Of a DNA stretch of 64,000 bases, positions 1-64,000 are shown piece by piece. Numbering within the stretch: the stretch's first letter is position 1; each line of letters opens with the position of its first letter. Both the position numbers and the translations under genes were made by a program. This DNA comes from Bacillota bacterium (GTDB taxonomy: Bacteria; Bacillota; Sulfobacillia; DUSP01; DYEP01), in NCBI GenBank assembly GCA_040755615.1, contig JBFMAL010000009.1, positions 3,155-67,154 of the forward strand. Reading direction: 5' to 3'. The notes beneath the pieces were generated by a model. It saw only the letters and a program-made list of their open reading frames with translations. It had not been told where the DNA came from and did not search any database.

Positions 1-1074
1 GCCGTGGATGAGGGCGCCACGTGCATCAACGTGCCCGACACCGTAGGCTACACCACCCCTGCTGAATTCAAACGGCTTATTGGCACCATCAGGGCAAATG
101 TGCGCGGCATCGAAAATGTTACTATTTCGGTGCACTGTCACGATGACCTGGGCCTTGCCGTCGCAAACTCACTGTCCGCCGTAGAAGCAGGTGCGGGCCA
201 GATTGAATGCACTGTAAACGGTATTGGCGAAAGAGCTGGCAACACCTCCCTCGAAGAGGTGGTCATGGCGCTGCGTACAAGGAAAGACCATTTCGGGACC
301 GACACCTCAGTAGTATCGGAACAGATCTACCGGGTGAGCAGGCTGGTCAGCGCGCTTACCGGGGTGCCGATCCAGCCCAACAAGGCGATCGTGGGCGCCA
401 ACGCGTTTGCACACCAGTCAGGCATCCATCAGGACGGGGTGCTGAAGGAAAGGCTTACGTACGAAATTATAAGACCTGAATCCATAGGTCTTTCCTCCAA
501 CCGGATCGTGCTTGGCAAGGTATCGGGCAGACACGCGTTCTCAAAGCGCCTGGAAGAACTGGGCTACACCGTCTCCCAGGAAGACGTTGACAAGCTGTTC
601 GTAAAGTTCAAGGAACTGGCTGACAGAAAGCGCGATATCTCCGACAGGGATATCGAGGCGCTGGTTGACAGCGAGCTGTTCCGCGTGCCCGAATGTGTGG
701 TACTGGACTACTACCACGTTTCTGCAGGAAACCGCACCGTCCCCACAGCCACTGTCAGGCTGAGTATCGGCTCCTCTCCCAGGGAGGAAGCGGCCAGCGG
801 AGACGGTCCGGTGGATGCGCTGTTCAAGGCGATAGACCGTTGTACGGGACTTTGCGTCACACTCACCGACTACTCGTTACGTGCGGTCACAAGCGGCAAG
901 GACGCATTGGGAGAAGTGACGCTGAAGATCGCTCATAACGGCCGGTCATTTTCCGGCAGGGGGCTGTCCATGGACGTGATCGAGGCCAGCGCCAGGGCCT
1001 ACGTGGACGCCATCAACCGCCTTTATCATTCCGGGCCTGAAGAACGGGCTCAAATCAGCGCGGTGGGGTGCTGA
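1..1074 (+). CDS. leuA: 2-isopropylmalate synthase, C-terminal part (5' end outside window)
   Basis: Translation contains the HxH...DTVG catalytic TIM-barrel region (INVPDTVGYTTP, VHCHDDLGLAVANSL, NGIGERAGN) and a LeuA-type C-terminal regulatory domain. Directly followed by leuCDB. Confidence 0.85.
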   Translation, partial: AVDEGATCINVPDTVGYTTPAEFKRLIGTIRANVRGIENVTISVHCHDDLGLAVANSLSAVEAGAGQIECTVNGIGERAGNTSLEEVVMALRTRKDHFGTDTSVVSEQIYRVSRLVSALTGVPIQPNKAIVGANAFAHQSGIHQDGVLKERLTYEIIRPESIGLSSNRIVLGKVSGRHAFSKRLEELGYTVSQEDVDKLFVKFKELADRKRDISDRDIEALVDSELFRVPECVVLDYYHVSAGNRTVPTATVRLSIGSSPREEAASGDGPVDALFKAIDRCTGLCVTLTDYSLRAVTSGKDALGEVTLKIAHNGRSFSGRGLSMDVIEASARAYVDAINRLYHSGPEERAQISAVGC

Positions 1075-1076
1075 AC

Positions 1077-2339
1077 ATGCCGAACATCACACAGAAGTTG
1101 CTTGCGGCCCATTGTGATAGAGATACGTTATACCCCGGCGATCTGATCCAGGCGAAGGTCGACTTGGTGCTGGGGAACGACATCACCACGCCCCTCGCCC
1201 TGCGCGAGTTTTTCGCGGCCGGGTTCCGCCGGGTGTTCGACCCGGAGCGCATTGTGCTCGTGCAGGACCACTTCGTACCCAGCAAGGACATAAAATCGGC
1301 GGAACAGTCAATGGTGGTCCGGCAGTTCGCCAGGGAATACCGCATCACGCATCATTTTGATGTGGGTAGTGCAGGTATTGAGCACGCTCTGCTGCCCGAG
1401 GTAGGCCTGGTGGTCTCAGGCGACCTGGTGATAGGCGCAGACTCGCATACGTGCACCTACGGAGCGCTGGGTGCGTTCGCCACCGGCATTGGCAGCACAG
1501 ATATGGCCGCTGCCATGGCAATCGGTGAAGTATGGCTCCGGGTCCCCGAAGTGATGAAAGTGGTGCTCACCGGGAAGAGGTCCCGGTGGGTCTCGGGCAA
1601 AGACATCATACTTGCAATCATAGGCAAGATCGGGACGGACGGCGCCAGGTACATGTCCATGGAGTTTCAGGGACCGCTGGTCGCAGACCTCTCCATGGAT
1701 GAACGCATGACCATCTCCAACATGGTCATCGAGGCAGGCGCCAAGGCCGGCATTTTCCAGCCCGACGGCGTCACCATGGAATACATGAATCACCGGGCAA
1801 AACGCGCACCGCGGTTGTACACCTCCGACGCAGACGCCACCTACCAGGCAGAGCTGGTGCTCGACGTCACAGGTATGGCGCCCGTCGTCGCGCTCCCCCA
1901 CTCTCCGGACAATGTGCGGCAAATCTCCGAGCTGGGCGAGATCCCCATCGACCAGGTGGTGATAGGCTCCTGCACCAATGGCCGGTACTCTGACCTCGAA
2001 ATGGCCGCGAGCGTCCTGCGGGGGAAGAAAGTGAATCCAAACGTCAGGCTCATAGTGATCCCTGCTACTCAGCAAGTCTACCTTGACGCCATGCGGGCCG
2101 GGCTGCTTGAGGTGTTCATCGAAGCGGGCGGCGTGATCAGTCCCCCCACCTGCGGGCCATGCCTCGGCGGGTACATGGGTATTCTGGGACCTGGGGAAAG
2201 GGCCGTAGCCACTACAAACCGCAACTTTGTGGGGCGGATGGGGCACCCCAAGAGCGAAGTCGTACTGGCATCGCCGTTTGTAGCAGCCGCGTCGGCTGTC
2301 CTGGGTAGAGTAGCTGCACCATGGGAGGTGGCATCATGA
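1077..2339 (+). CDS. leuC: 3-isopropylmalate dehydratase large subunit (short aconitase-family LeuC, ~420 aa)
   Basis: Aconitase-family motifs (DSHT, GSCTNGR, Fe-S Cys ligands). GGGGTG RBS 6 nt upstream of ATG at 1077; the track ORF starts at 1068. Confidence 0.85.
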   Translation: MPNITQKLLAAHCDRDTLYPGDLIQAKVDLVLGNDITTPLALREFFAAGFRRVFDPERIVLVQDHFVPSKDIKSAEQSMVVRQFAREYRITHHFDVGSAGIEHALLPEVGLVVSGDLVIGADSHTCTYGALGAFATGIGSTDMAAAMAIGEVWLRVPEVMKVVLTGKRSRWVSGKDIILAIIGKIGTDGARYMSMEFQGPLVADLSMDERMTISNMVIEAGAKAGIFQPDGVTMEYMNHRAKRAPRLYTSDADATYQAELVLDVTGMAPVVALPHSPDNVRQISELGEIPIDQVVIGSCTNGRYSDLEMAASVLRGKKVNPNVRLIVIPATQQVYLDAMRAGLLEVFIEAGGVISPPTCGPCLGGYMGILGPGERAVATTNRNFVGRMGHPKSEVVLASPFVAAASAVLGRVAAPWEVAS

Positions 2340-2830
2340 TGAAAGGACGCGCGTGGGTCTTCGGGGACAACGTGGACACAGACGCCATCATCCCCGCCCG
2401 ATACCTTAATACGTCGGACCAGGCCGAGCTCGCCCGGCACGTCATGGAAGATATAGACCCCGGTTTCGCGAGCCGGGTACGCCCGGGTGACATCATCGTC
2501 GCGGGCAGGAACTTCGGCTGCGGGAGCTCAAGAGAACACGCGCCGCTCGCCATCCGCGCGTCGGGCATAAGCTGCGTAATCGCCCGCTCTTTTGCAAGGA
2601 TTTTCTACAGAAACTCTATCAATACGGGGTTGTTTATAGTAGAATCAGAGGAAATACCCGATTTGGTGCAAGAAGGGGATGAACTGGAGATTAATGCGGA
2701 AGCCGGCATTTTGGTGAACTTAAGCCGCGGCACTGTTCACCGCATCCCTGAGCAGCCCGCGTTCGTGCGGGAGATCATCGAGGCGGGAGGACTCCTGCCG
2801 TACGTCAGGAGGAGGTTGGCCAATGACTGA
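2336..2830 (+). CDS. leuD: 3-isopropylmalate dehydratase small subunit
   Basis: LeuD-like swivel-domain sequence (GDNVDTDAIIPARYL, GRNFGCGSSREHAP). ATGA overlap with the leuC stop; GGGAGGTG RBS. Confidence 0.85.
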   Translation: MMKGRAWVFGDNVDTDAIIPARYLNTSDQAELARHVMEDIDPGFASRVRPGDIIVAGRNFGCGSSREHAPLAIRASGISCVIARSFARIFYRNSINTGLFIVESEEIPDLVQEGDELEINAEAGILVNLSRGTVHRIPEQPAFVREIIEAGGLLPYVRRRLAND

Positions 2831-3893
2831 GATCGTGTGTCTGCCCGGCGACGGTATAGGTCCCGAGGTAACCCGGGAGGCCTGCAAGGTACTGTCCGCC
2901 TGTGCAGGAAAATACGGGTGGGAGCTTTCGTTCACCACCTGCCCGTTCGGCGGCGAGGCCATAGACAGCTGCGGAGAACCGCTGCCTGAGGCGACCCTCG
3001 AGGCATGCAAGCGAGCAGACGCCGTGCTCCTCGGCGCGGTCGGTGGCCCGAAGTGGGACGGGCTGCCTCACGAGCGCCGCCCCGAAAGAGGGCTCCTCGG
3101 AATCAGGAAGGCGCTCGGCCTCTTCGCCAACGTAAGACCGGTCAAGCTCTACGGAAGCCTCGCTCCCGCAAGCCCACTTAAAGATCCGGGCGATGTGGAC
3201 ATGGTGATCTTCCGCGAGCTTACGGGAGACCTGTATTTCGGCAAAAAAGGAGTGACTGGCGAAGGAGACGGTCGCGTGGCGTTTGACGAGGCCACCTACT
3301 CTGTCCACGAGATCCGCCGCATCGCGAAGAAGGCGTTTTCGGCGGCCAGATCCCGCAGGAAGCACCTGACTTCAGTGGATAAGTCCAACGTGCTGGTCAC
3401 GTCCCGGCTCTGGCGCGAGGTAGTGGACAGGCTCGCCCTGGAGTACCCGGACGTGCAGGTAGAGCACCAGCTGGTGGACACCGCCGCCATGTTCATGGTG
3501 AGGCGGCCGGGGAAGTATGACGTGTTGGTCACGTCCAACATGTTCGGCGACATCCTGAGCGACCTCGGCGGGGCGCTGGTAGGGTCGCTTGGACTTCTGC
3601 CGTCGGCAAGCCTTGCGGAGGGGCGCTTTGGATTGTACGAGCCCGTCCACGGGTCTGCGCCTGATATCGCAGGCCGGGGCGTGGCAAACCCCGTCGGAGC
3701 TATCCTTTCAGCAGCAATGCTCATCGAATACACCCTGGGCGAAGTAGCCGTAGCTCGCGAAGTGGAACGCGCGGTGGAAGAAACGCTCAAGAGATTTCGC
3801 ACGCCGGATATCGCCGCAGCGGGCACCTCGTTGGTCAGTACAGCGGAATTCGGAGATCGCGTCACGGAAACCATAGTTGGAGGAGGAGTCTAA
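2823..3893 (+). CDS. leuB: 3-isopropylmalate dehydrogenase
   Basis: Isocitrate/isopropylmalate dehydrogenase family signature (NLFGDILSDL-like SNMFGDILSDLGG, GSAPDIAG). Confidence 0.9.
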   Translation: MTEIVCLPGDGIGPEVTREACKVLSACAGKYGWELSFTTCPFGGEAIDSCGEPLPEATLEACKRADAVLLGAVGGPKWDGLPHERRPERGLLGIRKALGLFANVRPVKLYGSLAPASPLKDPGDVDMVIFRELTGDLYFGKKGVTGEGDGRVAFDEATYSVHEIRRIAKKAFSAARSRRKHLTSVDKSNVLVTSRLWREVVDRLALEYPDVQVEHQLVDTAAMFMVRRPGKYDVLVTSNMFGDILSDLGGALVGSLGLLPSASLAEGRFGLYEPVHGSAPDIAGRGVANPVGAILSAAMLIEYTLGEVAVAREVERAVEETLKRFRTPDIAAAGTSLVSTAEFGDRVTETIVGGGV

Positions 3894-4796
3894 ATGGGCA
3901 GGACAGTCTACATTGACGGCAGGTTCGTACCCGAGGAGGAAGCGAAAGTATCTGTGTTTGACCACGGCTACCTGTACGGGGACGGAGTCTTCGAGGGTAT
4001 CCGCGCCTACAACGGCCGCGTGTTCAAACTCACCGAACACGTGGACAGGCTCTACGACTCGGCCAAGGCGATCATGCTCACCATCCCGATGAGCAAGGCG
4101 GAGATGGAAGAGACAGTACTGGAGACGCTCAGGCGGAACGGTCTCACCGACGCCTACATCAGGCTCGTAGTGTCCCGCGGCAGGGGCGACTTGGGTCTTG
4201 ATCCGAGAAAGTGCCCGTCTGCCACCGTGGTGTGCATCGTCGACAAGATCGTGCTGTTCCCGAAGGAACTGTACGATCGGGGCATTAAGGTGATGACCGT
4301 AGCCACGCGCAGGAACAACGTGGACTCCCTGAGCCCGCGGATCAAGTCGCTCAACTACCTGAATAACATACTCGCCAAGATCGAAGCGAACCTGATAGGG
4401 TGCCCGGAGGTCATCATGCTGAACTCCGAGGGCTACGTGGTGGAAGGCACAGGCGACAACATCTTCATCGTGAAGGGCAGAAAGGTCATCACCCCGCCGA
4501 CCCACGTGGGTATCCTCGAGGGCATTACGCGCGCCACTGTCATGCAAATGGCAGAAGAAGCGGGTTATGAGGTGCGAGAGGAAGTGTTCACGAGGCATGA
4601 TGTCTACACAGCAGACGAGTGCTTTCTAACAGGTACGGCAGCCGAGCTGATCCCCTGCATCGAGGCAGACGGCCGCACCATCGGGTCGGGTGCTCCCGGG
4701 CCTGTCACAAAATCGCTGATGAACGCATTCAGAAAACTCACCCATGAGACCGGCACCCCGATCTACTGCAAAACACCGGAAGCGGCGGCGATATAG
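3894..4796 (+). CDS. ilvE: branched-chain amino acid aminotransferase (fold-type IV PLP enzyme)
   Basis: Fold-type IV aminotransferase motifs ([26 protein letters not shown]). Placed at the end of the leu operon. Confidence 0.8.
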
Positions 4797-4827
4797 ATGG
4801 ACGCCTGGATAGACGCAGTCGGCGGCA

Positions 4828-4867
4828 TTAAGAGGCCGTGCAGGCACCATGCTGTGGCAGCGCTTGC
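4828..4867. terminator. GC-rich hairpin between convergent ilvE and hsp20 (possible bidirectional terminator)
   Basis: GGCCGTGCA ... TGCACGGCC 9-bp inverted repeat, followed on the plus strand by ggTTTTcag. Large loop, so only moderate confidence. Confidence 0.4.
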
Positions 4868-4888
4868 ACGGCCCGCCTTACCTGGTTT

Positions 4889-5374
4889 TCAGTGCCGGGG
4901 CTGGTTTCCGTCGTCGTCCCTGATCTCGAGCTTTCGCCCCGCGCCTCCGGGAATTGCTTTGGGCATCCTCACCTCTAGCACACCGCGCCGATAACGCGCC
5001 TCGGCCTTGTCGGGCTGGATTGGCGCAGGCAGCGGTATGCTTCGGAAGAAACGTCCAAGCCGCCTTTCGGTGTAACGCCTGCCCTCGCGCACCGTGTCCT
5101 CATCGTACCTCGTCTCCCCCTTGATTCGGACCTCCCTGTCGTAGATCCGGAGATCCAGGTCTCCCGGGGATACACCGGGGATCTCAGCAAACACCACCAC
5201 CTCGTCATCGGTCTCGTGTACGTCCACGCTGGGCCCTGCGTCAAATCCCCTCCTGTAAATGCGCTCAAACAGCGGATCGTCGAACATCCCCGGTATGAGC
5301 GTCCACGGGAACAGGGCGAGCGGGTTCGCGTACCGGTGTACCGGCAACTCACGCTCGTCTCGCTCGTCTCGCAT
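4889..5374 (-). CDS. Hsp20/alpha-crystallin family small heat-shock protein
   Basis: Alpha-crystallin domain (DVHETDDEVVVFAEIPGVSPGDLDLRIYDREVRIKGE). Internal ATG at 5374 is preceded by GGGGAGGTGAGCAC, so the real start is probably here rather than the 5482 ORF start. Confidence 0.8.
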   Translation of the reverse strand: MRDERDERELPVHRYANPLALFPWTLIPGMFDDPLFERIYRRGFDAGPSVDVHETDDEVVVFAEIPGVSPGDLDLRIYDREVRIKGETRYDEDTVREGRRYTERRLGRFFRSIPLPAPIQPDKAEARYRRGVLEVRMPKAIPGGAGRKLEIRDDDGNQPRH

Positions 5375-5430
5375 GTGCTCACCTCCCCAAGAACAGTGGT
5401 TTCGGAGCTTAGATTCTCCAGAGCCCTGGG

Positions 5431-5457
5431 GAAGTATAAGGCCCGCCTGTGGCGGGC
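5431..5457 (-). terminator. probable intrinsic terminator downstream of sucD
   Basis: GCCCGCC-tgt-GGCGGGC hairpin 15 nt after the sucD stop, followed on the minus strand by CTTATACTT. Confidence 0.4.
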
Positions 5458-5471
5458 TACTCGGATCCTGT

Positions 5472-6347
5472 TTATCTCCCAAGCGCTTCTTTGATTAAGG
5501 CCGGCACCTCCCAGGGCAGCTGCGCGATGCGCGCCCCTCCGGCTTCCAGTGCTTTTACTTTGCTTTCAAAAGTGCCCCTGCCCCGTTCGATGATGGCGCC
5601 TGCGTGCCCCATGCGCTTTCCTGGTGGCGCGCTCTTGCCCGCAAGGTAAGCCACTACGGGCTTGTTCATGCCCTTGATCAGCTCGGCAGCTTCTTCCTCC
5701 TGTGTGCCGCCGATCTCGCCCACCAGCACGCACGCCTCCGTATCCGGGTCCTTTGCGAACTGCTTTAAAATACTGACAAAACTCTGGCCCACCACCCGGT
5801 CTCCGCCCAGTCCCACAACGGTGGACTGGCCAAGGCCTGCCCTGGTGAGCGACTGCGCCACCTCGTAGCTCAGGGTGCCCGAGCGGGCAGCAATACCGAC
5901 GCATCCCGCAGCATATATCTGGTTCGGCATGATCCCGATCTTGCACTTGCCTGGGCTTATGATACCGAACGTGTTGGGCCCGATTACGGTCGTACCCTTC
6001 TCTTTCGCAAACGCCATGATGTCCAGCGTGTCGTGTACAGGTATGTGCTCGGTGATAATCACCACCACAGCGACGCCCGCGTCTATCGCCTCAAACGCCG
6101 CGTCCTTCGCAAACCGGGCGGGCACGAACAGGACTGACGCGTTGGCGCCGTGCTTTTCCACTGCGTCCTCTACAGTATCATACACCGGCAGCCCGTGCAC
6201 TTCCTGCCCGCTTTTGCCCGGAGAGACACCGGCGACCACCCGGGACCCGTAAGCCAGCATCTGGGCGGCGTGGAACGCTCCCTGGTTGCCAGTGATGCCC
6301 TGAACCACCACCTTGGTCTTTTCGTTGATTATAATGGCCACTGTCAC
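5472..6347 (-). CDS. sucD: succinyl-CoA synthetase alpha subunit
   Basis: CoA-binding and phospho-histidine region (RMGHAGAII, GPNCPGII-like GPNTFGIISPG). 4-nt overlap with sucC. Confidence 0.9.
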   Translation of the reverse strand: MTVAIIINEKTKVVVQGITGNQGAFHAAQMLAYGSRVVAGVSPGKSGQEVHGLPVYDTVEDAVEKHGANASVLFVPARFAKDAAFEAIDAGVAVVVIITEHIPVHDTLDIMAFAKEKGTTVIGPNTFGIISPGKCKIGIMPNQIYAAGCVGIAARSGTLSYEVAQSLTRAGLGQSTVVGLGGDRVVGQSFVSILKQFAKDPDTEACVLVGEIGGTQEEEAAELIKGMNKPVVAYLAGKSAPPGKRMGHAGAIIERGRGTFESKVKALEAGGARIAQLPWEVPALIKEALGR

Positions 6348-7459
6348 TCTCCTCCTCCGCGGGCAAGTGCAACAACCCTGGACGCCGCCTCATCCATCGT
6401 CTTGTAAGCGGGGAAACCGTGCTCGGATAGCAGCCGCACCCCTTCTTCCTCGTTTGTACCCACGAGCCTTATCACTACCGGCACCGGTATGCCCCTTTGC
6501 TCCTTGACCATGATGAGGGCTCTAGCCACGTCATCGCAGCGGGTGATTCCACCGAAAATGTTGATCAGGATCGCCTTTGGATTCGTCTCAAGCAGTACTT
6601 CGATGGCCCGGGCCGTGGGCTCCACCGAAGCGCCTCCACCGGCATCGAGGAAGTTGGCGGGGCGCCCGCCGTAGTGCTGCAGGATGTCTAGCGTGGCCAT
6701 GGCCATGCCTGCCCCGTTGGCCATGACGGCAATATCACCATCCAGCTCCACGTAGGAAAGGCCCATTTTTCTGACGCGCAGCTCGATCTCGGTGCCCTCC
6801 TCGATGACCGGCACGCCCTCTTGCCGGAACAGCGCTTCGTCATCAATGTTCAGCCTGCCGTCTGCGGCCACCACCCGGTCGCCGGATATCACCAGCGGGT
6901 TGATCTCGGTGAGCTCTGCGTCGTACTGCTTGAACACACCGTACAGCTTGACCAGGATGTCGGCGACCTTCGACGCGTGCGGCCCCTGCAGTCCCATCCT
7001 CCTTACTATCTGCCTCGCCTTGTAGGCCCCAAGTCCCCAGCTGGGGTGCAGGTTCACCTTTACAATATCCTTAACCGGAACCTCCTCGATGTCCATACCC
7101 CCGCGGGCGGATGCGATACAAAGCGGTGCCCGGTTTCCCGCATCCACAGTGAGCCCGAGATATAGTTCGGCATCGATGCTCAGCCGCTCTTCAACAAGGA
7201 TTGTGTCTACACGTAAACCGCGGATTTCGGTACCAAGGAGTCTTTCCGCGGCCGCTTTGGCCTCCTCAGGTGTGGACGCAAACGCGATGCCCCCGGCCTT
7301 TCCGCGTCCCCCGGCAAGCACCTGGGCCTTGAGCGCCACCGCTCCCAGTGCCCGGGCAGCTGACTCCGCCTCCTCAGCAGTCCTCGCCACCATGCCCTTT
7401 GGCACCGGGATACCGGCTTTCGACATGATCTCCTTGGCCAGGTATTCGTAAAGCTTCAA
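6344..7459 (-). CDS. sucC: succinyl-CoA synthetase beta subunit
   Basis: ATP-grasp N-terminal domain (MKLYEYLAKEIMSKAGIPVP) and CoA-ligase C-terminal domain. Confidence 0.9.
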   Translation of the reverse strand: MKLYEYLAKEIMSKAGIPVPKGMVARTAEEAESAARALGAVALKAQVLAGGRGKAGGIAFASTPEEAKAAAERLLGTEIRGLRVDTILVEERLSIDAELYLGLTVDAGNRAPLCIASARGGMDIEEVPVKDIVKVNLHPSWGLGAYKARQIVRRMGLQGPHASKVADILVKLYGVFKQYDAELTEINPLVISGDRVVAADGRLNIDDEALFRQEGVPVIEEGTEIELRVRKMGLSYVELDGDIAVMANGAGMAMATLDILQHYGGRPANFLDAGGGASVEPTARAIEVLLETNPKAILINIFGGITRCDDVARALIMVKEQRGIPVPVVIRLVGTNEEEGVRLLSEHGFPAYKTMDEAASRVVALARGGGE

Positions 7460-7465
7460 TACACG

Positions 7466-9079
7466 TCACCTCGCAAGTGGCTTCCGCGTGTAATCGGGAA
7501 GGAGCATGGGCGACATCCTGTCAGTAACAATGCCCTCGGCTTCCAGCTCGGCATGGTACTTCTTCACGTGTTCAAGCGTGAGCCTGCCGGGCTTTACCGT
7601 CCGGGCGTGTTCTGCAGCGGCAGATCCCGCCCTCTTTCCGAAGACCAGGATATCAAGAAGGGAGTTACCCATGAGCCTGTTTCTGCCGTGAACTCCGCCA
7701 GAGGTCTCTCCCGCCACAAAAAGGCCCGGGATCCGCGTCTCTCCCCTGTCATTTATGTCCACCCCGCCGTTCTGGTAGTGAAGCGTTGGGTAGACCAGCA
7801 CCGGTTGCGCGCTCATATCTATACCGAACCTCTTAAACTGTCTGAACATGGCGGGGAGCTCGCGCTGCACGGTGCCGCTGCCGTGTATCAGGTCTATCAT
7901 GGGAGAATCAAGCCATACCCCCATCTGGCCCGTTGAGGTGGTCCACCCCTTCTTCCGCTCGGTGCATTCCCGGATGATAGCGGAGGATACGGCATCCCTC
8001 GTCTCAAGCGGATATATAAATTGCTCTCCTTCCATATTCACCAGCTGAGCGCCAAGTCCTCTTACCTTTTCTGTAACAAGCTGTCCCACGATCTGCTCTG
8101 GGAACGCAACGCCGGTGGGGTGGATCTGCGTGGCGTCAAGGTATATGAGGGGTGCTCCCGCGCGGTACGCCATGACGAGCCCGTCCGCAGTGGCGCCATA
8201 ATGGTTTGTGGTGGGAAAGCCCGCTACGTGGAGCCGACCGAACCCGCCAGTAGCCAGGATCACGCACCTGGCCCTCGCCACGTGGTACTCCCCTGTCTCA
8301 AGGTTCATAAGCACCGCGCCAGCGCACTTGCCCTCGTCGTCCAGCACCAGCTCGACGGCGGGCGAAAACTCGATGGTGACAATGCCCAGGTTCCGGGCCT
8401 CGTCCCTCAGTGTGCGCATGATCTCAGCGCCCGTGTAGTCCCGCGCGTAGTGCATCCTCTTTCTGCAGGTGCCGCCGCCGTGGATGGTCATCAGGGTGCC
8501 GTCAGAGTCCTTGCTGAACATACAGCCGAGCTCGCAGAGCCAGTCGATGACCAGCGGCGCGTCGTGTACCAGGGCGCGCACCAGGTCTGGCTTGTTCACA
8601 AAACCGCCCCCGCCCATCACGTCAAGATAATGGAGCATCGGCGAGTCGTTCGACTTGGTCGCAGCTTGGATGCCTCCCTGTGCCATCATGGTATTGGCGT
8701 CACCAAGCCTCAGCTTGGTCACCTGGAGCACCCGTGCTCCTGCTAGGCTCGCCACGATTGCAGCGGACGTGCCCGCGCCGCCTCCGCCCACGACCAGTAC
8801 GTCTACGTCGTAGCTCACCTGGTCAAGCGGCACTGCGTCCGGGTCAAGCCTGCTTCTTGCCTCAAGCAAGTCCGCGAGCTCGTGCGGCACCTTTTCGCCC
8901 TTGCTCGGGCCAATCCGTATCGCCCTCATGGTATCTGGCCGGAAATCCGGGTGAAAGCCTTTGAGGAGGGCGTCTTTTTCCCCGGGAGTAAGCCTCGGGT
9001 ATGTCTCAGTCATCCTTTTCGCCCGGGTCTTCTCTACGAGTTTGATCGATTCGAGCATACCGGCATTGTACATCGTCAT
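7466..9079 (-). CDS. fumarate reductase/succinate dehydrogenase flavoprotein-family subunit (TfrA-like) with ~100-aa N-terminal extension
   Basis: FAD-binding DVLVVGGGGAG, then GGIQAA and HYxMGG-like motifs of the SdhA/FrdA family. Sits between sucC and an SdhB-like Fe-S gene. Confidence 0.75.
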   Translation of the reverse strand: MTMYNAGMLESIKLVEKTRAKRMTETYPRLTPGEKDALLKGFHPDFRPDTMRAIRIGPSKGEKVPHELADLLEARSRLDPDAVPLDQVSYDVDVLVVGGGGAGTSAAIVASLAGARVLQVTKLRLGDANTMMAQGGIQAATKSNDSPMLHYLDVMGGGGFVNKPDLVRALVHDAPLVIDWLCELGCMFSKDSDGTLMTIHGGGTCRKRMHYARDYTGAEIMRTLRDEARNLGIVTIEFSPAVELVLDDEGKCAGAVLMNLETGEYHVARARCVILATGGFGRLHVAGFPTTNHYGATADGLVMAYRAGAPLIYLDATQIHPTGVAFPEQIVGQLVTEKVRGLGAQLVNMEGEQFIYPLETRDAVSSAIIRECTERKKGWTTSTGQMGVWLDSPMIDLIHGSGTVQRELPAMFRQFKRFGIDMSAQPVLVYPTLHYQNGGVDINDRGETRIPGLFVAGETSGGVHGRNRLMGNSLLDILVFGKRAGSAAAEHARTVKPGRLTLEHVKKYHAELEAEGIVTDRMSPMLLPDYTRKPLAR

Positions 9080-9085
9080 CCCTCC

Positions 9086-9766
9086 CTACGGCTCTATGTC
9101 TCGCGCATCGTACATCGCCTTGAGCTCTTCGGTACTGGTATCGCAAAGCGCATCCAGGTCCCGGTCGAACTCGCCCGCCTTGATCCTCGAGACGACGGAG
9201 GCCAGATGCTCCGCGGGAGGAGCGATGTACCTCGCATACAGCCTTCTTGCCAGGATCGCCACGTTGTACTGCACGGTCTCAGCGGGGCAGCGGGACGCGC
9301 ACAGTCCGCACATGATGCAGTCAAACGACAGGTCCGCAACCTTCTCGATATCACCCCGCATGGCGGCTGCCATGTAATCCATTACTTTGAGTTCCTGTGG
9401 GCATACCTTGGTGCAGGTGTTGCACCCCAGGCACCTTGAGAGCTCGGGGTAGCTCTTTAGAAGCTGCGCCAGGGTGGGCGCCGCCTCCCTGATGTCGTAC
9501 CGGGCCCGGTTTGCGGGGAAAAACGGCAGCTGCGCCAGGTACATGTCGTTTTCCACCACCGTCTGGCAGGCCAGACCCACCTTTATCCTGTAATCCCCGG
9601 GGGTGCGGTAGACCGTACCGCACGCGCCGCAAAAGCCTCCCCTGCAGCCACAGCCCCTGATAAACTTGTAGCCCGCATACTCCATGGCCTTCATGATGGT
9701 GAGCCCTGCGGGCACCTCGTAGGCCTTGCCCATCACGTGGATTTTCACCATCTCCGGTTCTGCCAA
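9086..9766 (-). CDS. succinate dehydrogenase/fumarate reductase iron-sulfur subunit-like protein
   Basis: 2Fe-2S motif CGCRGGFCGACG plus two ferredoxin-type motifs, CLGCNTCTKVCP and CIMCGLCASRCP. Confidence 0.7.
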   Translation of the reverse strand: MAEPEMVKIHVMGKAYEVPAGLTIMKAMEYAGYKFIRGCGCRGGFCGACGTVYRTPGDYRIKVGLACQTVVENDMYLAQLPFFPANRARYDIREAAPTLAQLLKSYPELSRCLGCNTCTKVCPQELKVMDYMAAAMRGDIEKVADLSFDCIMCGLCASRCPAETVQYNVAILARRLYARYIAPPAEHLASVVSRIKAGEFDRDLDALCDTSTEELKAMYDARDIEP

Positions 9767-9781
9767 TTCGCTTTCCCCCTT

Positions 9782-10888
9782 TTACCTGGGTTCCAATTCT
9801 TCTTCTCTGAACGTGGACAACGGCAGAGGATCGTCCAGGCTCCGCCCAGGCACATAGTTCCAGATGGCCTGAATCCGCTCGCTTGCAGCCGCAAACAGCG
9901 TGGCCAAAGGCAAGTCCGCCGGGCAGGCGCTCTCGCACATGCCGCAGTTCACGCAGGATGTGCCCATGTGGTTCAGCCTCGTCAGATGAAACAGCAGGGT
10001 ATCTGTGGGCATCTCGATAAGTCCCTTCCGGCTCGCCCACCTGACATAGCTTGAGGACTCGTGGTCGAAGATCCTCCCGTCGAACACGCACTCCTTGCAG
10101 TAGCAGATAGGGCATGCCCTGCGGCAGTTACCGCATTTTAGGCACATGGCCATCTCGGCCATAAGAGCGGGGAGGTCCGGCACCGCCTGCCTCCACTGGG
10201 AGAACCGGGTTTTCCTCGCATCCTCTCTGCGCGTGCGGAGTGCCGCCAGCGCCTTGGCTCTCTCGCCCGCCTCGCCCGCAGAAAGCCCGAGCGCTCCCGC
10301 TATTTCATCTGCCAGCTCGTGCTTTATCTCCACTACCAGCTGGTCGGGCGATGTGCCGACAACACCGATGTTCGCGGCGACGTTGCCTGATACCGCCTCC
10401 ACGCACACCTCGCACGCGGACCGAACGCCAGAAGCGGCGCCGGACCTCATCGAGGCGACCCAGTCCTCCGAAAGGTCTTTCAGCCCGGAGCCGGAAAGCC
10501 TGGCCCTGAAGACCTCGGGGTCCAGCGTGCCGAGGCAGTCCACTCCAATGAGTAAGAGCCTTGAAAGGTCGACCTGCTTCAGCTTGACCAATTCGTAGGC
10601 CGCCCGTACCTCACAAGGCCTGCACACGGCAGCGATCCGCGCTTTTGGGTCCTTGAACGTCAAGTGCCCGAGTACCTTGGCCTGGCTGACGAGCACAAGC
10701 GGTGCGAAGGGGTCTGGCGCGACCAGTTTTTCGGGGTCGCGGACGAGCGTAGAGACCACGCTTCTGCCGGAGGAGGTTTCCTGCGGCACCAGGACCAGGT
10801 CGACCACGCCGGCTGTGAGGAGCCCGCGAAAGAAACCCCTTACGGTCCCCCAAAAGTCCCCCTGAGTGTTCAAAACAAAGCTCTTCAT
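9782..10888 (-). CDS. FrhB/FdhB-family Fe-S flavoprotein (F420-hydrogenase beta-subunit-like)
   Basis: N-terminal FrhB-like domain, C-terminal CLKCGNCRRACPICYCKEC and CVNCGMCESACP motifs. AGCGAGGT RBS before ATG at 10888 (track ORF starts with GTG at 10924). Confidence 0.55.
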   Translation of the reverse strand: MKSFVLNTQGDFWGTVRGFFRGLLTAGVVDLVLVPQETSSGRSVVSTLVRDPEKLVAPDPFAPLVLVSQAKVLGHLTFKDPKARIAAVCRPCEVRAAYELVKLKQVDLSRLLLIGVDCLGTLDPEVFRARLSGSGLKDLSEDWVASMRSGAASGVRSACEVCVEAVSGNVAANIGVVGTSPDQLVVEIKHELADEIAGALGLSAGEAGERAKALAALRTRREDARKTRFSQWRQAVPDLPALMAEMAMCLKCGNCRRACPICYCKECVFDGRIFDHESSSYVRWASRKGLIEMPTDTLLFHLTRLNHMGTSCVNCGMCESACPADLPLATLFAAASERIQAIWNYVPGRSLDDPLPLSTFREEELEPR

Positions 10889-10911
10889 GGTGTCTACCTC
10901 GCTTTGAGCCA

Positions 10912-11358
10912 TCAGATTTCCCACTGTGCCTTCATGGGATTGGGGCCAAGTTGCTTGAGAGTTGCCACCATCTTTGTCACCGTATCCGCGAACAGCTTGC
11001 CTTCGCTGGCCGAGATAAACCGGAACCAGACCCGGTCCCCGGGAATGCCGAACTGCGAAAGCACGTTCTTGGCAATGGCCACACGGCGTCGTGCCTTGTA
11101 GTTACCGTTGACGTAATGGCAGTCTCCCGCGTGGCACCCGCCCACCAGCACCCCGTCGGCGCCTTCCAGTATGGGTTTTATGATGTACAGGGGATCGACC
11201 GACCCGCTGCACATCACCCTGATCACCCTGATGTTGGGCGGGTACTGGATCCGGGAGGTACCCGCAAGGTCCGCGCCTGTGTAGGTACACCAGTTGCACA
11301 GAAGGGCGATAATCTTCGGCTCAAAATCTGAAGCTGTCTTTTGTGCCGGAACGCTCAT
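10912..11358 (-). CDS. mvhD: MvhD-type hydrogenase iron-sulfur subunit (methyl-viologen-reducing hydrogenase delta-subunit family)
   Basis: KIIALLCNWCTYTGADLAG ... CSGSVDP ... GCHAGDCHY signature of MvhD/FlpD. 4-nt overlap with the downstream hdrL. Confidence 0.75.
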   Translation of the reverse strand: MSVPAQKTASDFEPKIIALLCNWCTYTGADLAGTSRIQYPPNIRVIRVMCSGSVDPLYIIKPILEGADGVLVGGCHAGDCHYVNGNYKARRRVAIAKNVLSQFGIPGDRVWFRFISASEGKLFADTVTKMVATLKQLGPNPMKAQWEI

Positions 11359-14300
11359 TCCCGAATCACCTCCGTTATCCCGTCTGAAAGCGCTTCGTCC
11401 AGCATGGCCATGATCTGCGACTTGTCAAACCCCCGCTGGACCGACGCGCCATTTGGACAGGCGGCCACGCACGCGCCGCAGCCCTGGCACAGCACTTCTC
11501 TCACCGCCGCCACGTTTCTTTCCTCGTCGATGCACCTCGCCTCGTACGGACAGGCGGAGACACACACGCCGCACGCGGAGCAGATGCGCTCCCTGACCGC
11601 GGCGATGGTCGCTTCCGATTCGATCCTATCCTTGGACAGCAGCGTCACCGCCCTGATGGCTGCGGCCTTGGCCTGCGCTACCGACTCGGGGGCGAGCTTC
11701 GGCGAGTGGGCGAGCCCGGCCAAGTAGATGCCGTCTGCCGCGAAGTCCACAGGACGCAGCTTCATGTGGGCCTCCGAAAAGAAACCGTCCTGGTTCAGGG
11801 GCAGCTTAAACACCCGGGCCAGGTGCTCGTTGGCCCCGGCAGCTACGCCCGTAGACAGCACCAGGTATTCCACCGAAAGCCTGACCTCCCGCCCGATGGC
11901 CGGGTCCTGAGCGGTCAGGACCACCCCGTCATCGCGCGGTGACACTCGCGGTTTTTCGTCCGGGTCATACCTTATAAACAGCACCCCCGCCTCTCTTGCC
12001 TGCCTGTAGTACTTCTCCCTGAAGCCGTAGGTGCGCATGTCCCTATAGAACACGTACACCTTAGCATCAGGCCTCTTTGACTTTATATAAAGTGCGTTCT
12101 TCACCGCGTTGGTGCAGCAGATCCTGCTGCAGTACGGGTGGTCGTCATCGCGCGAGCCCACGCACTGGATCATGGCGACGGACTGTGGCACAAATCCTTT
12201 CGCCAGCATCTCCTCCAGCTCGCGTTGGGTAATCACGCGGTCGCTTTCGCCATAGCCGTACTCTTTGGGCGTCATCTCCGTCGCCCCGGTGGCGATAACC
12301 ACCGCTCCGTGCCTCACCTCGAGCGTTTCGTGCACCGAGCGCAGAGTGGTCTTGTAGTTGCCCTTGTAGCCCACGGAGTCTGCCACCTCGGTGCTGGTAT
12401 ATACCCGGATGTCTGGGCACGACATCACCGCACCGATCAGCTCCTCAAGGTACGCCCCGGGATTCTCGCCCGACAGGGCGATCTTCACGTGCCTGTAGTT
12501 GCCGCCGAGCTCGGCCTCCTTCTCCACCAGATGTACCGAAAAGCCCTGCCTGGCGAGGGAGAGCGCGGCCGTCATGCCTGTTATCCCTCCTCCCACCACA
12601 AGCGCCGTATGCTCGATCTCGGAGAACACGGTGTAAAGGGGTTCAAGCAACCTGGCCTTCGCCACAGCCATGGACACGAGCGTCTTTGCCTTGGCCGTCG
12701 CTTCGACCGGGTAATCCCTGTGTACCCAAGAGGAATGCTCTCTGATGCTGGCGAGCTCAAAGAGGAACATATTGAGTCCCGCCTCGCGCAGTGTATCCCG
12801 GAACAGCGCTTCATGGGTCCGCGGCGTGCAGGATGCAACCACTACGCGGTTTAAGCCGTACTCTTTGATGCGCTCTTTGATCTTCTCGATGCTGTCCTGA
12901 GCGCACGCGTACAAAAACTCGTCTGCGTGTACCACGCCAGGTATGGCGCAGGCGTGCGCCACCACCTCGGGTACGTTCACCACCGAACCGATGTTGCGCC
13001 CGCAGTGGCACACGAATACGCCCACCCGCGGTTCCTGGCCACGGACCTCGCGCTCCGACGGATAGCGTTTCACCCGGGTCAGCGTGTGCCTCACCCCGCT
13101 CAAAAGTTCGGATGCGCACGCCGCCGCTGCGGAGGCCTCGGTCACCGTCTCGGGTATGTCCTTCGGACCGGAGAACGCCCCGGATACGAACACGCCGGGC
13201 CGGCTTGACGCGACAGGCAGCAGCGGATCGGTCACGGGGAAGCCGTGCTCGTCCAGCAGTATCCCCGCGCTGGATGCTACCTGCTGGGCATCCGCGGCCG
13301 GCAAAAAGCCCACAGACAGCACCACCAGGTCGAACTCCTCCGTGCGGAACCCGCTTTCAGTGTGGTACCTGAGCCTCAGGTTGCCGCTTGGGTTCACTTC
13401 CTTCACCGAACTCACCATGGCACGCACGTAGCGCACCCCGTACTCCTCTTTCGCTCGCTCGTAGTACCGCTCGAAGTCCTTGCCGAAGGCGCGTACGTCC
13501 ATGTAAAAGATGGTGGTCTCGACCCCGGGCAGGTGTTCCTTGGCGATGACAGCTTCTTTCGTGGCGTGCATGCAGCATACCGCCGAGCAGTAATCGCTGG
13601 CGTGCGCACAATCGCGCGAACCCACGCACTGGATAAACGCGATCCGCTTCGGTTCTTTGTGATCGGACGGCCTCACCACGTGGCCCTGGTACGGACCCGA
13701 GGCGGACAGCATCCTCTCAAACTGGATGCTCGAGATCACGTTGGGAACCTGCCCAAACCCGTACTCGCCCTTCTTCGCCGCATCAAACAACGAAAACCCC
13801 GGCGAGAGGATCACTGACCCGACTGTGAGTTCGACTACCTCGTCGGTCATCCGGTGGTCGATGGCACCAGGACCGCACACTTTTTCGCACTCCAGGCATT
13901 CGCAGCACGCGCCGCAGGCAAGGCACCTTGACGCCTCCTCCCTGGCCGTCGCATCATCCAGCGCGAATTCCACTTCTTTGAAATCCTGCCGCCTGTCCCC
14001 AGCCGGCCGGCACATGACTTTCGCTCTCTTTTTCTTTGTGGCAGACAGCGCTTCATACGGGGCGATTTCTTCCTCCGGCACGCGCAGCGTCCTTCCCTCG
14101 CGCAGGTCCTCGCCATCCAAAAAACGCACGATGGACTCGGCGGCCCTCTTTCCCGCAGCCACCGCTTGGATCAGAAGGCCCGGCCCCGACACCGCGTCGC
14201 CCCCCGCGAATACGCCGGGAATGGACGTCTCGAGTGTCAACGGATCCGCAGCGATGGTGCCGCCTGAGAGCCTCAGCTCGTCGAGCCCTTTCGTGTCTGT

Positions 14301-15797
14301 AGCCTGCCCCACCGCCAGTATGACGGTATCCACATCCAGGTAGAACTCGGAGCCCTTCACCGGCACCGGACGCCTGCGGCCGGATGCATCCGGCTCGCCC
14401 AGTTCGTTTCTGAGGCATTCCATCCGGGCAAGCCTGCCGGATGCCCCGAGCTTCCCCGTGCCCAGAAACGCCTGTGGCGAAGTAAGCATCAAGAACCGCA
14501 CGCCCTCCTCCTTCGCCTGCTCGATCTCTTCCGGGAGCGCGGTGATCTCCTGCTCGGTGCGCCTGTAAACCACGGTCACCTCGGAGGCGCCAAGCCGCAC
14601 CGCTGTCCGGGCGGCATCCATTGCAGTGTTGCCGCCACCCACCACCGCCACCCGGGCACCGAGGGTCACCGTCTGCCCCAGTGAGACCTTTCTCAAAAAC
14701 TCCACACCGTCGATAACCCCGGGCAGATCCTCGCCCGGCACGCCCAGCCGCCGGCCGCGGTGGGCACCCACAGCCACATATACCGCCGAGAAGCCCTTTT
14801 CAAATAGGGATTTTATACTGAAGTCCTTCCCGAGCGCCTGACCCGTGCGTATATCCACCCCCAGGGAGCGGATCACGTCGATCTCTTTTTGCACAACATC
14901 CCGGGGCAGGCGGTAGGACGGGATGCCCACCACCATCATGCCGCCGGGCACGGGGAGTTTTTCAAACACCGTCACCGATATCCCTTTTCTTGCCAGGTGG
15001 TACGCGCACGACAGCCCGGCCGGTCCCGCGCCCACCACCGCCACTTTCTCGGGCCTGGGCGTTGGGGCAACAAGCTGTGGGCCGCCCTCCAACCACACCG
15101 TGTCTGCTATGGTACGCTTTAGCGCCATAATGGAAACGGGCGCATCCAAGCGGCCTCTGTGACACGCGGCCTCGCACGGGTGCTGGCACACCCGACCGCA
15201 TACCGATGGGAAGGGTAGGTCGCGGTAGATCACGTCCAGCGCCTCGCGGTACTTGCCCTGTGCCAGCAGCGCCACGTATGCCTGTGCATTGACTCCCGCC
15301 GGGCATGCCGCCCTGCACGGAGGTATGCCGCGTTTTTCCACCGCGTACGCGTTGGGAGTTGCCTGCGGGTACATCTTGTATATGGCTTTCCTCGTGCCGA
15401 GTGCGCCGTCAAACTCGCTCGACCTGTCTATGGGGCAGGCCCTGGCGCAGTCACCGCACGAGGTACACTTCTTCAAATCCACATACCGGGCTTTCTTGGA
15501 AAGCCGCACGCTGAACGCCCCGGGCTCGCCTTCTACAGAGAGCAGCGTGGCGCCGGGGATGATCTCAACATTCAAGTGCCTTCCAGTATCCACCAGCTTG
15601 GGCGACATGATGCACATGGCGCAATCGTTGGTGGGGAACGTCTTATCCAGGCGGGCCATGGTGCCGCCGATGGCGGGCGCGCTGTCGGCCAGGTACACCC
15701 TGAGCCCCGCCTCAGCCAAGTCCAGCGCCGATTGCATGCCGCTGATCCCGCCGCCCAGCACGAGCACGGCCCCGCTCTTCCGCGCGCTGTCCATCAT
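11355..15797 (-). CDS. hdrL: giant HdrA-like multi-domain flavoprotein (HdrL-type). Domain order: HdrA FAD domain + ferredoxin, NfnB/GltD-like NAD(P)H domain, then a complete HdrA
   Basis: Three Rossmann GxGxxG sites (VLGGGISGMQSA, VAVVGAGPAGLSCA, VVGGGITGMTAA). GltD/NfnB N-terminal Fe-S region (CRAACPAGV...CGRVCQHPCEAAC). HdrA N-terminal Cys motif (VFVCHCGRNIG) in the middle. Multiple CxxCxxCxxxCP ferredoxin motifs. 1480 aa. Confidence 0.8.
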   Translation of the reverse strand: MMDSARKSGAVLVLGGGISGMQSALDLAEAGLRVYLADSAPAIGGTMARLDKTFPTNDCAMCIMSPKLVDTGRHLNVEIIPGATLLSVEGEPGAFSVRLSKKARYVDLKKCTSCGDCARACPIDRSSEFDGALGTRKAIYKMYPQATPNAYAVEKRGIPPCRAACPAGVNAQAYVALLAQGKYREALDVIYRDLPFPSVCGRVCQHPCEAACHRGRLDAPVSIMALKRTIADTVWLEGGPQLVAPTPRPEKVAVVGAGPAGLSCAYHLARKGISVTVFEKLPVPGGMMVVGIPSYRLPRDVVQKEIDVIRSLGVDIRTGQALGKDFSIKSLFEKGFSAVYVAVGAHRGRRLGVPGEDLPGVIDGVEFLRKVSLGQTVTLGARVAVVGGGNTAMDAARTAVRLGASEVTVVYRRTEQEITALPEEIEQAKEEGVRFLMLTSPQAFLGTGKLGASGRLARMECLRNELGEPDASGRRRPVPVKGSEFYLDVDTVILAVGQATDTKGLDELRLSGGTIAADPLTLETSIPGVFAGGDAVSGPGLLIQAVAAGKRAAESIVRFLDGEDLREGRTLRVPEEEIAPYEALSATKKKRAKVMCRPAGDRRQDFKEVEFALDDATAREEASRCLACGACCECLECEKVCGPGAIDHRMTDEVVELTVGSVILSPGFSLFDAAKKGEYGFGQVPNVISSIQFERMLSASGPYQGHVVRPSDHKEPKRIAFIQCVGSRDCAHASDYCSAVCCMHATKEAVIAKEHLPGVETTIFYMDVRAFGKDFERYYERAKEEYGVRYVRAMVSSVKEVNPSGNLRLRYHTESGFRTEEFDLVVLSVGFLPAADAQQVASSAGILLDEHGFPVTDPLLPVASSRPGVFVSGAFSGPKDIPETVTEASAAAACASELLSGVRHTLTRVKRYPSEREVRGQEPRVGVFVCHCGRNIGSVVNVPEVVAHACAIPGVVHADEFLYACAQDSIEKIKERIKEYGLNRVVVASCTPRTHEALFRDTLREAGLNMFLFELASIREHSSWVHRDYPVEATAKAKTLVSMAVAKARLLEPLYTVFSEIEHTALVVGGGITGMTAALSLARQGFSVHLVEKEAELGGNYRHVKIALSGENPGAYLEELIGAVMSCPDIRVYTSTEVADSVGYKGNYKTTLRSVHETLEVRHGAVVIATGATEMTPKEYGYGESDRVITQRELEEMLAKGFVPQSVAMIQCVGSRDDDHPYCSRICCTNAVKNALYIKSKRPDAKVYVFYRDMRTYGFREKYYRQAREAGVLFIRYDPDEKPRVSPRDDGVVLTAQDPAIGREVRLSVEYLVLSTGVAAGANEHLARVFKLPLNQDGFFSEAHMKLRPVDFAADGIYLAGLAHSPKLAPESVAQAKAAAIRAVTLLSKDRIESEATIAAVRERICSACGVCVSACPYEARCIDEERNVAAVREVLCQGCGACVAACPNGASVQRGFDKSQIMAMLDEALSDGITEVIRE

Positions 15798-16651
15798 GCT
15801 TCCACCCCCGCCTTCAGCTTCTCAAATACCATCTTCGTGGAGACCAAATGGCGGGCGAGCCACCGCCGAGTCCCATGAAGACCCAGCGCCACTCCCATGA
15901 GTTCGGTGAAATAGAACACGGGAATCCGCTGGCTGGACGACCGCCTCATCTCCAGATTCGCCTGGCAGAGGGGGCATGCTGTGACGATAGCGTCCGCACC
16001 GGCGTCGATGGCGGCCGCTACAATTGGCTTCACCATGGCCACCACCAGCCGGCTGCTGGTCAGCGAGAGGTTGGCCCCGCAGCACTCCGTCCTGTAGGAC
16101 CACCTGACGCACGATGCGCCGAGCGCCTCCATAATGTCTTCCATCATCCGCGGGTTTTCCGGATCGGCGACCCCAGTCACCTCGGCAGGCCGCAGCAGCA
16201 GGCACCCGTAATAGCAGGCGAGCTTCAGCTTGAGCGGTTGCTTCACCTTCCGCTCGATGGCGGCTGCCGTGATGCGCCTGTGCATGAACTCAAGCAAGTT
16301 TTCCACTTCCGGTACGCGCGAAAAGCGATAATCCAAGGCATGTTCACTCATCTGCCTTATGCTGTCTCGGCGCCTGATGTGGTGCGCAGCCTTCTTCAGT
16401 CTACTGTAGCACGCCGCGCAGGGCGCCACCACCAGGTCCGCCCCTTCAGCGTCCGCCTGCGCCAGGTTCCTCGCGGCCAGCGCGATCCCCAGCTGGCCGT
16501 TGGTGCTGTGCGCTGATGTGGCGCCGCAGCAGTTCCAGTCTGACACCTCGGGTATATCCAGTTCAAACGCGGAAAACACCGCCTTTGTACTTTCATCATA
16601 TTCCTTCGCCGTGGAATGCAGCGAGCAGCCGGGATAATACTTGACGTTCAA
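15794..16651 (-). CDS. hdrB: heterodisulfide reductase subunit B-like (two CCG domains)
   Basis: CCG domain motifs (YYPGC...WNCCGA, CYYGC...ECCGA, ACPLCQANL). Confidence 0.85.
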   Translation of the reverse strand: MNVKYYPGCSLHSTAKEYDESTKAVFSAFELDIPEVSDWNCCGATSAHSTNGQLGIALAARNLAQADAEGADLVVAPCAACYSRLKKAAHHIRRRDSIRQMSEHALDYRFSRVPEVENLLEFMHRRITAAAIERKVKQPLKLKLACYYGCLLLRPAEVTGVADPENPRMMEDIMEALGASCVRWSYRTECCGANLSLTSSRLVVAMVKPIVAAAIDAGADAIVTACPLCQANLEMRRSSSQRIPVFYFTELMGVALGLHGTRRWLARHLVSTKMVFEKLKAGVEA

Positions 16652-17220
16652 CTTGTGCCCCCCCTCCTTCTGCTGGTACGCGAAAAGATCTGCCTCACCT
16701 GTTCTCTGCCCCGGAGCCGCGGGGGTAAGATGGCGAGTTTGCCCTTTAGAAACATCTTTGCGCCCACCAGGAGATCGTTTAGAAGCTGCCCCGACATCAG
16801 CTTGTACTTCCCGAGCAGGAGTACCTCATGCATACGGCCCTGGCTTTTAACGGTATCAAGGAAGATCCTGTGGAACAGCACGATCCGCTTGCCGCGCGCG
16901 ATGCCCCTCGACAGCGCCATCTCGCGGCACACGTCCATAACTTCCGCCATGTTGATACCGTTCGGACACCTTGCGCCACAGGTCTCGCAGCTCGAACACA
17001 GCCAGATGCTCTCTGAGCGGAGCACCAAGTCGCTTGCGCCGTACTGGATGTACCTCACGATCTGGTTGGGGTGAAGGTCCATGAACTCAGCCGCGGGGCA
17101 CCCCGAACTGCACTTTTCGCATTGGTAACACAGATCGAGGGGCTGACCGGACGCCTGTTTCACTCGCTCAAGAAAGTCTGCATCGAGCGTCAGCGTCCCT
17201 GACTTGTCCAACAGCTGCAC
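16648..17220 (-). CDS. hdrC: heterodisulfide reductase subunit C-like (2x[4Fe-4S])
   Basis: CYQCEKCSSGCP and CSSCETCGARCP motifs. 4-nt overlap with hdrB. Confidence 0.8.
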   Translation of the reverse strand: MQLLDKSGTLTLDADFLERVKQASGQPLDLCYQCEKCSSGCPAAEFMDLHPNQIVRYIQYGASDLVLRSESIWLCSSCETCGARCPNGINMAEVMDVCREMALSRGIARGKRIVLFHRIFLDTVKSQGRMHEVLLLGKYKLMSGQLLNDLLVGAKMFLKGKLAILPPRLRGREQVRQIFSRTSRRRGGTS

Positions 17221-17235
17221 TGGGATCCCCCCTTT

Positions 17236-19185
17236 CTAGAGCATGGCATCGATCATAGACAGGAGTTGCGGCTTGGTGAGATTCCTGTGTTTTGTCGCCC
17301 CGCTCGGGCACGCAGCTGCACAGCCGCCGCAGCCCTGGCAGAGCACCTCGAATACCGTTGCGACGCGCGTGTGTTCATCTACTGCCCTTGCGCCGTATGG
17401 GCACGCCTCCACACATATCCCACACCCCACGCAGATGTCCGGGTCCACCTCTACTACTGTGGGCGGATGCTGCAGTTCTTCGCCTGAAAACAGCGTGAGC
17501 ACCTTTGAGGCCGCGGAGCCTGCCTGCGCTACGCTATCGGGTATGTCCTTGGGCGCCTGGGCGCACCCTGTGAGGTAGATGCCTCGCGTCAGGCTCTCCA
17601 CAGGCCGGAGCTTGGGGTGCGCCTCCTGGAAGAACCCGTAGGCGTCCGTACCCAGACGCAGCACCTGCGCCAGTTCCCTGGCATCATGGCGCGGAACGAT
17701 GGCAGTAGCCAACACCACCAAGTCCGCGGCGATGCGCACGTTCTCGCAAGAGAGCGTGTCTGTACCCCACACCATGACCTTGTCCCCTTCCTGGAACACG
17801 CGGGATACGCGGCCGCGGAGGTAGAGCAGGCCGTCTTGCTCCACGCCCCTCTGGATGAACTCCTCGTAGCCCTTGCCGGCGGCGCGGATGTCCATGTAAA
17901 AAAGGTAGGCCTGCCCGTCGTGCACTTTGTGCTTGTACAGCATGGCGTGCTTTGCCGAGTACATGCAGCAGATCTTGGAGCAATATGGCATACCTTTCTC
18001 CTGGTCTCTCGACCCCACGCACTGTATGAACACAACCTCCTTCGGGACACGGCCGTCTGACGGACGCCGGATCTCGCCCTGCGTGGGACCTGAAGAGGAG
18101 TTCAGGCGCTCGAATTGAAGCCCATCTATCACATCGGGAATACGGCCGTAGCCATACTCTCCAAAATGCTCCTTCGGCAAAAGGTCGTAGCCCGTGGCCA
18201 CCACGATGGCCCCGACCTGTTCCTCGATGACCCGTTCTTCGTCTTCAAAGTTGATGGCATCCACGGGGCAGACCTTCTTGCACACCCCGCACTTGCCCGA
18301 ATTGAGGTAGATGCAGTGTTCCCTGCTTATGGCGGGTCGATAAGGCACCGCCTGGGGGAACGCCACCCCGATGGCCTTGGTCTTTCCCATGCCCCTGTCA
18401 AACTCGGAGTCCACCTTTTTCGGGCACTTGTTCATGCACTCCATGCAGCCCGTGCACCTGTCCCAGTGCACGTAGGTGGGGTGCACCTTGATCTTCACAT
18501 TGAAATTGCCTACGTAGCCCGACACTTTCACGACCTCGGAATGGGTCATAAGCTGTATGCGCTCGTGCCGCCCTACCTCAGCTGTTTTCGGAGTGAGGAT
18601 GCAGCTGGCGCAATCCAGCGTAGGGAAGGTCTCCGAAAGCTGCGCCATGCGGCCGCCGATGTGGGGCAGCCTTTCGACCAAAACCACCTGGTAGCCCGCG
18701 TCGGCGACCTCCAGCGCCGTCTGCATCCCGCTGATGCCTGCTCCTATCACCAGCGCCTTCTTGGTTACGGACACCGCTATCGGCTTCAGCGATTCATCCC
18801 TCCTGGTCTTCTCTACCACCGACCTCACCAATTCAATCGCCTTTTCGGTGGCTTCCTGCTTATACTGGGAATGGACCCAGCTGTCCTGTTCACGGATATT
18901 GCATATCTCAAGTCTGTACGGGTTGAGCCCCGCCGCCTGTGCCGCCAGCCTGAACGTGGTCTCGTGCATGTTAGGCGAACACGCCGCTACAACCACCCCG
19001 TCAAGCTGCTTTTCGGCTATGGCTTGTTTGATGAGCGCCTGGCCCGGGTCTGAACACATATATTTATAGTCTTCAGCGTGGACGACTCCTGGGTATTGCG
19101 AGATCTCCTCTACCACGGCTTTCACATCCACCGTGCCCGCGATGTTGTACCCGCACCAGCAGACAAAGACTCCGATCCTTCGCAT
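17236..19185 (-). CDS. hdrA: heterodisulfide reductase subunit A (canonical ~650-aa HdrA)
   Basis: N-terminal Cys domain (VFVCWCGYNIAG), FAD site VIGAGISGMQTA, inserted and C-terminal ferredoxin motifs (CTGCMECMNKCP, CGVCKKVCP, CVGCGICVEACP, CQGCGGCAAACP). Confidence 0.85.
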   Translation of the reverse strand: MRRIGVFVCWCGYNIAGTVDVKAVVEEISQYPGVVHAEDYKYMCSDPGQALIKQAIAEKQLDGVVVAACSPNMHETTFRLAAQAAGLNPYRLEICNIREQDSWVHSQYKQEATEKAIELVRSVVEKTRRDESLKPIAVSVTKKALVIGAGISGMQTALEVADAGYQVVLVERLPHIGGRMAQLSETFPTLDCASCILTPKTAEVGRHERIQLMTHSEVVKVSGYVGNFNVKIKVHPTYVHWDRCTGCMECMNKCPKKVDSEFDRGMGKTKAIGVAFPQAVPYRPAISREHCIYLNSGKCGVCKKVCPVDAINFEDEERVIEEQVGAIVVATGYDLLPKEHFGEYGYGRIPDVIDGLQFERLNSSSGPTQGEIRRPSDGRVPKEVVFIQCVGSRDQEKGMPYCSKICCMYSAKHAMLYKHKVHDGQAYLFYMDIRAAGKGYEEFIQRGVEQDGLLYLRGRVSRVFQEGDKVMVWGTDTLSCENVRIAADLVVLATAIVPRHDARELAQVLRLGTDAYGFFQEAHPKLRPVESLTRGIYLTGCAQAPKDIPDSVAQAGSAASKVLTLFSGEELQHPPTVVEVDPDICVGCGICVEACPYGARAVDEHTRVATVFEVLCQGCGGCAAACPSGATKHRNLTKPQLLSMIDAML

Positions 19186-19188
19186 GAG

Positions 19189-20067
19189 CTACACCCCGTT
19201 TGCGAACCCGGCCAGCACAGGCCGGGGATCTACATGATGAAGCGAAAAGTCCTGCAGCACCTCAGTACATCCCAGCGCCAGCGCCAAAAGTTGGGTGAAA
19301 TAAAGGACTGGCATCTGCCCTTTCACGTCGAGGTTGTACTGGCACAACGGACATGACGTCACTATGCAGTGAGCCCCATACCTGCCCGCGGAGCGAAGGA
19401 TGGCGCGCGCAGGCTCGCCTGACCTTTCATCTTCCGAGATGGACACGTACGCGCCGCAGCACTCAGTGCGGTACGGGTAATCCACCGGGGTAGCTCCCAG
19501 CGCTCTTATGAAGTCCTCGAAAATGGAGGGAGACTCTGCGTCGTCAAACTGCATATCCTCCGGCGGTCGAAGCAGAAGGCAGCCGTAGTACGGGGCTACG
19601 GAAAGCCCCGTGAGGGGCCGGGTGACCCTTTCTTTCAGCGCCTCGAACCCGAGGTCTGTTTTGAGCACCTCGAGCAGGTGCAGCACGCGGGCGTCCCCCC
19701 TGTAATCTGTCTCCACAAACGCAGATAATTTCCCCTGCACATCAGGGTCTTTCGCAACGCGCACGTTTGTCCTCTTCAGCACGTTGTAACAGCCGGAACA
19801 CATGGTCACAAGGTCCTCTCCCCTTGAGTGGGCGGAAGACAGCGTCCTGTACGGGGATACCAGCGCCATGTGGTTGTCGGAAGCCAGCGGGTACACAGCC
19901 CCGCAACACTGCCAATCCGGCAGTTCAACCAGCTCGATACCGAGTTCCCGGGCAGACGCAAGTGCTGAGGCCCCAAAGTTCTTCGCCTGCGTGTGCAGGG
20001 TACATCCAGGAAAGTAACTGTACCTCATTTGTCTTCCCGTGCCTTTCTTTAGCCGGGTGCCGGGCAC
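19189..20067 (-). CDS. hdrB: heterodisulfide reductase subunit B-like, second copy
   Basis: YFPGC...WQCCGA and YYGC...ECCGA CCG motifs. Confidence 0.85.
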   Translation of the reverse strand: MPGTRLKKGTGRQMRYSYFPGCTLHTQAKNFGASALASARELGIELVELPDWQCCGAVYPLASDNHMALVSPYRTLSSAHSRGEDLVTMCSGCYNVLKRTNVRVAKDPDVQGKLSAFVETDYRGDARVLHLLEVLKTDLGFEALKERVTRPLTGLSVAPYYGCLLLRPPEDMQFDDAESPSIFEDFIRALGATPVDYPYRTECCGAYVSISEDERSGEPARAILRSAGRYGAHCIVTSCPLCQYNLDVKGQMPVLYFTQLLALALGCTEVLQDFSLHHVDPRPVLAGFANGV

Positions 20068-20466
20068 CTAGCTGTATTTGCGAAGACCTCCGACCAGCGC
20101 TTGCTGTGGCATCGCCTCCAGCAGCTCGGGTGGCAGCCGGGTCGGATTCACGAAGTCCTTTCCTTCCCTTAAAAGCACCGTCCGGAGTGCCTCCATGATC
20201 CTGGAGAGGTCAACGGACCTCGGGCATCGCGACGCGCACGTATGGCAGGCCGCGCAGAGCCAGATGGTCCTTGAGGATAGCGCCACGGACTCCTGACCCA
20301 GCTGCAAGAGCCTCAGCACCCTGTGCGGCAGGTACTCCATCACTTCAGCCATGGGGCAGCCCGCAGAACACTTCCCGCACTGGTAACAGCCATGTATCTT
20401 TTCGCCGCTTATTTCCTCTACCCTGAAGACAAACTCGCTCCTTACCTTGTCAGCCGTCAGCTGCAA
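20068..20466 (-). CDS. hdrC: heterodisulfide reductase subunit C-like, second copy (TTG start)
   Basis: CYQCGKCSAGCP and CAACHTCASRCP motifs. Starts with TTG after GGGGGAG. Confidence 0.7.
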   Translation of the reverse strand: MQLTADKVRSEFVFRVEEISGEKIHGCYQCGKCSAGCPMAEVMEYLPHRVLRLLQLGQESVALSSRTIWLCAACHTCASRCPRSVDLSRIMEALRTVLLREGKDFVNPTRLPPELLEAMPQQALVGGLRKYS

Positions 20467-20523
20467 AGTCTCATCTCCCCCTTGAGTGCCCGGGAGGGGC
20501 GCTCCCTCACGGGCGACCGGTTA

Positions 20524-21765
20524 CTAAAATCTCTCGAGCGCCCGCTTCACCAGTTCCTCTGTATGTAGAGCCACTTCAGCGGGATCCACTGATAACCTAG
20601 CAACGCCGCTCTCCATGGCAGCTTTGGCCACTGCGGCAGCTACCGCGGGCGCTACCCGGCGGTCGAACGCCTTAGGTATGACGTAGTCGGCCGAGAGTTC
20701 ATCCGGGGCGATAAGATCGGCGATGGCCCTCGCTGCAGCCACCTTCATGGGCTCGTTGATATCCTTCGCCCTCACGTCCAGCGCCCCGCGCAGCACACCC
20801 GGGAACGCCAGCACGTTGTTGACCTGGTTCGGGAAGTCCGAGCGGCCCGTGCCAACAACTTCTGCGCCTCCAGCAAACGCCTCTTCCGGGAAGATTTCCG
20901 GCATGGGGTTTGCCATGGCAAACACCACCGCACGCTTTGCCATGGACTTCACCATCTCCCGCGTGACCAATCCGGGACCTGACACGCCGATGAACACGTC
21001 CGCGCCGCGCATGGCCTCCGCCAGGTCTCCCTTCACCATATCCTTGTTGGTGCGCTCCGCAATGCGTTCTTTGTAGACATTCATGCCGTGCTCGCGCCCT
21101 TTGTAGATGGCACCGGCCCTGTCGCATAAGATCACATCGCCAAGTCCCAGATCCATAAGCAAGAGCGTGGTGGCGATGCCGGCCGCGCCCGCGCCGACCA
21201 CCACCGCCTTAATACCTGAAAGCTCTTTTCCCACGATCTTAAGTGCGTTGAACATCGCCGCGGTGACTACTATGGCTGTCCCGTGCTGGTCATCGTGGAA
21301 AATGGGGATGTTGGTTTCAGCCTTCAGTCTCTCTTCGATATAGAAGCAGCGGGGGGCGGAAATGTCCTCGAGGTTTACCCCTCCGAAAGTGGGCTCAAGC
21401 TTCTTCACGAGGTCTACGATTTCGTCGGGGTCATTTGTAGCGACGCAGATGGGAAAGGCATCCACACCACCGAAGCACTTGAACAATACGGACTTGCCTT
21501 CCATTACAGGCATGGCAGCCTCGGGACCGATGTCGCCCAGCCCGAGCACGGCTGTGCCGTCGGAAACCACGGCGACCAGGTTGCTCTTGGCCGTGTACTC
21601 GTAGACCTTTGATACATCACGGTAAATTTCGATGCAGGGCTCCGCTACCCCAGGCGTGTACGCCAGGCTGAGGTCTCGCTTATCGAGTACGGGCACCTTG
21701 CTTACAACCTCCACCTTGCCCACATTGTCCCTATGCAGCTTGAGCGCGTCCTCTCGAATGGACAT
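20524..21765 (-). CDS. NAD(P)-dependent malic enzyme (short MaeB-type)
   Basis: Malic enzyme N-terminal domain (LSLAYTPGVAEPC) and NAD-binding domain (VVVGAGAAGIA). Confidence 0.85.
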   Translation of the reverse strand: MSIREDALKLHRDNVGKVEVVSKVPVLDKRDLSLAYTPGVAEPCIEIYRDVSKVYEYTAKSNLVAVVSDGTAVLGLGDIGPEAAMPVMEGKSVLFKCFGGVDAFPICVATNDPDEIVDLVKKLEPTFGGVNLEDISAPRCFYIEERLKAETNIPIFHDDQHGTAIVVTAAMFNALKIVGKELSGIKAVVVGAGAAGIATTLLLMDLGLGDVILCDRAGAIYKGREHGMNVYKERIAERTNKDMVKGDLAEAMRGADVFIGVSGPGLVTREMVKSMAKRAVVFAMANPMPEIFPEEAFAGGAEVVGTGRSDFPNQVNNVLAFPGVLRGALDVRAKDINEPMKVAAARAIADLIAPDELSADYVIPKAFDRRVAPAVAAAVAKAAMESGVARLSVDPAEVALHTEELVKRALERF

Positions 21766-21775
21766 AATCTACCTC

Positions 21776-22324
21776 CTAACGTTTATAACGCTTCTGCCCT
21801 TCCTCGTAAACATCACGTCCCTCCGTGTCGATACCAACTATCGCCGGGAAATGTTCGACTTCGAGCCTGTATACCGCTTCGGGGCCCAGGTCCGGGTAGG
21901 CCACCACTTCCGCCTTCCTGATGCGTTGAGCGAGCAGTGCTCCCGCTCCTCCGACAGCGAGAAAATACACGGCGGCCACATCTTTCATAGCGTCCTTGAC
22001 TGCCTGGCTTCTTTTGCCCTTGCCGATCATCCCCCGAAGACCCGCTTGTGTTAGCATAGCAGGGGTGTACGCGTCCATCCGTCCGCTCGTGGTGGGCCCG
22101 GCGGATCCGATGACCTGGCCTGGTTTGGCAGGGCAGGGACCGACGTAGTAAATGATCTGGTCAGTCAGGTCTACAGGCAGGGGCTGACCGGCCGCTATCG
22201 CCTCCGTCATCCGCTTGTGCGCCGCGTCGCGGGCGGTGTAGATCACGCCGGAGATGAGCACGCGGTCCCCCGCGATCAACGATCTGGCCTGGGACTTGTC
22301 AAACGGGGTAGTGATCCTTCTCAT
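21776..22324 (-). CDS. fumB: class I fumarate hydratase, beta subunit (C-terminal catalytic domain)
   Basis: Fe-S hydro-lyase beta-type sequence (LISGVIYTARDAAHKRM, GPTTSGRMD). Confidence 0.85.
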   Translation of the reverse strand: MRRITTPFDKSQARSLIAGDRVLISGVIYTARDAAHKRMTEAIAAGQPLPVDLTDQIIYYVGPCPAKPGQVIGSAGPTTSGRMDAYTPAMLTQAGLRGMIGKGKRSQAVKDAMKDVAAVYFLAVGGAGALLAQRIRKAEVVAYPDLGPEAVYRLEVEHFPAIVGIDTEGRDVYEEGQKRYKR

Positions 22325-22336
22325 CTAGGCTTCACC

Positions 22337-23179
22337 TCACAACTGGATTTCCGCGTGCCTTGCGGCGTGGCACTGGATGTTCACGGCTACGGGCAGCGCG
22401 CCGATGTGCGTAGGGTGGGTCTCCACGTGGACAGCGAGCGCGGTGATCCGGCCGCCCAGCCCCTGCGGGCCGATGCCGGTGTTGTTCACCGCCTCAAGTA
22501 TCTCGGACTCAAGTTTCTCCACCTCGGGGTCTGGATGGTGCTGGCCGACAGGTCGAAGCAGCGCCTTCTTGGCGAGCAGCGCGGCGGTCTCCATCATGCC
22601 CCCCACTCCCACCCCCACGATGATGGGGGGGCACGGGTTTGATCCCGCCCTACTCACGGTCTCGACCACGAAGTCCACCACGCCGCGCTTTCCGTCGGCG
22701 GGTACCATCATCCTGAGCTGGCTCATGTTCTCACTGCCAGTACCCTTGGGGCATACGACGATCTTTAAGCGATCCCCAGGCACGATGCAGGTGTGGACGA
22801 TGGCCGGGGTGTTATCCCCCGTGTTCTTCCTGTCAAAAGGATCCCGCACTACCGATTTCCTCAGGTACCCACGGGAGTATCCCCTGCGCACGCCCTCGTC
22901 GATGGCCTCCTGCAGAGAGCCCCCGGTAAAATGCACGTCCTGCCCGACTTCAAGGAACACAATGGCGACGCCGGTATCTTGGCAAATGGGGACCTCAGCT
23001 GACCTGGCCAGTTCGGCATTTTCAATGAGCAGTCCGATGATCTCCCTTCCGACTTCCGATTCCTCCGCTTCTTTTGCCCACCGGAGGCGTTCCAACACGT
23101 CACTGGGCAGCCGGTTGGCGGCCTGGATACACAGCTGCTCCACCGCGTCGGTCACCTTTGACACCGGTATCTCTCTCAA
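22337..23179 (-). CDS. fumA: class I fumarate hydratase, alpha subunit (TTG start)
   Basis: Fe-S hydro-lyase alpha-type sequence (ICQDTGVAIVFLEVGQ, Cys ligands). AAGGAGGG RBS 8 nt before TTG at 23179; the longer track ORF to 23380 has no RBS. Confidence 0.8.
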   Translation of the reverse strand: MREIPVSKVTDAVEQLCIQAANRLPSDVLERLRWAKEAEESEVGREIIGLLIENAELARSAEVPICQDTGVAIVFLEVGQDVHFTGGSLQEAIDEGVRRGYSRGYLRKSVVRDPFDRKNTGDNTPAIVHTCIVPGDRLKIVVCPKGTGSENMSQLRMMVPADGKRGVVDFVVETVSRAGSNPCPPIIVGVGVGGMMETAALLAKKALLRPVGQHHPDPEVEKLESEILEAVNNTGIGPQGLGGRITALAVHVETHPTHIGALPVAVNIQCHAARHAEIQL

Positions 23180-23376
23180 GTCGATTCCCTCCTTGCCGAC
23201 AAAATGAAGACCGGCTTCCCTGGCAATACCCTGTGAAGCCGGTAACCGTACCCGGTTTGCGCATGCCGGGTGACCCCGGCCCGCTGCAGGTACGAAGGCC
23301 GAATAAATCGCTTCCCGCACGCGACTTCGAGTTCCATCCCGCGCGGTCTGCACCATATTATCGGGAGATGAAGCGC

Positions 23377-23706
23377 TCAAGGTCTCCTTTTCAGATGGTA
23401 TGCCCTGAACTTCTCCCTGATGATCTTCATAGCAGTGATGATAGCCTTCTGGGCGCTCCCGTGGTAACGCTCCTCGATGTCCGCCACGATGGCGTCAAAG
23501 TCCTCCTCGAGGTTTAGCCCCTTCACCATGCGGATGAAGAAGTCCCTGCCTACCCCCGTGGCCAGCGTGCACTCAGCAGCGAGTATGTAGCCCCTTTGGT
23601 CCACCTCAAGGCCCACACCCACCACTTTGTACAGCTCAGACGCGGTGATACCTGCAGGCAGTTTTGCATACCCCGAGAAAAACAGGGTATCCCGGGATCC
23701 GCCCAA
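23377..23706 (-). CDS. small conserved hypothetical protein in the metF-fumA operon
   Basis: 109-aa ORF with good codon usage, overlapping the fumA-extension ORF by 4 nt. No recognisable motif. Confidence 0.4.
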   Translation of the reverse strand: MGGSRDTLFFSGYAKLPAGITASELYKVVGVGLEVDQRGYILAAECTLATGVGRDFFIRMVKGLNLEEDFDAIVADIEERYHGSAQKAIITAMKIIREKFRAYHLKRRP

Positions 23707-23785
23707 AATGCCCTCACCTCCACATGCGTTAGTGTTCAGAATTCTACGGCACGATTGGGAATCCTTCTATGTGCATGTTTTCACA

Positions 23786-24709
23786 TCAGGTCATCGCAGG
23801 TCTGGGCAGCAGCCCGCAGCGCTCCACGATCTCAGGCACGATGGATTCCCACGCGATGGCCATGATATGCACGCCCTTAACGCCTGGGATCTCCATGCAC
23901 TGCTTAATGATTTCAACGCAGATAGCGACGCCTTCTTCCGCCTGCCGATCCTTGGGCACGCCTTTCATGCGGGACAGCAGCTCGTCGGGCACGGCCATAC
24001 CGGGGACCTCCTTCATGTACTTAAGTGCCCCGTAGGACTTGGCCGGCACTACTCCAGCCATGATGTATACCTTTTCATGAAGTCCCATGTCGCGCACCAT
24101 CTCCATCCACTTGGCGAACCGTCTTAAATCGAAAATCGCCTGTGTCTGGATGAAGTCCGCGCCCGCAGCCACTTTCTTGGCCAGGCGCATCGCACGGAAC
24201 TCGAATGGGTCGCCGAAAGGATTCTCCGCGGCGCCGATAAACATCCTGGGCTCCACCTTGCACTCCTCGCCGGACAGAAACACGCGGTCATCCCGCAGAC
24301 GTTTCACCATGTTGATGAGCTGGATGGAATCAAGGTCGTACACGTTCTTCCCGGTCGGGTGATTGCCGAAGGACTGGTGGTCACCTGACAGGCACAGGAT
24401 GTCACGGATCCCGAGACTGTACGCGCCCAGGATATCGCTCTGCATGGCGATGCGGTTTCGGTCCCTGCAGGTCATCTGCATGATGGGCGTAGCCCCCGCG
24501 TTCAGCACGTGCACAGACGCGGCGATGGAAGACAGCCGCACAATGGCAGTCTGGTTGTCAGTCAGGTTCACGCCGTCAACAAAGTCGCGCAGGAGTTCCG
24601 CATGCTTGGTAATGCTTTTTGAGGACGCGCTCTTTGGCGGCCCGCACTCGGCCGTCACAACGAAGTGGCCAGCATGAAACAGTCTTTCCAGCTTGCTGTC
24701 TGTTTTCAC
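23786..24709 (-). CDS. metF: 5,10-methylenetetrahydrofolate reductase
   Basis: MTHFR TIM-barrel family (FVVTAECGPP, FIQTQAIFD). 4-nt overlap with metV. Confidence 0.85.
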   Translation of the reverse strand: MKTDSKLERLFHAGHFVVTAECGPPKSASSKSITKHAELLRDFVDGVNLTDNQTAIVRLSSIAASVHVLNAGATPIMQMTCRDRNRIAMQSDILGAYSLGIRDILCLSGDHQSFGNHPTGKNVYDLDSIQLINMVKRLRDDRVFLSGEECKVEPRMFIGAAENPFGDPFEFRAMRLAKKVAAGADFIQTQAIFDLRRFAKWMEMVRDMGLHEKVYIMAGVVPAKSYGALKYMKEVPGMAVPDELLSRMKGVPKDRQAEEGVAICVEIIKQCMEIPGVKGVHIMAIAWESIVPEIVERCGLLPRPAMT

Positions 24710-25374
24710 AGCGCCACGTCCTCCCTTCTCACGCGCCTCGGCCCGCCGTCGCGCGCCCGCGACCAGTCTTTAGGCGGGATGATTTCCATCATGAGCCACA
24801 GCTTCCCCAGTTCCTTCAGCCTGTCATAGATGAGCTGCCACGCGCAGTCCGTCTCCTTGGATACCTCGCACTTGCCGCCAGATGAGCCCCCGCATGGACC
24901 GTTCAGGAGGCTCTTTGAGCACCTGATGATAGGGCAGATCCCACCGGTCAGGTGGAGGATGCACTGGCCGCAGAAACCGCAGCGCTCTTCCCACTGGCCT
25001 GCGGTCACCGCACCTCCGCCGAACTTAGTATCAAGCGCGGGCACCACCCACGCGCTGCGGTAGCGCTCGGACAGAAACTGCACGCCTACACCGCACCCCA
25101 TGGAGACGATGGTATCCACGTCTTCCATGTCTTGTGCGATCTCCTCCAGGAACTCAGGGTCACACTGCCGGTTGAGCGTGGCGGTCTTGATTTCCACATC
25201 CCTTTTGGCCTGCCTGAAGTGGAGCCGGAGCAGACTGGCCAGCACCTCCACTTCGCGCTGCCCGCCGGCCTGGCATACCGTGACGCATTCGGAGCATCCG
25301 GCCACCAGTATGCGCCGGGCGTCTTTCAGAAAACCGATTATCTCAGGCAGGGGTTTTCTCTCTGCGACAATCAT
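24706..25374 (-). CDS. metV: MetV: MTHFR-associated zinc-ribbon/Fe-S small subunit
   Basis: Cys-rich MTHFR C-terminal-like protein (ILVAGCSECVTVCQAGG, CGFCGQC, NGPCGGSSGGKCE). Positioned immediately upstream of metF as in acetogen metVF. Confidence 0.75.
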   Translation of the reverse strand: MIVAERKPLPEIIGFLKDARRILVAGCSECVTVCQAGGQREVEVLASLLRLHFRQAKRDVEIKTATLNRQCDPEFLEEIAQDMEDVDTIVSMGCGVGVQFLSERYRSAWVVPALDTKFGGGAVTAGQWEERCGFCGQCILHLTGGICPIIRCSKSLLNGPCGGSSGGKCEVSKETDCAWQLIYDRLKELGKLWLMMEIIPPKDWSRARDGGPRRVRREDVAL

Positions 25375-25395
25375 CTCGCCTTTCCCCTCCTCCTT

Positions 25396-26238
25396 TTAGT
25401 ACTCCTGGGGCATCTGGCGAAGCTGTTCGTACGTGAACACGGGTCCGTCCTTGCACACGTACCTCGGTCCGATGTTGCAGCGGCCGCACTTGCCCACGCC
25501 ACACTTCATCCTCATCTCGAGGGTGGTTACGATCTGGGACGGGGAAAACCCGAGCTTCTCCAGGTTCTGCAGCACAAACTTGATCATGATGGGAGGGCCG
25601 CACGTAATGGCGATGGTGTTTTCAGGACTTGGACCTACCTCCATTAGTACCGCAGGCACAAACCCCTCCCTGCCGGTCCACGTCTCGTCACCCCGGTCCA
25701 CAGTCAGGTAAAACCGGATGTCCTCCCGCTTCTCCCATTTCTCCAGCTCCCACTTAAACACCAGGTCGCCAGGGCTTCTCGCCCCGTAGATGATCGTCAC
25801 GTCGCGGAATTTGCCGCGGTGCTCGTCATCGAGCACGTAGGTGATGAGCGACCGCAGCGGGGCAAGTCCGATGCCTCCCGCGATGAACACCAGGTGTTTG
25901 CCTTCCATGATTTCCACGGGGAAGTGGTTGCCGTACGGTCCTCGCACGCCGATGAGCTCGCCGGGCGCGGAATAGTGCAGCGCCGTGGTCACCTCCCCAG
26001 CCTTCTTTATGGAAAACTCGAGGTAACCTTTTTGGGTTGGCGACGAGGTAATAGATATGGGCGCCTCGCCCACGCCGAACACGGACAGCTCGGCGAACTG
26101 CCCCGGCCTGTACTGGAAGCTATCCCACACCGATTCGTCCTCGAACACCACCCTGAACGTTTTCACGTCGTTCGCTGCGGTTTCAGTGATGATCTCTTTG
26201 ATCCTTGCTTTGTGGGGAATATAAAGGTTTGACATCAC
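25396..26238 (-). CDS. NfnA/AsrB/HydG-like FAD- and [2Fe-2S]-containing NAD(P)H oxidoreductase subunit (PyrK family)
   Basis: Ferredoxin-NADP reductase-type FAD/NAD domains (RPGQFAEL, LVFIAGGIGLAPL) and C-terminal CGVGKCGRCN 2Fe-2S motif. 280 aa. Confidence 0.7.
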   Translation of the reverse strand: MMSNLYIPHKARIKEIITETAANDVKTFRVVFEDESVWDSFQYRPGQFAELSVFGVGEAPISITSSPTQKGYLEFSIKKAGEVTTALHYSAPGELIGVRGPYGNHFPVEIMEGKHLVFIAGGIGLAPLRSLITYVLDDEHRGKFRDVTIIYGARSPGDLVFKWELEKWEKREDIRFYLTVDRGDETWTGREGFVPAVLMEVGPSPENTIAITCGPPIMIKFVLQNLEKLGFSPSQIVTTLEMRMKCGVGKCGRCNIGPRYVCKDGPVFTYEQLRQMPQEY

Positions 26239-27245
26239 TTCACCTCCCCGATCTCGGAGATGACCTCACGGATATCTGTGTTCACAGGGCATACCTCCAC
26301 GCAGCGCCCGCAACCCACACACGCAATGGCGCCGGAGTTCACCGGGAAATAATTGAACTTGTGCATGATACGCTGGCGCATGCGCTGCTTACCCGAGGTC
26401 CTCGGGTTGTGACCTGAGGTGTGCAGGGTAAACAGCGGGAACATGCACGAGTCCCAGTTTCTCACCCGGTGGCCTTCGGTGGTCTTTGCCTCATCGGTCA
26501 CGTCAAAACAGTGGCACGTGGGGCAAAGGTACGCGCACGCGGCGCAGCCCAAGCATTTTTCGTGGATCCTGTCCCAGATCTCGTGTTCGAACATGTGAGT
26601 GAGCTTGTCGGGCAGGACCTCCGCTGGATATCTCGGCATCATATCGCGCGCGAGGTCGGCAAGGGCAGATGCGCGCGCTTCTACTTCGCCTGAACCTTCA
26701 GGCAGTTCCCCCACGAGCGCCTCGCCCCGTCCGGTCAGCGGGTACACCGCGTATTCGTCCCCTGTGTCAACAAACAGTACGTCAAGCCCTTCTGTACCGT
26801 GAGGATCCCCGGCTACGGAGGTGCAGAAACACGAGCGCAAAGGCTTGTTGCAGCCAAGCCCGACGAGCACGGTGCGTTCCCTCTTTGCCTTGTACAGATC
26901 ATCGGTGAAGCGCTCGTCAAGGAATACCCTGTCAAGCAGCGCAAGGCTTCTGGCATCACAGGGTCTTACGCCGAATACTACCGTCTGCTCATGGTCCTGG
27001 TCTATTGGTGATAGCTCCGCGTTCATCCTGTCGCCAGTATAGGCAAACATCCGCTCCGACCTCGGGAAAAACAGCTCTTTCAGGGGTTTCCAGGTGTTCC
27101 GGCCCAAATCCAACTCGGCCCCGGGTTCCCACGGAGCGAGATTTGTCATCTCATCTTGCCGCGCGGGGGCAAGCACCCTGGCCGACTGGGACCACTTACC
27201 CAAAAGGCACGGCAGGTCTTTCTTCTGTAGTATCTTGACGGCCAT
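26235..27245 (-). CDS. AsrA/HydB-like Fe-S subunit (anaerobic sulfite reductase A / sulfhydrogenase beta family)
   Basis: CLGCAACAYLCPTCHCFD and CVGCGRCVEVCPV motifs. Start at ATG 27245 (MAVKILQKKDLP, AGGGGG RBS) rather than the track start at 27326. Confidence 0.65.
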   Translation of the reverse strand: MAVKILQKKDLPCLLGKWSQSARVLAPARQDEMTNLAPWEPGAELDLGRNTWKPLKELFFPRSERMFAYTGDRMNAELSPIDQDHEQTVVFGVRPCDARSLALLDRVFLDERFTDDLYKAKRERTVLVGLGCNKPLRSCFCTSVAGDPHGTEGLDVLFVDTGDEYAVYPLTGRGEALVGELPEGSGEVEARASALADLARDMMPRYPAEVLPDKLTHMFEHEIWDRIHEKCLGCAACAYLCPTCHCFDVTDEAKTTEGHRVRNWDSCMFPLFTLHTSGHNPRTSGKQRMRQRIMHKFNYFPVNSGAIACVGCGRCVEVCPVNTDIREVISEIGEVK

Positions 27246-27258
27246 AGTAGCGCCCCCT

Positions 27259-28197
27259 CTACTTGATAAAGTCATTGGGATCATCCGCCCTGAAGGTGGA
27301 GAGCACCTGCTTTCCCTCGTGCTCAAGCCCTGCAGTAAAGCCGAACAGTTCTCTCACGTCCCGCTCTAGCTTTTTGTTCAGCGCCCGCAGGTCCACGCCC
27401 ATCGGACACGCCTTCACGCACGCGCCGCAGTCTACGCATCGGCCGGCGAGGTGCAAGGCCCTTATAATATGGAAGATCGCCGTATCGCTCGGATCGTCCG
27501 TGCCGCCCACCCACCTCGGGGCCGAGCGGTCTACGAAACACTCCTTGCAGTAGCAGCCGGGGCACGCCTGCCTGCAGGCGTAGCACCTGATGCACTTTTC
27601 AAACTGGGCGGTAAAATATGCCCAGCGCTCATCCGGCGTGAGTCTTTCCATGTCGTCCACGAGGGCAAAGGGTTCCGCCACCTGCGCCGCAGCGGCTTCA
27701 CCCAGCTTTATCGCAGCGCCCGGTGCCTCCTTCACCTCGCACGTCTCGCAGGACGGGTGGAGCACTTCAAAAAGCTGTAGCGTCTCCTCCCAACCGTCGC
27801 CGCGCACGCGGACGGTGTCGCCGTCCATCTCCGCACCGGTGATCTCCTTTCCCGAAAGCCGCCGAGAAAGCCTGTCTCGTCCGATCACTCCCTGGCACGG
27901 CACGCCGATGACCACCACGTTACCGGGGTCAAGCTGCCTCTCCCTCAGGTATTCCTGCACCGAGCGGGCGTCGCAGCCCTTAGCCACCACCGCGAGGCGT
28001 TTCCCGGCGTATCGCGGAAGGTAGGTGGACAGGTTGTTCTCGCACGTGGCGTCGAATACGGCGCACTCCGCATCTTCTGCGTTCCTTATAAACACGGGGG
28101 TCGAGCGCAGCGGCAGGCTGCCCTTTGCGTACGCGATCACCAGGTCCACTTTGCCGCCGGCCAGCATCTCACGTATAACGCGTCTAAGCTCTTCCAC
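27259..28197 (-). CDS. FrhB/FdhB-family-like Fe-S protein, second paralog
   Basis: CIRCYACRQACPGCYCKEC and CVDCGACVKACP motifs similar to the 9782-10888 gene, with an N-terminal domain resembling FrhB_N. Confidence 0.5.
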   Translation of the reverse strand: MEELRRVIREMLAGGKVDLVIAYAKGSLPLRSTPVFIRNAEDAECAVFDATCENNLSTYLPRYAGKRLAVVAKGCDARSVQEYLRERQLDPGNVVVIGVPCQGVIGRDRLSRRLSGKEITGAEMDGDTVRVRGDGWEETLQLFEVLHPSCETCEVKEAPGAAIKLGEAAAAQVAEPFALVDDMERLTPDERWAYFTAQFEKCIRCYACRQACPGCYCKECFVDRSAPRWVGGTDDPSDTAIFHIIRALHLAGRCVDCGACVKACPMGVDLRALNKKLERDVRELFGFTAGLEHEGKQVLSTFRADDPNDFIK

Positions 28198-28633
28198 GCG
28201 CCGTCCCTCCTTTCACTAGTTTGACAGAGGGACCAAGCTCTTTCACCGTCTCTGTCACTTCTTTGATCACCTGGGCGAACTTTTGCCCCTCAGCCGCCGA
28301 CACCCAGGAAAACTGGACCCGGCCGGGCTCGATCCCCATGTACTCAAGGAGGTTCTTAAGCAGCAAAAACCTCCTCCGCGCCAGCAGGTTGCCGGCGAGG
28401 TAATGGCAATCACCGGGGTGGCAGCCGGAGACGAGCACGCCGTCAGCGCCGCGCTGCAGCGCCTTCAAGATGAATATGGGGTTTATTGACCCGGAGCACG
28501 GTACCCGGATGACCCTCACGTTGGGCGGGTACTGGAACCTGGATATCCCGGCCAGGTCTGCCCCGGCGTAGCTGCACCAGTGGCAAAGGAATGCCACGAT
28601 CCGCGGTTCCCAGTTGGCTTCTTTGTTTACCAT
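28184..28633 (-). CDS. mvhD: MvhD-type hydrogenase iron-sulfur subunit, second copy
   Basis: RIVAFLCHWCSYAGADLAG ... CSGSINP ... GCHPGDCHY. Start at ATG 28633 with GGAGGTG RBS; the longer track ORF would overlap hdrL. Confidence 0.75.
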   Translation of the reverse strand: MVNKEANWEPRIVAFLCHWCSYAGADLAGISRFQYPPNVRVIRVPCSGSINPIFILKALQRGADGVLVSGCHPGDCHYLAGNLLARRRFLLLKNLLEYMGIEPGRVQFSWVSAAEGQKFAQVIKEVTETVKELGPSVKLVKGGTARGRA

Positions 28634-31600
28634 GGCAGCGCTGCCACCTCCGCCAGAATCTGTTCCTCGGTGAAGCCGCGGAGCACTATCGCGCCGCACC
28701 TGCAGTTGGCCGCGCAGCTACCGCAGCCCTTGCACACCGCGCTCTCTACTTCCGCCACTTTCTTGTCCGGGTTCACCCGGATGGCGGAGAACACGCACAG
28801 CTGCTCACATGCGCCGCAGCCTGTGCAGCGGTTTTCAATGACCGACGCCACGATGCCTCCGGCTTCAATCGACTCCTTCGATATGACTGTCACGGCACGG
28901 CCTACAGCGGCCATCGCCTGGGAAATACTCTCTGATACTGTCTTGGGCGCGTGCGCAAGGCCCGCCACGAACACACCGTCGGTGGCGAAATCCACGGGGC
29001 GAAGCTTGACGTGCGCCTCCAGGAAGAACCTGTCATCGTTCACGGGCACCTTCAGGAGTTGGGCCACGGCCTTGGAGTCGTCGTGAGGCACGATGGCCGC
29101 TCCAAGCACCACGCAGTCGGCGTCCATCTCCGCGTCGCAGCCTGATACGGCGTCGTGCACGCGCACGGTGAGACGGCCGTCCAAAGCCTGTACCACAGGT
29201 TTTGCCTGATCGTCATAGCGGATGAACGTCACGCCAGCCTCCCTCGCCGCCCTGTAGTAGTCCTCTTTCAGGCCGTAGGTCCGCATATCCCGGTACAGCA
29301 CCGTCACCTCAGCGCTCGGGTCAGCCGCCAGGATGTCCAGCGCGTTCTTCACCGCCTGCCCGCAGCATACCCTCGAGCAGTACGGCCGTTCCGGTTCTCT
29401 TGAGCCCACGCACTGGATCATCACCACCCGCCTGCCCGGCAGCGCGCCTTTTGCGAGCCGCTGTTCCAGTTGGGTCTGCGTCATCACCCGGTCGTCGGTC
29501 CCGTACAGGTACTCCGTGGGCTCGTATTCCTTGCCGCCTGTCGCTACCACTACCGCGCCGTGCTCGAAGCTGACCTTCTCGCCGCGCACCGACAGCGTTG
29601 TCTTGAAGTTGCCCACGAACCCGTCGATCGCCTCTATCTCCGCGCCCGTGTATACGGTTACCAGCTCGTTGTTGCTCACCCTGTCCACGAGCTCGGAAAG
29701 GAGTTTTTTGTAATCTGTGCCCTCGAGCGACTTTGCCAGCTTTTTCAGGTTGCCGCCCAGCGAGTCCTCGCGCTCCACCAGGTATACCGGGTATCCCTGG
29801 TCAGCGAAGCCGAGCGCCGCGGTCATGCCCGCAGGTCCGCCCCCAATGACCATCGCCTTCTGGATCACCGGTACCTTATGCCGCTTTAAGGGCTCAAGCC
29901 GCGCGGCCTTGGCCACCGCCATGGCTACCAGGTCTTTCGCCTTCCGCGTGGCGGCCGCGGGCTCGTGCATGTGCACCCATGAGCACTGGTCACGGATGTT
30001 GGCCATTTCAAACAGGTACGGGTTCAGCCCCGCTTCCCTGATGGTCTGCTGGAACAGCGGTTCGTGAGTGCGCGGTGAGCAGCTGGCGACCACGATTCGG
30101 TTCAGGTCGTGCTCCTCGATGAGCGCCTTGATCTTGTCCTGTGTATCCTGGGAGCAGGTGTACAGGTTCTCCTCCGCGTACACCACGTACGGCAGCGTGC
30201 GTGCATACTCCACTATTTCGGGCACGCGCACCACACCGCCTATGTTGATGCCGCAGTGGCACACGAACACGCCGATCCGCGGCCTCTTGTTCCTTACGTC
30301 GCGTTCCTTCGGGTACTGCTTGGCGGAGACTCGCGTGAACCTCTCGGGCGCCAGCACCGAGCCGACCGCCGCTGCGGCCGCCGAAGCCTCCATCACTGTT
30401 TCCGGTATGTCCTTCGGGCCTGCAAAAGCGCCAGAGACGAAGATTCCCGGAGTGGAGGTAGCTACCGCCGCGACTCCTGAGGACAACACATAGTTATGCT
30501 CGTCAAGGTGTAGGCCTACGCGCTTTGCCAGCTCCACTGTGTCTGCCTTCGGCCGCATGCCGACGGACAGCACCACCATGTCGAACTCTTCTGTGTCCAT
30601 GTGCCCGTCTTCGTGCGTGAACCGGACGCGCAGGTTTTGGTTGGACCGGTCCTCCTCTACTCCGTAGACCTTGGCGCGGACGAACCGCACGCCGTGCTCT
30701 TCCCGGGCCCTGTTGTAGTATTTTTCGAAGTCCTTGCCATAGGCCCTCATGTCCATGAAGAAAATGGTGATGTCAAGGTCGCCGGACACGTGTTCCTTGG
30801 CGATGACCGCCTCCTTTATTGCGTACATGCAGCACACAGAGGAGCAGTATGATTCGGCCTCTTTCACGTCCCTTGAGCCGATGCACTGCACGAAGGCGAT
30901 CCGCTTCGGCGTTCTGTGGTCAGATGGTCTCACCACGTGGCCTTCGTACGGGCCGGATGCAGACAGGATCCGCTCGAACTCAAGCGATGTCACCACGTTC
31001 TTGTATTTGCCGTAACCGTACTGGGTGAGAGGGGACGGGTCAAACGCCTCAAAGCCCGGGCACAGCACCACCGCGCCCACTTCTATCTCCCTGATCACGG
31101 GCTCATCGTCATGCATTACCGCGTTTGCGCGGCAGGCCGCCTCGCACTCGAGGCACTCCGAGCACACGCCGCAGTCGAGGCACCTTGAGGCCTCCGCCAC
31201 GGCCTGCTCGGCAGTATATGGCAGCTCTACTTCCGCAAAGCCTGAAAGCCTCTCTGAGAGCGGGAGCGTGGGCCATTTCTTTCTCGCTTCCCTCGCGCGT
31301 TCCTTGGGGACATCACCCACTACCATATGGGGCTTATCAAACACCCGGTCCTCACGCAGGTCTCTCCCTTCGAGGTACCGCAGGATGCTCTCCGCGGCCC
31401 TCTTGCCCGCCGCCACGGCTTCCACCACGGTAGCAGGCCCCGTCACCGCGTCGCCGCCGGCGAACACACCGGGGACAGAGGTTTCGAGTGTATCCGGGTC
31501 CGCCTTCAGCCATCTTCCCCTGTCGGTGATCTCTGGCGCTTCATCTGCGAAGCTGAGGTCCGGCACCTGGCCGATGGCTGATATGATGGTGTCGCCCGCG

Positions 31601-33051
31601 ACGGTGAACAGAGAACCCGGGATGGGCTCGGGCCTTCTCCTGCCGGAGGCGTCGGGCTTGCCAAGCCGCATGCGCACACACTCAAGTCCGCGTGCGACCC
31701 CGTTTTCCGCAATGACTCGGTGCGGCGCCGTGAGGAACTGTATCTCTATTCCCTCACGCTGCGCTTCTTCGACCTCGTGCTCGTTTGCGGGCATTTCGGC
31801 CCTGGAGCGCCTGTAAAGGATGGTCACTTTCTTCGCGCCCAGCCTGAGCGCGGACCGCGCCGCGTCGATGGCCACGTTGCCGCCGCCGATGACCAGCACG
31901 GACTCTCCGACCTTCACGGGCTTTTGGAGGTTCATCTCTCGCAGGAAATCCACGCCCGATAGCACGCCGGCGGCGTCCTCTCCCTCAATGCCCAGCCTTT
32001 GCTCGCGGTGAGCGCCCACCGCGATGAACACGGCCCTGTAGCCCTGGGCCTTCAGGTCGGAAAGGCTCACGTCGCGGCCCAGCGCGGTGTTGCACCTGAT
32101 CTCCACGCCCAGCCTTTCGATGGCGCCGATCTCCGCTCGGATCACGTCCTTCGGCAGCCTGTAGGGCGGGATGCCCACGGTGAGCATGCCGCCTGCCACA
32201 GGCAGCGCCTCAAACACCGTGACGTCAAATCCCTCGAGCGCCAGGTCGTAGGCGCATGTCAAGCCAGCGGGACCTGAACCCACCACGGCCACCTTGACGC
32301 CGCGGGAGGGCTTGGGCTCGGGATCGACACACACGCCCCTTTCATATTCATAGTCAGCGATAAACCTCTTCAAATGACATATGGCGATTGGGTCGTCTAT
32401 GAGGCCGCGCTTGCAGCTGGCCTCGCACGGGTGGTGACACACCCTCCCGCATATGGCGGGCAGGGGGTTGTTTCGCTTCACCAGCCGTACCGCCTCTTTG
32501 AACTTGCCATCCCGGATGAGTGCCACGTAACCCTGGGCGTGCACTCCCGCAGGGCAACTCACAGTGCATAACGCCCTGTCCTTCTTCTCTATGCTGAACG
32601 CGTTGGGGTACGCCTGGGGGAATGGCCGGAACACGGCCTTCCTCTCGCCCAGCCCGTACTCGTACTGGTTTTTCACCCTGACCGGACAGGCCTTTTCGCA
32701 GTCCCCGCAGCCCGTACATTTAGACAGGTCGATATACCGGGGATTCTGCCTGATCTTCACCTTGAACTGGCCTTCGGTCCCTTCGATATCCAGGACTTCG
32801 GCGTTCGTCAGGCTCTCTATGTTGAGGTGCCTGCCGCATTCCACAAGCTTTGGAGAAAGGATGCACATGGCGCAGTCGTTGGTGGGAAAGGTCTTATCAA
32901 GGCGCGCCATGGTACCGCCGATGGATGGGGACTTCTCCACCAGGTAGACGTAAAACCCGGATTCGGCCAGGTCCAGTGAGGCCTGCATGCCCGCTATGCC
33001 CCCGCCGACCACCAACGCCGCTCCCACTTTGTTCTTTCTGTCAGCGGCCAC
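28627..33051 (-). CDS. hdrL: giant HdrA-like multi-domain flavoprotein, second paralog (HdrL-type, 1474 aa)
   Basis: Same architecture as 11355-15797: VVGGGIAGMQAS, VAVVGSGPAGLTCA, VIGGGPAGMTAA, NfnB-like CGRVCHHPCEASC, internal VFVCHCGINIG, multiple ferredoxin motifs. About 55-60% identity to the first paralog in the N-terminal region by eye. Confidence 0.8.
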   Translation of the reverse strand: MAADRKNKVGAALVVGGGIAGMQASLDLAESGFYVYLVEKSPSIGGTMARLDKTFPTNDCAMCILSPKLVECGRHLNIESLTNAEVLDIEGTEGQFKVKIRQNPRYIDLSKCTGCGDCEKACPVRVKNQYEYGLGERKAVFRPFPQAYPNAFSIEKKDRALCTVSCPAGVHAQGYVALIRDGKFKEAVRLVKRNNPLPAICGRVCHHPCEASCKRGLIDDPIAICHLKRFIADYEYERGVCVDPEPKPSRGVKVAVVGSGPAGLTCAYDLALEGFDVTVFEALPVAGGMLTVGIPPYRLPKDVIRAEIGAIERLGVEIRCNTALGRDVSLSDLKAQGYRAVFIAVGAHREQRLGIEGEDAAGVLSGVDFLREMNLQKPVKVGESVLVIGGGNVAIDAARSALRLGAKKVTILYRRSRAEMPANEHEVEEAQREGIEIQFLTAPHRVIAENGVARGLECVRMRLGKPDASGRRRPEPIPGSLFTVAGDTIISAIGQVPDLSFADEAPEITDRGRWLKADPDTLETSVPGVFAGGDAVTGPATVVEAVAAGKRAAESILRYLEGRDLREDRVFDKPHMVVGDVPKERAREARKKWPTLPLSERLSGFAEVELPYTAEQAVAEASRCLDCGVCSECLECEAACRANAVMHDDEPVIREIEVGAVVLCPGFEAFDPSPLTQYGYGKYKNVVTSLEFERILSASGPYEGHVVRPSDHRTPKRIAFVQCIGSRDVKEAESYCSSVCCMYAIKEAVIAKEHVSGDLDITIFFMDMRAYGKDFEKYYNRAREEHGVRFVRAKVYGVEEDRSNQNLRVRFTHEDGHMDTEEFDMVVLSVGMRPKADTVELAKRVGLHLDEHNYVLSSGVAAVATSTPGIFVSGAFAGPKDIPETVMEASAAAAAVGSVLAPERFTRVSAKQYPKERDVRNKRPRIGVFVCHCGINIGGVVRVPEIVEYARTLPYVVYAEENLYTCSQDTQDKIKALIEEHDLNRIVVASCSPRTHEPLFQQTIREAGLNPYLFEMANIRDQCSWVHMHEPAAATRKAKDLVAMAVAKAARLEPLKRHKVPVIQKAMVIGGGPAGMTAALGFADQGYPVYLVEREDSLGGNLKKLAKSLEGTDYKKLLSELVDRVSNNELVTVYTGAEIEAIDGFVGNFKTTLSVRGEKVSFEHGAVVVATGGKEYEPTEYLYGTDDRVMTQTQLEQRLAKGALPGRRVVMIQCVGSREPERPYCSRVCCGQAVKNALDILAADPSAEVTVLYRDMRTYGLKEDYYRAAREAGVTFIRYDDQAKPVVQALDGRLTVRVHDAVSGCDAEMDADCVVLGAAIVPHDDSKAVAQLLKVPVNDDRFFLEAHVKLRPVDFATDGVFVAGLAHAPKTVSESISQAMAAVGRAVTVISKESIEAGGIVASVIENRCTGCGACEQLCVFSAIRVNPDKKVAEVESAVCKGCGSCAANCRCGAIVLRGFTEEQILAEVAALPW

Positions 33052-33054
33052 CGT

Positions 33055-33537
33055 CTACTCCTCCCCCGAACCTAAAGAGTTTACCACTCCCGCAAGCAGC
33101 GCGCGAAAGTCGACGCTCTCTGACTTTGCCTTGCCGGGAAGCATGGACAGCACCAGCGCGCGCCTCACCTTCTGCGAGAACTCGTCGGCCTGCTCCATCC
33201 TTTCGAGGAAGGATGGGTGCACGAAGCCGTGCTCCACGGCCATCTCACGAAGTACTCCCATGATGTCCGTGAACCGGACGTCTTGCGGGCAGTGCGCGTG
33301 GCAGGTGTGGCACGTGGTGCAGAGCCATATGAGATCCGACGAGAGCACTTCCTCGCGGAGGCCAAGGAGTACCTTTCTTATAATCCGCCTCGGGTTGTAT
33401 TCTTCGTCCACTTCCGCCACCGGGCAGCCGGCGGTGCACACGCCGCAAGCAAAACATGTCTTGATCCTGTCTCCGCCGGGCCGGCTTGCCACCTCATACT
33501 TGAACCTGGGATCCACTTTTGTCTCACACAAGGCCAT
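33055..33537 (-). CDS. HdrC-like 2x[4Fe-4S] ferredoxin subunit
   Basis: CFACGVCTAGCP and CTTCHTCHAHCP motifs. 160 aa. Confidence 0.7.
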   Translation of the reverse strand: MALCETKVDPRFKYEVASRPGGDRIKTCFACGVCTAGCPVAEVDEEYNPRRIIRKVLLGLREEVLSSDLIWLCTTCHTCHAHCPQDVRFTDIMGVLREMAVEHGFVHPSFLERMEQADEFSQKVRRALVLSMLPGKAKSESVDFRALLAGVVNSLGSGEE

Positions 33538-33555
33538 ACAATTCTCCCTCCTCGG

Positions 33556-33972
33556 CTATACCGCGTCAAAACCTGCGCGGGAGGATATTCCGTTCAACTT
33601 GACTGCCATTTCGTCTATGGCGCGGACGAAGCGTGCGGGCGTCGCAGGGGAAACATTCACCATGGAAAGCCTATCCGGGTCAAGCCCTGCGTCCTGAAGC
33701 TGCGCCTTCAGATATTCCACTCTCTTGCTCGCACGCACGTTGCCTGAGACAAAGTTGCAGGCGTCCTCGAAACAACCGAACACCAAGACTCCGTCGGCGC
33801 CCTGCTCGAATGCCTTGAGAATGTGGATCGCGTCCACCCTTCCTGAACACTCCACAGGATAAAACATTACGCCACCGTCAAGCCTTGCGCCCTTGCTCAC
33901 AGCCTCAAATAAGCACTTGCTCGCCGAATGTTCGCAACAAAAAGCCACTATCCGGGGCGACCTGTCGCTCAC
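33556..33972 (-). CDS. MvhD-like iron-sulfur subunit (GTG start overlapping upstream stop as GTGA)
   Basis: RIVAFCCEHSASKC ... CSGRVD ... GCFEDACNF MvhD-like pattern. GGGAGGGAG RBS before GTG at 33972. Confidence 0.65.
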   Translation of the reverse strand: MSDRSPRIVAFCCEHSASKCLFEAVSKGARLDGGVMFYPVECSGRVDAIHILKAFEQGADGVLVFGCFEDACNFVSGNVRASKRVEYLKAQLQDAGLDPDRLSMVNVSPATPARFVRAIDEMAVKLNGISSRAGFDAV

Positions 33973-35513
33973 AGCGCTCCCTCCCCACTCGATGCGAGTT
34001 CTGCCAGGAATTCCTCGTCGGTATATGCGATGACACTTATGGCCCGGGCGGGGCAGGCCGAGGCGCACACGCCGCAACCTTTGCATTTTGAGCCGTCAAC
34101 CCTGGCAGCGGATTTGTCCGACATGCTGTAGCTGTCGATAGCGATGGCTCCGAACGGGCAGAGCCTCACGCAGGTGAGGCACCTGGCACACAGCGCCGCG
34201 TCCACCGCCACCTTGTCGCTCGTGTCCACGCACGAAAGGAAGCGTTCTATCTCATCCGCAGCCTGGTACGCATCAAGCGCCTGTTCGTAGTCGTCAAGAT
34301 CCGCCCTTGCCTCGCCCACCACAAAGATACCCACGCGCGCGCTGTTCACCCCGGAAAACCTCACGTTGCCGGGCTGCACAGGCGAAAGCCCGAGCACCCT
34401 GGCAGCGCCAGCCAGTGCCTTCGAGGGTACCAGCGTCTCGTCAACGACCAGGATGTCAAGGGGCAAATGGAGCGGTTGTTCCATCCACTGCCCGCCAAGA
34501 GACGGCAAATGGCAGCTGACGACGAGAGCGTCTTCCTCTGTTGACACCGAAAACGCTCGCCCTTCTTTCTTGATCACCAGCACTCCCGCTTCCCGCGCCT
34601 GCCTGTACTTGGCTTCAAGTCCTTTGCCCGCAACCTTTACATCCCGGCAGAACACGTACGCTTCGCCGCCAAAGCGCGTGACAACGTCTTTGGCTAGGTC
34701 AAGCGCCTGAGTTACATATCGCTTGGAGTGCTCGGTGGAAACGTCCACCATGAAGCCGACACGGCGTCCCCTGAGCCTCGGTACGCATACTGTACTCTCG
34801 CTGTTTAAAAGACACGAAAACCCTGTCATGGAGTATATGCCCATGCCCAGTTCAAAGCCGTGATCCGCCTGACGGTACTCCGAGTTTTGGGACTCGGCCA
34901 GCACCAAAGCTCCGGCGGGCAGGTCCAACTTTTCGCCGGCCTTCTCCACCGTGAGCGAAAAGCGCCCAGGGCCGCCCTCGAGCCTGATGAGACTCGCGCC
35001 AGCGAGCACCGATACGCCCGCTGTATCAAGCAGCGCAGCTTTCTCCGGGGGCATGCCGCCTTCCGCCTCGGTGATCAGAGTCACCTTCTTGCCCCGTCCG
35101 GCCAGCAGCCCGGCGACATGAAGCCCCGCAGGGTTATCACCCACCACGACCACTTCATCCGAGGTCACACATGAAGATGCCGGCTTCCTGGCAGCCTTTG
35201 CGCGAGCCCGGGCCACAGCGCGGGCGAGTAACTCTCTGGCCTTGTCGCCGGGTTCCCGGTACATGAACGCGCAGCCTTCCCGGAGGTCCAAGAACACGCT
35301 GTCAGTCCCTGCGCTGCCTGCTAGAAGCCTTCTTGCGAGAAACGGCGGGCACGCGCCGATCACCGCGGGGCCCCCGTCCAACACGCCTTTATCCTCTCCG
35401 CAGAGGCACTCCACCGCCGTGCCGCCGAACTCAGACGCAAGCGCGTTAATGTCGATGCGGTCCGAGATGGCGCCCCTGCAGCCGCACAGCACCAGCTTGA
35501 ATTCATCCATCAC
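33969..35513 (-). CDS. degenerate HdrA-like protein (N-terminal Cys domain + degenerate FAD fold + C-terminal 2x[4Fe-4S])
   Basis: LVLCGCRGAIS N-terminal motif, degenerate VVVVGDNPAG dinucleotide site, C-terminal CARCLTCVRLCP and CKGCGVCASACP. Confidence 0.55.
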   Translation of the reverse strand: MMDEFKLVLCGCRGAISDRIDINALASEFGGTAVECLCGEDKGVLDGGPAVIGACPPFLARRLLAGSAGTDSVFLDLREGCAFMYREPGDKARELLARAVARARAKAARKPASSCVTSDEVVVVGDNPAGLHVAGLLAGRGKKVTLITEAEGGMPPEKAALLDTAGVSVLAGASLIRLEGGPGRFSLTVEKAGEKLDLPAGALVLAESQNSEYRQADHGFELGMGIYSMTGFSCLLNSESTVCVPRLRGRRVGFMVDVSTEHSKRYVTQALDLAKDVVTRFGGEAYVFCRDVKVAGKGLEAKYRQAREAGVLVIKKEGRAFSVSTEEDALVVSCHLPSLGGQWMEQPLHLPLDILVVDETLVPSKALAGAARVLGLSPVQPGNVRFSGVNSARVGIFVVGEARADLDDYEQALDAYQAADEIERFLSCVDTSDKVAVDAALCARCLTCVRLCPFGAIAIDSYSMSDKSAARVDGSKCKGCGVCASACPARAISVIAYTDEEFLAELASSGEGAL

Positions 35514-36733
35514 GACGACACCTCCGCCTCAAGCCGGGATACGAGCGACATTGCCGCGCCCTGCGCGTGGGCGATGGCGTCCGCGATGGTCATGGGCTTG
35601 GCGCACGCCCCTGCCACCACCACGCCTGGCCTGCGCGTGGCGAAATGGCCGGTCTCGTCAAAGAATCCGTGCTCGTCAAGGTTCAGCCCAAGTCGCCTGC
35701 CGACCAGCGCCGCGTCTTCGCGCGGCCAGATGCCTGTGGACAGCACCACCAGGTCAAACTCGGCATGCGCGACCCGGGCGCTTGATTGGTCCTCGTATCT
35801 GACCAACACGCCCTGCTTTCCCTTCTTGATCTCCACCGGCATCCCCGACACGAACCTGGCGTGTGCCTTGCACTCTTCATATACCTTGGAAAAGCCTTTA
35901 CCTGCCGACTGTATGTCCATGTAGAACAGGGTAAACTCGGTGTCAGGCCGCTCTTTCCTTAGGGCGTTGATCATCCTCAGCGCATACTTGCAGCACACCT
36001 CGGAGCAGTAGTTTCTCCCGAGGGGGATGTTACGGGAACCCACGCACTGCACGAACGCGATGCGCCGGGGCGCTTGGCCATGAAGGAGCAGCGTCCCGTG
36101 CTGTCTCAGCGCTTCCTCCGCCTCCATGGCCGTCATCACGCCGGGTATCCTGCCGTAGCCCAGGTCCCATGCGTTCGCGGCATCGAACGGGGAGAACCCG
36201 GTCGCCACCACCACTCCGTCCGCGCGCAGCGTAAATGTCCGGGCCGGCAGGAGCTGTATCGCCCCGAAAGCACATGCAGTCCTGCACTTTCCGGCGCAAT
36301 CTGCGGGGCATTCTGCTTCGTTCATCACCACGGCCTGCGGATATGCACTCGCAGGCGCTCTCTTTATGGCGCCGGCGGTGCAGCTGTCCATGCACTGGCC
36401 GCATGCCGTACATTTGTCAGGGTCCACCCATCTTTCCCTCTGGGTCACCTCGACGGTGAAATCTCCGGGGAAGCCCCGGAGGGCGGTTACCGATGCCCTG
36501 GTGTGCACCGCCACTCCAGACAGGTCTCCGAGCTCCTCCATCTTATCGCTAACCAGGCAGACACCGCACATGGTGCAGCTTGATGACGCCTTACACCCGT
36601 AGGTGATCGCGCGTCCGCCCAGGTAGTCGGCTCTGTCGACGATGTGCACGTCGATTCCCCGTCGCGCGAGGGAAAGGGCGGCGGAAACCCCGGCTATACC
36701 TCCACCAATGATGATGACAGTACGTTTTGCCAA
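35510..36733 (-). CDS. HdrA-like FAD oxidoreductase core (lacks the N-terminal Cys domain and C-terminal ferredoxin)
   Basis: VIIIGGGIAGVSAA FAD site, inserted ferredoxin motifs (CTACGQCMDSC), HdrA-like CVGSR and CSEVCC motifs. Confidence 0.65.
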   Translation of the reverse strand: MAKRTVIIIGGGIAGVSAALSLARRGIDVHIVDRADYLGGRAITYGCKASSSCTMCGVCLVSDKMEELGDLSGVAVHTRASVTALRGFPGDFTVEVTQRERWVDPDKCTACGQCMDSCTAGAIKRAPASAYPQAVVMNEAECPADCAGKCRTACAFGAIQLLPARTFTLRADGVVVATGFSPFDAANAWDLGYGRIPGVMTAMEAEEALRQHGTLLLHGQAPRRIAFVQCVGSRNIPLGRNYCSEVCCKYALRMINALRKERPDTEFTLFYMDIQSAGKGFSKVYEECKAHARFVSGMPVEIKKGKQGVLVRYEDQSSARVAHAEFDLVVLSTGIWPREDAALVGRRLGLNLDEHGFFDETGHFATRRPGVVVAGACAKPMTIADAIAHAQGAAMSLVSRLEAEVSS

Positions 36734-36760
36734 AGGTCAAAGCCCCCCTTTTTTTGCTTT

Positions 36761-37567
<807 letters not shown>

Positions 37568-38587
37568 TTAAAAGTGGTTCGGAACCATCATCTGGTCGAT
37601 ATGCTTCTTAACTAGCTGGACAGCCTTTGGGTGCCTTAAGACCAGCACGTGAGCACCGGCCTGGAGCAGCGCGCCCGCGGTGACCGCTTCCCAGAGCACG
37701 GATCTGGTATCCACCTCGCCCCACGTGGGGAATTCTGATGCGGGTGCGTTGGCCTCTTTGGACCTCCATGATTCATAACCGACATTGCATATAACGGGCA
37801 TGGACAGCATCTTATCCCCACCTAGCGCGCCCAGGCGTATCCGTTCCATGATGGAGTACACGTACTCGATGCCGTAGCCGAGCCCCGCCACCGTCGGGTC
37901 GATGAGCACGCGCTCAAAGGGCAGGTTCATCTCGGTGATCAGGATGTTCAGCTGCTTGCATATATTGATGTCGATCGGCGATTGGGCGATGATCGTGTGC
38001 TTGTGCACCATGCAGGCGGCGGTAAGCGTCTTGTAGTTCTCCTGGGTAGCCGTGCCGAGCACCAGGTTTTCGCCTGCAGCGGCCTCCGCCACCACTGGAA
38101 GCACCTCGTTGTCCTTTTCGTCGTCACCGCATCCGATAACGATCAGCGGGACTGATACGGCGGAAAGCACGCTCTTCACTGTGCTCGCGCATGCTTCGGG
38201 CGATCTGTTCTCCCCTTCGGGGTCCGCCCCGTTGAGCCGGAGGCAGATGAGGTCCGCCCCGTAATCCTCAACACACTTTTTGGCCCAGGCCGCGGGATCA
38301 TCAAGTACGCCGGCGAAGGGCTCCGTAAGGTGCGCTGCCCAGCCTTCTGGCTGGACGTCCAGGACCTCCATGGCGACTACCGGCCTGTTTGCCACCTCTC
38401 CCTCAAAATGGAGGAAAGGTAGTGTGCTGTCTCCGCCGACCTTTATTACGTGAGACCTGGTCCCGCCCATCTCCTTGGTAGCCCCGAGCACGACCTCACC
38501 GACCCTGCTCGTGTACCGTTCCTTGAGCTTTTCAACAGCCATGGCTACTCCCCTTTCTTTAAGACAAGCCTTATGATCAAATGCCAC
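37568..38587 (-). CDS. acsD: corrinoid iron-sulfur protein small (delta) subunit
   Basis: TIM-barrel CFeSP small-subunit-like sequence in the canonical position between cooC and acsE. Confidence 0.8.
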
Positions 38588-39329
38588 GCGCCTCGAGGAT
38601 GGCGCCGACCGCTACTACTGACGGGGCGTCATCCGGCAGTTCGAGCAGGGCGCGGCCCTTCAAATCATATTCAGATACCAGCGGATCAAAGGGCACGGTG
38701 CCGGCGAGCGTAAGGCCCTGCGCCTCTATCTCAGGCATTAGCGCGACGAGATCGCCCTCGCGCGCCCGCGTGACCACCAGGTACATCTCTCTTACATCAA
38801 GTCGCAGCGCACCGACAAGCGCCCTCACCCTGCCTGCGGAGCGAATGCCCCTCACCGTCGGGTCCGAAGTAACAAAGAGCACGTCCACATCCCTGGCCAC
38901 GCGACGTGACAAGTGCTCAAGCCCTGCCTCATTGTCCATAACGAGGTAGGGGTAGTTCCGCGACAGGATTTCCATGTGCCTTCGAAGCAAATCATTAGGA
39001 AAACAGTAGCAGCCCGGTCCCTCGGGCCCTCCCATAACCAGAAGGTCTACGTCCTTGCCTTCCGACAGCGCCGCGTTCAGCCTGTACTCTATGAACTGGT
39101 CTTTGCTCATGCCCGCGGGCAGCGCCTTACTCTCCTTTGTCTCCGAAATAATTTCTGAGATGGTATGGGAAACCGGAAGCCCCAGGGCCTCGTTCAGGTT
39201 GGCATTGGCATCGGCGTCCACTGCCAAGACCGGCTTCTTCCCGTTTTTCACAAGCCAGCCTACAGTCAGTGCGGCGAACGTCGTTTTGCCCGTGCCCCCT
39301 TTGCCCGCGAGAGCGATATGCTTCTTCAC
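38577..39329 (-). CDS. cooC: CODH/ACS nickel-insertion ATPase (CooC/AcsF)
   Basis: Walker A ([12 protein letters not shown]) and MinD/ParA-type deviant ATPase with a CxC motif (GCYC). Confidence 0.85.
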
Positions 39330-41239
39330 CTGATTCCCTCCTTCGCGCCTTCGACCGACGGGAAGAGCGAAAGGTCTGTGTGTGGTATGAACATGGCGCT
39401 CACAAACTCTTCCATAAAGGTATTCCCCACACTGAGCTCGAGGTACGTGATCTTCCTGGCTAGTTCATCCGCCTCTGCAAGCGCCTCCTCGGACAGAAGG
39501 CACATCCGGGCGCCTTTTATGGAGCTGTTCCCCAGGAACACGTACTTCTCGGGCGACACGTCGGGAATCAGGCCGATGGCCACCGCGTCCTGCACGTTCA
39601 GGTAAGACCCGAAGCCCCCCGCGATGTAAATTCGCTCCACCGCCTCCATCGGCAGGTCCACGGCGCGCAAGAGGCTTCGTATGCCAGCGTACACCGCGCC
39701 CTTTGCCCGCAGCAGATTCTTTACGTCGTCTTCGGTGATGGCGATATCCTCGCCATTGCGGGAATCCCTGCCCCACACCAGCACATACTCCCAGCCGTCG
39801 GGGGTTTGGCGCATGCGCGGAAAACCTGCGTCAGTCTGAAACTGTCCAGACCTATCGATAACCCCTGCCCTGCGGAGGCTTGAAAGGCAGTCGACCAGCC
39901 CCGAACCGCATACCCCTGACGGCCGTTCGCCGCCCACGGTCGACACGTACACCTCCCCGTCCGCGTCCACACGGACGCGCTGTATGGCGCCGGGAGTGGC
40001 CCGCATACCGCAGGAAATGCCGCCGCCCTCAAAGCAAGGGCCGGCCGAGCACGCGCACGCGACCATCCAGTCCCTGTTGCCCAGCACCATCTCACCATTG
40101 GTGCCGATGTCTATGAACAGCGCCACCTCATCGGAGTGGGCAAGGTCCGAGGCGAGCACTCCTGAAACGATATCGCCACCTACGTAACTGGCTACGGAAG
40201 GTACGGTATGCACCACTGCTTCTGGGTGCGCGACGAGCCCGATCTCCCGGGCGCGCACCACCCCGAAATGGGTCGCCGCCGGGATGTATGGCTCAAGCCG
40301 GATGAAATCAGGCGGCACCGCCAGCGCAAGATGCGACATGGTGGTATTCCCCGCCATCACGACTGCTATCACGTCATCCTTGCTCCGTCCGGTCTCAGAC
40401 AGCGCCTCAGCTGTTAGGTCGTTGATCGTCCCGATGACCGCCTGCTGCAGCTCTGCCAGTTTTTCTCCGCCCTCGGAGGCGTGGATGATCCTCGAGATCA
40501 CATCGTCGCCGTACCGGGCCTGCCTGTTGTAGCTGCCGCGCCGCTCAAGCGTAATGCCGCTGGAAAGGTCCACCAGGTGCACCACACAGGTGGTGGTGCC
40601 GATATCCACCGCCAGCCCGAGCGCGGAAGTCTCCTTGTGCCCCGGTCGGACGTCCACGATGGAATAGCCGTGCCCGGTGCGGGCGGCGTATACGTCCGCC
40701 CGGAACGAGCACTCCCGGAGCACTCTTGGAAGCCGCCTGAGAGTGGAAAGAGGCGTCTCCACCTCGTCCAGGCCGCCTTTCTTGAGCCTTGCCGTAAGCC
40801 TAGCCAGATCAGCTGCATTCTCAGTCAGAGTGGGTTCGTCAAGGCTCACGCTGACCTTCTTTCCGAGCGGAGAGAAGGCATAGCGCCCCGCGCCCTCCGT
40901 CTCCTTCTCCGTGAGGAGCCGGGCGTGCTCCGCGTCCCCGGTGAGTACGTGGTGCGTGGCCACCTTTGATTCCTCCGGCACAAACACCACTGTGTCGCCC
41001 ATGACGCGAGCCCTGCACGCAAGCACAAGACCGCGCTTTCGGAGTTTTTCCGGGATGCTGGCGTTGCCTTCGTCCACCCGGCCCTCCCTGATGGAGACAG
41101 CGCACCTTCCACACACGCCGTCGCCACCGCAGGAAGACTTGATCTGAAGACCCGCGAGAGTGGCCGCTCTCAGCAGGTCTGTGCCTTCCGGAACGAGCAC
41201 TTCCGCGTTATCCGGAACGAACCTCACTCTGTAAGCCAT
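39326..41239 (-). CDS. reductive activator of corrinoid Fe-S protein (RACo / AcsV-like: 2Fe-2S ferredoxin + ASKHA ATPase)
   Basis: N-terminal plant-type ferredoxin (CGGDGVCGRC), ASKHA-fold middle/C-terminal domains. Start ATG 41239 with GAGGAGG RBS. Confidence 0.8.
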   Translation of the reverse strand: MAYRVRFVPDNAEVLVPEGTDLLRAATLAGLQIKSSCGGDGVCGRCAVSIREGRVDEGNASIPEKLRKRGLVLACRARVMGDTVVFVPEESKVATHHVLTGDAEHARLLTEKETEGAGRYAFSPLGKKVSVSLDEPTLTENAADLARLTARLKKGGLDEVETPLSTLRRLPRVLRECSFRADVYAARTGHGYSIVDVRPGHKETSALGLAVDIGTTTCVVHLVDLSSGITLERRGSYNRQARYGDDVISRIIHASEGGEKLAELQQAVIGTINDLTAEALSETGRSKDDVIAVVMAGNTTMSHLALAVPPDFIRLEPYIPAATHFGVVRAREIGLVAHPEAVVHTVPSVASYVGGDIVSGVLASDLAHSDEVALFIDIGTNGEMVLGNRDWMVACACSAGPCFEGGGISCGMRATPGAIQRVRVDADGEVYVSTVGGERPSGVCGSGLVDCLSSLRRAGVIDRSGQFQTDAGFPRMRQTPDGWEYVLVWGRDSRNGEDIAITEDDVKNLLRAKGAVYAGIRSLLRAVDLPMEAVERIYIAGGFGSYLNVQDAVAIGLIPDVSPEKYVFLGNSSIKGARMCLLSEEALAEADELARKITYLELSVGNTFMEEFVSAMFIPHTDLSLFPSVEGAKEGIR

Positions 41240-41255
41240 CTGGATCCTCCTCGCT

Positions 41256-42590
41256 TTAGCCCGCGTACCTCTGTCTCGCAAACGCCGGGATGCCCGACGC
41301 CTCGCGCGGGCCTACCACCACTTTCCAGCCGGAGAGCTCGGCGAGCTTGCCGCTCAACACCGCCACGTGTCCGGGGAGCACCAGCTCGCGGTGGCTGACC
41401 TTTCCCTCAATTCCGGATTTCTTCAAAAAGTCTGCGATGGTCTCGGCAACGAACTTGCCCGCAGCCCAGGCTGTGAGCACTGATGTGCCGTCCGTATCCA
41501 CGGGCAGGATGTACGCAGGGATCTTGGAGCCTTCGACCTCGCCTTCCACGCTGTAGTAGGTGAGCGAGAAGTTGGTGGTGACATACACCGGCGAATTCTC
41601 GCTAACCGCTCCCACTTCATGTACCTTGGCTTCCACCTGGATGGGCTTTTGCGGGTCTGTGTAGATGTTGGCTCTCCAGGAAAGAAGCGGCAGGAGTTCT
41701 TCCTTCCGGCACGCCTTCACCACGACGGCGCTGGCGTACTTTGCCACGTACATCTGGGCCTCCATGATCTCCTCAAGCGGGTCCGTCGCGCTCGTGAACG
41801 CGAGAGTGGGATAGCCCAGCGGGCGGAACTTCTTCTTTATAGAAAGTCTTCTCATTTGTGTGAAATCGGCCAACGCCGCGGATAGCCCTGTTACGGACGG
41901 CGCAAGTACCAGTTCTTTCCACCCAGCGCCCGCACACTTCTGGGCCAGGTCTGCCAGCCCGTCAAGCCCTGATGCGCTCACCGCCAGCGGGCATGCATGC
42001 TTCTTTGCCAGTTCCACCAGAAGCTCGTAATTCTCTGGCGTAGCGGCAAAAAGCAGCGGCTTTCTCGCAGCTACCGTTTTTACCACGTTGTCGGCTGTCG
42101 CGCCGTCAAACCCCTTCACGTCGAGGATCAGTGCGCCGGCATAACCTGCAGCTACCTTCTCGAGCGCGGCCTGATAGCGGCTGGCGTCGCCCGACCTGCA
42201 GCGCAGAGCCACACCGTCCACCTTGTACTGCTGCCCCACCCGCTCGAACACCAGATCGTTAACCAGGGGAATTTTCTCGTCAAGCGCCTCGTCGTCCGAG
42301 ACCTCAATGAAGATGCCCGTGGGGTGCAGGAACGTTTTATCGTGCCTGAATATGACGGTCTCGTCTCCAAGTTCTACATCGCCCACACGCACCAGCTTGA
42401 TGGGCGGAGCAGAGGCAGAGGCCAGGTTCTCCCTGGCCTGGTCCGTGACATACGGGCACGACTCCAGCGATGCCTTGCCCGCGGCCAGCGCCATGGCAAA
42501 GGCAAGGCAGGTGGGCGGTCCGCACTCCCCACAGTTCTTCTTTGGCAGCTGTTTGTAAATGTCAAGACCGGTAAGTGCCATAAGGCTCAT
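41256..42590 (-). CDS. acsC: corrinoid iron-sulfur protein large (gamma) subunit
   Basis: N-terminal 4Fe-4S motif CGECGPPTC...C, TIM-barrel and B12-binding C-terminus. 444 aa. Confidence 0.85.
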   Translation of the reverse strand: MSLMALTGLDIYKQLPKKNCGECGPPTCLAFAMALAAGKASLESCPYVTDQARENLASASAPPIKLVRVGDVELGDETVIFRHDKTFLHPTGIFIEVSDDEALDEKIPLVNDLVFERVGQQYKVDGVALRCRSGDASRYQAALEKVAAGYAGALILDVKGFDGATADNVVKTVAARKPLLFAATPENYELLVELAKKHACPLAVSASGLDGLADLAQKCAGAGWKELVLAPSVTGLSAALADFTQMRRLSIKKKFRPLGYPTLAFTSATDPLEEIMEAQMYVAKYASAVVVKACRKEELLPLLSWRANIYTDPQKPIQVEAKVHEVGAVSENSPVYVTTNFSLTYYSVEGEVEGSKIPAYILPVDTDGTSVLTAWAAGKFVAETIADFLKKSGIEGKVSHRELVLPGHVAVLSGKLAELSGWKVVVGPREASGIPAFARQRYAG

Positions 42591-42607
42591 CCCCCTTTAC
42601 CTTGAAG

Positions 42608-44812
42608 TTACATAAGCGGAGGCATGGTGAGAGCCGGATGACCCTTCTCCTCAAGGAACGGAAGGATCTCCTCGGCTGTGCAGCCTACGTCCTCGTCAGC
42701 GATCTTATCGATGAAGTCCGCTCCGAGTCCTTCCTCTTCAGACCTCTTCACGAATTCATCGCGCAAGAATTCTTTCAGCTCTTTGGGCATCCACACGATC
42801 CGTCTGATGCCCCCGTCCGCGGCGATAAACTTCCTTGAGTTGATGTAGCTGCGCCCGATACCCATAAAACCAGGTGTCTGCGCCCCGCCGCCTACCATGC
42901 CAGCGAGCGTGGAGAAGGTCATCCCAACCGGTGTCATCAGCTTTGAGGACTCGCGGGTGGTGATCATGATGCCGTTGGCCTCCGGCACAATCGCCATGAT
43001 CGCCTCGAAGCAGCCGCAGGATGTCATAGGCTTCTCCATGAGGGTGTAGATACACACGCCCTCCACACTCCTGTTGGAGTTCTTGTAGACGAACTCGTCC
43101 ACGGACTTCCACACGCCCTTGACCTCGTCCTCGCAGTATCCCTTGGGAATGGGCTGGTTGGGGCCTGTCGGGTTGATCTGGTAAGACGCCTTGCCGTCAA
43201 GCCAGGTCACCGCGCCGCAGAGTCCCACCCGCTCGGGCGTCACCACGCATACGTGGTTGGGCGCGAATGACTGGCACAGCGAGCAGCTGTAAAACTCCTG
43301 CACTGCATCGTCAGTGAGCCCGCGCATGCGCGCGTCTCTGGTGGCGTAGCGTTCTTTCGCCACTTTCAGTTTCTCCCTGACCAGCGCTTCGTCGGTGATG
43401 ATGGTCACCTGCACCCGGTCTACGATGGAAGGAAACTCCGACTTGAACTTGGCGACCAGGATGTCCCCGATGTGTCTCATCCGGAAGCCCTTTGCGAATG
43501 CCTCCTTCGATACGCGCACCCAGGCCAGATCTCTTTGCGCTACGTGCCAGAGCCCCTCGGCGTAGTTCACAAAGTAGTGGATGCGCCGCTCGAGGACAGG
43601 TTCGAAGTCCTCCTGCATCTTCCTGCCGTAGATATCCACCATGAGCCCAAGCGGCAGCGCGCTGCCTTCGGGTATAGAATCCACGTCCGGGCCTATGAGC
43701 TCCACTTTTTCGTCTTCAATCTCATCCAGGTTTACCATGCGCAAGAGTTCGAACGCGGGTGTCTTGCCTCCACCGAATTCCGCGTGCACGTCAGCCTTGC
43801 GGATGGTCTCGCCCTCGAACGCGGGGCCGAAGTTGAGCGGTATGGGTATCTCTACGGAAGTCAGCTTGATACCCCTGAGCTCCATGGCAAACTTCACCAG
43901 GTCGCTGTAATCGGGGTGTGACACGTACCAGTCGGGCACTTCCTCATCCAGCTCCTGGTCGGTGATGACGGGAAAGCCCAGGAATATGGCGCCGAAATGG
44001 GCCGCCACCTTGACTTCGTCGATCTCGCCGAGCTGCAGCACGAATGCGCGCACCCGGCGCCTTTGGTAATCCCTCTGCTCCGCGCGCTTGCCTGGCTGTA
44101 TGCCGCCGAACGCAAGTCCCGCGCGAAGCGCGTAGTTTACAGCATGAACCACCTGCGTGAAGTTACCCACCGGGAAGCAGATGTAGTCCACGCCCATCTT
44201 CATATCTTCTTCGAGAAGCTGTTCGATGATCTCGTCAGAGAGGAAGATCATCATGCCCTTGCCCATGAGCTCCTCGACCAGCTTCTTTGCAGCTTTTGAA
44301 TCTTTCGCGCGTCCAAGGATGACGGCCTGACCAGGTATGGTCCAGTCCACCAGCTTGATGCCGTAACGCCGCACGGCAGGATCAGGCAGAAAGCCCGTCC
44401 AGGGCTCGTGCTTGGGCTCGTCGTTGTTGACGTAATGCAGCGCCTCAATTATCTCTGCCGCATAGAGCGTGGCTTCACCAGCGAGCCGGGCGTTTTCGAA
44501 CGTCAGCTCCTCCTTAATCTGAGACCGAATGCGGTTTAATATGGGGACCAGTTCCCCGAGCCGTGTGACCCTCTCTCCGCTCAAGGCGGTGATCACCGGC
44601 AGGTTGTACGCGGTGTCTGGGTAAGCCACTTCCTTGTCGGGGCCGTGCTCCCTGAGGGCCTGGCTCAGGAGGATCTCGGCGTAGCTAGTGGCGATGATGG
44701 CACCGTCGTAGCACCGCTTGAACAGCTTCTTTGGCGCCTTGTCCGGGTCCTTGATCGCCCCTTCATAGATTTTGTCAAACTCCGTTATACGGGGTTCCCA
44801 TGTGTTAAGCAT
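42608..44812 (-). CDS. acsB: acetyl-CoA synthase catalytic subunit (ACS, A-cluster subunit)
   Basis: 734 aa with the A-cluster Cys region (CGCFE, CSLCQSFAPNHVC). Adjacent to cooS. Confidence 0.9.
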   Translation of the reverse strand: MLNTWEPRITEFDKIYEGAIKDPDKAPKKLFKRCYDGAIIATSYAEILLSQALREHGPDKEVAYPDTAYNLPVITALSGERVTRLGELVPILNRIRSQIKEELTFENARLAGEATLYAAEIIEALHYVNNDEPKHEPWTGFLPDPAVRRYGIKLVDWTIPGQAVILGRAKDSKAAKKLVEELMGKGMMIFLSDEIIEQLLEEDMKMGVDYICFPVGNFTQVVHAVNYALRAGLAFGGIQPGKRAEQRDYQRRRVRAFVLQLGEIDEVKVAAHFGAIFLGFPVITDQELDEEVPDWYVSHPDYSDLVKFAMELRGIKLTSVEIPIPLNFGPAFEGETIRKADVHAEFGGGKTPAFELLRMVNLDEIEDEKVELIGPDVDSIPEGSALPLGLMVDIYGRKMQEDFEPVLERRIHYFVNYAEGLWHVAQRDLAWVRVSKEAFAKGFRMRHIGDILVAKFKSEFPSIVDRVQVTIITDEALVREKLKVAKERYATRDARMRGLTDDAVQEFYSCSLCQSFAPNHVCVVTPERVGLCGAVTWLDGKASYQINPTGPNQPIPKGYCEDEVKGVWKSVDEFVYKNSNRSVEGVCIYTLMEKPMTSCGCFEAIMAIVPEANGIMITTRESSKLMTPVGMTFSTLAGMVGGGAQTPGFMGIGRSYINSRKFIAADGGIRRIVWMPKELKEFLRDEFVKRSEEEGLGADFIDKIADEDVGCTAEEILPFLEEKGHPALTMPPLM

Positions 44813-44841
44813 CCTCGTTTTCTCCTCCCTTCTCCCGTGGC

Positions 44842-46851
44842 TTACCAGTGGACCGCGACCGGCGTCTCATACTTCTCCGCCGCGGCCCTGTGGATTTTCA
44901 GCTTCCACACCCTGTACTCGAGGGCGTCGATGATCTTCCGGGCACCCTCTGCCGGGTCTTGCTCGAGGATGAAGTGCCCGCCGTAAACATCGTGGGCGAT
45001 CTGGGTGGCGATGCCGTATACCAGCTGGCTGCCTTCGAGGGGTGGCATCACGCCGACGTGTACGGGCAGTCCCATGGCGACGCACCAGGACCCGATGGAC
45101 ACGGCCTTTTCATGCATAGCCTCCGGCGCGCTCGCTGCGAACGGTACCTTGGGGACGTCCACTCCCAGGTCGTTCGCCATATCGGTGCACAGGTCCATCG
45201 CCCTCGTGTTGTCCACGCAGGAGCCCATATGCAGCACTAAAGGCAGCTCGACTCCAGCAGCCCCGCCCACGCGCTTCAAGAACGACTTAAGCCCTTCGCC
45301 GGCGTACGCGTCCACTGCTGCGGGTGTCAAAAGGCCCGACTTGGCGAATGCGCCTGCGGCGCAACCGGTTGCAAGGAGCAGCACGTTGTTCTTTGCCAGT
45401 TCCGTTGCGATGTAGACATGGGATTCATCCTGCATGATCCGCAGGTTGTTGCACCCTGCGAATAGGCAGACGCCAAGGAGCTCGCCGGAGAGTATGGCGT
45501 CGTTAATCACCCTCACTGGGTTTTCGCGGTTAGTCGCAGAGAGGATCTCATAGATCGCTTCCCTGCTGAAGCCCGCGATGGCTTCGTTCTTCACCGAAGG
45601 TATCCTCACGCGCTTTTCATCTCTCTCGCGGAACGCCGAGATGGCCAACCTCACCATCTCTTTGGCAGTCTCAAGCGCGCGTTCCTCCTGGAAGTCGAAG
45701 TGGTAGGAGGATGGGATCTTCGCCGTCTCAGAAGTAGTGATGAACCTGGTGTGGAAGCACTCAGAAAGTGGCTTGAGAGCGGGCATGATACACTGGACGT
45801 CCACTACCATGGCGTCGAGCACGCCGGTCAAGACCGCCAGTTCCTGGGAGGCCTGGTTGCCGGCGAGCGCCACGCCCTGGCGCATGAGCAGCTCGTTTCC
45901 AGTGCAGCAGATGCCGCACACCTTGATTCCTTTGGCCCCTACGCTCCTGGCTTCAGCCTGGAGCTGTTCTGCGGCCTCAACGATCATCTCAGACAGCGTG
46001 GGGTTATGCCCGTGTACTGCGATGTTCACATATTCCTTGTCTAGGACGCCGAGGTTCGCCTCAGTCTTTATGGGTCGTGGGGTGCCAAAAAGGATATCGG
46101 ATAGGTCTGTTGTGATGTGCATTCCGGTAAAGTCCACGAGAGAGGTCTTAAGAGCTCCGAAAATGATGTTCACGGGATCGGAGTCCATGCCCATAGTGGT
46201 CTGGTCCATGATCTCCACGACGGCCCTGTCGACCGCGGTGGGCAGGATGTCACAGTGTTTGAACTTCTTCCTTCTGCCCTCTGTGATGTTGTTCCAGAGC
46301 CATTTGGGCGGGTCGTCAGTAAAGCTGTGGTAGTCATCAAGAGCGGCCAGCGCCACCTCGCGCACCAGTTCCCGGTCAGACTTGCCTTCTGTCTCTATGC
46401 CCATCTGCCGGGCCACAGCAGACAGCTTATTCGGGTCTGATACCTTGTAATCCGGCGCCTTGCCTTCCGCCATCTTAAGCACTGTCTTGGCGACGTGGTG
46501 CCCGTGCTGGGAATGGCACGCTGCGCCTCCTGCCACCAGCCTCGCGTAATTACGTGCGACGATGGTGTAGTCCGAGGCGCCGCAGATACCCTTCTGGTTC
46601 GCCTCGCTCTTTGAACTGATGCGGCACGGACCCTGGATGCAGTTCCTGCAGCAGATACCTGTCAGCCCGAAGCCGCACTGGGGCTGCTGCGCGACGTACC
46701 GTTGGAATGCGGTGATCGCGCCCTGCTCCTCCGCCATACACAGCACCTCATGACATGCCGCGTCGGACGTGCGCTTGGGGTCGGTAATCTTCTGCCTGCT
46801 GGTGGCTTGATTCTTCAAGTCACCGAGCCGGACGTTCCTGAATCTCGGCAC
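44842..46851 (-). CDS. cooS: Ni-dependent carbon monoxide dehydrogenase catalytic subunit (GTG start)
   Basis: B/D-cluster N-terminal Cys motifs (CGFGLTGICCRNCIQGPCRI), C-cluster ligands. GGGGGT RBS before GTG at 46851. Confidence 0.9.
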   Translation of the reverse strand: MPRFRNVRLGDLKNQATSRQKITDPKRTSDAACHEVLCMAEEQGAITAFQRYVAQQPQCGFGLTGICCRNCIQGPCRISSKSEANQKGICGASDYTIVARNYARLVAGGAACHSQHGHHVAKTVLKMAEGKAPDYKVSDPNKLSAVARQMGIETEGKSDRELVREVALAALDDYHSFTDDPPKWLWNNITEGRRKKFKHCDILPTAVDRAVVEIMDQTTMGMDSDPVNIIFGALKTSLVDFTGMHITTDLSDILFGTPRPIKTEANLGVLDKEYVNIAVHGHNPTLSEMIVEAAEQLQAEARSVGAKGIKVCGICCTGNELLMRQGVALAGNQASQELAVLTGVLDAMVVDVQCIMPALKPLSECFHTRFITTSETAKIPSSYHFDFQEERALETAKEMVRLAISAFRERDEKRVRIPSVKNEAIAGFSREAIYEILSATNRENPVRVINDAILSGELLGVCLFAGCNNLRIMQDESHVYIATELAKNNVLLLATGCAAGAFAKSGLLTPAAVDAYAGEGLKSFLKRVGGAAGVELPLVLHMGSCVDNTRAMDLCTDMANDLGVDVPKVPFAASAPEAMHEKAVSIGSWCVAMGLPVHVGVMPPLEGSQLVYGIATQIAHDVYGGHFILEQDPAEGARKIIDALEYRVWKLKIHRAAAEKYETPVAVHW

Positions 46852-47011
46852 TTAGGTTTACCCCCTTTGCAATAAATAAATGATACAACAAAGCCAGGTC
46901 CTCTGGCATTGACATACATAGAACAGGCCGTGTATGCTTTCGACAATTGTTACACAAATCCTCTTACAGAACCTACTCCCCGCCCTGCCATATAACGTAC
47001 ATGCTGGTGAT

Positions 47012-47620
47012 TCACCCCTCGGAACGGGCGAGGGCCATCAGGGTGTACACCGTCTGCGCTGCCAGTACTACGAGGTCCTCCGTACAAAGATAGGTGGGCG
47101 CTGTGGCGTCAAACAGGATGTTACCCTGGGCAGGCACCTCGTCGTCGCCCTGCCACAGCACGAAAGTGAGTGGCACCCTGGGTAATGCGTCAAGCGCCAC
47201 CGAGCAATGTCCTATCTCCTCCTTTCTTCCTCCCAGGGCAAGTGCCGCCCTGACCAACACCTCGGGACGCGCGCGGAAACACCGCACCATCGGCTGGACG
47301 GTACGCGCAATGAACGGCCCGGTATAGATCTCGCCTCCAGGGAGCCGGCGAAATGACAGGTATTCTCCCCTGACAGGCAGGCCGCTGGCACCGAGCAGAT
47401 AATGGAGGATAAGGATCTCATCAACGGGGTTTTCGTACCTATCCCCGCCTAGAAATACCAGGCCTTCTTGAGCGTCCACCGAGAATTCCCGGCCGATGTA
47501 CGTGAGGTGTAGCCGATGCCCGTCATACCTTGCACCAGCCAGCCTGGCGCTTTCAGCTGGATCAAGTGCCTTCATTCTGGCTCTGGCGAGACGGAGTGCT
47601 GCCGTATAGTTCATTGGCAT
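47012..47620 (-). CDS. DUF3786-type protein commonly found at the head of CODH/ACS operons
   Basis: 202-aa ORF directly upstream of cooS on the same strand. Resembles the conserved acs-associated hypothetical family; call from memory. Confidence 0.55.
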   Translation of the reverse strand: MPMNYTAALRLARARMKALDPAESARLAGARYDGHRLHLTYIGREFSVDAQEGLVFLGGDRYENPVDEILILHYLLGASGLPVRGEYLSFRRLPGGEIYTGPFIARTVQPMVRCFRARPEVLVRAALALGGRKEEIGHCSVALDALPRVPLTFVLWQGDDEVPAQGNILFDATAPTYLCTEDLVVLAAQTVYTLMALARSEG

Positions 47621-47663
47621 CTGGTATCAACCTTTTTGTGAAATTTCTGTATCCTATCAATGG

Positions 47664-47688
47664 AAAAAGCCGGATATCTATTCCGGCC
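47664..47688 (-). terminator. intrinsic terminator / attenuator hairpin in the acs-operon leader
   Basis: Minus strand reads GCCGGA-auagaua-UCCGGC followed by UUUUU, about 45 nt upstream of the DUF3786 start. Confidence 0.6.
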
Positions 47689-47797
47689 TTCCTGATTCGC
47701 GTCCCTATTACAGTGGTATTTCCTCCGTTTTACCCCCAAGAGCTTTTCCCCGCTTTATCTGATTTTACGTCTTTAGCGTACTTATCATTATGATGAT

Positions 47798-47814
47798 TAT
47801 AACATTGTTATAAT
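47798..47814. promoter_or_regulatory. perfect 8-1-8 inverted repeat TTATAACA-t-TGTTATAA overlapping extended -10 elements (TGTTATAAT on both strands), in an AT-rich island
   Basis: Directly read from sequence. A flanking imperfect Fur/PerR-like palindrome CTTATCATTATGATGATTATAAC lies at 47780-47802. Confidence 0.5.
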
Positions 47815-48041
47815 AATGAGTCAAAGAATAACGTATGTTCTGCATTTCACATTCTTCACTCGCGGATTCGTGTTCATCCTGCTCTTTGGCATTTGAAAGC
47901 ACATTTGTTGGACTTGCATCGCAAACGAGACTCCAGTGCCCCACCGTTTCTATAGCCAACACCGGTACGGGAGGCCTGCTGCACGTACCCAGCTGCACCG
48001 AGAACAGACTGCAGCAGACGAACGCCTCGTCGCCGAGCAGT

Positions 48042-48455
48042 TTAGCCTTCGATCCTATAAGATGATATCACCCGTATGTCAGGATGCAGCGAATGCCTGA
48101 CGGTGCAGTACTTGTCCGCAAGCTGCAGCGCCCGTTCCAAAGCCTCGGGCGCAAACGGACCGCCGGACAGCACGTACTCAAGATGAATCTCCTGAAACCG
48201 CGCGGTCGCTTCCTCCGGCCGGGTAGCCTTGACCTCCACCCTCAACCGTGTCACGAGGAACTTCATCTTGTCCAATATGTCAAGCAGCGTGATGGCGCCG
48301 CAGGCAGCCAGCGCCTCAAGCAGCAGGTGAGTGGGCAGCGGCTTGTCCTTACCCACCAGTGTGGGCGGTCCATCGTCAACTGTGGCATGGAAGTTCCTAT
48401 TTCCTATCCACGTTATATCGAGCGCGTAGTGTTTCACCTTTTCATCCTCCCCCAT
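48042..48455 (-). CDS. OsmC/Ohr-family peroxiredoxin-like protein
   Basis: OsmC-like fold sequence with paired Cys (ALAACGAIT ... KYCTVRHSL). Confidence 0.65.
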   Translation of the reverse strand: MGEDEKVKHYALDITWIGNRNFHATVDDGPPTLVGKDKPLPTHLLLEALAACGAITLLDILDKMKFLVTRLRVEVKATRPEEATARFQEIHLEYVLSGGPFAPEALERALQLADKYCTVRHSLHPDIRVISSYRIEG

Positions 48456-48667
48456 CTTTCTTTCGGTGTCCTCTCAGAAAGTCCTAACCGCCGGTAGTTT
48501 GAGCTTTCGGAAGACGCATCTCAGGTTTTTCTCGATTTCCCCAAACGGATGCATGCCGTCCTCGAGCCGTCAAGGCTCCTGCTCTCCTCAATCACTTACT
48601 TCGGCTCTATTCCCACGTCTTCCCAGGGAGTTTCTGCGTGTTTCCGAGAGCACTCTTTCGCTGAAGA

Positions 48668-48701
48668 CGAAAATGGGGCGCCGGTCTCCATACAGCGCCC
48701 C
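48668..48701 (-). terminator. intrinsic terminator downstream of the aminotransferase gene
   Basis: GGGGCGC-N13-GCGCCCC hairpin followed by AUUUUCGUCUUC on the minus strand. Confidence 0.6.
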
Positions 48702-48712
48702 CGCGTGACTGA

Positions 48713-49906
48713 TTATGCCCTAAGCACCCGGGCTATTCTCTCCGTTGCCCAGTCCATTTCCTCTTCGGAGATGATAAGAGGCGGAGCAAACCGGATGATG
48801 TTGTAGTGCGTCTCCTTGGCGAGCACTCCCGCCTCCATAAGTCTTTCGCAGTACGGGCGCGCATCCGTATCCAGCTCCACTCCGAGGAGCAGGCCCCTGC
48901 CACGTATCTCCCTGATATGCGGATTCTGGATGGCCAACAGCCTCTCTTTAAACAGCTGGCCCATCTTGAGGGATCTCTCCACCAGGTTTTCCTCAATGAT
49001 CACCTCGATCGCCGCGACGCCCACCGCTGCAGCCAGCGGGTTGCCGCCGAAGGTAGAGCCGTGGGAACCGGGTTCAAATACGCCGAGAATATCGTCGTCG
49101 GCGGCGACTGCCGATACAGGATACACCCCTCCGCCGAGCGCTTTACCCATCACATAGACGTCGGGTTTGACGCCTTCCCAGTCGCAGGCGAACATCTTGC
49201 CGGTGCGTCCAAACCCGGTCTGTATCTCGTCCGCGACAAACAGTACGTTGTTCTGCTTGCACAGCTCGTATGCCTCCCGCAGGTAGCCCTCGGGCGGTAT
49301 CCTGATGCCAGCTTCGCCTTGGATGGGCTCTACCAGGAACGCCGCAGTGTTCTCGTTAATGGCCCCTCTTAAGGCCTCTATGTCGCCGTAGGGTACAACG
49401 CGGAATCCCGGGGTGAACGGTCCATATCCTCTTCTGTAGGCTTCTTCAGACGAGAAGGAGACGATGGTCACCGTGCGGCCGTGGAAATTACCCTCGCAAG
49501 CGATGATTTCCGCTCTGTCCTCGGGCACTTTCTTCGTCCTGTAGGCCCAGCGCCTGACAGCCTTTATCGCCGTCTCCACCGCCTCGGCGCCGGTGTTCAT
49601 CGGGAGCACTTTCTCCTTACCGGTCACCTCCGCCACTTTGGCATAAAACAGGCCGAGTTTGTCATTGTGGAACGCCCGCGATGTCACGGTAACCCTGTCT
49701 GCCTGCTCCTTGAGAGCGGAGATGATCCGGGGGTGCCTGTGCCCCTGGTTCAGTGCGGAGTATGCGCTGAGCATGTCCATGTATCTCCGGCCTTCGGGAT
49801 CCTCTACCCAAACCCCCTCTGCCTTGGAGATCACAATCGGCAGGGGATTGTAGTTGCGCGCACCATATTTCTCTGTAAGTTCAATGATTTGGCGGGTACT
49901 TGTCAT
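48713..49906 (-). CDS. ornithine/acetylornithine-family class-III aminotransferase
   Basis: Class-III PLP aminotransferase motifs ([22 protein letters not shown]). Closest in overall pattern to ornithine--oxo-acid transaminase. Confidence 0.8.
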
Positions 49907-50081
49907 CGTCGGCTACCTCCTTTGGTTTCTTGTTGCCTCATCCAGCATGGTCCATGACGGTTCCGCGAGGTACGGCACAAAGCCAAAACCACTATCCATC
50001 TTTGTATATTCTGGGTCCGAGCACGTTTTTCCTTTGTGCGAGCAACACTTTTGGATACTGGCAGACAACCAAATGGAGGGT

Positions 50082-51260
50082 TCAGGAGCGCTGCGGTTCG
50101 GGAAGTGGGTGAGTCTCACCGGCGCGCTCAACGGCCGCCCGGGCTGCAACTGGCCCCACAAACTCGTAGAACAGCACCGAGGCCAGAAGCAACGTGGTAA
50201 TGACGGCTCCTACCTCGGGAAACTTCTGCTGTACCGTGAGCGCGAGCCCAACGCCCACGCCGGCCTGCGGGAACAGCCCGAGCCCCATGTTCTGGCTTAC
50301 CGATGCAGGCAGTTGAAGGAGTCTGCCGCCCAGGTACGCGCCGGTGACCTTACCCAGCGCCCTGGACAGGATGTAAACAAAGCCTGCCAGCCCCACCCGC
50401 GGTAGTATACGCACGTCAAGTTCTGCGCCTGCCACCACAAAAAAGGCGACCAGGAGCGCCTGGGCCATCTCTTCCATGTCGCGGGGGACCCGCTTCCTGG
50501 CTCCAGGCCAGTTGGACATCACCATCCCCAGGGCCATTGCGGATAGAAGCGGAGACAAGTCGAGCGCCAGAGAGAGTCCAACCGTGAGCGAAATGGACGC
50601 AAGGTTCGCCGTGATCAGTTCCCCCCTGTCCCTCATGTCAGAAGTCAGGAGCACAAGCGCAGTCCCGACGAATGCGCCAAGGGCAATGGACCAAAACACT
50701 TCGACAAGGGGAGGAATGAAAATGGAAAGCCCCGCTACGGTACCCCGAAACAGGGACCTCGATAGGGAGAGGATAAAACCGAAGAACAATATGGCTATCA
50801 CATCACCGATGCCCACCAGCACCAGCAGCTTGTCAGTAAATGGTCCATGCGCATGGTACTCCTTGGCGATAGCGAATATGGTGGCGGGGGACGCCGCGAT
50901 GGCTAGGGCGCCCAGGATGAGGGCAACAGGCAGCACGATGCCAGCCAGCGAAAGACCGGCCACCACTGCGGTCGCGGTCACCAGCCCCTGAAACAGGGCG
51001 AGCGCGAGGACCCTCGTATTCTTCCTGAGCAGCACCACCTCAAATTCGCTTCCGACAGAAAACGCGACAAATCCCAGCGCAAACATGGTAAGCGGCCGGA
51101 GCAGCACCAGCGTCTCCTCGGATAGCACTCCGAGCCACGACGGGCCTGCCAAAAGTCCTACTAGCAGGTAGCCCGTGACCGAGGGCAGCCCGAGCCTCCT
51201 CAGGAGCACAGATCCCGCCAGCCCGGCAAAGAGTATCGCACCGAGCAGTACGAGGTTCAT
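50082..51260 (-). CDS. cation:proton antiporter family membrane transporter
   Basis: About 12 predicted TM helices, CPA-type N-terminus (LLGAILFAGLAGSVLLRRLGLPSVTGYLLVGLLAGP). Confidence 0.75.
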   Translation of the reverse strand: MNLVLLGAILFAGLAGSVLLRRLGLPSVTGYLLVGLLAGPSWLGVLSEETLVLLRPLTMFALGFVAFSVGSEFEVVLLRKNTRVLALALFQGLVTATAVVAGLSLAGIVLPVALILGALAIAASPATIFAIAKEYHAHGPFTDKLLVLVGIGDVIAILFFGFILSLSRSLFRGTVAGLSIFIPPLVEVFWSIALGAFVGTALVLLTSDMRDRGELITANLASISLTVGLSLALDLSPLLSAMALGMVMSNWPGARKRVPRDMEEMAQALLVAFFVVAGAELDVRILPRVGLAGFVYILSRALGKVTGAYLGGRLLQLPASVSQNMGLGLFPQAGVGVGLALTVQQKFPEVGAVITTLLLASVLFYEFVGPVAARAAVERAGETHPLPEPQRS

Positions 51261-51604
51261 CGGGCTTCACCCCCGAACGCCCCTCCTATCACTTCATCCA
51301 CGGGAATACTGAACAGGAGGCCCGTCCCGGGCCTTTCAAAGTGTTCCATCACTTCCGCAACAGCGGCCATGGCGCGCCGTATGACCCCGTCCTCTGCCAG
51401 GGCGATAAGGGTGGTGTTATGGGACCTGTTCCTTCGCATCAGCCGCCTAAGCCCCACCAGCACCGGCCCTGCGCCGCTATGCCCTCCCCGCCCTACCCCT
51501 GCGCTCTCTACCACAGTGACCCCGGCGACCCCTGATGCATGCAACGCCTCGATCACTTCGTCAAGCCGCTCGCTGCTGTTTACTACGATGAACAGTGCCT
51601 TCAA
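51257..51604 (-). CDS. P-II-like signal-transduction protein (GlnB-fold) adjacent to the antiporter
   Basis: GlnB-like pattern ALFIVVNSSERLDEVIEALHASGVAGVTVVESAGVGRGGH. Start uncertain (TTG at 51604 or GTG at 51613); 4-nt overlap with the antiporter. Confidence 0.5.
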   Translation of the reverse strand: MKALFIVVNSSERLDEVIEALHASGVAGVTVVESAGVGRGGHSGAGPVLVGLRRLMRRNRSHNTTLIALAEDGVIRRAMAAVAEVMEHFERPGTGLLFSIPVDEVIGGAFGGEAR

Positions 51605-51644
51605 ATGAATCACCCCGGGGTTATTCTTCCCCGGGGCGCTGTCA

Positions 51645-52049
51645 TCACTCAAGCCACTCCAGGACTTCCTCAATCGGTGCGTCCCACGCTGCGCGGGACG
51701 CTTCTTTCTCTCCCAATTCCTGCACCATCGTCTGAAAGCGCTTTCTCGCCTCCGGCTTGACCCGGACCCGCACTCGCCTATCCTGCCAGAAGAACTCCGC
51801 CTCGGGAACGCCGTCCTCGACGGCCTTGATGTTCCCCTTGCCGAAAGTGCAGCCGGTGCCCAGCTGAATCCCGTCGTTCAAACAAGATACCGGCGGTGTG
51901 GTGCCCGCTTTAGAGAGCACGCGCGGCCCGAAATACCGGGGAGCGCCCAGCCTGTCTATGGCCGCTTGTCCCATTCTGTATCCGAGTACGACGAAGGGAC
52001 CGAGGTGGCCGTGGAAGCGTTCCACTTCATCTATTGTCCACGCGCTCAT
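51645..52049 (-). CDS. FmdE-domain protein (formylmethanofuran dehydrogenase subunit E-like, no zinc ribbon)
   Basis: FHGHLGPFVVLGYRMG and C..DG.QLGTGCTFGKGN FmdE signature. Confidence 0.65.
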   Translation of the reverse strand: MSAWTIDEVERFHGHLGPFVVLGYRMGQAAIDRLGAPRYFGPRVLSKAGTTPPVSCLNDGIQLGTGCTFGKGNIKAVEDGVPEAEFFWQDRRVRVRVKPEARKRFQTMVQELGEKEASRAAWDAPIEEVLEWLE

Positions 52050-52639
52050 CTTGCGTTCTCTCCTCTTACGTATCTTAAAGCGTGTGACTTCTCCACAAGG
52101 TACACCAGGCCGGGTATGAGCACCACTTGCAGCAGCACGCCAGGCAGCCCAGACACAAGTCCCGCTGTGATTGGATACAGAATTGGCACCCGGCTGATCC
52201 CAAACAGGGGCAGCACCAGGTAAGCCACTGTGCCGTAGGCAAGCCTGCCTGCCAGGGCCACAATAGTTACAACAAAGAAGGGGTTCAACCTGAACCTCGA
52301 ATAAAGAAGGCCTGCTAATCCCCCATAGATCGCGAGTTCGAACACCATGCCCTGGGCTACCGGCGGCATAAGCGGCGGCATACCCGTGAGCAGCGCTGAC
52401 AACATGGGCGTCACCGCGCCGACCGCAAGCCCCACTTCCGGGCCCACCAGCATACCCCCGAGAATCACGGGGATGTGCATAGGCAAGAATACCTTGCCCA
52501 GCCCAACCATGTGAAACGAAATAGGCAACAGGATCCCAAGCGCCACGAAGAGAGCCGTCAGTATCAGTTTTCGTGTGGTCTTCAAACTAGTACCTCCCTT
52601 TTCATCCGGCGCTGCTGGTCTCCAGCGCAGGAAGGCCAC
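52046..52639 (-). CDS. ECF-transporter S-component-like small membrane protein
   Basis: 197 aa, about 6 TM helices, Gly/Pro-rich helices typical of ECF substrate-capture proteins. Substrate not assignable. Confidence 0.45.
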   Translation of the reverse strand: MAFLRWRPAAPDEKGGTSLKTTRKLILTALFVALGILLPISFHMVGLGKVFLPMHIPVILGGMLVGPEVGLAVGAVTPMLSALLTGMPPLMPPVAQGMVFELAIYGGLAGLLYSRFRLNPFFVVTIVALAGRLAYGTVAYLVLPLFGISRVPILYPITAGLVSGLPGVLLQVVLIPGLVYLVEKSHALRYVRGENAR

Positions 52640-52713
52640 AGCCAGACCGGCCGCAGCCCTCCGTTTGACGGATTGATCCGCCGTTTCCCCACTATGTGCT
52701 GCAGGTCAGCTCT

Positions 52714-52902
52714 TTACCTGCTCTCAAGAATGATCCTGTGATCGACCAACCTCAGTTCTTTTATGTGTGCTTTCAGTCTTTTTTGTTCACCGAAAATGCT
52801 CTCAAGGTAGACCTCGTCGCCCTCTGGCCTCAGTACGTCCACCGATTCCATCACAAGCTCTTCCTTGCCATCGCGGACGACGTACGCGTTGGACTCGCAC
52901 AT
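52714..52902 (-). CDS. cooT: CooT-family small nickel-binding protein
   Basis: 62-aa protein starting MCESNAYV with Cys2, the hallmark of the CooT family. Confidence 0.55.
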   Translation of the reverse strand: MCESNAYVVRDGKEELVMESVDVLRPEGDEVYLESIFGEQKRLKAHIKELRLVDHRIILESR

Positions 52903-52905
52903 GTC

Positions 52906-53316
52906 TCATGCCTCCATCTTCTGGATCTGTGCAACTAGCATATCGATTAAGTGTGGAAGCGGCTCATCAGGGGTCCCGGCCACCCAGACTCCGGATCGGT
53001 TCAGGGGGAGCAGGTACTTCTTCGCCTTGGATTCGCCCACCGCCTTCACCATACGTACGGTGACCTCGCCCATCATTGAGTTGGCCAAGAGGATGGAGAG
53101 GGTCCCCACTATCACGTCCACTTCAAAGCAGGAGTGACATATGGCGTTCTCACCCGTGCCTCCCATGTTCGCTCCGGCCTTCATCATAGCCGATGTAGCA
53201 TGGGCATTCGTGCCCAGCGCCCACACTTCTGTGCCTTCAGGCATCGCCTTTCTTATCTTTTCCACGAGCCGTGCCCCTATTCCTCCTCCCTGACCGTCGA
53301 TCACCGCGATCCTCAT
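52906..53316 (-). CDS. conserved hypothetical protein (GGGIG-motif family; DUF3842-like from memory)
   Basis: MRIAVIDGQGGGIGARLVEKI start with 4-nt ATGA overlap to lgt. The track ORF is extended to 53520 without support. Confidence 0.45.
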   Translation of the reverse strand: MRIAVIDGQGGGIGARLVEKIRKAMPEGTEVWALGTNAHATSAMMKAGANMGGTGENAICHSCFEVDVIVGTLSILLANSMMGEVTVRMVKAVGESKAKKYLLPLNRSGVWVAGTPDEPLPHLIDMLVAQIQKMEA

Positions 53317-54050
53317 TGTCCAGCCCTTCCTTTCGCGTAAACCGATATGGCCAGCGCAATCCCTATGATAAACAGACTGCCGAGCTGCGCGACACTCAAG
53401 AACGGTGTGAGCCGCCACACTTCCCGGAATGACTCCACGATGATGCGCACTACTGAGTATCCTATGAGGAAGTACACGAATTGCTGCCCCGGGTAGGCTG
53501 TGCGTGTTCTTCGGAGCCACAGGAACACAAAAAGTCCGAACGAAAGCAGCATCTCATAAAGCTGTGTCGGATGCCTAAGTCCCGCAACGTACCTCGTGGC
53601 AACCGCCCAAGGAAGATCCGTGGGCAGGCCGTAACAGCAGCCATTCAGGAAACAACCGATCCTCGCGATGGCAATCGCCAGTGCGATGGCAGGGCTTACC
53701 AGGTCTGCAAGAGTGAAGAAGGAGATCTTATACTTCCTCGTAAACCAGATGCCCATAAGTACTCCGGCGGCGAGTCCGCCGTGGAGCGAGAGGCCCCCTT
53801 CGTACACCACCAGGATCTGCCTCGGATTGGCGAGGTAAGTCCTCCAGTCAAACAGGACAAACAGGAGCCTTGATCCGATCACCCCTGCGATCAGGCTGTA
53901 GAACGAAAGGTCAATGATAGCTTCGGGCTTTACGCCTAACCTCGGGGCGTCCCTGGCAGCCACCAACGTGGCTGCCAGGAACCCCAATCCCAGCATGAGC
54001 CCGTAGCTGTACACGTTCAGAGGGCCGAACCGAAATAGTACGGGGAACAT
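53313..54050 (-). CDS. lgt: prolipoprotein diacylglyceryl transferase
   Basis: Lgt signature (YGLMLGLGFLAA, H-103/Y-235-like conserved residues, G-rich Lgt motif GLRHPTQLYE). Confidence 0.85.
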   Translation of the reverse strand: MFPVLFRFGPLNVYSYGLMLGLGFLAATLVAARDAPRLGVKPEAIIDLSFYSLIAGVIGSRLLFVLFDWRTYLANPRQILVVYEGGLSLHGGLAAGVLMGIWFTRKYKISFFTLADLVSPAIALAIAIARIGCFLNGCCYGLPTDLPWAVATRYVAGLRHPTQLYEMLLSFGLFVFLWLRRTRTAYPGQQFVYFLIGYSVVRIIVESFREVWRLTPFLSVAQLGSLFIIGIALAISVYAKGRAGQ

Positions 54051-54066
54051 TGAGCCGCCTCCCGCC

Positions 54067-54393
54067 CTATATCTTGGCGTCTATGTGACGTTTGATCTCT
54101 TCCTTCGGCATGTACCCTATAAGCCTTTCGGTCGGCTTTCCATCCTTGAACAGTATGAGCGTAGGTATGCTCATGACCCCGTACCTGGAAGCCGTCAACT
54201 GGTTTTCGTCTACGTTCAGTTTGGCCACTTTCAAGTTGTCCGCATACTCCGAGGCGATCTCCTCGATAACGGGGGCGATGCTACGGCAGGGGCCGCACCA
54301 GGGCGCCCAGAAATCCACCAACACCGCTTTTTCAGACTTGAGTACATCCTGCTCGAAACTGCTGTCCGTCACCTTCACTACGTTTTCGCTCAC
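54067..54393 (-). CDS. trxA: thioredoxin
   Basis: WAPWCGPCR active site. 108 aa. Confidence 0.9.
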   Translation of the reverse strand: MSENVVKVTDSSFEQDVLKSEKAVLVDFWAPWCGPCRSIAPVIEEIASEYADNLKVAKLNVDENQLTASRYGVMSIPTLILFKDGKPTERLIGYMPKEEIKRHIDAKI

Positions 54394-54408
54394 AAAAGAT
54401 CCCTCCCG

Positions 54409-54720
54409 CTATTTCATGAACCGCTTGAGCACCTGTACCAGCTCATTTATGGCTTCGTCCACCCTGTCGTTCTTGAACGCTTGAGCGACGCAACCTCGCG
54501 TGTGGTTTTCAAGGATGGTCAACGCCACTTTGCTAAGGGCCGCCCTGGCGGCGGAAACCTGGATGAGCACATCAACACAATACCTGTCGTCTTCAATCAT
54601 GCGCTGGATTCCCCTGACCTGACCCTCGATCTTGCGGAGCCTTTCGAGGAGCTCGGCACGGCTTTTCGCCACCGACCCCCGCGGGGGACCTGTGTGCAGT
54701 TCATCGTGCAACATACCCAC
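54409..54720 (-). CDS. csoR: CsoR/RcnR-family metal(loid)/persulfide-sensing repressor, CsoR-like C-H-C ligand set
   Basis: RLRKIEGQVRGIQRMIEDDRYCVDVLIQVSAARAA ... ENHTRGC closely parallels B. subtilis CsoR, including the Cys/His/Cys positions. Confidence 0.75.
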   Translation of the reverse strand: MGMLHDELHTGPPRGSVAKSRAELLERLRKIEGQVRGIQRMIEDDRYCVDVLIQVSAARAALSKVALTILENHTRGCVAQAFKNDRVDEAINELVQVLKRFMK

Positions 54721-54770
54721 CCCTTCGCCAGATTGCCTCTTCGATATTTCACTTTTCTCCAGCCGTATTG

Positions 54771-54784
54771 CATACCCAGGTATG
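54771..54784. promoter_or_regulatory. candidate CsoR operator (CATACC-ca-GGTATG inverted repeat) in the csoR upstream region
   Basis: 6-bp arms with 2-nt spacer, ATACC/GGTAT arms like known CsoR boxes. 50-63 nt upstream of the csoR start. Confidence 0.5.
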
Positions 54785-54797
54785 GTACATATCCATC

Positions 54798-55697
54798 CTA
54801 AACCGGCCCGGCGTTCTTGTCAATATGCTGTTGCATATAATGCCCAAAAGACAAGTGCTCTAAGAGAGCCAAGTAGTCTTCGCGCCGGGGTACCCTCCCT
54901 AGTATGGCGACGAGCACGGCTTCCAACACGTTGGCGGCCAGCGACATGCCCTCAAGCTTGTTCATGGCGATCGCCCGGCCTTTCCTGCTCTCTATGAGCT
55001 TTTCGTCGGCCGGTCTGAGCGATGCAGATATGACTGTAACGCCGTCAAGGCGTGACGGCATGCGTCTTCTGAGCAGATGGATGTCTCCCACAATATATGA
55101 AAAACCGCGAATGCCTGGGGTATTCCCAGCTGTCGTCTGGTCCCTCAGTGGATAAAGGAGCCTCAGGGGAATCCTGGATAGCAGCGGCATGGTGACCCTG
55201 GCCAGGGCTGTGAACGCCGAAATGGGCAGCACTAGCGGTACGCCCAGCGCGAACAGCGGGTCGCCCGCCCAGACGTCCGCTCCGAGCGCTCGCATCCGGA
55301 GAGCGGAGTCGTATCTGTCAAGCACCGACACGAACAGCACGCGATGTCCCCTTACGTCTATCTCTCCGCTTGCCTGCATGTGGCAGATGATCTCTGGCTC
55401 GATATACCTCTTCACTCCGGAACCGTCTACCACGGGCGTACGCTCAGCGCACGCAAGAGCGGCCGCGCCCGGCACCGGGTATTTCCTCTCGCCCAACCGG
55501 TAGTAGTAGTTCACCCCGCCGAGGGAGATGCACGAGACCTTGCCGTCATACTGCCTCACAAGGGCTTTAGCCAGGCCCAGGTCCCCCGCCGTGCCCACCC
55601 TTTTTATGCGCACGCGCTCACCCAGCACGCCTACTATCACGTCAAAGTCTCGTTCGGGCGCACCCAAGGATACCTCGATTACTTCGCGCTCACTCAT
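54798..55697 (-). CDS. conserved hypothetical protein
   Basis: Long ORF with consistent codon usage. No motif recognised. Start uncertain: ATG 55697 chosen, track start 55775. Confidence 0.35.
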   Translation of the reverse strand: MSEREVIEVSLGAPERDFDVIVGVLGERVRIKRVGTAGDLGLAKALVRQYDGKVSCISLGGVNYYYRLGERKYPVPGAAALACAERTPVVDGSGVKRYIEPEIICHMQASGEIDVRGHRVLFVSVLDRYDSALRMRALGADVWAGDPLFALGVPLVLPISAFTALARVTMPLLSRIPLRLLYPLRDQTTAGNTPGIRGFSYIVGDIHLLRRRMPSRLDGVTVISASLRPADEKLIESRKGRAIAMNKLEGMSLAANVLEAVLVAILGRVPRREDYLALLEHLSFGHYMQQHIDKNAGPV

Positions 55698-56295
55698 GTA
55701 AGGTGTCTCCAGACGGGCCCGCCATGAAAAGACCCATCGTGAACGCCAAGGTAGTAATAACAGAGAATGCGGCAACGTAAGGCAAAAGCCCTGGGCTCGG
55801 GAGAGCAGGGTGTGTACCTATCACGTAGTCCATGAAATCATTAAACAAAAACCACGACCCCCCTAGGAGCACGTAAGCCCGGCCCGGCCTCCAGTACCTG
55901 GCGAACAGAAGCGCCTGGACGAACATACCACCGTGGGACAGCATGAGGTGCACGTTTTCGAAATCGTACACCCGCCCGACAAAGAAATGCTGGCCTATGA
56001 CGAATACGGTCCACAGCCCATACTTCGCCGAGGAGATCAACGCGTAGGCCAGAAGCAGGGGCCATCGTCTCCCGGCACGCAGCGAGAGGAGCAGCACACC
56101 GAAGGACAGCACAGCAAGTGGCGAGTCGGGTATCACCGGCCACAGCACTGGCGAGCTGCTCGCCAGCTGCTGCGCGTACCACGAAAACCCATATACCGCC
56201 CCGCCCAGGTTCAGGATGATCAGCGGGAGGTACCACCGGGGATTCTCTGGGATTGTAATTATATGGTCAAGCATGCGTCTCATACGACTCACCAC
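55690..56295 (-). CDS. integral membrane protein (DUF1405-like)
   Basis: About 5 TM helices. Weak recollection of similarity to the YpjA/DUF1405 family. Confidence 0.4.
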   Translation of the reverse strand: MVSRMRRMLDHIITIPENPRWYLPLIILNLGGAVYGFSWYAQQLASSSPVLWPVIPDSPLAVLSFGVLLLSLRAGRRWPLLLAYALISSAKYGLWTVFVIGQHFFVGRVYDFENVHLMLSHGGMFVQALLFARYWRPGRAYVLLGGSWFLFNDFMDYVIGTHPALPSPGLLPYVAAFSVITTLAFTMGLFMAGPSGDTLHE

Positions 56296-56317
56296 GCCCT
56301 CTTCAGGATAACCGCTC

Positions 56318-58699
56318 TTATTGCATCCCGCGCGCGAGTACTTCCACAGGTTTTTCTGTGAGGTACGTCTGGGAGACGGTGAACGTCTCGCCTTCTATCC
56401 GGTATCTTACTCGCACCGTGCACGCAGCACGCACCACGTAACTACCCGGGCGCTCCCATTCTACCGTAAACTGCTCGCCGGGGTCAAAGGAAACCGTTAC
56501 GTCTTCCGCATCCGGAGGCCTGCTCACGTGTGCGAGTACCCGGTAGCGCGCAGCTGTTGCGGTTACCCATTGCGCCGGTCCCTCGATCTCCATCTTGACA
56601 GAGGGTTCGCTTGCTGTCCGTGCGGTGAAACGCTTGACTTCGCCGGCGGTAGCAGATACCTCCCACGTGTACCGCTTCAAGACCTTGTCCTTGTTAGACA
56701 CCGATACGGCCGTGACCCTGTACTCGCCCGGGTTATTGTATACATGTTCGACGGACATGGTGGTCTCGCCTTCACCTTCCCGGACATACGTCTTCCCGTC
56801 GCCAAAATCCCACTCCCACCTCACGTGGTAGGTACGGTCCTCTTTCTTCAGGGTGGTCAACTTGGTGACCCGTTTCACCTGTACGTGCGGGATATGAGCG
56901 CTCTCATGCACCGTTGCCGGAGGTGCCTTCTCCGGTTCATCCAGCGTGTAACCTGCGCTCACAGTGAAGCTGTGCCCCCCTTTGCCCAGAAAACTCGATA
57001 CGCTGTGGCGATCCAACTGGCCGGAGACCGCCCGCACGCCTACGTGCAGGCGTGACACATCAGGACCAGGACTGATCACCAGCCTGCCGCTGTGGCTCAC
57101 CCCTGAGACCCTGACCTCCATGTCCTGGTATTCGGTCTCTCCCCTCAGGGTCTCCCGCACTACCCACACGTCAAAGCTCACCGGGTCGTTTCTTCTTGAA
57201 GACACGCGCGCAGAAAACTCAACGTAGAGGTTTTTGTCTTCGCCCTTTGCAGGGATAAAGCTGCAATATGTGGGGGAAAGGTACCCCGCCTTACCTTGAA
57301 ACCTTGCCTTCTGGTCAAACGGCCACCCCCAAGGGTCGATTTGCAGGCGCGGTGCAGAGGCCCACGGCTTTTGCACCGCCTTTAGTATTTCAGAGACACC
57401 TCGTTGTGAACGGAACAGCGAGAAATGGGAGGTGGAGGTAAGACCAGAGACCGCCACGAACGAGTCATCCCTGAACAGCGGCAGAAACGCCGAGGAGAGC
57501 TCAACTACCAGGTCGCCTGGTCCGACAGCTGGGCTGAGCGCTGAGACCGGGCTCGGCGTGATTCCAGTGATGCACGCGTACCGGACACGGCGCTCTGCGC
57601 GGGATTCGGCGTCCGTCTCGTTCAAAACTGATACAAGGTAATTCGCCACTAAGCGCAATGGCCGTACATCTGACGGCAATTCGAACCACTCGCGCACCAT
57701 CCGGTCTACGCCTACCCCGGCGAAGCTGAACCCCATCTTCTGCTCGGCTCGTTCCAGCGCCCAGCGACCCAATACAGTTCGTGCTCGAAGGGCCGCCTGC
57801 TCCAGCAGGTAACTGCCGGCGCGTTTCAGGTAGGCTAAAATTAGAGACTTCACGTCAAACGCCTCAGGGATTTCTCCAAACACGTAGGTAAACAGATCCC
57901 TTTCCTCGAGCCGTGCCCTAATATAGTTGTTCCGGCCGGCGTGCATCGCGAGGAATTCGTAGTATGCGGAGGTGAGATCCTGCCCCTCTGCCGGGCTTTC
58001 TTTTGGAAGATGCCCACCGGACCAGCGGAGCACCGGCTGCTGGGCATCAATGAAATGTGCGTGGAAGTGCTCGCTCCTGTTAGTAACGATCCAGTGCTCG
58101 AACGTGGGGGCCCGGTTCCCCGACGGCTTCATCTCGTTTTCAAAGATGTAATCCCAGTACAGCGCCTCGTATACCGCCGCCCGGCTCCAAATGTGGTTCT
58201 CTGCGTCAAACGCAGCAACAACGCGCGGCTGCCTTGCCCCGAACCGTAGCTCCTCCTGAGTCAGCACTACATCTGCTAGCTTCAAAAAATGCGAGAGGTA
58301 CGAGCCCGCGTTGGGCGGCGACACCATAACCAGGCTATCTATTCGCTCGTCAAGCCCAGGCTGGTTCAGGTAGTATCTGGCGGCCAGCGCCGCGGACCCC
58401 ATCGCAACAATGGAGATCTCGTCCGCATCCAGCCGCTCCAGGTATTCCCCGAGCCGTCCGGCAAGTACCACGAAATCCTCTTCACCTCCGGTATCCACTA
58501 CGAACAGGTTCACGCCCTCGGTGTAGCCGTGGTGGCCCAGTTGCTCAATAAGGGGGGACGGCTCCTGAAGGGCGTCCGGGACGATGAGAAGCGCGGGTGA
58601 GGGTTCAATGCTGACAGTGCCCGCAACAGACGGCAGGAGCGCGTACGCGCCAAGGAGCAGTGTGGCAAGCGCCGCCTTCACCCACCTCATTTCCTCCAC
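56318..58699 (-). CDS. secreted multidomain protein: N-terminal alpha/beta-hydrolase-like domain + C-terminal PKD-like domain
   Basis: Signal peptide (MEEMRWVKAALATLLLGAYALLPSVAG), AMGSAA nucleophile-elbow-like motif, WEWDFGDGKTY...YNNPGEYRVT PKD signature. Confidence 0.5.
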   Translation of the reverse strand: MEEMRWVKAALATLLLGAYALLPSVAGTVSIEPSPALLIVPDALQEPSPLIEQLGHHGYTEGVNLFVVDTGGEEDFVVLAGRLGEYLERLDADEISIVAMGSAALAARYYLNQPGLDERIDSLVMVSPPNAGSYLSHFLKLADVVLTQEELRFGARQPRVVAAFDAENHIWSRAAVYEALYWDYIFENEMKPSGNRAPTFEHWIVTNRSEHFHAHFIDAQQPVLRWSGGHLPKESPAEGQDLTSAYYEFLAMHAGRNNYIRARLEERDLFTYVFGEIPEAFDVKSLILAYLKRAGSYLLEQAALRARTVLGRWALERAEQKMGFSFAGVGVDRMVREWFELPSDVRPLRLVANYLVSVLNETDAESRAERRVRYACITGITPSPVSALSPAVGPGDLVVELSSAFLPLFRDDSFVAVSGLTSTSHFSLFRSQRGVSEILKAVQKPWASAPRLQIDPWGWPFDQKARFQGKAGYLSPTYCSFIPAKGEDKNLYVEFSARVSSRRNDPVSFDVWVVRETLRGETEYQDMEVRVSGVSHSGRLVISPGPDVSRLHVGVRAVSGQLDRHSVSSFLGKGGHSFTVSAGYTLDEPEKAPPATVHESAHIPHVQVKRVTKLTTLKKEDRTYHVRWEWDFGDGKTYVREGEGETTMSVEHVYNNPGEYRVTAVSVSNKDKVLKRYTWEVSATAGEVKRFTARTASEPSVKMEIEGPAQWVTATAARYRVLAHVSRPPDAEDVTVSFDPGEQFTVEWERPGSYVVRAACTVRVRYRIEGETFTVSQTYLTEKPVEVLARGMQ

Positions 58700-59157
58700 C
58701 CCCTGTTAGCTATCTCCACAGAAAGTAGAGGCGCCCCCGCTCTCAGCATATCGAGTACGTCCTGGCCTTCCACATGTGCCCACGGAACGGTTGACACCGC
58801 GAATACCCAGAACGCGGACTCGCCCGGTCCAAGCAAGGCGCTCTGTCCAGCCAGGCTGACTTCAATCACCCCGCTCCTTGCAGGCTTGTGTATGACGAGG
58901 CCGAGCACAGGGTCTTCGTACGGGAAGCGGGCAATGCGGGTACTGTATGTACCCGCGCTAACACCCAGAGTCCTGCTTTCTCTAACCAGCAATACAGAGG
59001 CTCTTGCGTGACTTGGCTGGCTGTTTGTCACCGGAGGCTCCCTATAGAAGCTACTCGAGTCCGTGATAGCAACTTCCAGCAAGGGCGTGCCGCGGCCAAA
59101 GAACAACAGAGCCAATACAGCAAGGAGCACGGATACGACCAGTAACAGCCTTCTCAT
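58687..59157 (-). CDS. signal-anchored hypothetical protein
   Basis: N-terminal TM/signal (MRRLLLVVSVLLAVLALLFF). No other features. Confidence 0.3.
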   Translation of the reverse strand: MRRLLLVVSVLLAVLALLFFGRGTPLLEVAITDSSSFYREPPVTNSQPSHARASVLLVRESRTLGVSAGTYSTRIARFPYEDPVLGLVIHKPARSGVIEVSLAGQSALLGPGESAFWVFAVSTVPWAHVEGQDVLDMLRAGAPLLSVEIANRGWRK

Positions 59158-59382
59158 CAGATCTCCCCCGACTGTGCCGGTGAACCCAAGAAGGGCCCGG
59201 CACGTTTAGTTGCCGGACCCTTCAGGTAATCAATTCTGCAAGTGTTTCCAGATTCCTCCAGCCCCCTGGAGAAAATCTACTGGCTCGGATTACTCTTCAT
59301 ATCAGCCAGACGTAACCCCCATAAGTTCAGAAACACCCAAAAAGCGCTCCCATCATTGTTTCCTGGCACATTTCTCCATAAA

Positions 59383-60054
59383 TTATATCTCGATATACCC
59401 ATCGGGAGGCTGTTCTTTGAACGCATCCAGTTCCATGCCTTCCACGGCGCTCTTGATGTGAAGCGCCATGCTTTCACAGGCCTGTGCTGCGTCCTTCGTG
59501 GCGAGCGCGTCGATAATACGTGAGTGCTCCTTCATGGATGGGTTGACCTCCATCTGGTAGAACGGGTCAAATAGGATAAGGTAAATAGTGGTCTTGCTCA
59601 CGATATCAACGATGTACTGCTTGAGAACGAGGTTGCCGGAGGCTTCCGCGATCGCGTAATGAAACCTATCATTAATCTTGTAGTAGGCCTCAACGTCCCT
59701 CTGTTCGAATACCCTGGACTCCTCAGCCACGCACTGCCTGAGCTGTTCGAGCAGCTCGGGTGTTACAAAAGGCGCGGCTAAAGCGGCGGCATGCTTCTCC
59801 AGGATCTCGCGCACCTCAAATGCCCAGAGCACCTCTTCCTTGGTAGGCTTTATGACGAACGCCCCCCGGTGGGGGATGATCTCCACAAAGCCTTCGTACA
59901 CGAGCCTTCTTATGGCACCTCGGACTGGAGTGCGGCTCACACCGAGCTGCCGGGCGATGCTCTCCTCCACCAGCTGCCCCCTCGGCCTTATGTACCTCTT
60001 TATGATCGCCTTCTTCAGCCTGGCATAGACCAGGTCCTCCATGGTTTCGGACAA
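59383..60054 (-). CDS. GntR-family transcriptional regulator (FadR/FCD-type C-terminal domain)
   Basis: wHTH ESIARQLGVSRTPVRGAIRRLVYEGFVEI. Confidence 0.8.
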   Translation of the reverse strand: MSETMEDLVYARLKKAIIKRYIRPRGQLVEESIARQLGVSRTPVRGAIRRLVYEGFVEIIPHRGAFVIKPTKEEVLWAFEVREILEKHAAALAAPFVTPELLEQLRQCVAEESRVFEQRDVEAYYKINDRFHYAIAEASGNLVLKQYIVDIVSKTTIYLILFDPFYQMEVNPSMKEHSRIIDALATKDAAQACESMALHIKSAVEGMELDAFKEQPPDGYIEI

Positions 60055-60091
60055 CAGACAGCCTCTCCTTTTCTGAAGATATGCTCTTTTC

Positions 60092-61264
60092 TCAAATGTA
60101 CCGTACCGATTCCCTTAGATCAAACCCGCGCTTTCGCATCTCTTCTGCAAACCTTGGCCCGTCCACCGCGATCTCTACGGGCTTTGCACCTTTCGGCGTC
60201 TCACCGTGCGCCATCATGATGGCGACAATAGATGCGTGCCATCCGGTGGTGCGCTCCATAGCAGTGAAGTGTGTCTTCTCGTCGTAGAAGTCCATGAGGT
60301 CAAGCTGCACCTCAGCGCGCCTTCCGTCCTTTTCGCCAAGACACTTCACCCTGATAACCACCAGGTCCCTGTCCTCGGGCGTTGCCAGGATCTTGGGCTC
60401 CAGCAACGTATGTAATACCTGCCGGGGGGAGACCTTCACCCCCTGGACCTCTATGGGTTCCTCTTCCAAAAGCCCAAGATCAAGGAAGGCCTTCCACTGG
60501 GCATAATGGCCCTTGTAGCGCACGGTCTTATTCTGGTAGGTCTTGAGCTTGCCAAGAAACGTCCACGGCGCGGTGGAAGTGCCTCCGGCAGTGGTAAAGG
60601 CCTCGAGCCGCCCGACGGGAGGCGGGAAATCGATCTCCTCGTACTCCTCGAACGTGGGCACTTCGACCAGCTTGCCGTCTCTGATGAACGTCGTGGAACC
60701 GTAGTACTCATTGGTGAGTCCCGCAATGTTGAAGGTGAGGATATAGTTGAACGGGGGTCTCGGGTTGCTGTCAAGCCCTCCATCCCACAGGAATACCTCT
60801 TCAGGCTCGTCAAGAAGGCTCATCGCGTAGACGCACAGCGATGTACCCATGCCCGGCACCTGGCCACAGTCGGGCACGATGCTGATGCCCGCCCGCTCGG
60901 CCTGTTCGTCCAGCGCCAGCTCTCTTTTCACGATCTCAGTGTTCCCGCCTAGGTCGCACATGCTCGCCCGGGCCTGGACAGCCGCCTTTGCTATGTCTAA
61001 GTTGAAGTAATAGGGGACGGCGCTCAAGAACGCGTCAATGCCTGTGAGTGTAGAAACCAGCGCTTTTTCGTCAGTCACATCGACCTGCACCGCCCGGGCG
61101 ACGGACCTCCCTGCCAGTGCGTTTACCCTCTCCGCCGAGCGTCGTGCTGCATCCAGATCCTTGTCCGCGATGATGACCGCATCGGCATCTCCCCATACAG
61201 CCATGTCGTATGCCGCGGCAGTCCCCTGCCTTCCGGAGCCGACTACTCCGTACGTCTTACCCAT
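60092..61264 (-). CDS. saccharopine dehydrogenase-family NAD(P)-dependent oxidoreductase
   Basis: Rossmann VVGSGRQG N-terminus and Sacchrp_dh-like C-terminal domain. Confidence 0.65.
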   Translation of the reverse strand: MGKTYGVVGSGRQGTAAAYDMAVWGDADAVIIADKDLDAARRSAERVNALAGRSVARAVQVDVTDEKALVSTLTGIDAFLSAVPYYFNLDIAKAAVQARASMCDLGGNTEIVKRELALDEQAERAGISIVPDCGQVPGMGTSLCVYAMSLLDEPEEVFLWDGGLDSNPRPPFNYILTFNIAGLTNEYYGSTTFIRDGKLVEVPTFEEYEEIDFPPPVGRLEAFTTAGGTSTAPWTFLGKLKTYQNKTVRYKGHYAQWKAFLDLGLLEEEPIEVQGVKVSPRQVLHTLLEPKILATPEDRDLVVIRVKCLGEKDGRRAEVQLDLMDFYDEKTHFTAMERTTGWHASIVAIMMAHGETPKGAKPVEIAVDGPRFAEEMRKRGFDLRESVRYI

Positions 61265-62673
61265 GATGACGCCTGCCTTTCATACGTTTTTATGATCCGT
61301 TCCATCTCCTCCGGCAGCCCTTCTTCGAGTGGGGCCGCCCGGTGGCTCTGTCTAATGCTATCTGCAAACTCCTTCGCGTCGTCGCTTCCTGATTGTCTGT
61401 TTATCACCGAAGGCTGCCAAAGGCTTCTCATATGCTTTCTTGTGTGCTTTTGAGCGAGGAAGTGGCCGTGAGGGCCCACTCTGCAGATGACCTCAGCAGC
61501 TTCGGGGTCCGGCCCTACCCCTTGCACGTAACGTCTGACCATCTCGAAAATCTCGCAGTCGCGCACCAGCTGCTCAAAAGAAAACACCCTGGCGCCGTCG
61601 AGCAACCCTGCTCCGCACATCATGTCCGCTCCAGCCAAAGCGCTGGCCATTCCTGAGAGGGCATTTTCGGCCCCGCATCGCCAGCCCGCCGTCCTGGCCC
61701 CGGTGGCGAAAGTGCCTACATTCGACGGTATGCGGTAGAAACGCGCCATCTGGCACGCAGCCGACTGGAGCACGAAATCCTCCGGCCCCCCACACGTGGC
61801 AGCTCCCGTCATCAGATCCATCGTAGTGGCGCACGAGCCATAGAAAGTGGGTGTCCCCGGAGCAATGGCCTGCAGCGCGGTGATACCCGCCAGTATTTCG
61901 GCGTTACCGAGCACGAGGTTCCCATACAGCGTGGACGGAGCCGTAGCGCAGCCGATCTGCATGGTGACAAACCCAGTGGGTATGCCCGCCTCTGCGTACA
62001 CGAGAAGCGCGTCAAGAGCGTCATGAGCGTACGAAAGGGGGCTGGTGCTGCAAAGGAAACTGGATATCACCGGGTTCTGCCTGAGCCGGTCCGTACCCCC
62101 AGCCACTGCCCTGGCTATCTCGACGGACCCTCTGGCAGTCAACCCGGTGACAGCCGTCATCGCTTGTATGTGCTTGGTGGTGTTCTCAATCTGGGCGTAC
62201 AACTCCCAGAGTGGCTGCACGCTCTCCGGGCAATCGCGGGCCGCAACTACAGGCCACATAAAGGCGATCTGCGGGAGAGCGTCAGCCACACGAGTCGCCT
62301 CCCGGAGGTCGTCCAGTGTAGATGGCCGTACCGCCCCGGTCTCCGGATCCATCACCGAAAGCCCTGACCCGTCAAGCGTCAGGTAGCCTGTCCGCCCGTC
62401 GATGTGCAGCGCCTGCGTCCCATCCCGTGCCCCCAACGTATAGCGGGGAGGGCAGAGCGACAGCGCACGATTGAGTACGTCCTCTCCGATGAACACGCGG
62501 GTGCCTGACACACGCGCGCCGGCCAGAGAAAGTGCGGCAAGTACCTTTTCGTGCGGCATATTGACTCCAGCCCGGTCAAGCACTGAAAGGGTGTCTGCGT
62601 GAATCGCCCTTACCGTATCTGCCTCTAAAACATCAACGAAAAACCTGTAGTGGACGGCCTGTATCTGTGACAC
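61243..62673 (-). CDS. MttB-superfamily methyltransferase, non-pyrrolysine type (GTG start)
   Basis: MttB-like TIM-barrel sequence (IHADTLSVLDRAGV ...). No in-frame TAG. AGAGGAGG RBS 8 nt before GTG at 62673; the track ORF to 62772 overlaps the upstream gene. Confidence 0.7.
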   Translation of the reverse strand: MSQIQAVHYRFFVDVLEADTVRAIHADTLSVLDRAGVNMPHEKVLAALSLAGARVSGTRVFIGEDVLNRALSLCPPRYTLGARDGTQALHIDGRTGYLTLDGSGLSVMDPETGAVRPSTLDDLREATRVADALPQIAFMWPVVAARDCPESVQPLWELYAQIENTTKHIQAMTAVTGLTARGSVEIARAVAGGTDRLRQNPVISSFLCSTSPLSYAHDALDALLVYAEAGIPTGFVTMQIGCATAPSTLYGNLVLGNAEILAGITALQAIAPGTPTFYGSCATTMDLMTGAATCGGPEDFVLQSAACQMARFYRIPSNVGTFATGARTAGWRCGAENALSGMASALAGADMMCGAGLLDGARVFSFEQLVRDCEIFEMVRRYVQGVGPDPEAAEVICRVGPHGHFLAQKHTRKHMRSLWQPSVINRQSGSDDAKEFADSIRQSHRAAPLEEGLPEEMERIIKTYERQASSWVRRTE

Positions 62674-62708
62674 TTGCAGGACCTCCTCTTGTATACAATT
62701 ATTGTATT

Positions 62709-63815
62709 CTATAGTCGTGTACGGTTTTCCTGCTCCCACAGCTGCCGGATCGGATCTCTTTTCACCACCCACCTCCCCCCTGGAGTGAGCCCGAGTATTA
62801 CCGGCAGCTTTGTGCGGCGGCTGCTCCCACCCTTTTCAAACCTTACCAATACGTCGGCGGTTATGTTCACGCCCTCCTCCGTTTCTACCGGTTCGCCAAG
62901 CCCCAACACCCGGAGGTAGTCGACATTCGCCGTCAGCCAGTCAAGCGACGCGGACGTGCAAAGCAGCCTCAGCGTCCCGGTATCCTTTTCATTGATAAGA
63001 GCAAGGTACAATTCAGCCACCTCCCTCGGCCCCGCTCTCTCAAGCCTCAAAAGCAGCGTACCCGCTGCCTTGTCCACCATCGCCTGGTGCGCGATGTCAT
63101 GGAGCCTGCTGCCATGAGTAGTACTGCCGTCGAAGTGAATACAGAAGTGACCAGGGAAATCGTTCTTCATGATGTCCTGGTCACCGTGGGGCATGCCGTT
63201 CATGGACGCTGCGATCCGCCTGCCGTCTATGAGCAGTAAGATGGGGCGTCTTCGCCAGCTCCAGCCGCCGTAGATCTCAAAAAGCACTGCGGCGTCCGGG
63301 GCAGTTACGGGTTCGACGTCGGCGTGATACGAACCGCCATACCTCCTTACGGAAAACCGCTTTCCTGTCTGGAGGTCTACCACCTGCGCCACAGATTTCT
63401 TGGTAAACAAGCGCAGCGCGTCGCGCCATGAAACCGGCTCTCCAAAATATTCCTTTGAAATGGACATAACAAGCGCCCAGAGCGCGTCCCTGTCCGGAAG
63501 CAACCCGAAACAGTTCACCACTTGCCCACCAGCGCTGAACTGGACCTCCGACCTTGAGCCGTCAGACAGCCTGAGCGACACGGTATATTGCGCAGGACCC
63601 GGGGACTCCCGGGTTGCCTGCCACTGCGCAAGTACCCTGGGAAGAGAGAGGACAGTCTCCTCGGGGAGGGTCCGGTTGTACTCAAGGCCTGCAGCGTGAA
63701 TGCTGACGGTACAGCTTACGACCACAAGCCTCCTTTGCTTTCGGTGCAGGGACAGAAATACCCCGATGATGCATAAAGAGACGAGCCAGATGACGATGAC
63801 GTATTTTGTCTTCAA
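62709..63815 (-). CDS. membrane-anchored hypothetical protein, possible L,D-transpeptidase-like catalytic region
   Basis: N-terminal TM helix. MPHG...GHFCIHFDGS loosely resembles the YkuD His/Cys motif. Confidence 0.3.
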   Translation of the reverse strand: MKTKYVIVIWLVSLCIIGVFLSLHRKQRRLVVVSCTVSIHAAGLEYNRTLPEETVLSLPRVLAQWQATRESPGPAQYTVSLRLSDGSRSEVQFSAGGQVVNCFGLLPDRDALWALVMSISKEYFGEPVSWRDALRLFTKKSVAQVVDLQTGKRFSVRRYGGSYHADVEPVTAPDAAVLFEIYGGWSWRRRPILLLIDGRRIAASMNGMPHGDQDIMKNDFPGHFCIHFDGSTTHGSRLHDIAHQAMVDKAAGTLLLRLERAGPREVAELYLALINEKDTGTLRLLCTSASLDWLTANVDYLRVLGLGEPVETEEGVNITADVLVRFEKGGSSRRTKLPVILGLTPGGRWVVKRDPIRQLWEQENRTRL

Positions 63816-64000
63816 CGCGATCCCCCTGGCACACCTTATTGGTGGGCGTATGGTAATATGACCACCCGGGGAAAAGGTGAAAGAGGAGTAGGATGAACAT
63901 GGGTCGAAGATCAGGCGGGGAGGTTTTGGTCTTGCCTTATGCCATTATTGAAGTGGATAATACACGGGCGAAAATCACAGGAGACTACTCAAGGAGCATG

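Follow-up and report, generated by a model that had tools for sequence, protein, structure and literature searches.

Which electron donor and which second acceptor serve the Hdr-type methylene-tetrahydrofolate (THF) reductases is a question that has stood since 2014, and it bears on how Moorella-type acetogens, syntrophic acetate oxidisers, and complete-oxidising sulfate reducers balance their energy. An uncultured Bacillota lineage provides a natural variant in which the enigmatic HdrB is missing and a recognisable module for NAD(P)H input is joined on. The locus occupies positions 23786–36733 of the window, the 64-kb stretch of DNA that was analysed. We read the region as a variant form of the Hdr-associated (Moorella/Sporomusa-type) MetFV methylene-THF reductase system, to which a Flx-like module for NAD(P)H oxidation has been added and from which HdrB is missing, an assignment that we hold with about even confidence.

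Position and gene order

Domains and folds were assigned by Pfam, NCBIfam and PDB searches. These bear out the gene content listed by an earlier sequence-only reading, with each named open reading frame present in its place and carrying the domains attributed to it. All genes of the locus lie on the minus strand, which puts the Hdr and metVF genes downstream of the acs genes and not, as had been claimed, directly upstream of the CODH/ACS operon. They form the 3′ end of the acs (CODH/ACS) gene string, past acsE. Transcription runs DUF3786-cooS-acsB-acsC-RACo-cooC-acsD-acsE, then through the Hdr genes to metV-metF. The DUF3786 gene (47012–47620; PF12654, 5.8e-50) is probably the first gene of the string and likewise heads a cooC-Hdr string in contig L086.

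The carbonyl-branch genes that supply this context span 37568–46851 and were identified from Pfam matches: cooS/acsA (46851–44842; Prismane), acsB (44812–42608; CODH_A_N/CdhC/ACS_CODH_B_C), acsC (42590–41256; FeS and CdhD), RACo (41281–39326; RACo domains), cooC (39329–38577; CbiA), and acsD (38587–37568; CdhD). The gene for the methyl-THF:corrinoid methyltransferase, acsE (36761–37555; PF00809 Pterin_bind, 1.2e-18), ends 27 nt short of the first Hdr gene, which starts at 36733 on the same strand, and its product is 61–78% identical across syntenic loci. At the other end, MetV (24706–25374; PF12225, 2.1e-36) starts 21 nt past the FlxA-like gene, and a 4-nt overlap joins the MetV stop to the start of the adjacent MetF (23786–24709; PF02219, 1.3e-43). 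MetF is the final conserved gene of the unit, followed by unrelated or opposite-strand genes in L001, L082, and L083.

A Moorella-type HdrA and its partners

The largest protein, HdrL (28627–33051, 1474 aa), is a fusion of HdrA, Fer4_20/Pyr_redox_2 (GltD/NfnB-like), and HdrA parts. Residues 12–157 and 630–847 make up an HdrA′ FAD domain, and a GltD/NfnB-like FAD and NAD(P)H domain (~159–620) sits within the inserted-ferredoxin domain. An HdrA N-terminal domain (923–1076), a second FAD domain, and a C-terminal ferredoxin domain (1292–1468) follow. HdrL matches HdrA (5odc_A, 3.2e-202) in an alignment of four segments, and NfnB (4ylf_B, 6e-106). GxGxxG motifs lie at 16, 258, 389, and 1070, the middle two within the GltD/NfnB-like domain. 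Both flavin sites bear the Glu/Lys pair characteristic of HdrA flavins that bifurcate (E693/K746 and E1196/K1235). The protein thus has HdrA domains and an NAD(P)H-binding GltD-like domain in ~1500 aa with mvhD next, and HdrL has been defined as an HdrA/glutamate-synthase fusion followed by mvhD (PMC2702500).

The sequence-only reading had set this fusion against the Moorella arrangement, a contrast that fails. Moth_1194 has 1487 aa, the same GltD insertion, and paired Glu/Lys flavin residues, located at E696/K750 and E1204/K1246 (PMC9430772). By published length, architecture, and E/K positions, the 1474-aa protein is predicted to be an ordinary Moorella-type HdrA. Nor is the wider contrast between the locus and the Moorella arrangement upheld. 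As far as the published accounts describe the M. thermoacetica MetFV-HdrABC-MvhD genes (Moth_1191–1196; Mock et al. 2014 via PMC9430772 and PMC5861303), and as compared through published lengths, positions, and architecture, the post-acsE position and strand logic are the same. The Moorella system is soluble, as this one is predicted to be, and the two share an HdrA of ~1480 aa (HdrA′, GltD with FAD and NAD(P)H sites, and HdrA″, with Glu/Lys in both flavin domains) and, after it, MvhD, MetV, and MetF; ahead of HdrA stands HdrC in Moorella and a candidate HdrC here. Unlike that of Moorella, the locus lacks HdrB, carries three Flx-like genes between mvhD and metV, has an extra split HdrA pair and a second MvhD upstream, and encodes a shorter HdrC-like protein.

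This HdrC-like 2×[4Fe-4S] protein (33055–33537, 160 aa) has two CxxCxxCxxxC motifs and matches TIGR03290 (3.8e-28) at 98 bits, where the cut-off is 160. The match is confined to profile positions 1–87 of 144, so its C-terminal part is unlike canonical HdrC. On the other side of HdrL lies MvhD1 (28184–28633; PF02662, 7.3e-58), the FlxD equivalent, whose start is likely the ATG at 28633 (the mechanically called frame reaches 28699). Its median identity is 68% (range 55–80) to 24 MvhDs with a FlxC-like gene next and 45% to 39 MvhDs with MetV next, which identifies it at the sequence level as Flx-partner rather than MetV-partner type, co-varying with FlxC-type partners. As regards contact between HdrL and MetV, this type counts against a single system.

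A Flx-like NAD(P)H module

Three genes separate MvhD1 from MetV. The first encodes a FlxC-like Fe-S protein of FdhB/FrhB fold (27259–28197, 312 aa; FrhB_FdhB_C/2×[4Fe-4S]), presumed to be the adaptor linking the NAD(P)H module to MvhD1 and HdrL. The FlxB-like protein (26235–27245; PF17179 (Fer4_22), 3.4e-33), with a likely ATG start at 27245 (mechanical frame to 27326), resembles sulfhydrogenase beta and AsrA; it matches P. furiosus SHI beta (9nez_B) at 7.5e-43 and stays under every NCBIfam equivalog cut-off. The FlxA-like protein (25396–26238; FAD_binding_6, NAD_binding_1, and DHODB_Fe-S_bind) resembles sulfhydrogenase gamma and AsrB, with domain-predicted sites for FAD, NAD(P)H, and [2Fe-2S]. 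It had been called NfnA-like, but SHI gamma (9nez_C, 2.9e-70) is far nearer than NfnA (4ylf_A, 7.4e-15). The beta and gamma subunits form the NAD(P)H module of P. furiosus sulfhydrogenase I (PDB 9nez), which is homologous to these FlxB- and FlxA-like proteins. With the GltD/NfnB-like domain of HdrL, the locus has two independent predicted pyridine-nucleotide sites.

At the domain level, the AsrB/AsrA/FrhB/MvhD set matches a known Flx(ABCD)-type module. The FlxABCD-HdrABC NADH dehydrogenase/heterodisulfide reductase of Desulfovibrio vulgaris goes back to Ramos et al. 2015 (cited in PMC5947623). Its cluster order is reportedly hdrCBA-flxDCBA. The system comprises a FlxA-type FAD/NAD/2Fe-2S protein, two Fe-S proteins, and the MvhD-like FlxD, and NADH-driven bifurcation at HdrA has been proposed for it. 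The same kinds of protein, judged by domains, are encoded beside hdrA here. The likeness, compared by domains and order only, extends to a collinear hdrC-(hdrB)-hdrA-flxD-flxC-flxB-flxA arrangement. In contrast to the D. vulgaris system (DVU2399–2402), the HdrA is of the large HdrL type, HdrB is missing, and with it the DsrC/disulfide site, and MetVF comes next instead.

Two other identities were rejected. An NfnAB transhydrogenase would need a GltD-like NfnB with FAD and 2×[4Fe-4S] as its own subunit, paired with a PyrK-like NfnA; no such NfnB subunit is present, the NfnB-like part being a domain within HdrL and the "NfnA" match only 7.4e-15. For an AsrABC sulfite reductase the scores fall short (148 vs 323 for TIGR02910, 206 vs 289 for TIGR02911) and no AsrC-like (siroheme) gene is in the locus. 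The Fdh-Hdr and Elp-Hdr supercomplexes of methanogens (7bkb, 8rvu) differ in their F420 context and in having HdrBC rather than MetFV on the acceptor side; the formate dehydrogenase or hydrogenase catalytic subunit of these complexes and of SHI has no counterpart here.

A split HdrA pair

Next to acsE lie two genes previously taken for partial HdrA-like genes. They are not fragments but a conserved pair, with a 4-nt overlap between HdrAc start and HdrAn stop in all relatives examined, and the two-gene state is kept in L001 and L082–L086. HdrAn (35510–36733, 407 aa; NCBIfam HdrA2 positions 138–556, 1.4e-78) has an HdrA-like thioredoxin-reductase-type FAD domain, with GGGIAG at residues 10–15, and a partial inserted ferredoxin domain; neither an N-terminal domain nor a C-terminal ferredoxin domain is present. 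Its bifurcation signature retains Glu, with Lys replaced by Arg. HdrAc (33969–35513, 514 aa), by Pfam/NCBIfam and motifs a degenerate second HdrA half, has an N-terminal-domain-like region and, at its C-terminus, an intact 2×[4Fe-4S] ferredoxin domain. GDNPAG replaces GxGxxG in this protein, and the CVGSR..CC cluster motif is absent.

Together the two (921 aa) mirror Sporomusa ovata HdrA (942 aa; PMC9430772), in which an extra FAD domain is joined to an HdrA without inserted ferredoxin domain. From its motifs, the pair looks to have a single competent flavin site, as in the S. ovata plan. Compared with S. ovata HdrCBA-MvhD-MetVF (PMC9430772), the pair is in two genes, has no HdrBC partner, and stands alongside an HdrL. 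It is followed by an MvhD/FlpD [2Fe-2S] protein of its own, MvhD2 (33556–33972; PF02662, 1.1e-33), which likely starts with GTG at 33972, in a GTGA overlap with the HdrAc stop (mechanical frame to 34086). Its median identity is 39% to MetV-adjacent and 34% to Flx-adjacent MvhDs.

Proposed mechanism

The missing HdrB together with the attached NAD(P)H module narrows the possible reaction to NAD(P)H, ferredoxin, and methylene-THF. That the MetFV-Hdr system is coupled to NAD(P)H, as the sequence-only reading had it, is a reasonable interpretation given two pyridine-nucleotide sites, no CCG/HdrB site, and metVF following after 21 nt. Judged from gene content and predicted cofactors, the most likely function is reduction of methylene-THF by a soluble system that is linked to NAD(P)H and probably coupled to ferredoxin. 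The system would consist of HdrL with MvhD1 and the short HdrC-like ferredoxin, the FlxABC-like module, the split, partly degenerate Sporomusa-like HdrA pair together with MvhD2, and MetV with MetF.

The site of NAD(P)H oxidation would be the FlxA-like flavin, the GltD-like domain within HdrL, or both of these. From the FlxA [2Fe-2S] cluster, electrons may pass through FlxB, FlxC, and the MvhD1 [2Fe-2S] cluster to the HdrL flavins, where the pair would be split. The high-potential electron would reach the MetF flavin and methylene-THF (−200 mV) by way of the clusters of the HdrC-like protein, MvhD2, and MetV, with MetFV in place of the HdrB of methanogens. The low-potential electron would be handed to ferredoxin by the ferredoxin domains of HdrA. 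The reverse direction, methyl-THF oxidation, may also be possible. It is unlikely that all eleven proteins form one soluble supercomplex with at least six flavins, two HdrA-type units each with an MvhD, and FlxA-like and GltD-like sites, coupling NADH, NADPH, ferredoxin, and methylene-THF. Such an assembly would unite the functions of an Nfn-like transhydrogenase and of a bifurcating methylene-THF reductase whose HdrB is replaced by MetFV.

Conservation and the linkage of MetFV to the redox module

A genome-collection scan with HdrL as query yielded 62 informative HdrL loci. Five other contigs (L001, L002, L082, L083, and L085; HdrL identity 64–69%) show the same order of 18 genes, so the arrangement is not a matter of chance. 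In these five, 16–69 nt separate the FlxA-like gene from MetV, and start/stop overlaps occur elsewhere. Two independent rearrangements (L020 and L056) still keep the same gene set together beside acsE. HdrL-MvhD-MetV-MetF adjacency is found in half of the informative loci (31/62), across several phyla. The full arrangement seen here is restricted to metagenome-assembled genomes, which limits its practical value. Its unusual feature is that split HdrA-MvhD, HdrC-HdrL-MvhD-FlxCBA, and MetVF occur together. The earlier claim of an undescribed bifurcating methylene-THF reductase architecture stands in part: the genes are real and conserved and the combination unusual, but the system is a variant of the known Hdr-linked reductase of acetogens.

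The same survey shows that the redox module can stand alone. L084 carries the nine-gene split-HdrA/MvhD/HdrC/HdrL/MvhD/FlxCBA module with neither metVF nor acs genes nearby, and HdrL-MvhD-FlxC-(HdrCB)-FlxB-FlxA occurs in 14 further loci, all without MetVF. The union of the module with MetFV into one enzyme is thus something that we infer. Two enzymes may instead share one operon for Wood-Ljungdahl co-expression: the module as an autonomous soluble redox balancer, acting on NADH/NADPH/ferredoxin (Nfn- or Stn-like) or as NAD(P)H:ferredoxin, and a simple MetVF-type enzyme fed by reduced ferredoxin. Its two pyridine-nucleotide sites, as in NfnAB, and the Flx-partner type of MvhD1 fit this explanation, and MetVF-only enzymes that use reduced ferredoxin have been proposed (PMC8760232). 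However, Moorella MetFV physically co-purifies with HdrBC-MvhD and HdrL-type HdrA (PMC9430772, PMC5861303), and the close spacing behind the FlxA-like gene in five genomes, the wide conservation of HdrL-MvhD-MetVF, and the independent adjacency of MetVF and Flx-HdrL units in L020 and L056 also speak for linkage. We regard two enzymes as possible but rather doubtful.

HdrB and related systems

The locus was said to hold no CCG-domain HdrB, and Pfam and a six-frame motif scan of 23786–36733 agree, with no CCG domain (PF02754) or motif hidden in any frame. This absence is common, not exceptional: 29 of the 31 sampled HdrL-MvhD-MetVF loci have no HdrB, which makes it the commonest state and means that the Moorella six-subunit model may be the exception rather than the rule. 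HdrB-less acs/metF clusters have already been described from Thermacetogenium phaeum, 'Ca. Contubernalis', and 'Ca. Syntrophonatronum'.

Two true HdrB genes, both with a pair of CCG domains (PF02754, 4e-20 and 1.5e-26), occur elsewhere in the window on the same strand (19189–20067 and 15794–16651), past metF by 3.7 and 7.1 kb. The HdrC-HdrL-MvhD-FlxCBA module could be a Flx-Hdr-type disulfide reductase that borrows in trans one of the two HdrC-HdrB pairs found there and, in the manner of FlxABCD-HdrABC, acts on a DsrC-like or other disulfide substrate, MetFV being unrelated, and Syntrophales HdrL-Flx loci do have HdrC-HdrB between FlxC and FlxB. These HdrBs, though, belong to a HdrCBA-HdrCB-HdrL2-MvhD-FrhB-FrdBA (second HdrL/fumarate-reductase) cluster, which in the related MAG086 is on a separate contig (L063) from the unit (L082); none of L001, L002, L082, L083, L084, and L085 has an HdrB close to the unit, and the HdrC-like protein matches only the first part of the HdrC model. 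Such borrowing is highly improbable. [quoted passage not shown]

Also among the closest known systems are HdrL of Desulfobacterium autotrophicum and HdrABC/HdrL of Syntrophobacter fumaroxidans (PMC2702500, PMC5947623). There, too, a large fusion of HdrA and glutamate synthase precedes MvhD, and in S. fumaroxidans an FdhB-like Fe-S protein comes next. Those loci are tied to dsr, fdh, or hdrABC rather than to acs/metVF and Flx-like genes. For S. fumaroxidans HdrABC/HdrL, the closer match is the second HdrL locus of the window (11355–20466).

Gene order and transcription

Every gene of the acs-metF locus lies on the minus strand, so that transcription proceeds towards lower coordinates. In this direction the ORFs, as identified by Pfam, are DUF3786 (47620-47012), cooS/acsA (46851-44842), acsB (44812-42608), acsC (42590-41256), RACo (41281-39326), cooC (39329-38577), acsD (38587-37568), and acsE (37555-36761). 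These are followed by two HdrA-like genes, HdrAn (407 aa, 36733-35510) and HdrAc (514 aa, 35513-33969), then MvhD2 (ORF 34086-33556, likely start 33972), an HdrC-like gene (33537-33055), and HdrL, a 1474-aa HdrA-GltD/NfnB-HdrA fusion (33051-28627). The unit continues with MvhD1 (ORF 28699-28184, likely start 28633), an FrhB/FdhB-like Fe-S protein (FlxC-like, 28197-27259), a Fer4_22 protein resembling AsrA and sulfhydrogenase beta (FlxB-like, likely start 27245, end 26235), a FAD/NAD/2Fe-2S protein (FlxA-like, 26238-25396), MetV (25374-24706), and MetF (24709-23786). The gene inventory of the sequence-only reading is therefore correct. Its placement of these genes upstream of the CODH/ACS operon is not, as on a shared minus strand they lie downstream and extend the acs gene string at its 3' end. 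The Hdr and MetVF genes of Moorella are placed in the same way.

Neighbouring genes of the unit are spaced by 1-27 nt or overlap at start and stop. A terminator and promoter scan of 19000-38000 returned 20 terminator-like sites, against 14.8 +/- 3.6 expected, with no convincing one after metF or before metV.

HdrL and the split HdrA pair

HdrL aligns with Methanothermococcus HdrA (5odc_A) in four segments. Residues 12-157 and 630-847 correspond to the FAD domain together with both halves of the inserted ferredoxin domain, 923-1076 to the N-terminal domain, and 1292-1468 to the C-terminal part with the C-terminal ferredoxin domain, while ~159-620 match NfnB/glutamate synthase small subunit (4ylf_B, 6e-106). 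This fusion had been taken as the main elaboration over Moorella. HdrA of M. thermoacetica is, however, a 162.8 kDa protein of 1487 aa with bifurcation-signature residues E696/K750 and E1204/K1246 (Kremp et al., PMC9430772). As its length and residue pairs match those of the window HdrL (E693/K746 and E1196/K1235), the supposed elaboration is already present in Moorella. The name HdrL dates from 2009 (PMC2702500). A homolog search scored at least 8000 family members, all at E ≤ 1e-20, and HdrL is present in at least 597 species genomes; among the matches listed, homologs of ~1475 aa are 55-69% identical. A subgroup of ~1650 aa (P0026, P0067, P0072, P0096, P0105, and others), which includes Thermoplasmatota archaea, is ~175 aa longer and carries an additional Fe-S domain, PF25160, by Pfam.

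HdrAn can be aligned to HdrL's N-terminal half if the GltD insert is left out; it retains GGGIAG and the signature Glu, with Arg in place of the signature Lys. HdrAc resembles the C-terminal half, with GDNPAG instead of GxGxxG; it lacks the CVGSR...CC cluster motif and keeps both C-terminal [4Fe-4S] motifs. Together the pair (921 aa) mirrors the plan of Sporomusa ovata HdrA (942 aa, PMC9430772). A frameshifted pseudogene is ruled out, since every relative examined (L001, L082-L086) keeps two genes that overlap by 4 nt.

The Flx-like genes

The FlxA-like protein (280 aa), previously described as NfnA-like, is far better matched by the gamma subunit of P. furiosus sulfhydrogenase I (2.9e-70) than by NfnA (7.4e-15), which favours a sulfhydrogenase gamma/FlxA-like identity. 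The FlxB-like ORF (363 aa) matches the beta subunit of the same enzyme (7.5e-43). Both proteins score below every NCBIfam equivalog cut-off, AsrA and AsrB included, and with no AsrC in the locus an AsrAB sulfite reductase is ruled out. The FlxC-like protein (312 aa; 3808 family members at E ≤ 1e-10) is similar in sequence (~1e-26) to FdhB-like subunits from the Hdr supercomplexes of methanogens (8rvu_E, 7bkb_E, 9t1s_M). MvhD1 has a median identity of 68% to MvhDs that precede FlxC-like genes vs only 45% to those that precede MetV. Judged by homology, MvhD1 and the FlxC/B/A-like proteins are predicted to make up a Flx-type (FlxABCD) input module that oxidises NAD(P)H. The Desulfovibrio hdrCBA-flxDCBA genes, in work by Ramos from 2015, reportedly run HdrC-(HdrB)-HdrA-MvhD-FlxC-FlxB-FlxA. 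The conserved unit, which lacks HdrB, would match this order, a comparison that leans in part on a citing passage in PMC5947623.

Genomic contexts of HdrL

A tblastn comparison of the window proteins with 86 loci gave 62 HdrL genes followed by enough DNA for their downstream context to be read; the sample over-represents the sequences closest to the query. Half (31/62) read HdrL-MvhD-MetV-MetF, with HdrB nearby only in the two Moorella-like loci (L071, L079) and absent from 29. Many of these, in Desulfobacterota and some other phyla (e.g. L024, L026, L032, L034, L044, L053, L059), carry a remote paralog of MetF directly upstream of HdrL (23-33% identity to MetF of the window), in the order MetF'-HdrL-MvhD-MetV-MetF. 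A further 14 read HdrL-MvhD-FlxC-...-FlxB-FlxA with no MetVF; eight lack a nearby HdrB and six have one. These six, from Syntrophales/Smithella (L004, L006, L008, L011, L016, L062), place HdrC-HdrB between FlxC and FlxB and are a complete Flx-Hdr system on an HdrL-type HdrA. HdrB is nearby in all three fumarate-reductase-type loci and in three of the nine others.

The window arrangement, HdrL-MvhD-FlxCBA-MetVF, occurs in five of the 62 (L001, L002, L082, L083, L085), none with HdrB nearby and all in Bacillota- or Clostridia-labelled MAGs or metagenome contigs, with HdrL 64-69% identical to that of the window; L086 is a partial sixth. Within uncultured Bacillota it is conserved across one small clade. 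A Bacillota MAG (L020, ~2724-16500) carries two tandem HdrL genes as acsD-acsE-[HdrL-MvhD-FlxCBA]-[HdrC-HdrL-MvhD-MetVF], which looks like an unmerged version, and L056 reads [HdrAn-HdrAc-MvhD-MetVF]-[HdrC-HdrL-MvhD-FlxCBA]. One gene set is therefore found in three different orders beside Wood-Ljungdahl genes. In a neighbour-joining tree of 84 HdrL sequences the window clade has L056/L047 and the Syntrophales group of Flx type as neighbours, but the types of gene context are intermingled throughout, and the tree does not decide whether the window HdrL belongs to a MetVF-type or a Flx-type clade.

Proposed mechanism and alternatives

The unit encodes a soluble set of proteins with two sites for pyridine nucleotides and as many as six for flavins (one each in the FlxA-like protein, HdrAn, and MetF, and three in HdrL). 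It also has a pair of [2Fe-2S] proteins of the MvhD type and a series of [4Fe-4S] domains, with no disulfide-reducing CCG site. Electrons from NAD(P)H would pass from FlxA through FlxB, FlxC, and MvhD1 to HdrL, a path drawn by analogy with the Hdr supercomplexes of methanogens, where input modules are believed to supply HdrA. The pair may then be bifurcated at an HdrA-type flavin. MetFV, in place of HdrB, would be the high-potential acceptor, reached via the HdrC-like protein and/or MvhD2 and the MetV clusters, and ferredoxin the presumed low-potential acceptor. We hold this scheme as a whole with middling confidence. The Moorella complex never showed NADH:methylene-THF activity or ferredoxin reduction in vitro (PMC5861303).

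The main alternative, possible and distinctly less probable, is that the nine genes from HdrAn to FlxA encode an NAD(P)H/ferredoxin enzyme that works on its own, with MetFV as a separate enzyme. The same module, HdrAn-HdrAc-MvhD-HdrC-HdrL-MvhD-FlxC-FlxB-FlxA, stands alone in L084 (6146-17669; HdrL 62% identical to the window's), with genes for DNA polymerase III alpha and MatE on one side and unrelated genes on the other, and with neither acs genes nor MetVF around it in the locus examined. The Flx-partner type of MvhD1 also favours two enzymes. In L084 a 274-aa protein without a Pfam match follows FlxA.

Involvement of an HdrB acting in trans is unlikely. One hidden inside the unit is ruled out, as neither Pfam scans of the eleven ORFs nor a six-frame regex over 23786-36733 found a CCG domain or its cysteine pattern. 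The six-frame scan located four CCG domains further along the minus strand, outside the unit, and Pfam identifies HdrB genes at 20067-19189 and 16651-15794 (both minus). These belong to a second minus-strand Hdr cluster (7466-20466) ordered HdrC-HdrB-HdrA(649 aa)-HdrC-HdrB-HdrL2-MvhD-FrhB-like(380 aa)-FrdB-like-FrdA-like flavoprotein, in which the paralog HdrL2 (1480 aa, 15797-11355, minus) is 53% identical to the first HdrL. In it, a soluble flavoprotein of the fumarate-reductase type appears to be coupled to an HdrABC/HdrL system; the cluster resembles the HdrABC/HdrL cluster of S. fumaroxidans, but with fumarate reductase attached. L063 has the same arrangement and L076 has part of it. The cluster is not conserved beside metF, where L001, L082, and L083 have unrelated or opposite-strand genes, and in the related MAG086 its equivalent (L063) and the acs-metF locus (L082) are on different contigs. 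The earlier statement that HdrB is missing thus holds for the conserved unit and not for the neighbourhood.

The second cluster is flanked (4889-7459 and 20524-23706, minus) by genes of C4-dicarboxylate/TCA-type metabolism: DUF3870, fumarate hydratase alpha and beta, malic enzyme, and succinyl-CoA synthetase beta and alpha, then an Hsp20 chaperone. These genes suggest that a C4 branch, whether reductive or oxidative, is tied to the Hdr/Frd cluster. DUF3870 and fumarase also follow metF in L085.

Although the S. ovata Hdr proteins have been interpreted as a membrane tether, a membrane-linked role is very unlikely here, no transmembrane-like segment having been found in the unit's proteins.

Relation to known systems

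The interpretation given in the sequence-only reading is supported in part: the NAD(P)H coupling that it proposed is plausible, as is the replacement of HdrB by MetFV. Its novelty was overstated, since most of the features called unusual are standard in this enzyme family. Both HdrL and Flx-Hdr were already known, HdrA-NfnB fusions have been noted in ANME-1, and HdrB-less acs/metF clusters with HdrA and MvhD have been reported in T. phaeum, 'Ca. Contubernalis alkaliaceticus', and 'Ca. Syntrophonatronum acetioxidans'. In the part of the literature covered, on HdrL, Flx-Hdr, the Moorella/Sporomusa MTHFR, and HdrB-less acs clusters, no case was found of Flx-like genes inserted between mvhD and metV alongside an additional, split HdrA with its MvhD.

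Elsewhere in the window (61243-62772, minus), an MttB-family (trimethylamine methyltransferase-like) gene adjoins a saccharopine-dehydrogenase-like gene, a hint that methyl groups from methylated amines or compounds of the glycine-betaine type may enter the Wood-Ljungdahl pathway.

Follow-up and report, generated by a model that had tools for sequence, protein, structure and literature searches.

A cluster of about 37 co-directional genes, covering about 43 kb, lies downstream of an AT-rich island in otherwise GC-rich DNA, which raises the question at which step the cluster is controlled: at a promoter, by an operator over that promoter, or in the leader by a riboswitch or another attenuator. 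The window, i.e., the whole stretch of 64 kb that was analysed, has an overall GC content of 59.8%. The island (47706-47899), whose AT-richness a preliminary description had already noticed, is the sole stretch in it with 36% GC or less. Over 100 nt the GC content is 0.26-0.29 around 47750-47850, with a minimum of 0.26, against about 0.6 in the flanks. An origin from a repeat or mobile element, either of the island or of a 175-nt insert specific to the window, was rejected, as BLAST gave no other copy.

The cluster begins on the minus strand with a gene at 47012..47620 that Pfam assigns to DUF3786. This gene is followed by cooS, acsB, acsC, RACo, cooC, acsD, acsE and more (Pfam assignments), and the cluster takes in, besides the acs genes, those for a corrinoid protein and its activator, Hdr/Mvh-like genes and methylene-THF reductase. 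The evidence supports the island as the control region of this DUF3786-cooS-acs (CODH/ACS, Wood-Ljungdahl) cluster, and no other obvious promoter seems to serve the approximately 37 genes. A promoter specific to cooS in the DUF3786-cooS spacer was rejected, as the promoter scans gave none there that is conserved in the relative described below. No regulator gene was found near the cluster among the ORFs scanned in the window.

Conservation was judged against the locus of one close relative (L001), whose DUF3786 is 88% identical, while the next homologue in the protein search is at 50%. The window and L001 are the two distinct sequences of the comparison, with no compensatory base changes between them, and a further locus (L003) is identical to the window. 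A genome scan gave at least 80 DUF3786 loci at 45% identity or less; the source MAG was not among the matches listed. L001 keeps the promoter, a Per-like box, a 55-nt block of the leader, the GC core and the U5 of a hairpin, and the ribosome-binding region.

The promoter lies on the minus strand at 47824-47796 and is of the sigma-70/sigma-A type, with all of its elements (-35, spacer of 16-18 bp, -10 and the optional TGn) present as TTGACT-17 bp-TG-T-TATAAT. The extended -10, TGTTATAAT at 47804..47796 with the hexamer at 47801..47796, points toward the acs operon as described earlier, and L001 has the same match. The -35 hexamer TTGACT (47819..47824) came up in promoter scans of both the window and L001; its pairing with the extended -10 at a 17-bp spacing was absent from the preliminary description. 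With a match of 11/12 plus the TG, this promoter is the best in the 64-kb window, and the only one so good. The promoter block is identical to that of L001 at 61 of 68 positions, compared with 64-83% at third codon positions of the neighbouring genes. Promoter geometry by itself places the predicted transcription start at 47788..47790 on the minus strand, 6-8 nt past the -10, so that the start is inferred to be around 47789. From there, an untranslated leader of about 170 nt would extend to the DUF3786 ATG at 47620.

Two dyads overlap this promoter core, and they differ in conservation. The perfect 17-bp inverted repeat over the -10 that had been described is real: TTATAACAATGTTATAA is found at 47797-47813, one nucleotide off the earlier 47798-47814, and is unique in the 64-kb window. 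It extends to a perfect 19-bp palindrome (9-1-9), ATTATAACA-T-TGTTATAAT at 47796..47814. When the island itself was shuffled with its dinucleotides kept, arms of this length appeared in just 9-11 of 3000 cases (about 0.3%). In L001, however, two non-compensatory changes (TTgTAACAATGcTATAA) abolish the symmetry. The emphasis earlier placed on the perfect palindrome was right as to a dyad over the -10 but fell on the less conserved of the two.

The palindrome can also be read as two back-to-back TGTTATAAT boxes on opposite strands, at 47804..47796 and 47806-47814, i.e., as extended -10 boxes in low-complexity AT-rich DNA, possibly with divergent transcription, and not as an operator. We give this reading somewhat less than an even chance. 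It fits that L001 retains TGnTATAAT on the sense strand and TGTTACAAT on the antisense strand, as both of its substitutions break the symmetry and yet hit positions that promoters tolerate, namely the n of TGn on the sense strand and, on the antisense strand, the third base of the hexamer (TACAAT). Near-symmetry of the -10 is known to give bidirectional promoters (PMC10268837, which cites Warman et al. 2021 for promoters arising from this symmetry), and here, too, the dyad at the promoter core is made up of a -10-like hexamer on each strand. Unlike in bidirectional promoters, the two boxes do not overlap, and the divergent starts are predicted to lie about 32 bp apart, outside the range of 7-25 bp, with an optimum at 18 bp, that defines such promoters in the text of PMC10268837. 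Divergent transcription would also meet no plus-strand gene upstream, and the rarity of the perfect dyad against the local composition likewise counts against this reading.

The second dyad is a Per/Fur-like 7-1-7 box, TTATAATCATCATAA at 47802..47788, which lies over the -10 and the predicted +1 and is a candidate repressor operator. It bears out the imperfect Fur/PerR-like palindrome described beside the -10. The box has one mismatch to the Per consensus TTATAATnATTATAA, and L001 has one mismatch as well, at a different position, so that the pattern of PerR/Fur operators (7-1-7, TTATAATnATTATAA or TGATAATnATTATCA, over a promoter) is present in both. As far as the two sequences tell, it is better conserved than the 19-bp palindrome. 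Conservation with L001 ends at the 3' edge of the box, and only 3 of the next 12 nt are identical. A match this good was obtained in 3 of 5000 local shuffles, or with a chance of about 0.9% given that TATAAT is already present; 6 of the 14 specified positions come from the -10 hexamer itself, and the ATAAT/ATTAT repeats of the region yield several overlapping dyads.

Repression of sigma-A promoters through AT-rich dyads is known from Per boxes (PMC12754779), and the box here resembles Fur-family operators (Per box and Fur box alike) in being an AT-rich 7-1-7 dyad over the -10/+1 of a sigma-A promoter. It differs from Fur-family operators with a regulon in that the 64-kb window holds no other Per/Fur-like site with up to three mismatches and that none of the 36 window ORFs scanned has a Fur-family domain. 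It also speaks against this assignment that there is no evident physiological reason for a PerR- or Fur-type regulator to repress an enzyme that is sensitive to oxygen and rich in iron. The box is a possible operator of the Fur-family type. A repressor bound at the AT-rich dyads over the -10 and the +1 would occlude the promoter.

Sites for other regulators were sought as well. Rex operators follow the consensus TTGTGAAnnnnTTCACAA or TTGTTAAnnnnTTAACAA, and the 350 nt upstream of DUF3786 contain none with up to two mismatches, be it in the window, in L001 or in 84 other loci; isolated half-sites of the Rex type, TGTGAAAT, are seen at 47844-47851 and 47637-47644. Operators of the CRP/FNR/CooA type follow TGTGA-N6-TCACA or TGTCA-N6-TGACA. 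With no mismatches allowed, no such site was found upstream of DUF3786, and the sequence TGTGA-AATGCA-GAACA at 47851..47836 has two mismatches in the second CRP/FNR-type half-site. The 85 other DUF3786 loci have no Rex, CRP, CooA, Per-like or palindrome motif in common, and no cluster of G-runs.

Downstream of the promoter, the leader contains a terminator-like hairpin. The element (47664..47693, minus strand) consists of an A-rich 5' flank, the hairpin GCCGGA-AUAGAUA-UCCGGC with its stem at 47687-47682 / 47674-47669 and a 7-nt loop, and U5 at 47668-47664. It has on the minus strand what characterises an intrinsic terminator (a GC stem of at least 5 pairs, a short loop and a U tract), and it is one-directional, because the tail on the plus strand is CUUCCUGA. 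A permissive terminator scan proved too unspecific in the GC-rich DNA of the window, and a strict scan (at least 6 Watson-Crick pairs, at least 4 of them GC, a loop of 3-9 nt, then T5) was used instead. Its single site on both strands of the 64-kb window is this one, and shuffles of the intergenic region gave such a site in 7 of 20000 cases. The hairpin-U5 terminator of the preliminary description (there 47664-47688) is thereby confirmed as a sequence element at 47687..47664, with 43 nt instead of about 45 nt from the U5 to the ATG at 47620, and it lies about 126 nt from the predicted start.

The core folds with -10.7 kcal/mol, and the A/U extension brings this to about -15 kcal/mol. The core of a genuine gene-end terminator, that of an aminotransferase gene, has -17.2 kcal/mol, and the weaker core of the leader hairpin fits partial termination. 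In L001, the GC core and the U5 are invariant, with changes in or beside the loop and one G.U replaced by A-U. The adjacent spacer (47694..47711, between the leader block and the hairpin) is identical at only 7 of 18 positions, and that the core and the U5 were kept while this spacer turned over indicates selection on a terminator at this position.

Other sources of operon transcripts were sought 3' of the hairpin. The 43 nt between it and the DUF3786 ATG contain no sigma-70-like promoter. An extended-10-like sequence, TGATAGGAT at 47659..47651, was rejected as a second promoter, as its otherwise invariant final T is a G in L001. Two copies of TTGATA were likewise rejected as -35 elements, having no usable -10 partner. 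As no promoter conserved in L001 lies 3' of the hairpin, transcripts of the operon must read through it.

We suggest, with a probability of about 50%, that the locus is the main sigma-A-type promoter of the DUF3786-cooS-acs cluster with its leader of about 170 nt, and that the leader hairpin is an attenuator. RNA polymerase would start around 47789 on the minus strand and, after about 126 nt, meet the intrinsic terminator (47687-47669 plus U5), which leaves 43 nt to the start codon. The hairpin would act as an attenuator because no promoter conserved in L001 fits 3' of it, and expression of the operon would be set by the fraction of polymerases that pass. The same hairpin would end transcripts that arrive from the OsmC gene upstream. 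This gene has no terminator before the acs promoter in the window or in L001, and the leader hairpin is predicted to be the first terminator after it. The level of read-through would depend on a trans-acting factor, on ribosomes moving along the leader or simply on a hairpin of no more than moderate strength, any of which is likelier than a metabolite aptamer; no candidate effector or antiterminator structure was found. The analysis shows the elements themselves, their rarity against shuffles and their conservation in one relative; termination in vivo, regulated read-through and the binding of a repressor are putative, and a role of the leader terminator as a checkpoint of expression is plausible.

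The hairpin may instead have no regulatory role and be a constitutive leaky terminator or insulator, which ends OsmC transcripts and maybe stabilises the RNA, while the strong acs promoter out-produces the loss. It would then be the insulator of a gene that has no terminator of its own. Its stability is moderate and weakens fast with temperature, to about -8 kcal/mol with flanks at 60 C, and in the sister lineage L002 the leader hairpin has no U tract. Nevertheless, an insulator is expected upstream of the promoter that it protects and not downstream, and the selective retention of the GC core and the U5 in L001 is also at odds with this explanation, which we consider unlikely. If read-through were constitutive, the locus would be an ordinary strong promoter with a structured leader.

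Returning to the attenuator reading, the question is what in the leader could govern read-through. The obvious candidate is a purine-rich block (47712..47766, minus strand) with three G-runs, GGGGAAAA, GGGGGUAAAA and GGAGGAAAU. It is identical to L001 at 47 of 55 positions and sits between the non-conserved flanks described above (3/12 and 7/18). This 85% identity does not stand out from that at third codon positions of cooS and acsB (82-83%), a point against the main reading. Beyond L001, no similar leader or leader block was found in 85 other DUF3786 loci, and BLAST gave no second copy elsewhere. Two metagenome pattern scans for the leader gave 0 matches, and since the scans did not recover the contig of L001 either, the collection evidently lacks this lineage.

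It can be speculated that the leader block and the hairpin-U5 form an undescribed conditional terminator, either a new class of riboswitch or the target of a new RNA-binding antiterminator, which would gate the cluster of about 43 kb from a single promoter on a signal of the pathway (CO, Ni, CoA/acetyl-CoA, folate or redox). We regard this as quite unlikely. The narrower proposal of a new metabolite riboswitch, with the purine-rich block as the aptamer and the hairpin-U5 as the expression platform, we regard as very unlikely. The layout is suggestive, as the promoter is followed by a leader of about 126 nt, the terminator, 43 nt and the ATG, and the block is discrete between its flanks. Of the operator and riboswitch or attenuator arrangement proposed earlier, the control region, the dyad over the -10 and the terminator-like hairpin stand; the riboswitch finds no support, on the grounds of Rfam, folding and antiterminator searches. 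At the Rfam 15 gathering thresholds the whole window gave no match, and the proposed scan of the leader gave no usable one even at E<=10, where 47400-48200 (801 nt) yielded only int-alpA, with E = 9.2, on the hairpin. The leader folds no better than its shuffles (z = -0.26). No antiterminator pairs with the 5' arm of the terminator; the best duplexes, of -6.2 and -6.8 kcal/mol, lie at non-homologous positions in the two genomes, and the linker next to the terminator is the poorly conserved spacer. RNAalifold pairs the leader with the ribosome-binding region in a long-range helix, which is no better than 62-75% of shuffles, and in a candidate P1 helix (AGCGG/CCRCU) one change breaks a pair in the window. 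The narrow distribution of the leader, with the 85 other loci and both metagenome scans negative, also counts against a riboswitch.

Compared with the attenuators of Bacillota (riboswitch, T-box, PyrR, TRAP and LicT-type), the locus has in common a sigma-A promoter, a leader of 100-200 nt with a terminator shortly before the start codon, and expression of the operon that is possible by read-through alone. Those attenuators combine a sensor RNA of conserved fold with a competing antiterminator, neither of which was detected here, and unlike in them the 18 nt beside the terminator are not conserved.

Ribosomes on the leader could act in the manner of E. coli pyrBI, in which a leader ORF is translated through the terminator. 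A mechanically called uORF of 42 codons (47739..47611, minus strand) crosses the hairpin, and a ribosome on it would block the hairpin and, at its stop within ATGA, re-initiate on DUF3786 at the overlapping second ATG (MNYT...). The ORF is open in both genomes, in the same frame and with the same stop, and has GGGG 8 nt 5' of its TTG start; the second ATG corresponds to the N-terminus of many homologues (MNY...), and the DUF3786 start codon by itself has only a weak SD. pyrBI, too, has a frame of this size (about 42-44 codons) that stays open across the attenuator hairpin as far as the beginning of the first structural gene. However, the substitutions between the window and L001 fall 7/9/6 by codon position, and of the 16 codons that differ, 15 are non-synonymous, which shows that no constraint acts on the peptide. 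Unlike pyrBI, the peptide is not conserved, the frame is a prediction only, the host belongs to Bacillota and the operon is unrelated. An open frame of 42 codons is not rare in purine-rich sequence (an estimated 0.07 or so per frame), and no gene is called at this position in L001. Since transcription in Bacillus subtilis runs largely uncoupled from translation, such a mechanism is less likely in Bacillota, and we consider it highly improbable.

Most improbable of all is that an independent small RNA, about 126 nt long and terminated at the hairpin, is the main product and the operon mRNA a read-through by-product, as the strong promoter followed by a clean terminator, and a conserved transcribed block whose three SD-like G-runs could titrate C-rich RNAs or GGA-binding proteins, are outweighed by the lack of another promoter for a cluster of about 43 kb that needs high expression, of an Rfam sRNA match and of any second copy or homologue of the block elsewhere.

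The earlier statement that no such control has been described for CODH/ACS operons was too strong, given the leaders of the Methanosarcina cdh operon and of an operon of Eubacterium limosum. In work by Anderson et al. from 2009 (J Bacteriol 191:7123, cited in PMC3600222), a 5' leader is said to control the Methanosarcina cdh (CODH/ACS) operon. There, as here, a long untranslated leader precedes the operon and modulates its expression after initiation; unlike here, an archaeal machinery transcribes the operon, and the leader, of unrelated sequence, is much longer. In E. limosum, the carbonyl-branch operon has a structured 5'UTR of 129 nt that is implicated in translational control (PMC6260860). 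The likeness is that of a long leader before a bacterial CODH/ACS (acs) operon, which in E. limosum is structured and implicated in post-transcriptional control; it is drawn from the published description. In contrast to the present locus, control is reported there at the level of translation efficiency, and the accessible text does not mention a leader terminator. The promoter with its leader terminator would be a further case of a type of control already known, as judged from two sequences. Such terminators are not a general feature upstream of DUF3786, as 86 upstream regions contain 19 sense against 21 antisense sites.

How bacteria regulate the Wood-Ljungdahl pathway is little understood. 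Were read-through conditional, an uncultivated lineage of Bacillota would have one switch for its entire carbon-fixation module, and this switch would offer a compact part for the engineering of acetogens. In Clostridium autoethanogenum, a TetR-type activator that acts at an unusual promoter motif takes part in this regulation (PMC6873888).

At the two ends of the region, further stretches are shared with L001. The translation-initiation region of DUF3786 (47621..47663, minus strand), with the weak SD (AAAGG) 10 nt 5' of the ATG, is identical at 41 of 43 positions, which is not special, because other stretches upstream of start codons are similarly conserved in this pair of genomes. Upstream of the -35, a block GAATGTGAAATGCAGAACATACG (47832..47854, minus strand) forms the 5' edge of the conservation, with 22 of 23 positions identical. 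It matches sites of the CRP/FNR or Rex type by half at best, and is a candidate activator or UP-type site.

An OsmC-like gene (48455..48042) and the DUF3786 gene (47620..47012) are separated by an intergenic region of 421 nt (48041..47621), all on the minus strand, which carries every gene around the AT island found here. The earlier interpretation of this region is partly supported by its sequence, which contains a strong promoter, a candidate operator and a predicted leader attenuator. The GC content of the window is 59.8%, and 47706-47899 is its only stretch at or below 36% GC (minimum 26%), i.e., the AT-rich stretch of the preliminary description is genuine. Within the island also lies the single strong sigma-70-like promoter of the 64 kb, consisting of TTGACT (47824-47819), a spacer of 17 bp and TG-T-TATAAT (47804-47796) on the minus strand. 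The extended -10 directed towards the acs operon, which had been pointed out before, is paired with this TTGACT and scores 11/12 plus the TG extension, a score reached nowhere else in the 64 kb.

The window comes from an uncultivated Bacillota MAG. For its DUF3786 protein a single close relative was found, P0002 (88% identity), the next being at most 50% identical. The contig that encodes P0002, L001, is syntenic with the window over a segment that spans the Na/H exchanger, OsmC, DUF3786 and acs, and the Logan contig L003 matches the window exactly; every statement on conservation compares two sequences, the window and L001. To gauge neutral change, neighbouring genes were compared at third codon positions, which are 64-83% identical, and unconstrained intergenic DNA has fully turned over (two spacers with 3/12 and 7/18 identical positions and large indels). 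The promoter block, 47854-47787, which runs from GAATGTGAAATGCAGAACATACG to the 3' edge of a Per-like box, is identical at 61 of its 68 positions, and the 12 nt past it (about +3 to +14) are scrambled in L001. In the leader, a purine-rich block (47766-47712) is identical at 47/55 positions and the 18-nt spacer beyond it at 7/18. The 43 nt ahead of the DUF3786 ATG are 41/43 identical; this is not special, as the same degree of conservation is seen ahead of the aminotransferase and cooS start codons. L001 lacks the distal GC-rich stretch of ~175 nt (47866-48041; fold z-score -0.28), one of two window-specific insertions that flank OsmC, the other being 48456-48655 (~197 nt). No repeats of either were found elsewhere in the window or the fetched loci.

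Two dyads overlap the promoter. The perfect palindrome reported earlier is present, displaced by one nucleotide (47797-47813), occurs once in the window and extends to a perfect 9-1-9 dyad (47796-47814), which dinucleotide-shuffled versions of the island reproduce in ~0.3% of cases. This 19-bp palindrome may be promoter-type sequence on both strands and not an operator, since it is made of two back-to-back TGTTATAAT boxes. In L001 it is altered at two positions (TTgTAACAATGcTATAA), the changes being non-compensatory; both fall at tolerated promoter positions: on the sense strand the n of TGnTATAAT, and on the antisense strand the third base of the hexamer, which becomes TGTTACAAT. Against such a reading, the predicted divergent start sites of the two boxes would be ~32 bp apart, outside the 7-25 bp that define symmetric bidirectional promoters (PMC10268837). 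The better operator candidate, judged by sequence, is the Fur/PerR-like imperfect palindrome, which proved to be a Per-like box, TTATAATCATCATAA (47802..47788), with one mismatch to the Per-box consensus. A match this good occurred in 3/5000 local shuffles, and its chance is ~0.9% when the -10 hexamer is already given. The box in L001 also has one mismatch, at a different position. In neither this region nor the DUF3786 upstream sequences of 85 other loci was a Rex, CRP/FNR or CooA consensus site found, and a scan of the window's genes found no regulator close by, the nearest being a GntR/FCD protein (60054..59383). The 8-mer TGTGAAAT occurs in inverted orientation at 47844-47851 (minus) and 47637-47644 (plus), flanking promoter and leader ~200 bp apart, with both copies conserved in L001. 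They may serve a looping regulator as half-sites or have arisen by chance; a region of 421 nt should contain ~2-3 repeated 8-mers.

The hairpin-U5 terminator of the leader was also confirmed: GCCGGA-AUAGAUA-UCCGGC-UUUUU (47687..47664, minus) ends 43 nt ahead of the ATG. No other strict hairpin-plus-T5 site exists on either strand of the window, and such a site arose in 7/20000 shuffles of the intergenic region. Its GCCGG/CCGGC core and U5 are invariant in L001, where three changes lie in or beside the loop and one turns a G.U into an A-U pair. The core energy is -10.7 kcal/mol, compared with -17.2 kcal/mol for the terminator at the aminotransferase gene end, and at 60 C the hairpin plus its flanks retains about -8 kcal/mol. 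In these models the weaker hairpin fits partial or adjustable termination. No usable promoter was found between the hairpin and the DUF3786 ATG, nor a conserved one ahead of cooS when the window and L001 were compared; therefore, cluster transcripts, predicted to begin at 47789 or further upstream, must pass through the hairpin. The candidate extended -10 downstream of it, TGATAGGAT, was discarded, its invariant T being lost in L001. OsmC has no terminator of its own, so that read-through from OsmC is predicted to end at the leader hairpin as well. The aminotransferase gene (49906..48713, minus) has a clean intrinsic terminator, GGGGCGC...GCGCCCC followed by AUUUUCG (48675-48701, minus), conserved in L001. 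There, this gene lies only 60 nt away from OsmC, which thus has no obvious promoter of its own.

If read-through is controlled, a protein-dependent or otherwise unrecognised mechanism may act on the leader. Attenuation of the pyrBI type is possible but unlikely. It would use a frame of 42 codons (minus) that starts with TTG at 47739, preceded by GGGG at a distance of 8 nt, runs through the hairpin, is open in L001 too and stops at an ATGA overlapping the second ATG of DUF3786, where many homologues start (N-termini MNY...). The substitutions are spread 7/9/6 over codon positions, and 15 of the 16 codons that differ alter the amino acid; if the frame is translated, only the act of translation, not the peptide, could matter. 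A riboswitch, the other half of the earlier suggestion of an operator plus a riboswitch or attenuator, is not supported: an Rfam scan of the leader region and window returned nothing, the predicted leader fold is no better than shuffles (z = -0.26), and folding of the nascent leader up to the terminator 5' arm gave no competing antiterminator. The best duplexes with this arm (-6.2 and -6.8 kcal/mol) lie at different positions in the two genomes. RNAalifold proposed a helix of the G-rich block with the ribosome-binding region, and two one-sided G.U-to-A-U changes agree with this pairing, but in stability the duplex does not exceed 62-75% of the shuffled controls. Both genomes could form a local hairpin, AGCGG...CUCU-loop-GGAG...CCRCU, which lacks compensatory support and has one broken pair in the window.

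Among the at least 80 more distant DUF3786 loci listed, there is no homologue of the leader and no comparable G-run cluster, and leader terminators are not enriched (19 sense versus 21 antisense sites among 86 upstream regions listed). Two loci of a different DUF3786-cooC-cooS lineage (L005 300-400, L006 3900-4003) share a conserved TTGACC-18-TATAAT promoter and a ~95-nt leader, in which a CCCC-loop-GGGG hairpin, then UUUU or UCUU, stands directly ahead of a GGGGG SD. Either G-run is a potential partner of the CCCC, which might allow a switch that sequesters the SD. A third locus, L002, has a leader hairpin of ~-40 kcal/mol without a U tract. Judged from these loci, long structured leaders before acs operons recur, the particular design in the window being lineage-specific. 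In Methanosarcina, the cdh operon is reportedly controlled by its 5' leader, as Anderson et al. are said to have described in 2009. The carbonyl-branch operon of E. limosum has a 129-nt structured 5'UTR linked to translational down-regulation (PMC6260860), and in C. autoethanogenum the Wood-Ljungdahl genes have an unusual promoter motif that is the target of a TetR-family activator (PMC6873888). In view of these controls, the earlier statement that none had been described was too strong; a leader terminator of a bacterial acs operon was not found in the literature searched.

Downstream of DUF3786 follow cooS (46851..44842, minus), acsB (44812..42608, minus), acsC, RACo, cooC, acsD and acsE, then Hdr/Mvh-like and methylene-THF-reductase genes. 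About 37 co-directional ORFs run from 47620 down to ~4889 on the minus strand with hardly any gap above 80 nt (the largest are 160, 79 and 57 nt). Possibly the region 4889-47620 is transcribed as a single, very long unit; alternatively, coding DNA may conceal internal promoters. The run also holds HdrA-like, three FlpD/MvhD-like and MetF/MetV-like proteins, fumarase, Fe-S proteins and HSP20.

The DUF3786-cooS spacer (46852-47011, minus), whose overall fold is not unusual, contains a block conserved at 55/58 positions, GAGGATTTGTGTAACAATTGTCGAAAGcATACACGGCCTGTT. It includes the palindrome ACAATTGT as well as the inverted arms GTGTA..TACAC and a 7-mer, TGTCGAA, that resembles a Spo0A 0A-box. GTAACAAT is common to this block and the L001 acs promoter. 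Just downstream, a hairpin followed by TTTGTTG (46907-46893) has another sequence in L001, where a hairpin is still present.

Upstream of the acs region, a small cluster is kept in both genomes (51257-53520; L001 688-2750), with DUF3842, CooT, an ECF-transporter S component, FmdE-like and P-II-like proteins and a Na+/H+ exchanger. CooT, a nickel chaperone, is called in L001, and the cluster may form a module that supplies CODH with nickel or a cofactor.
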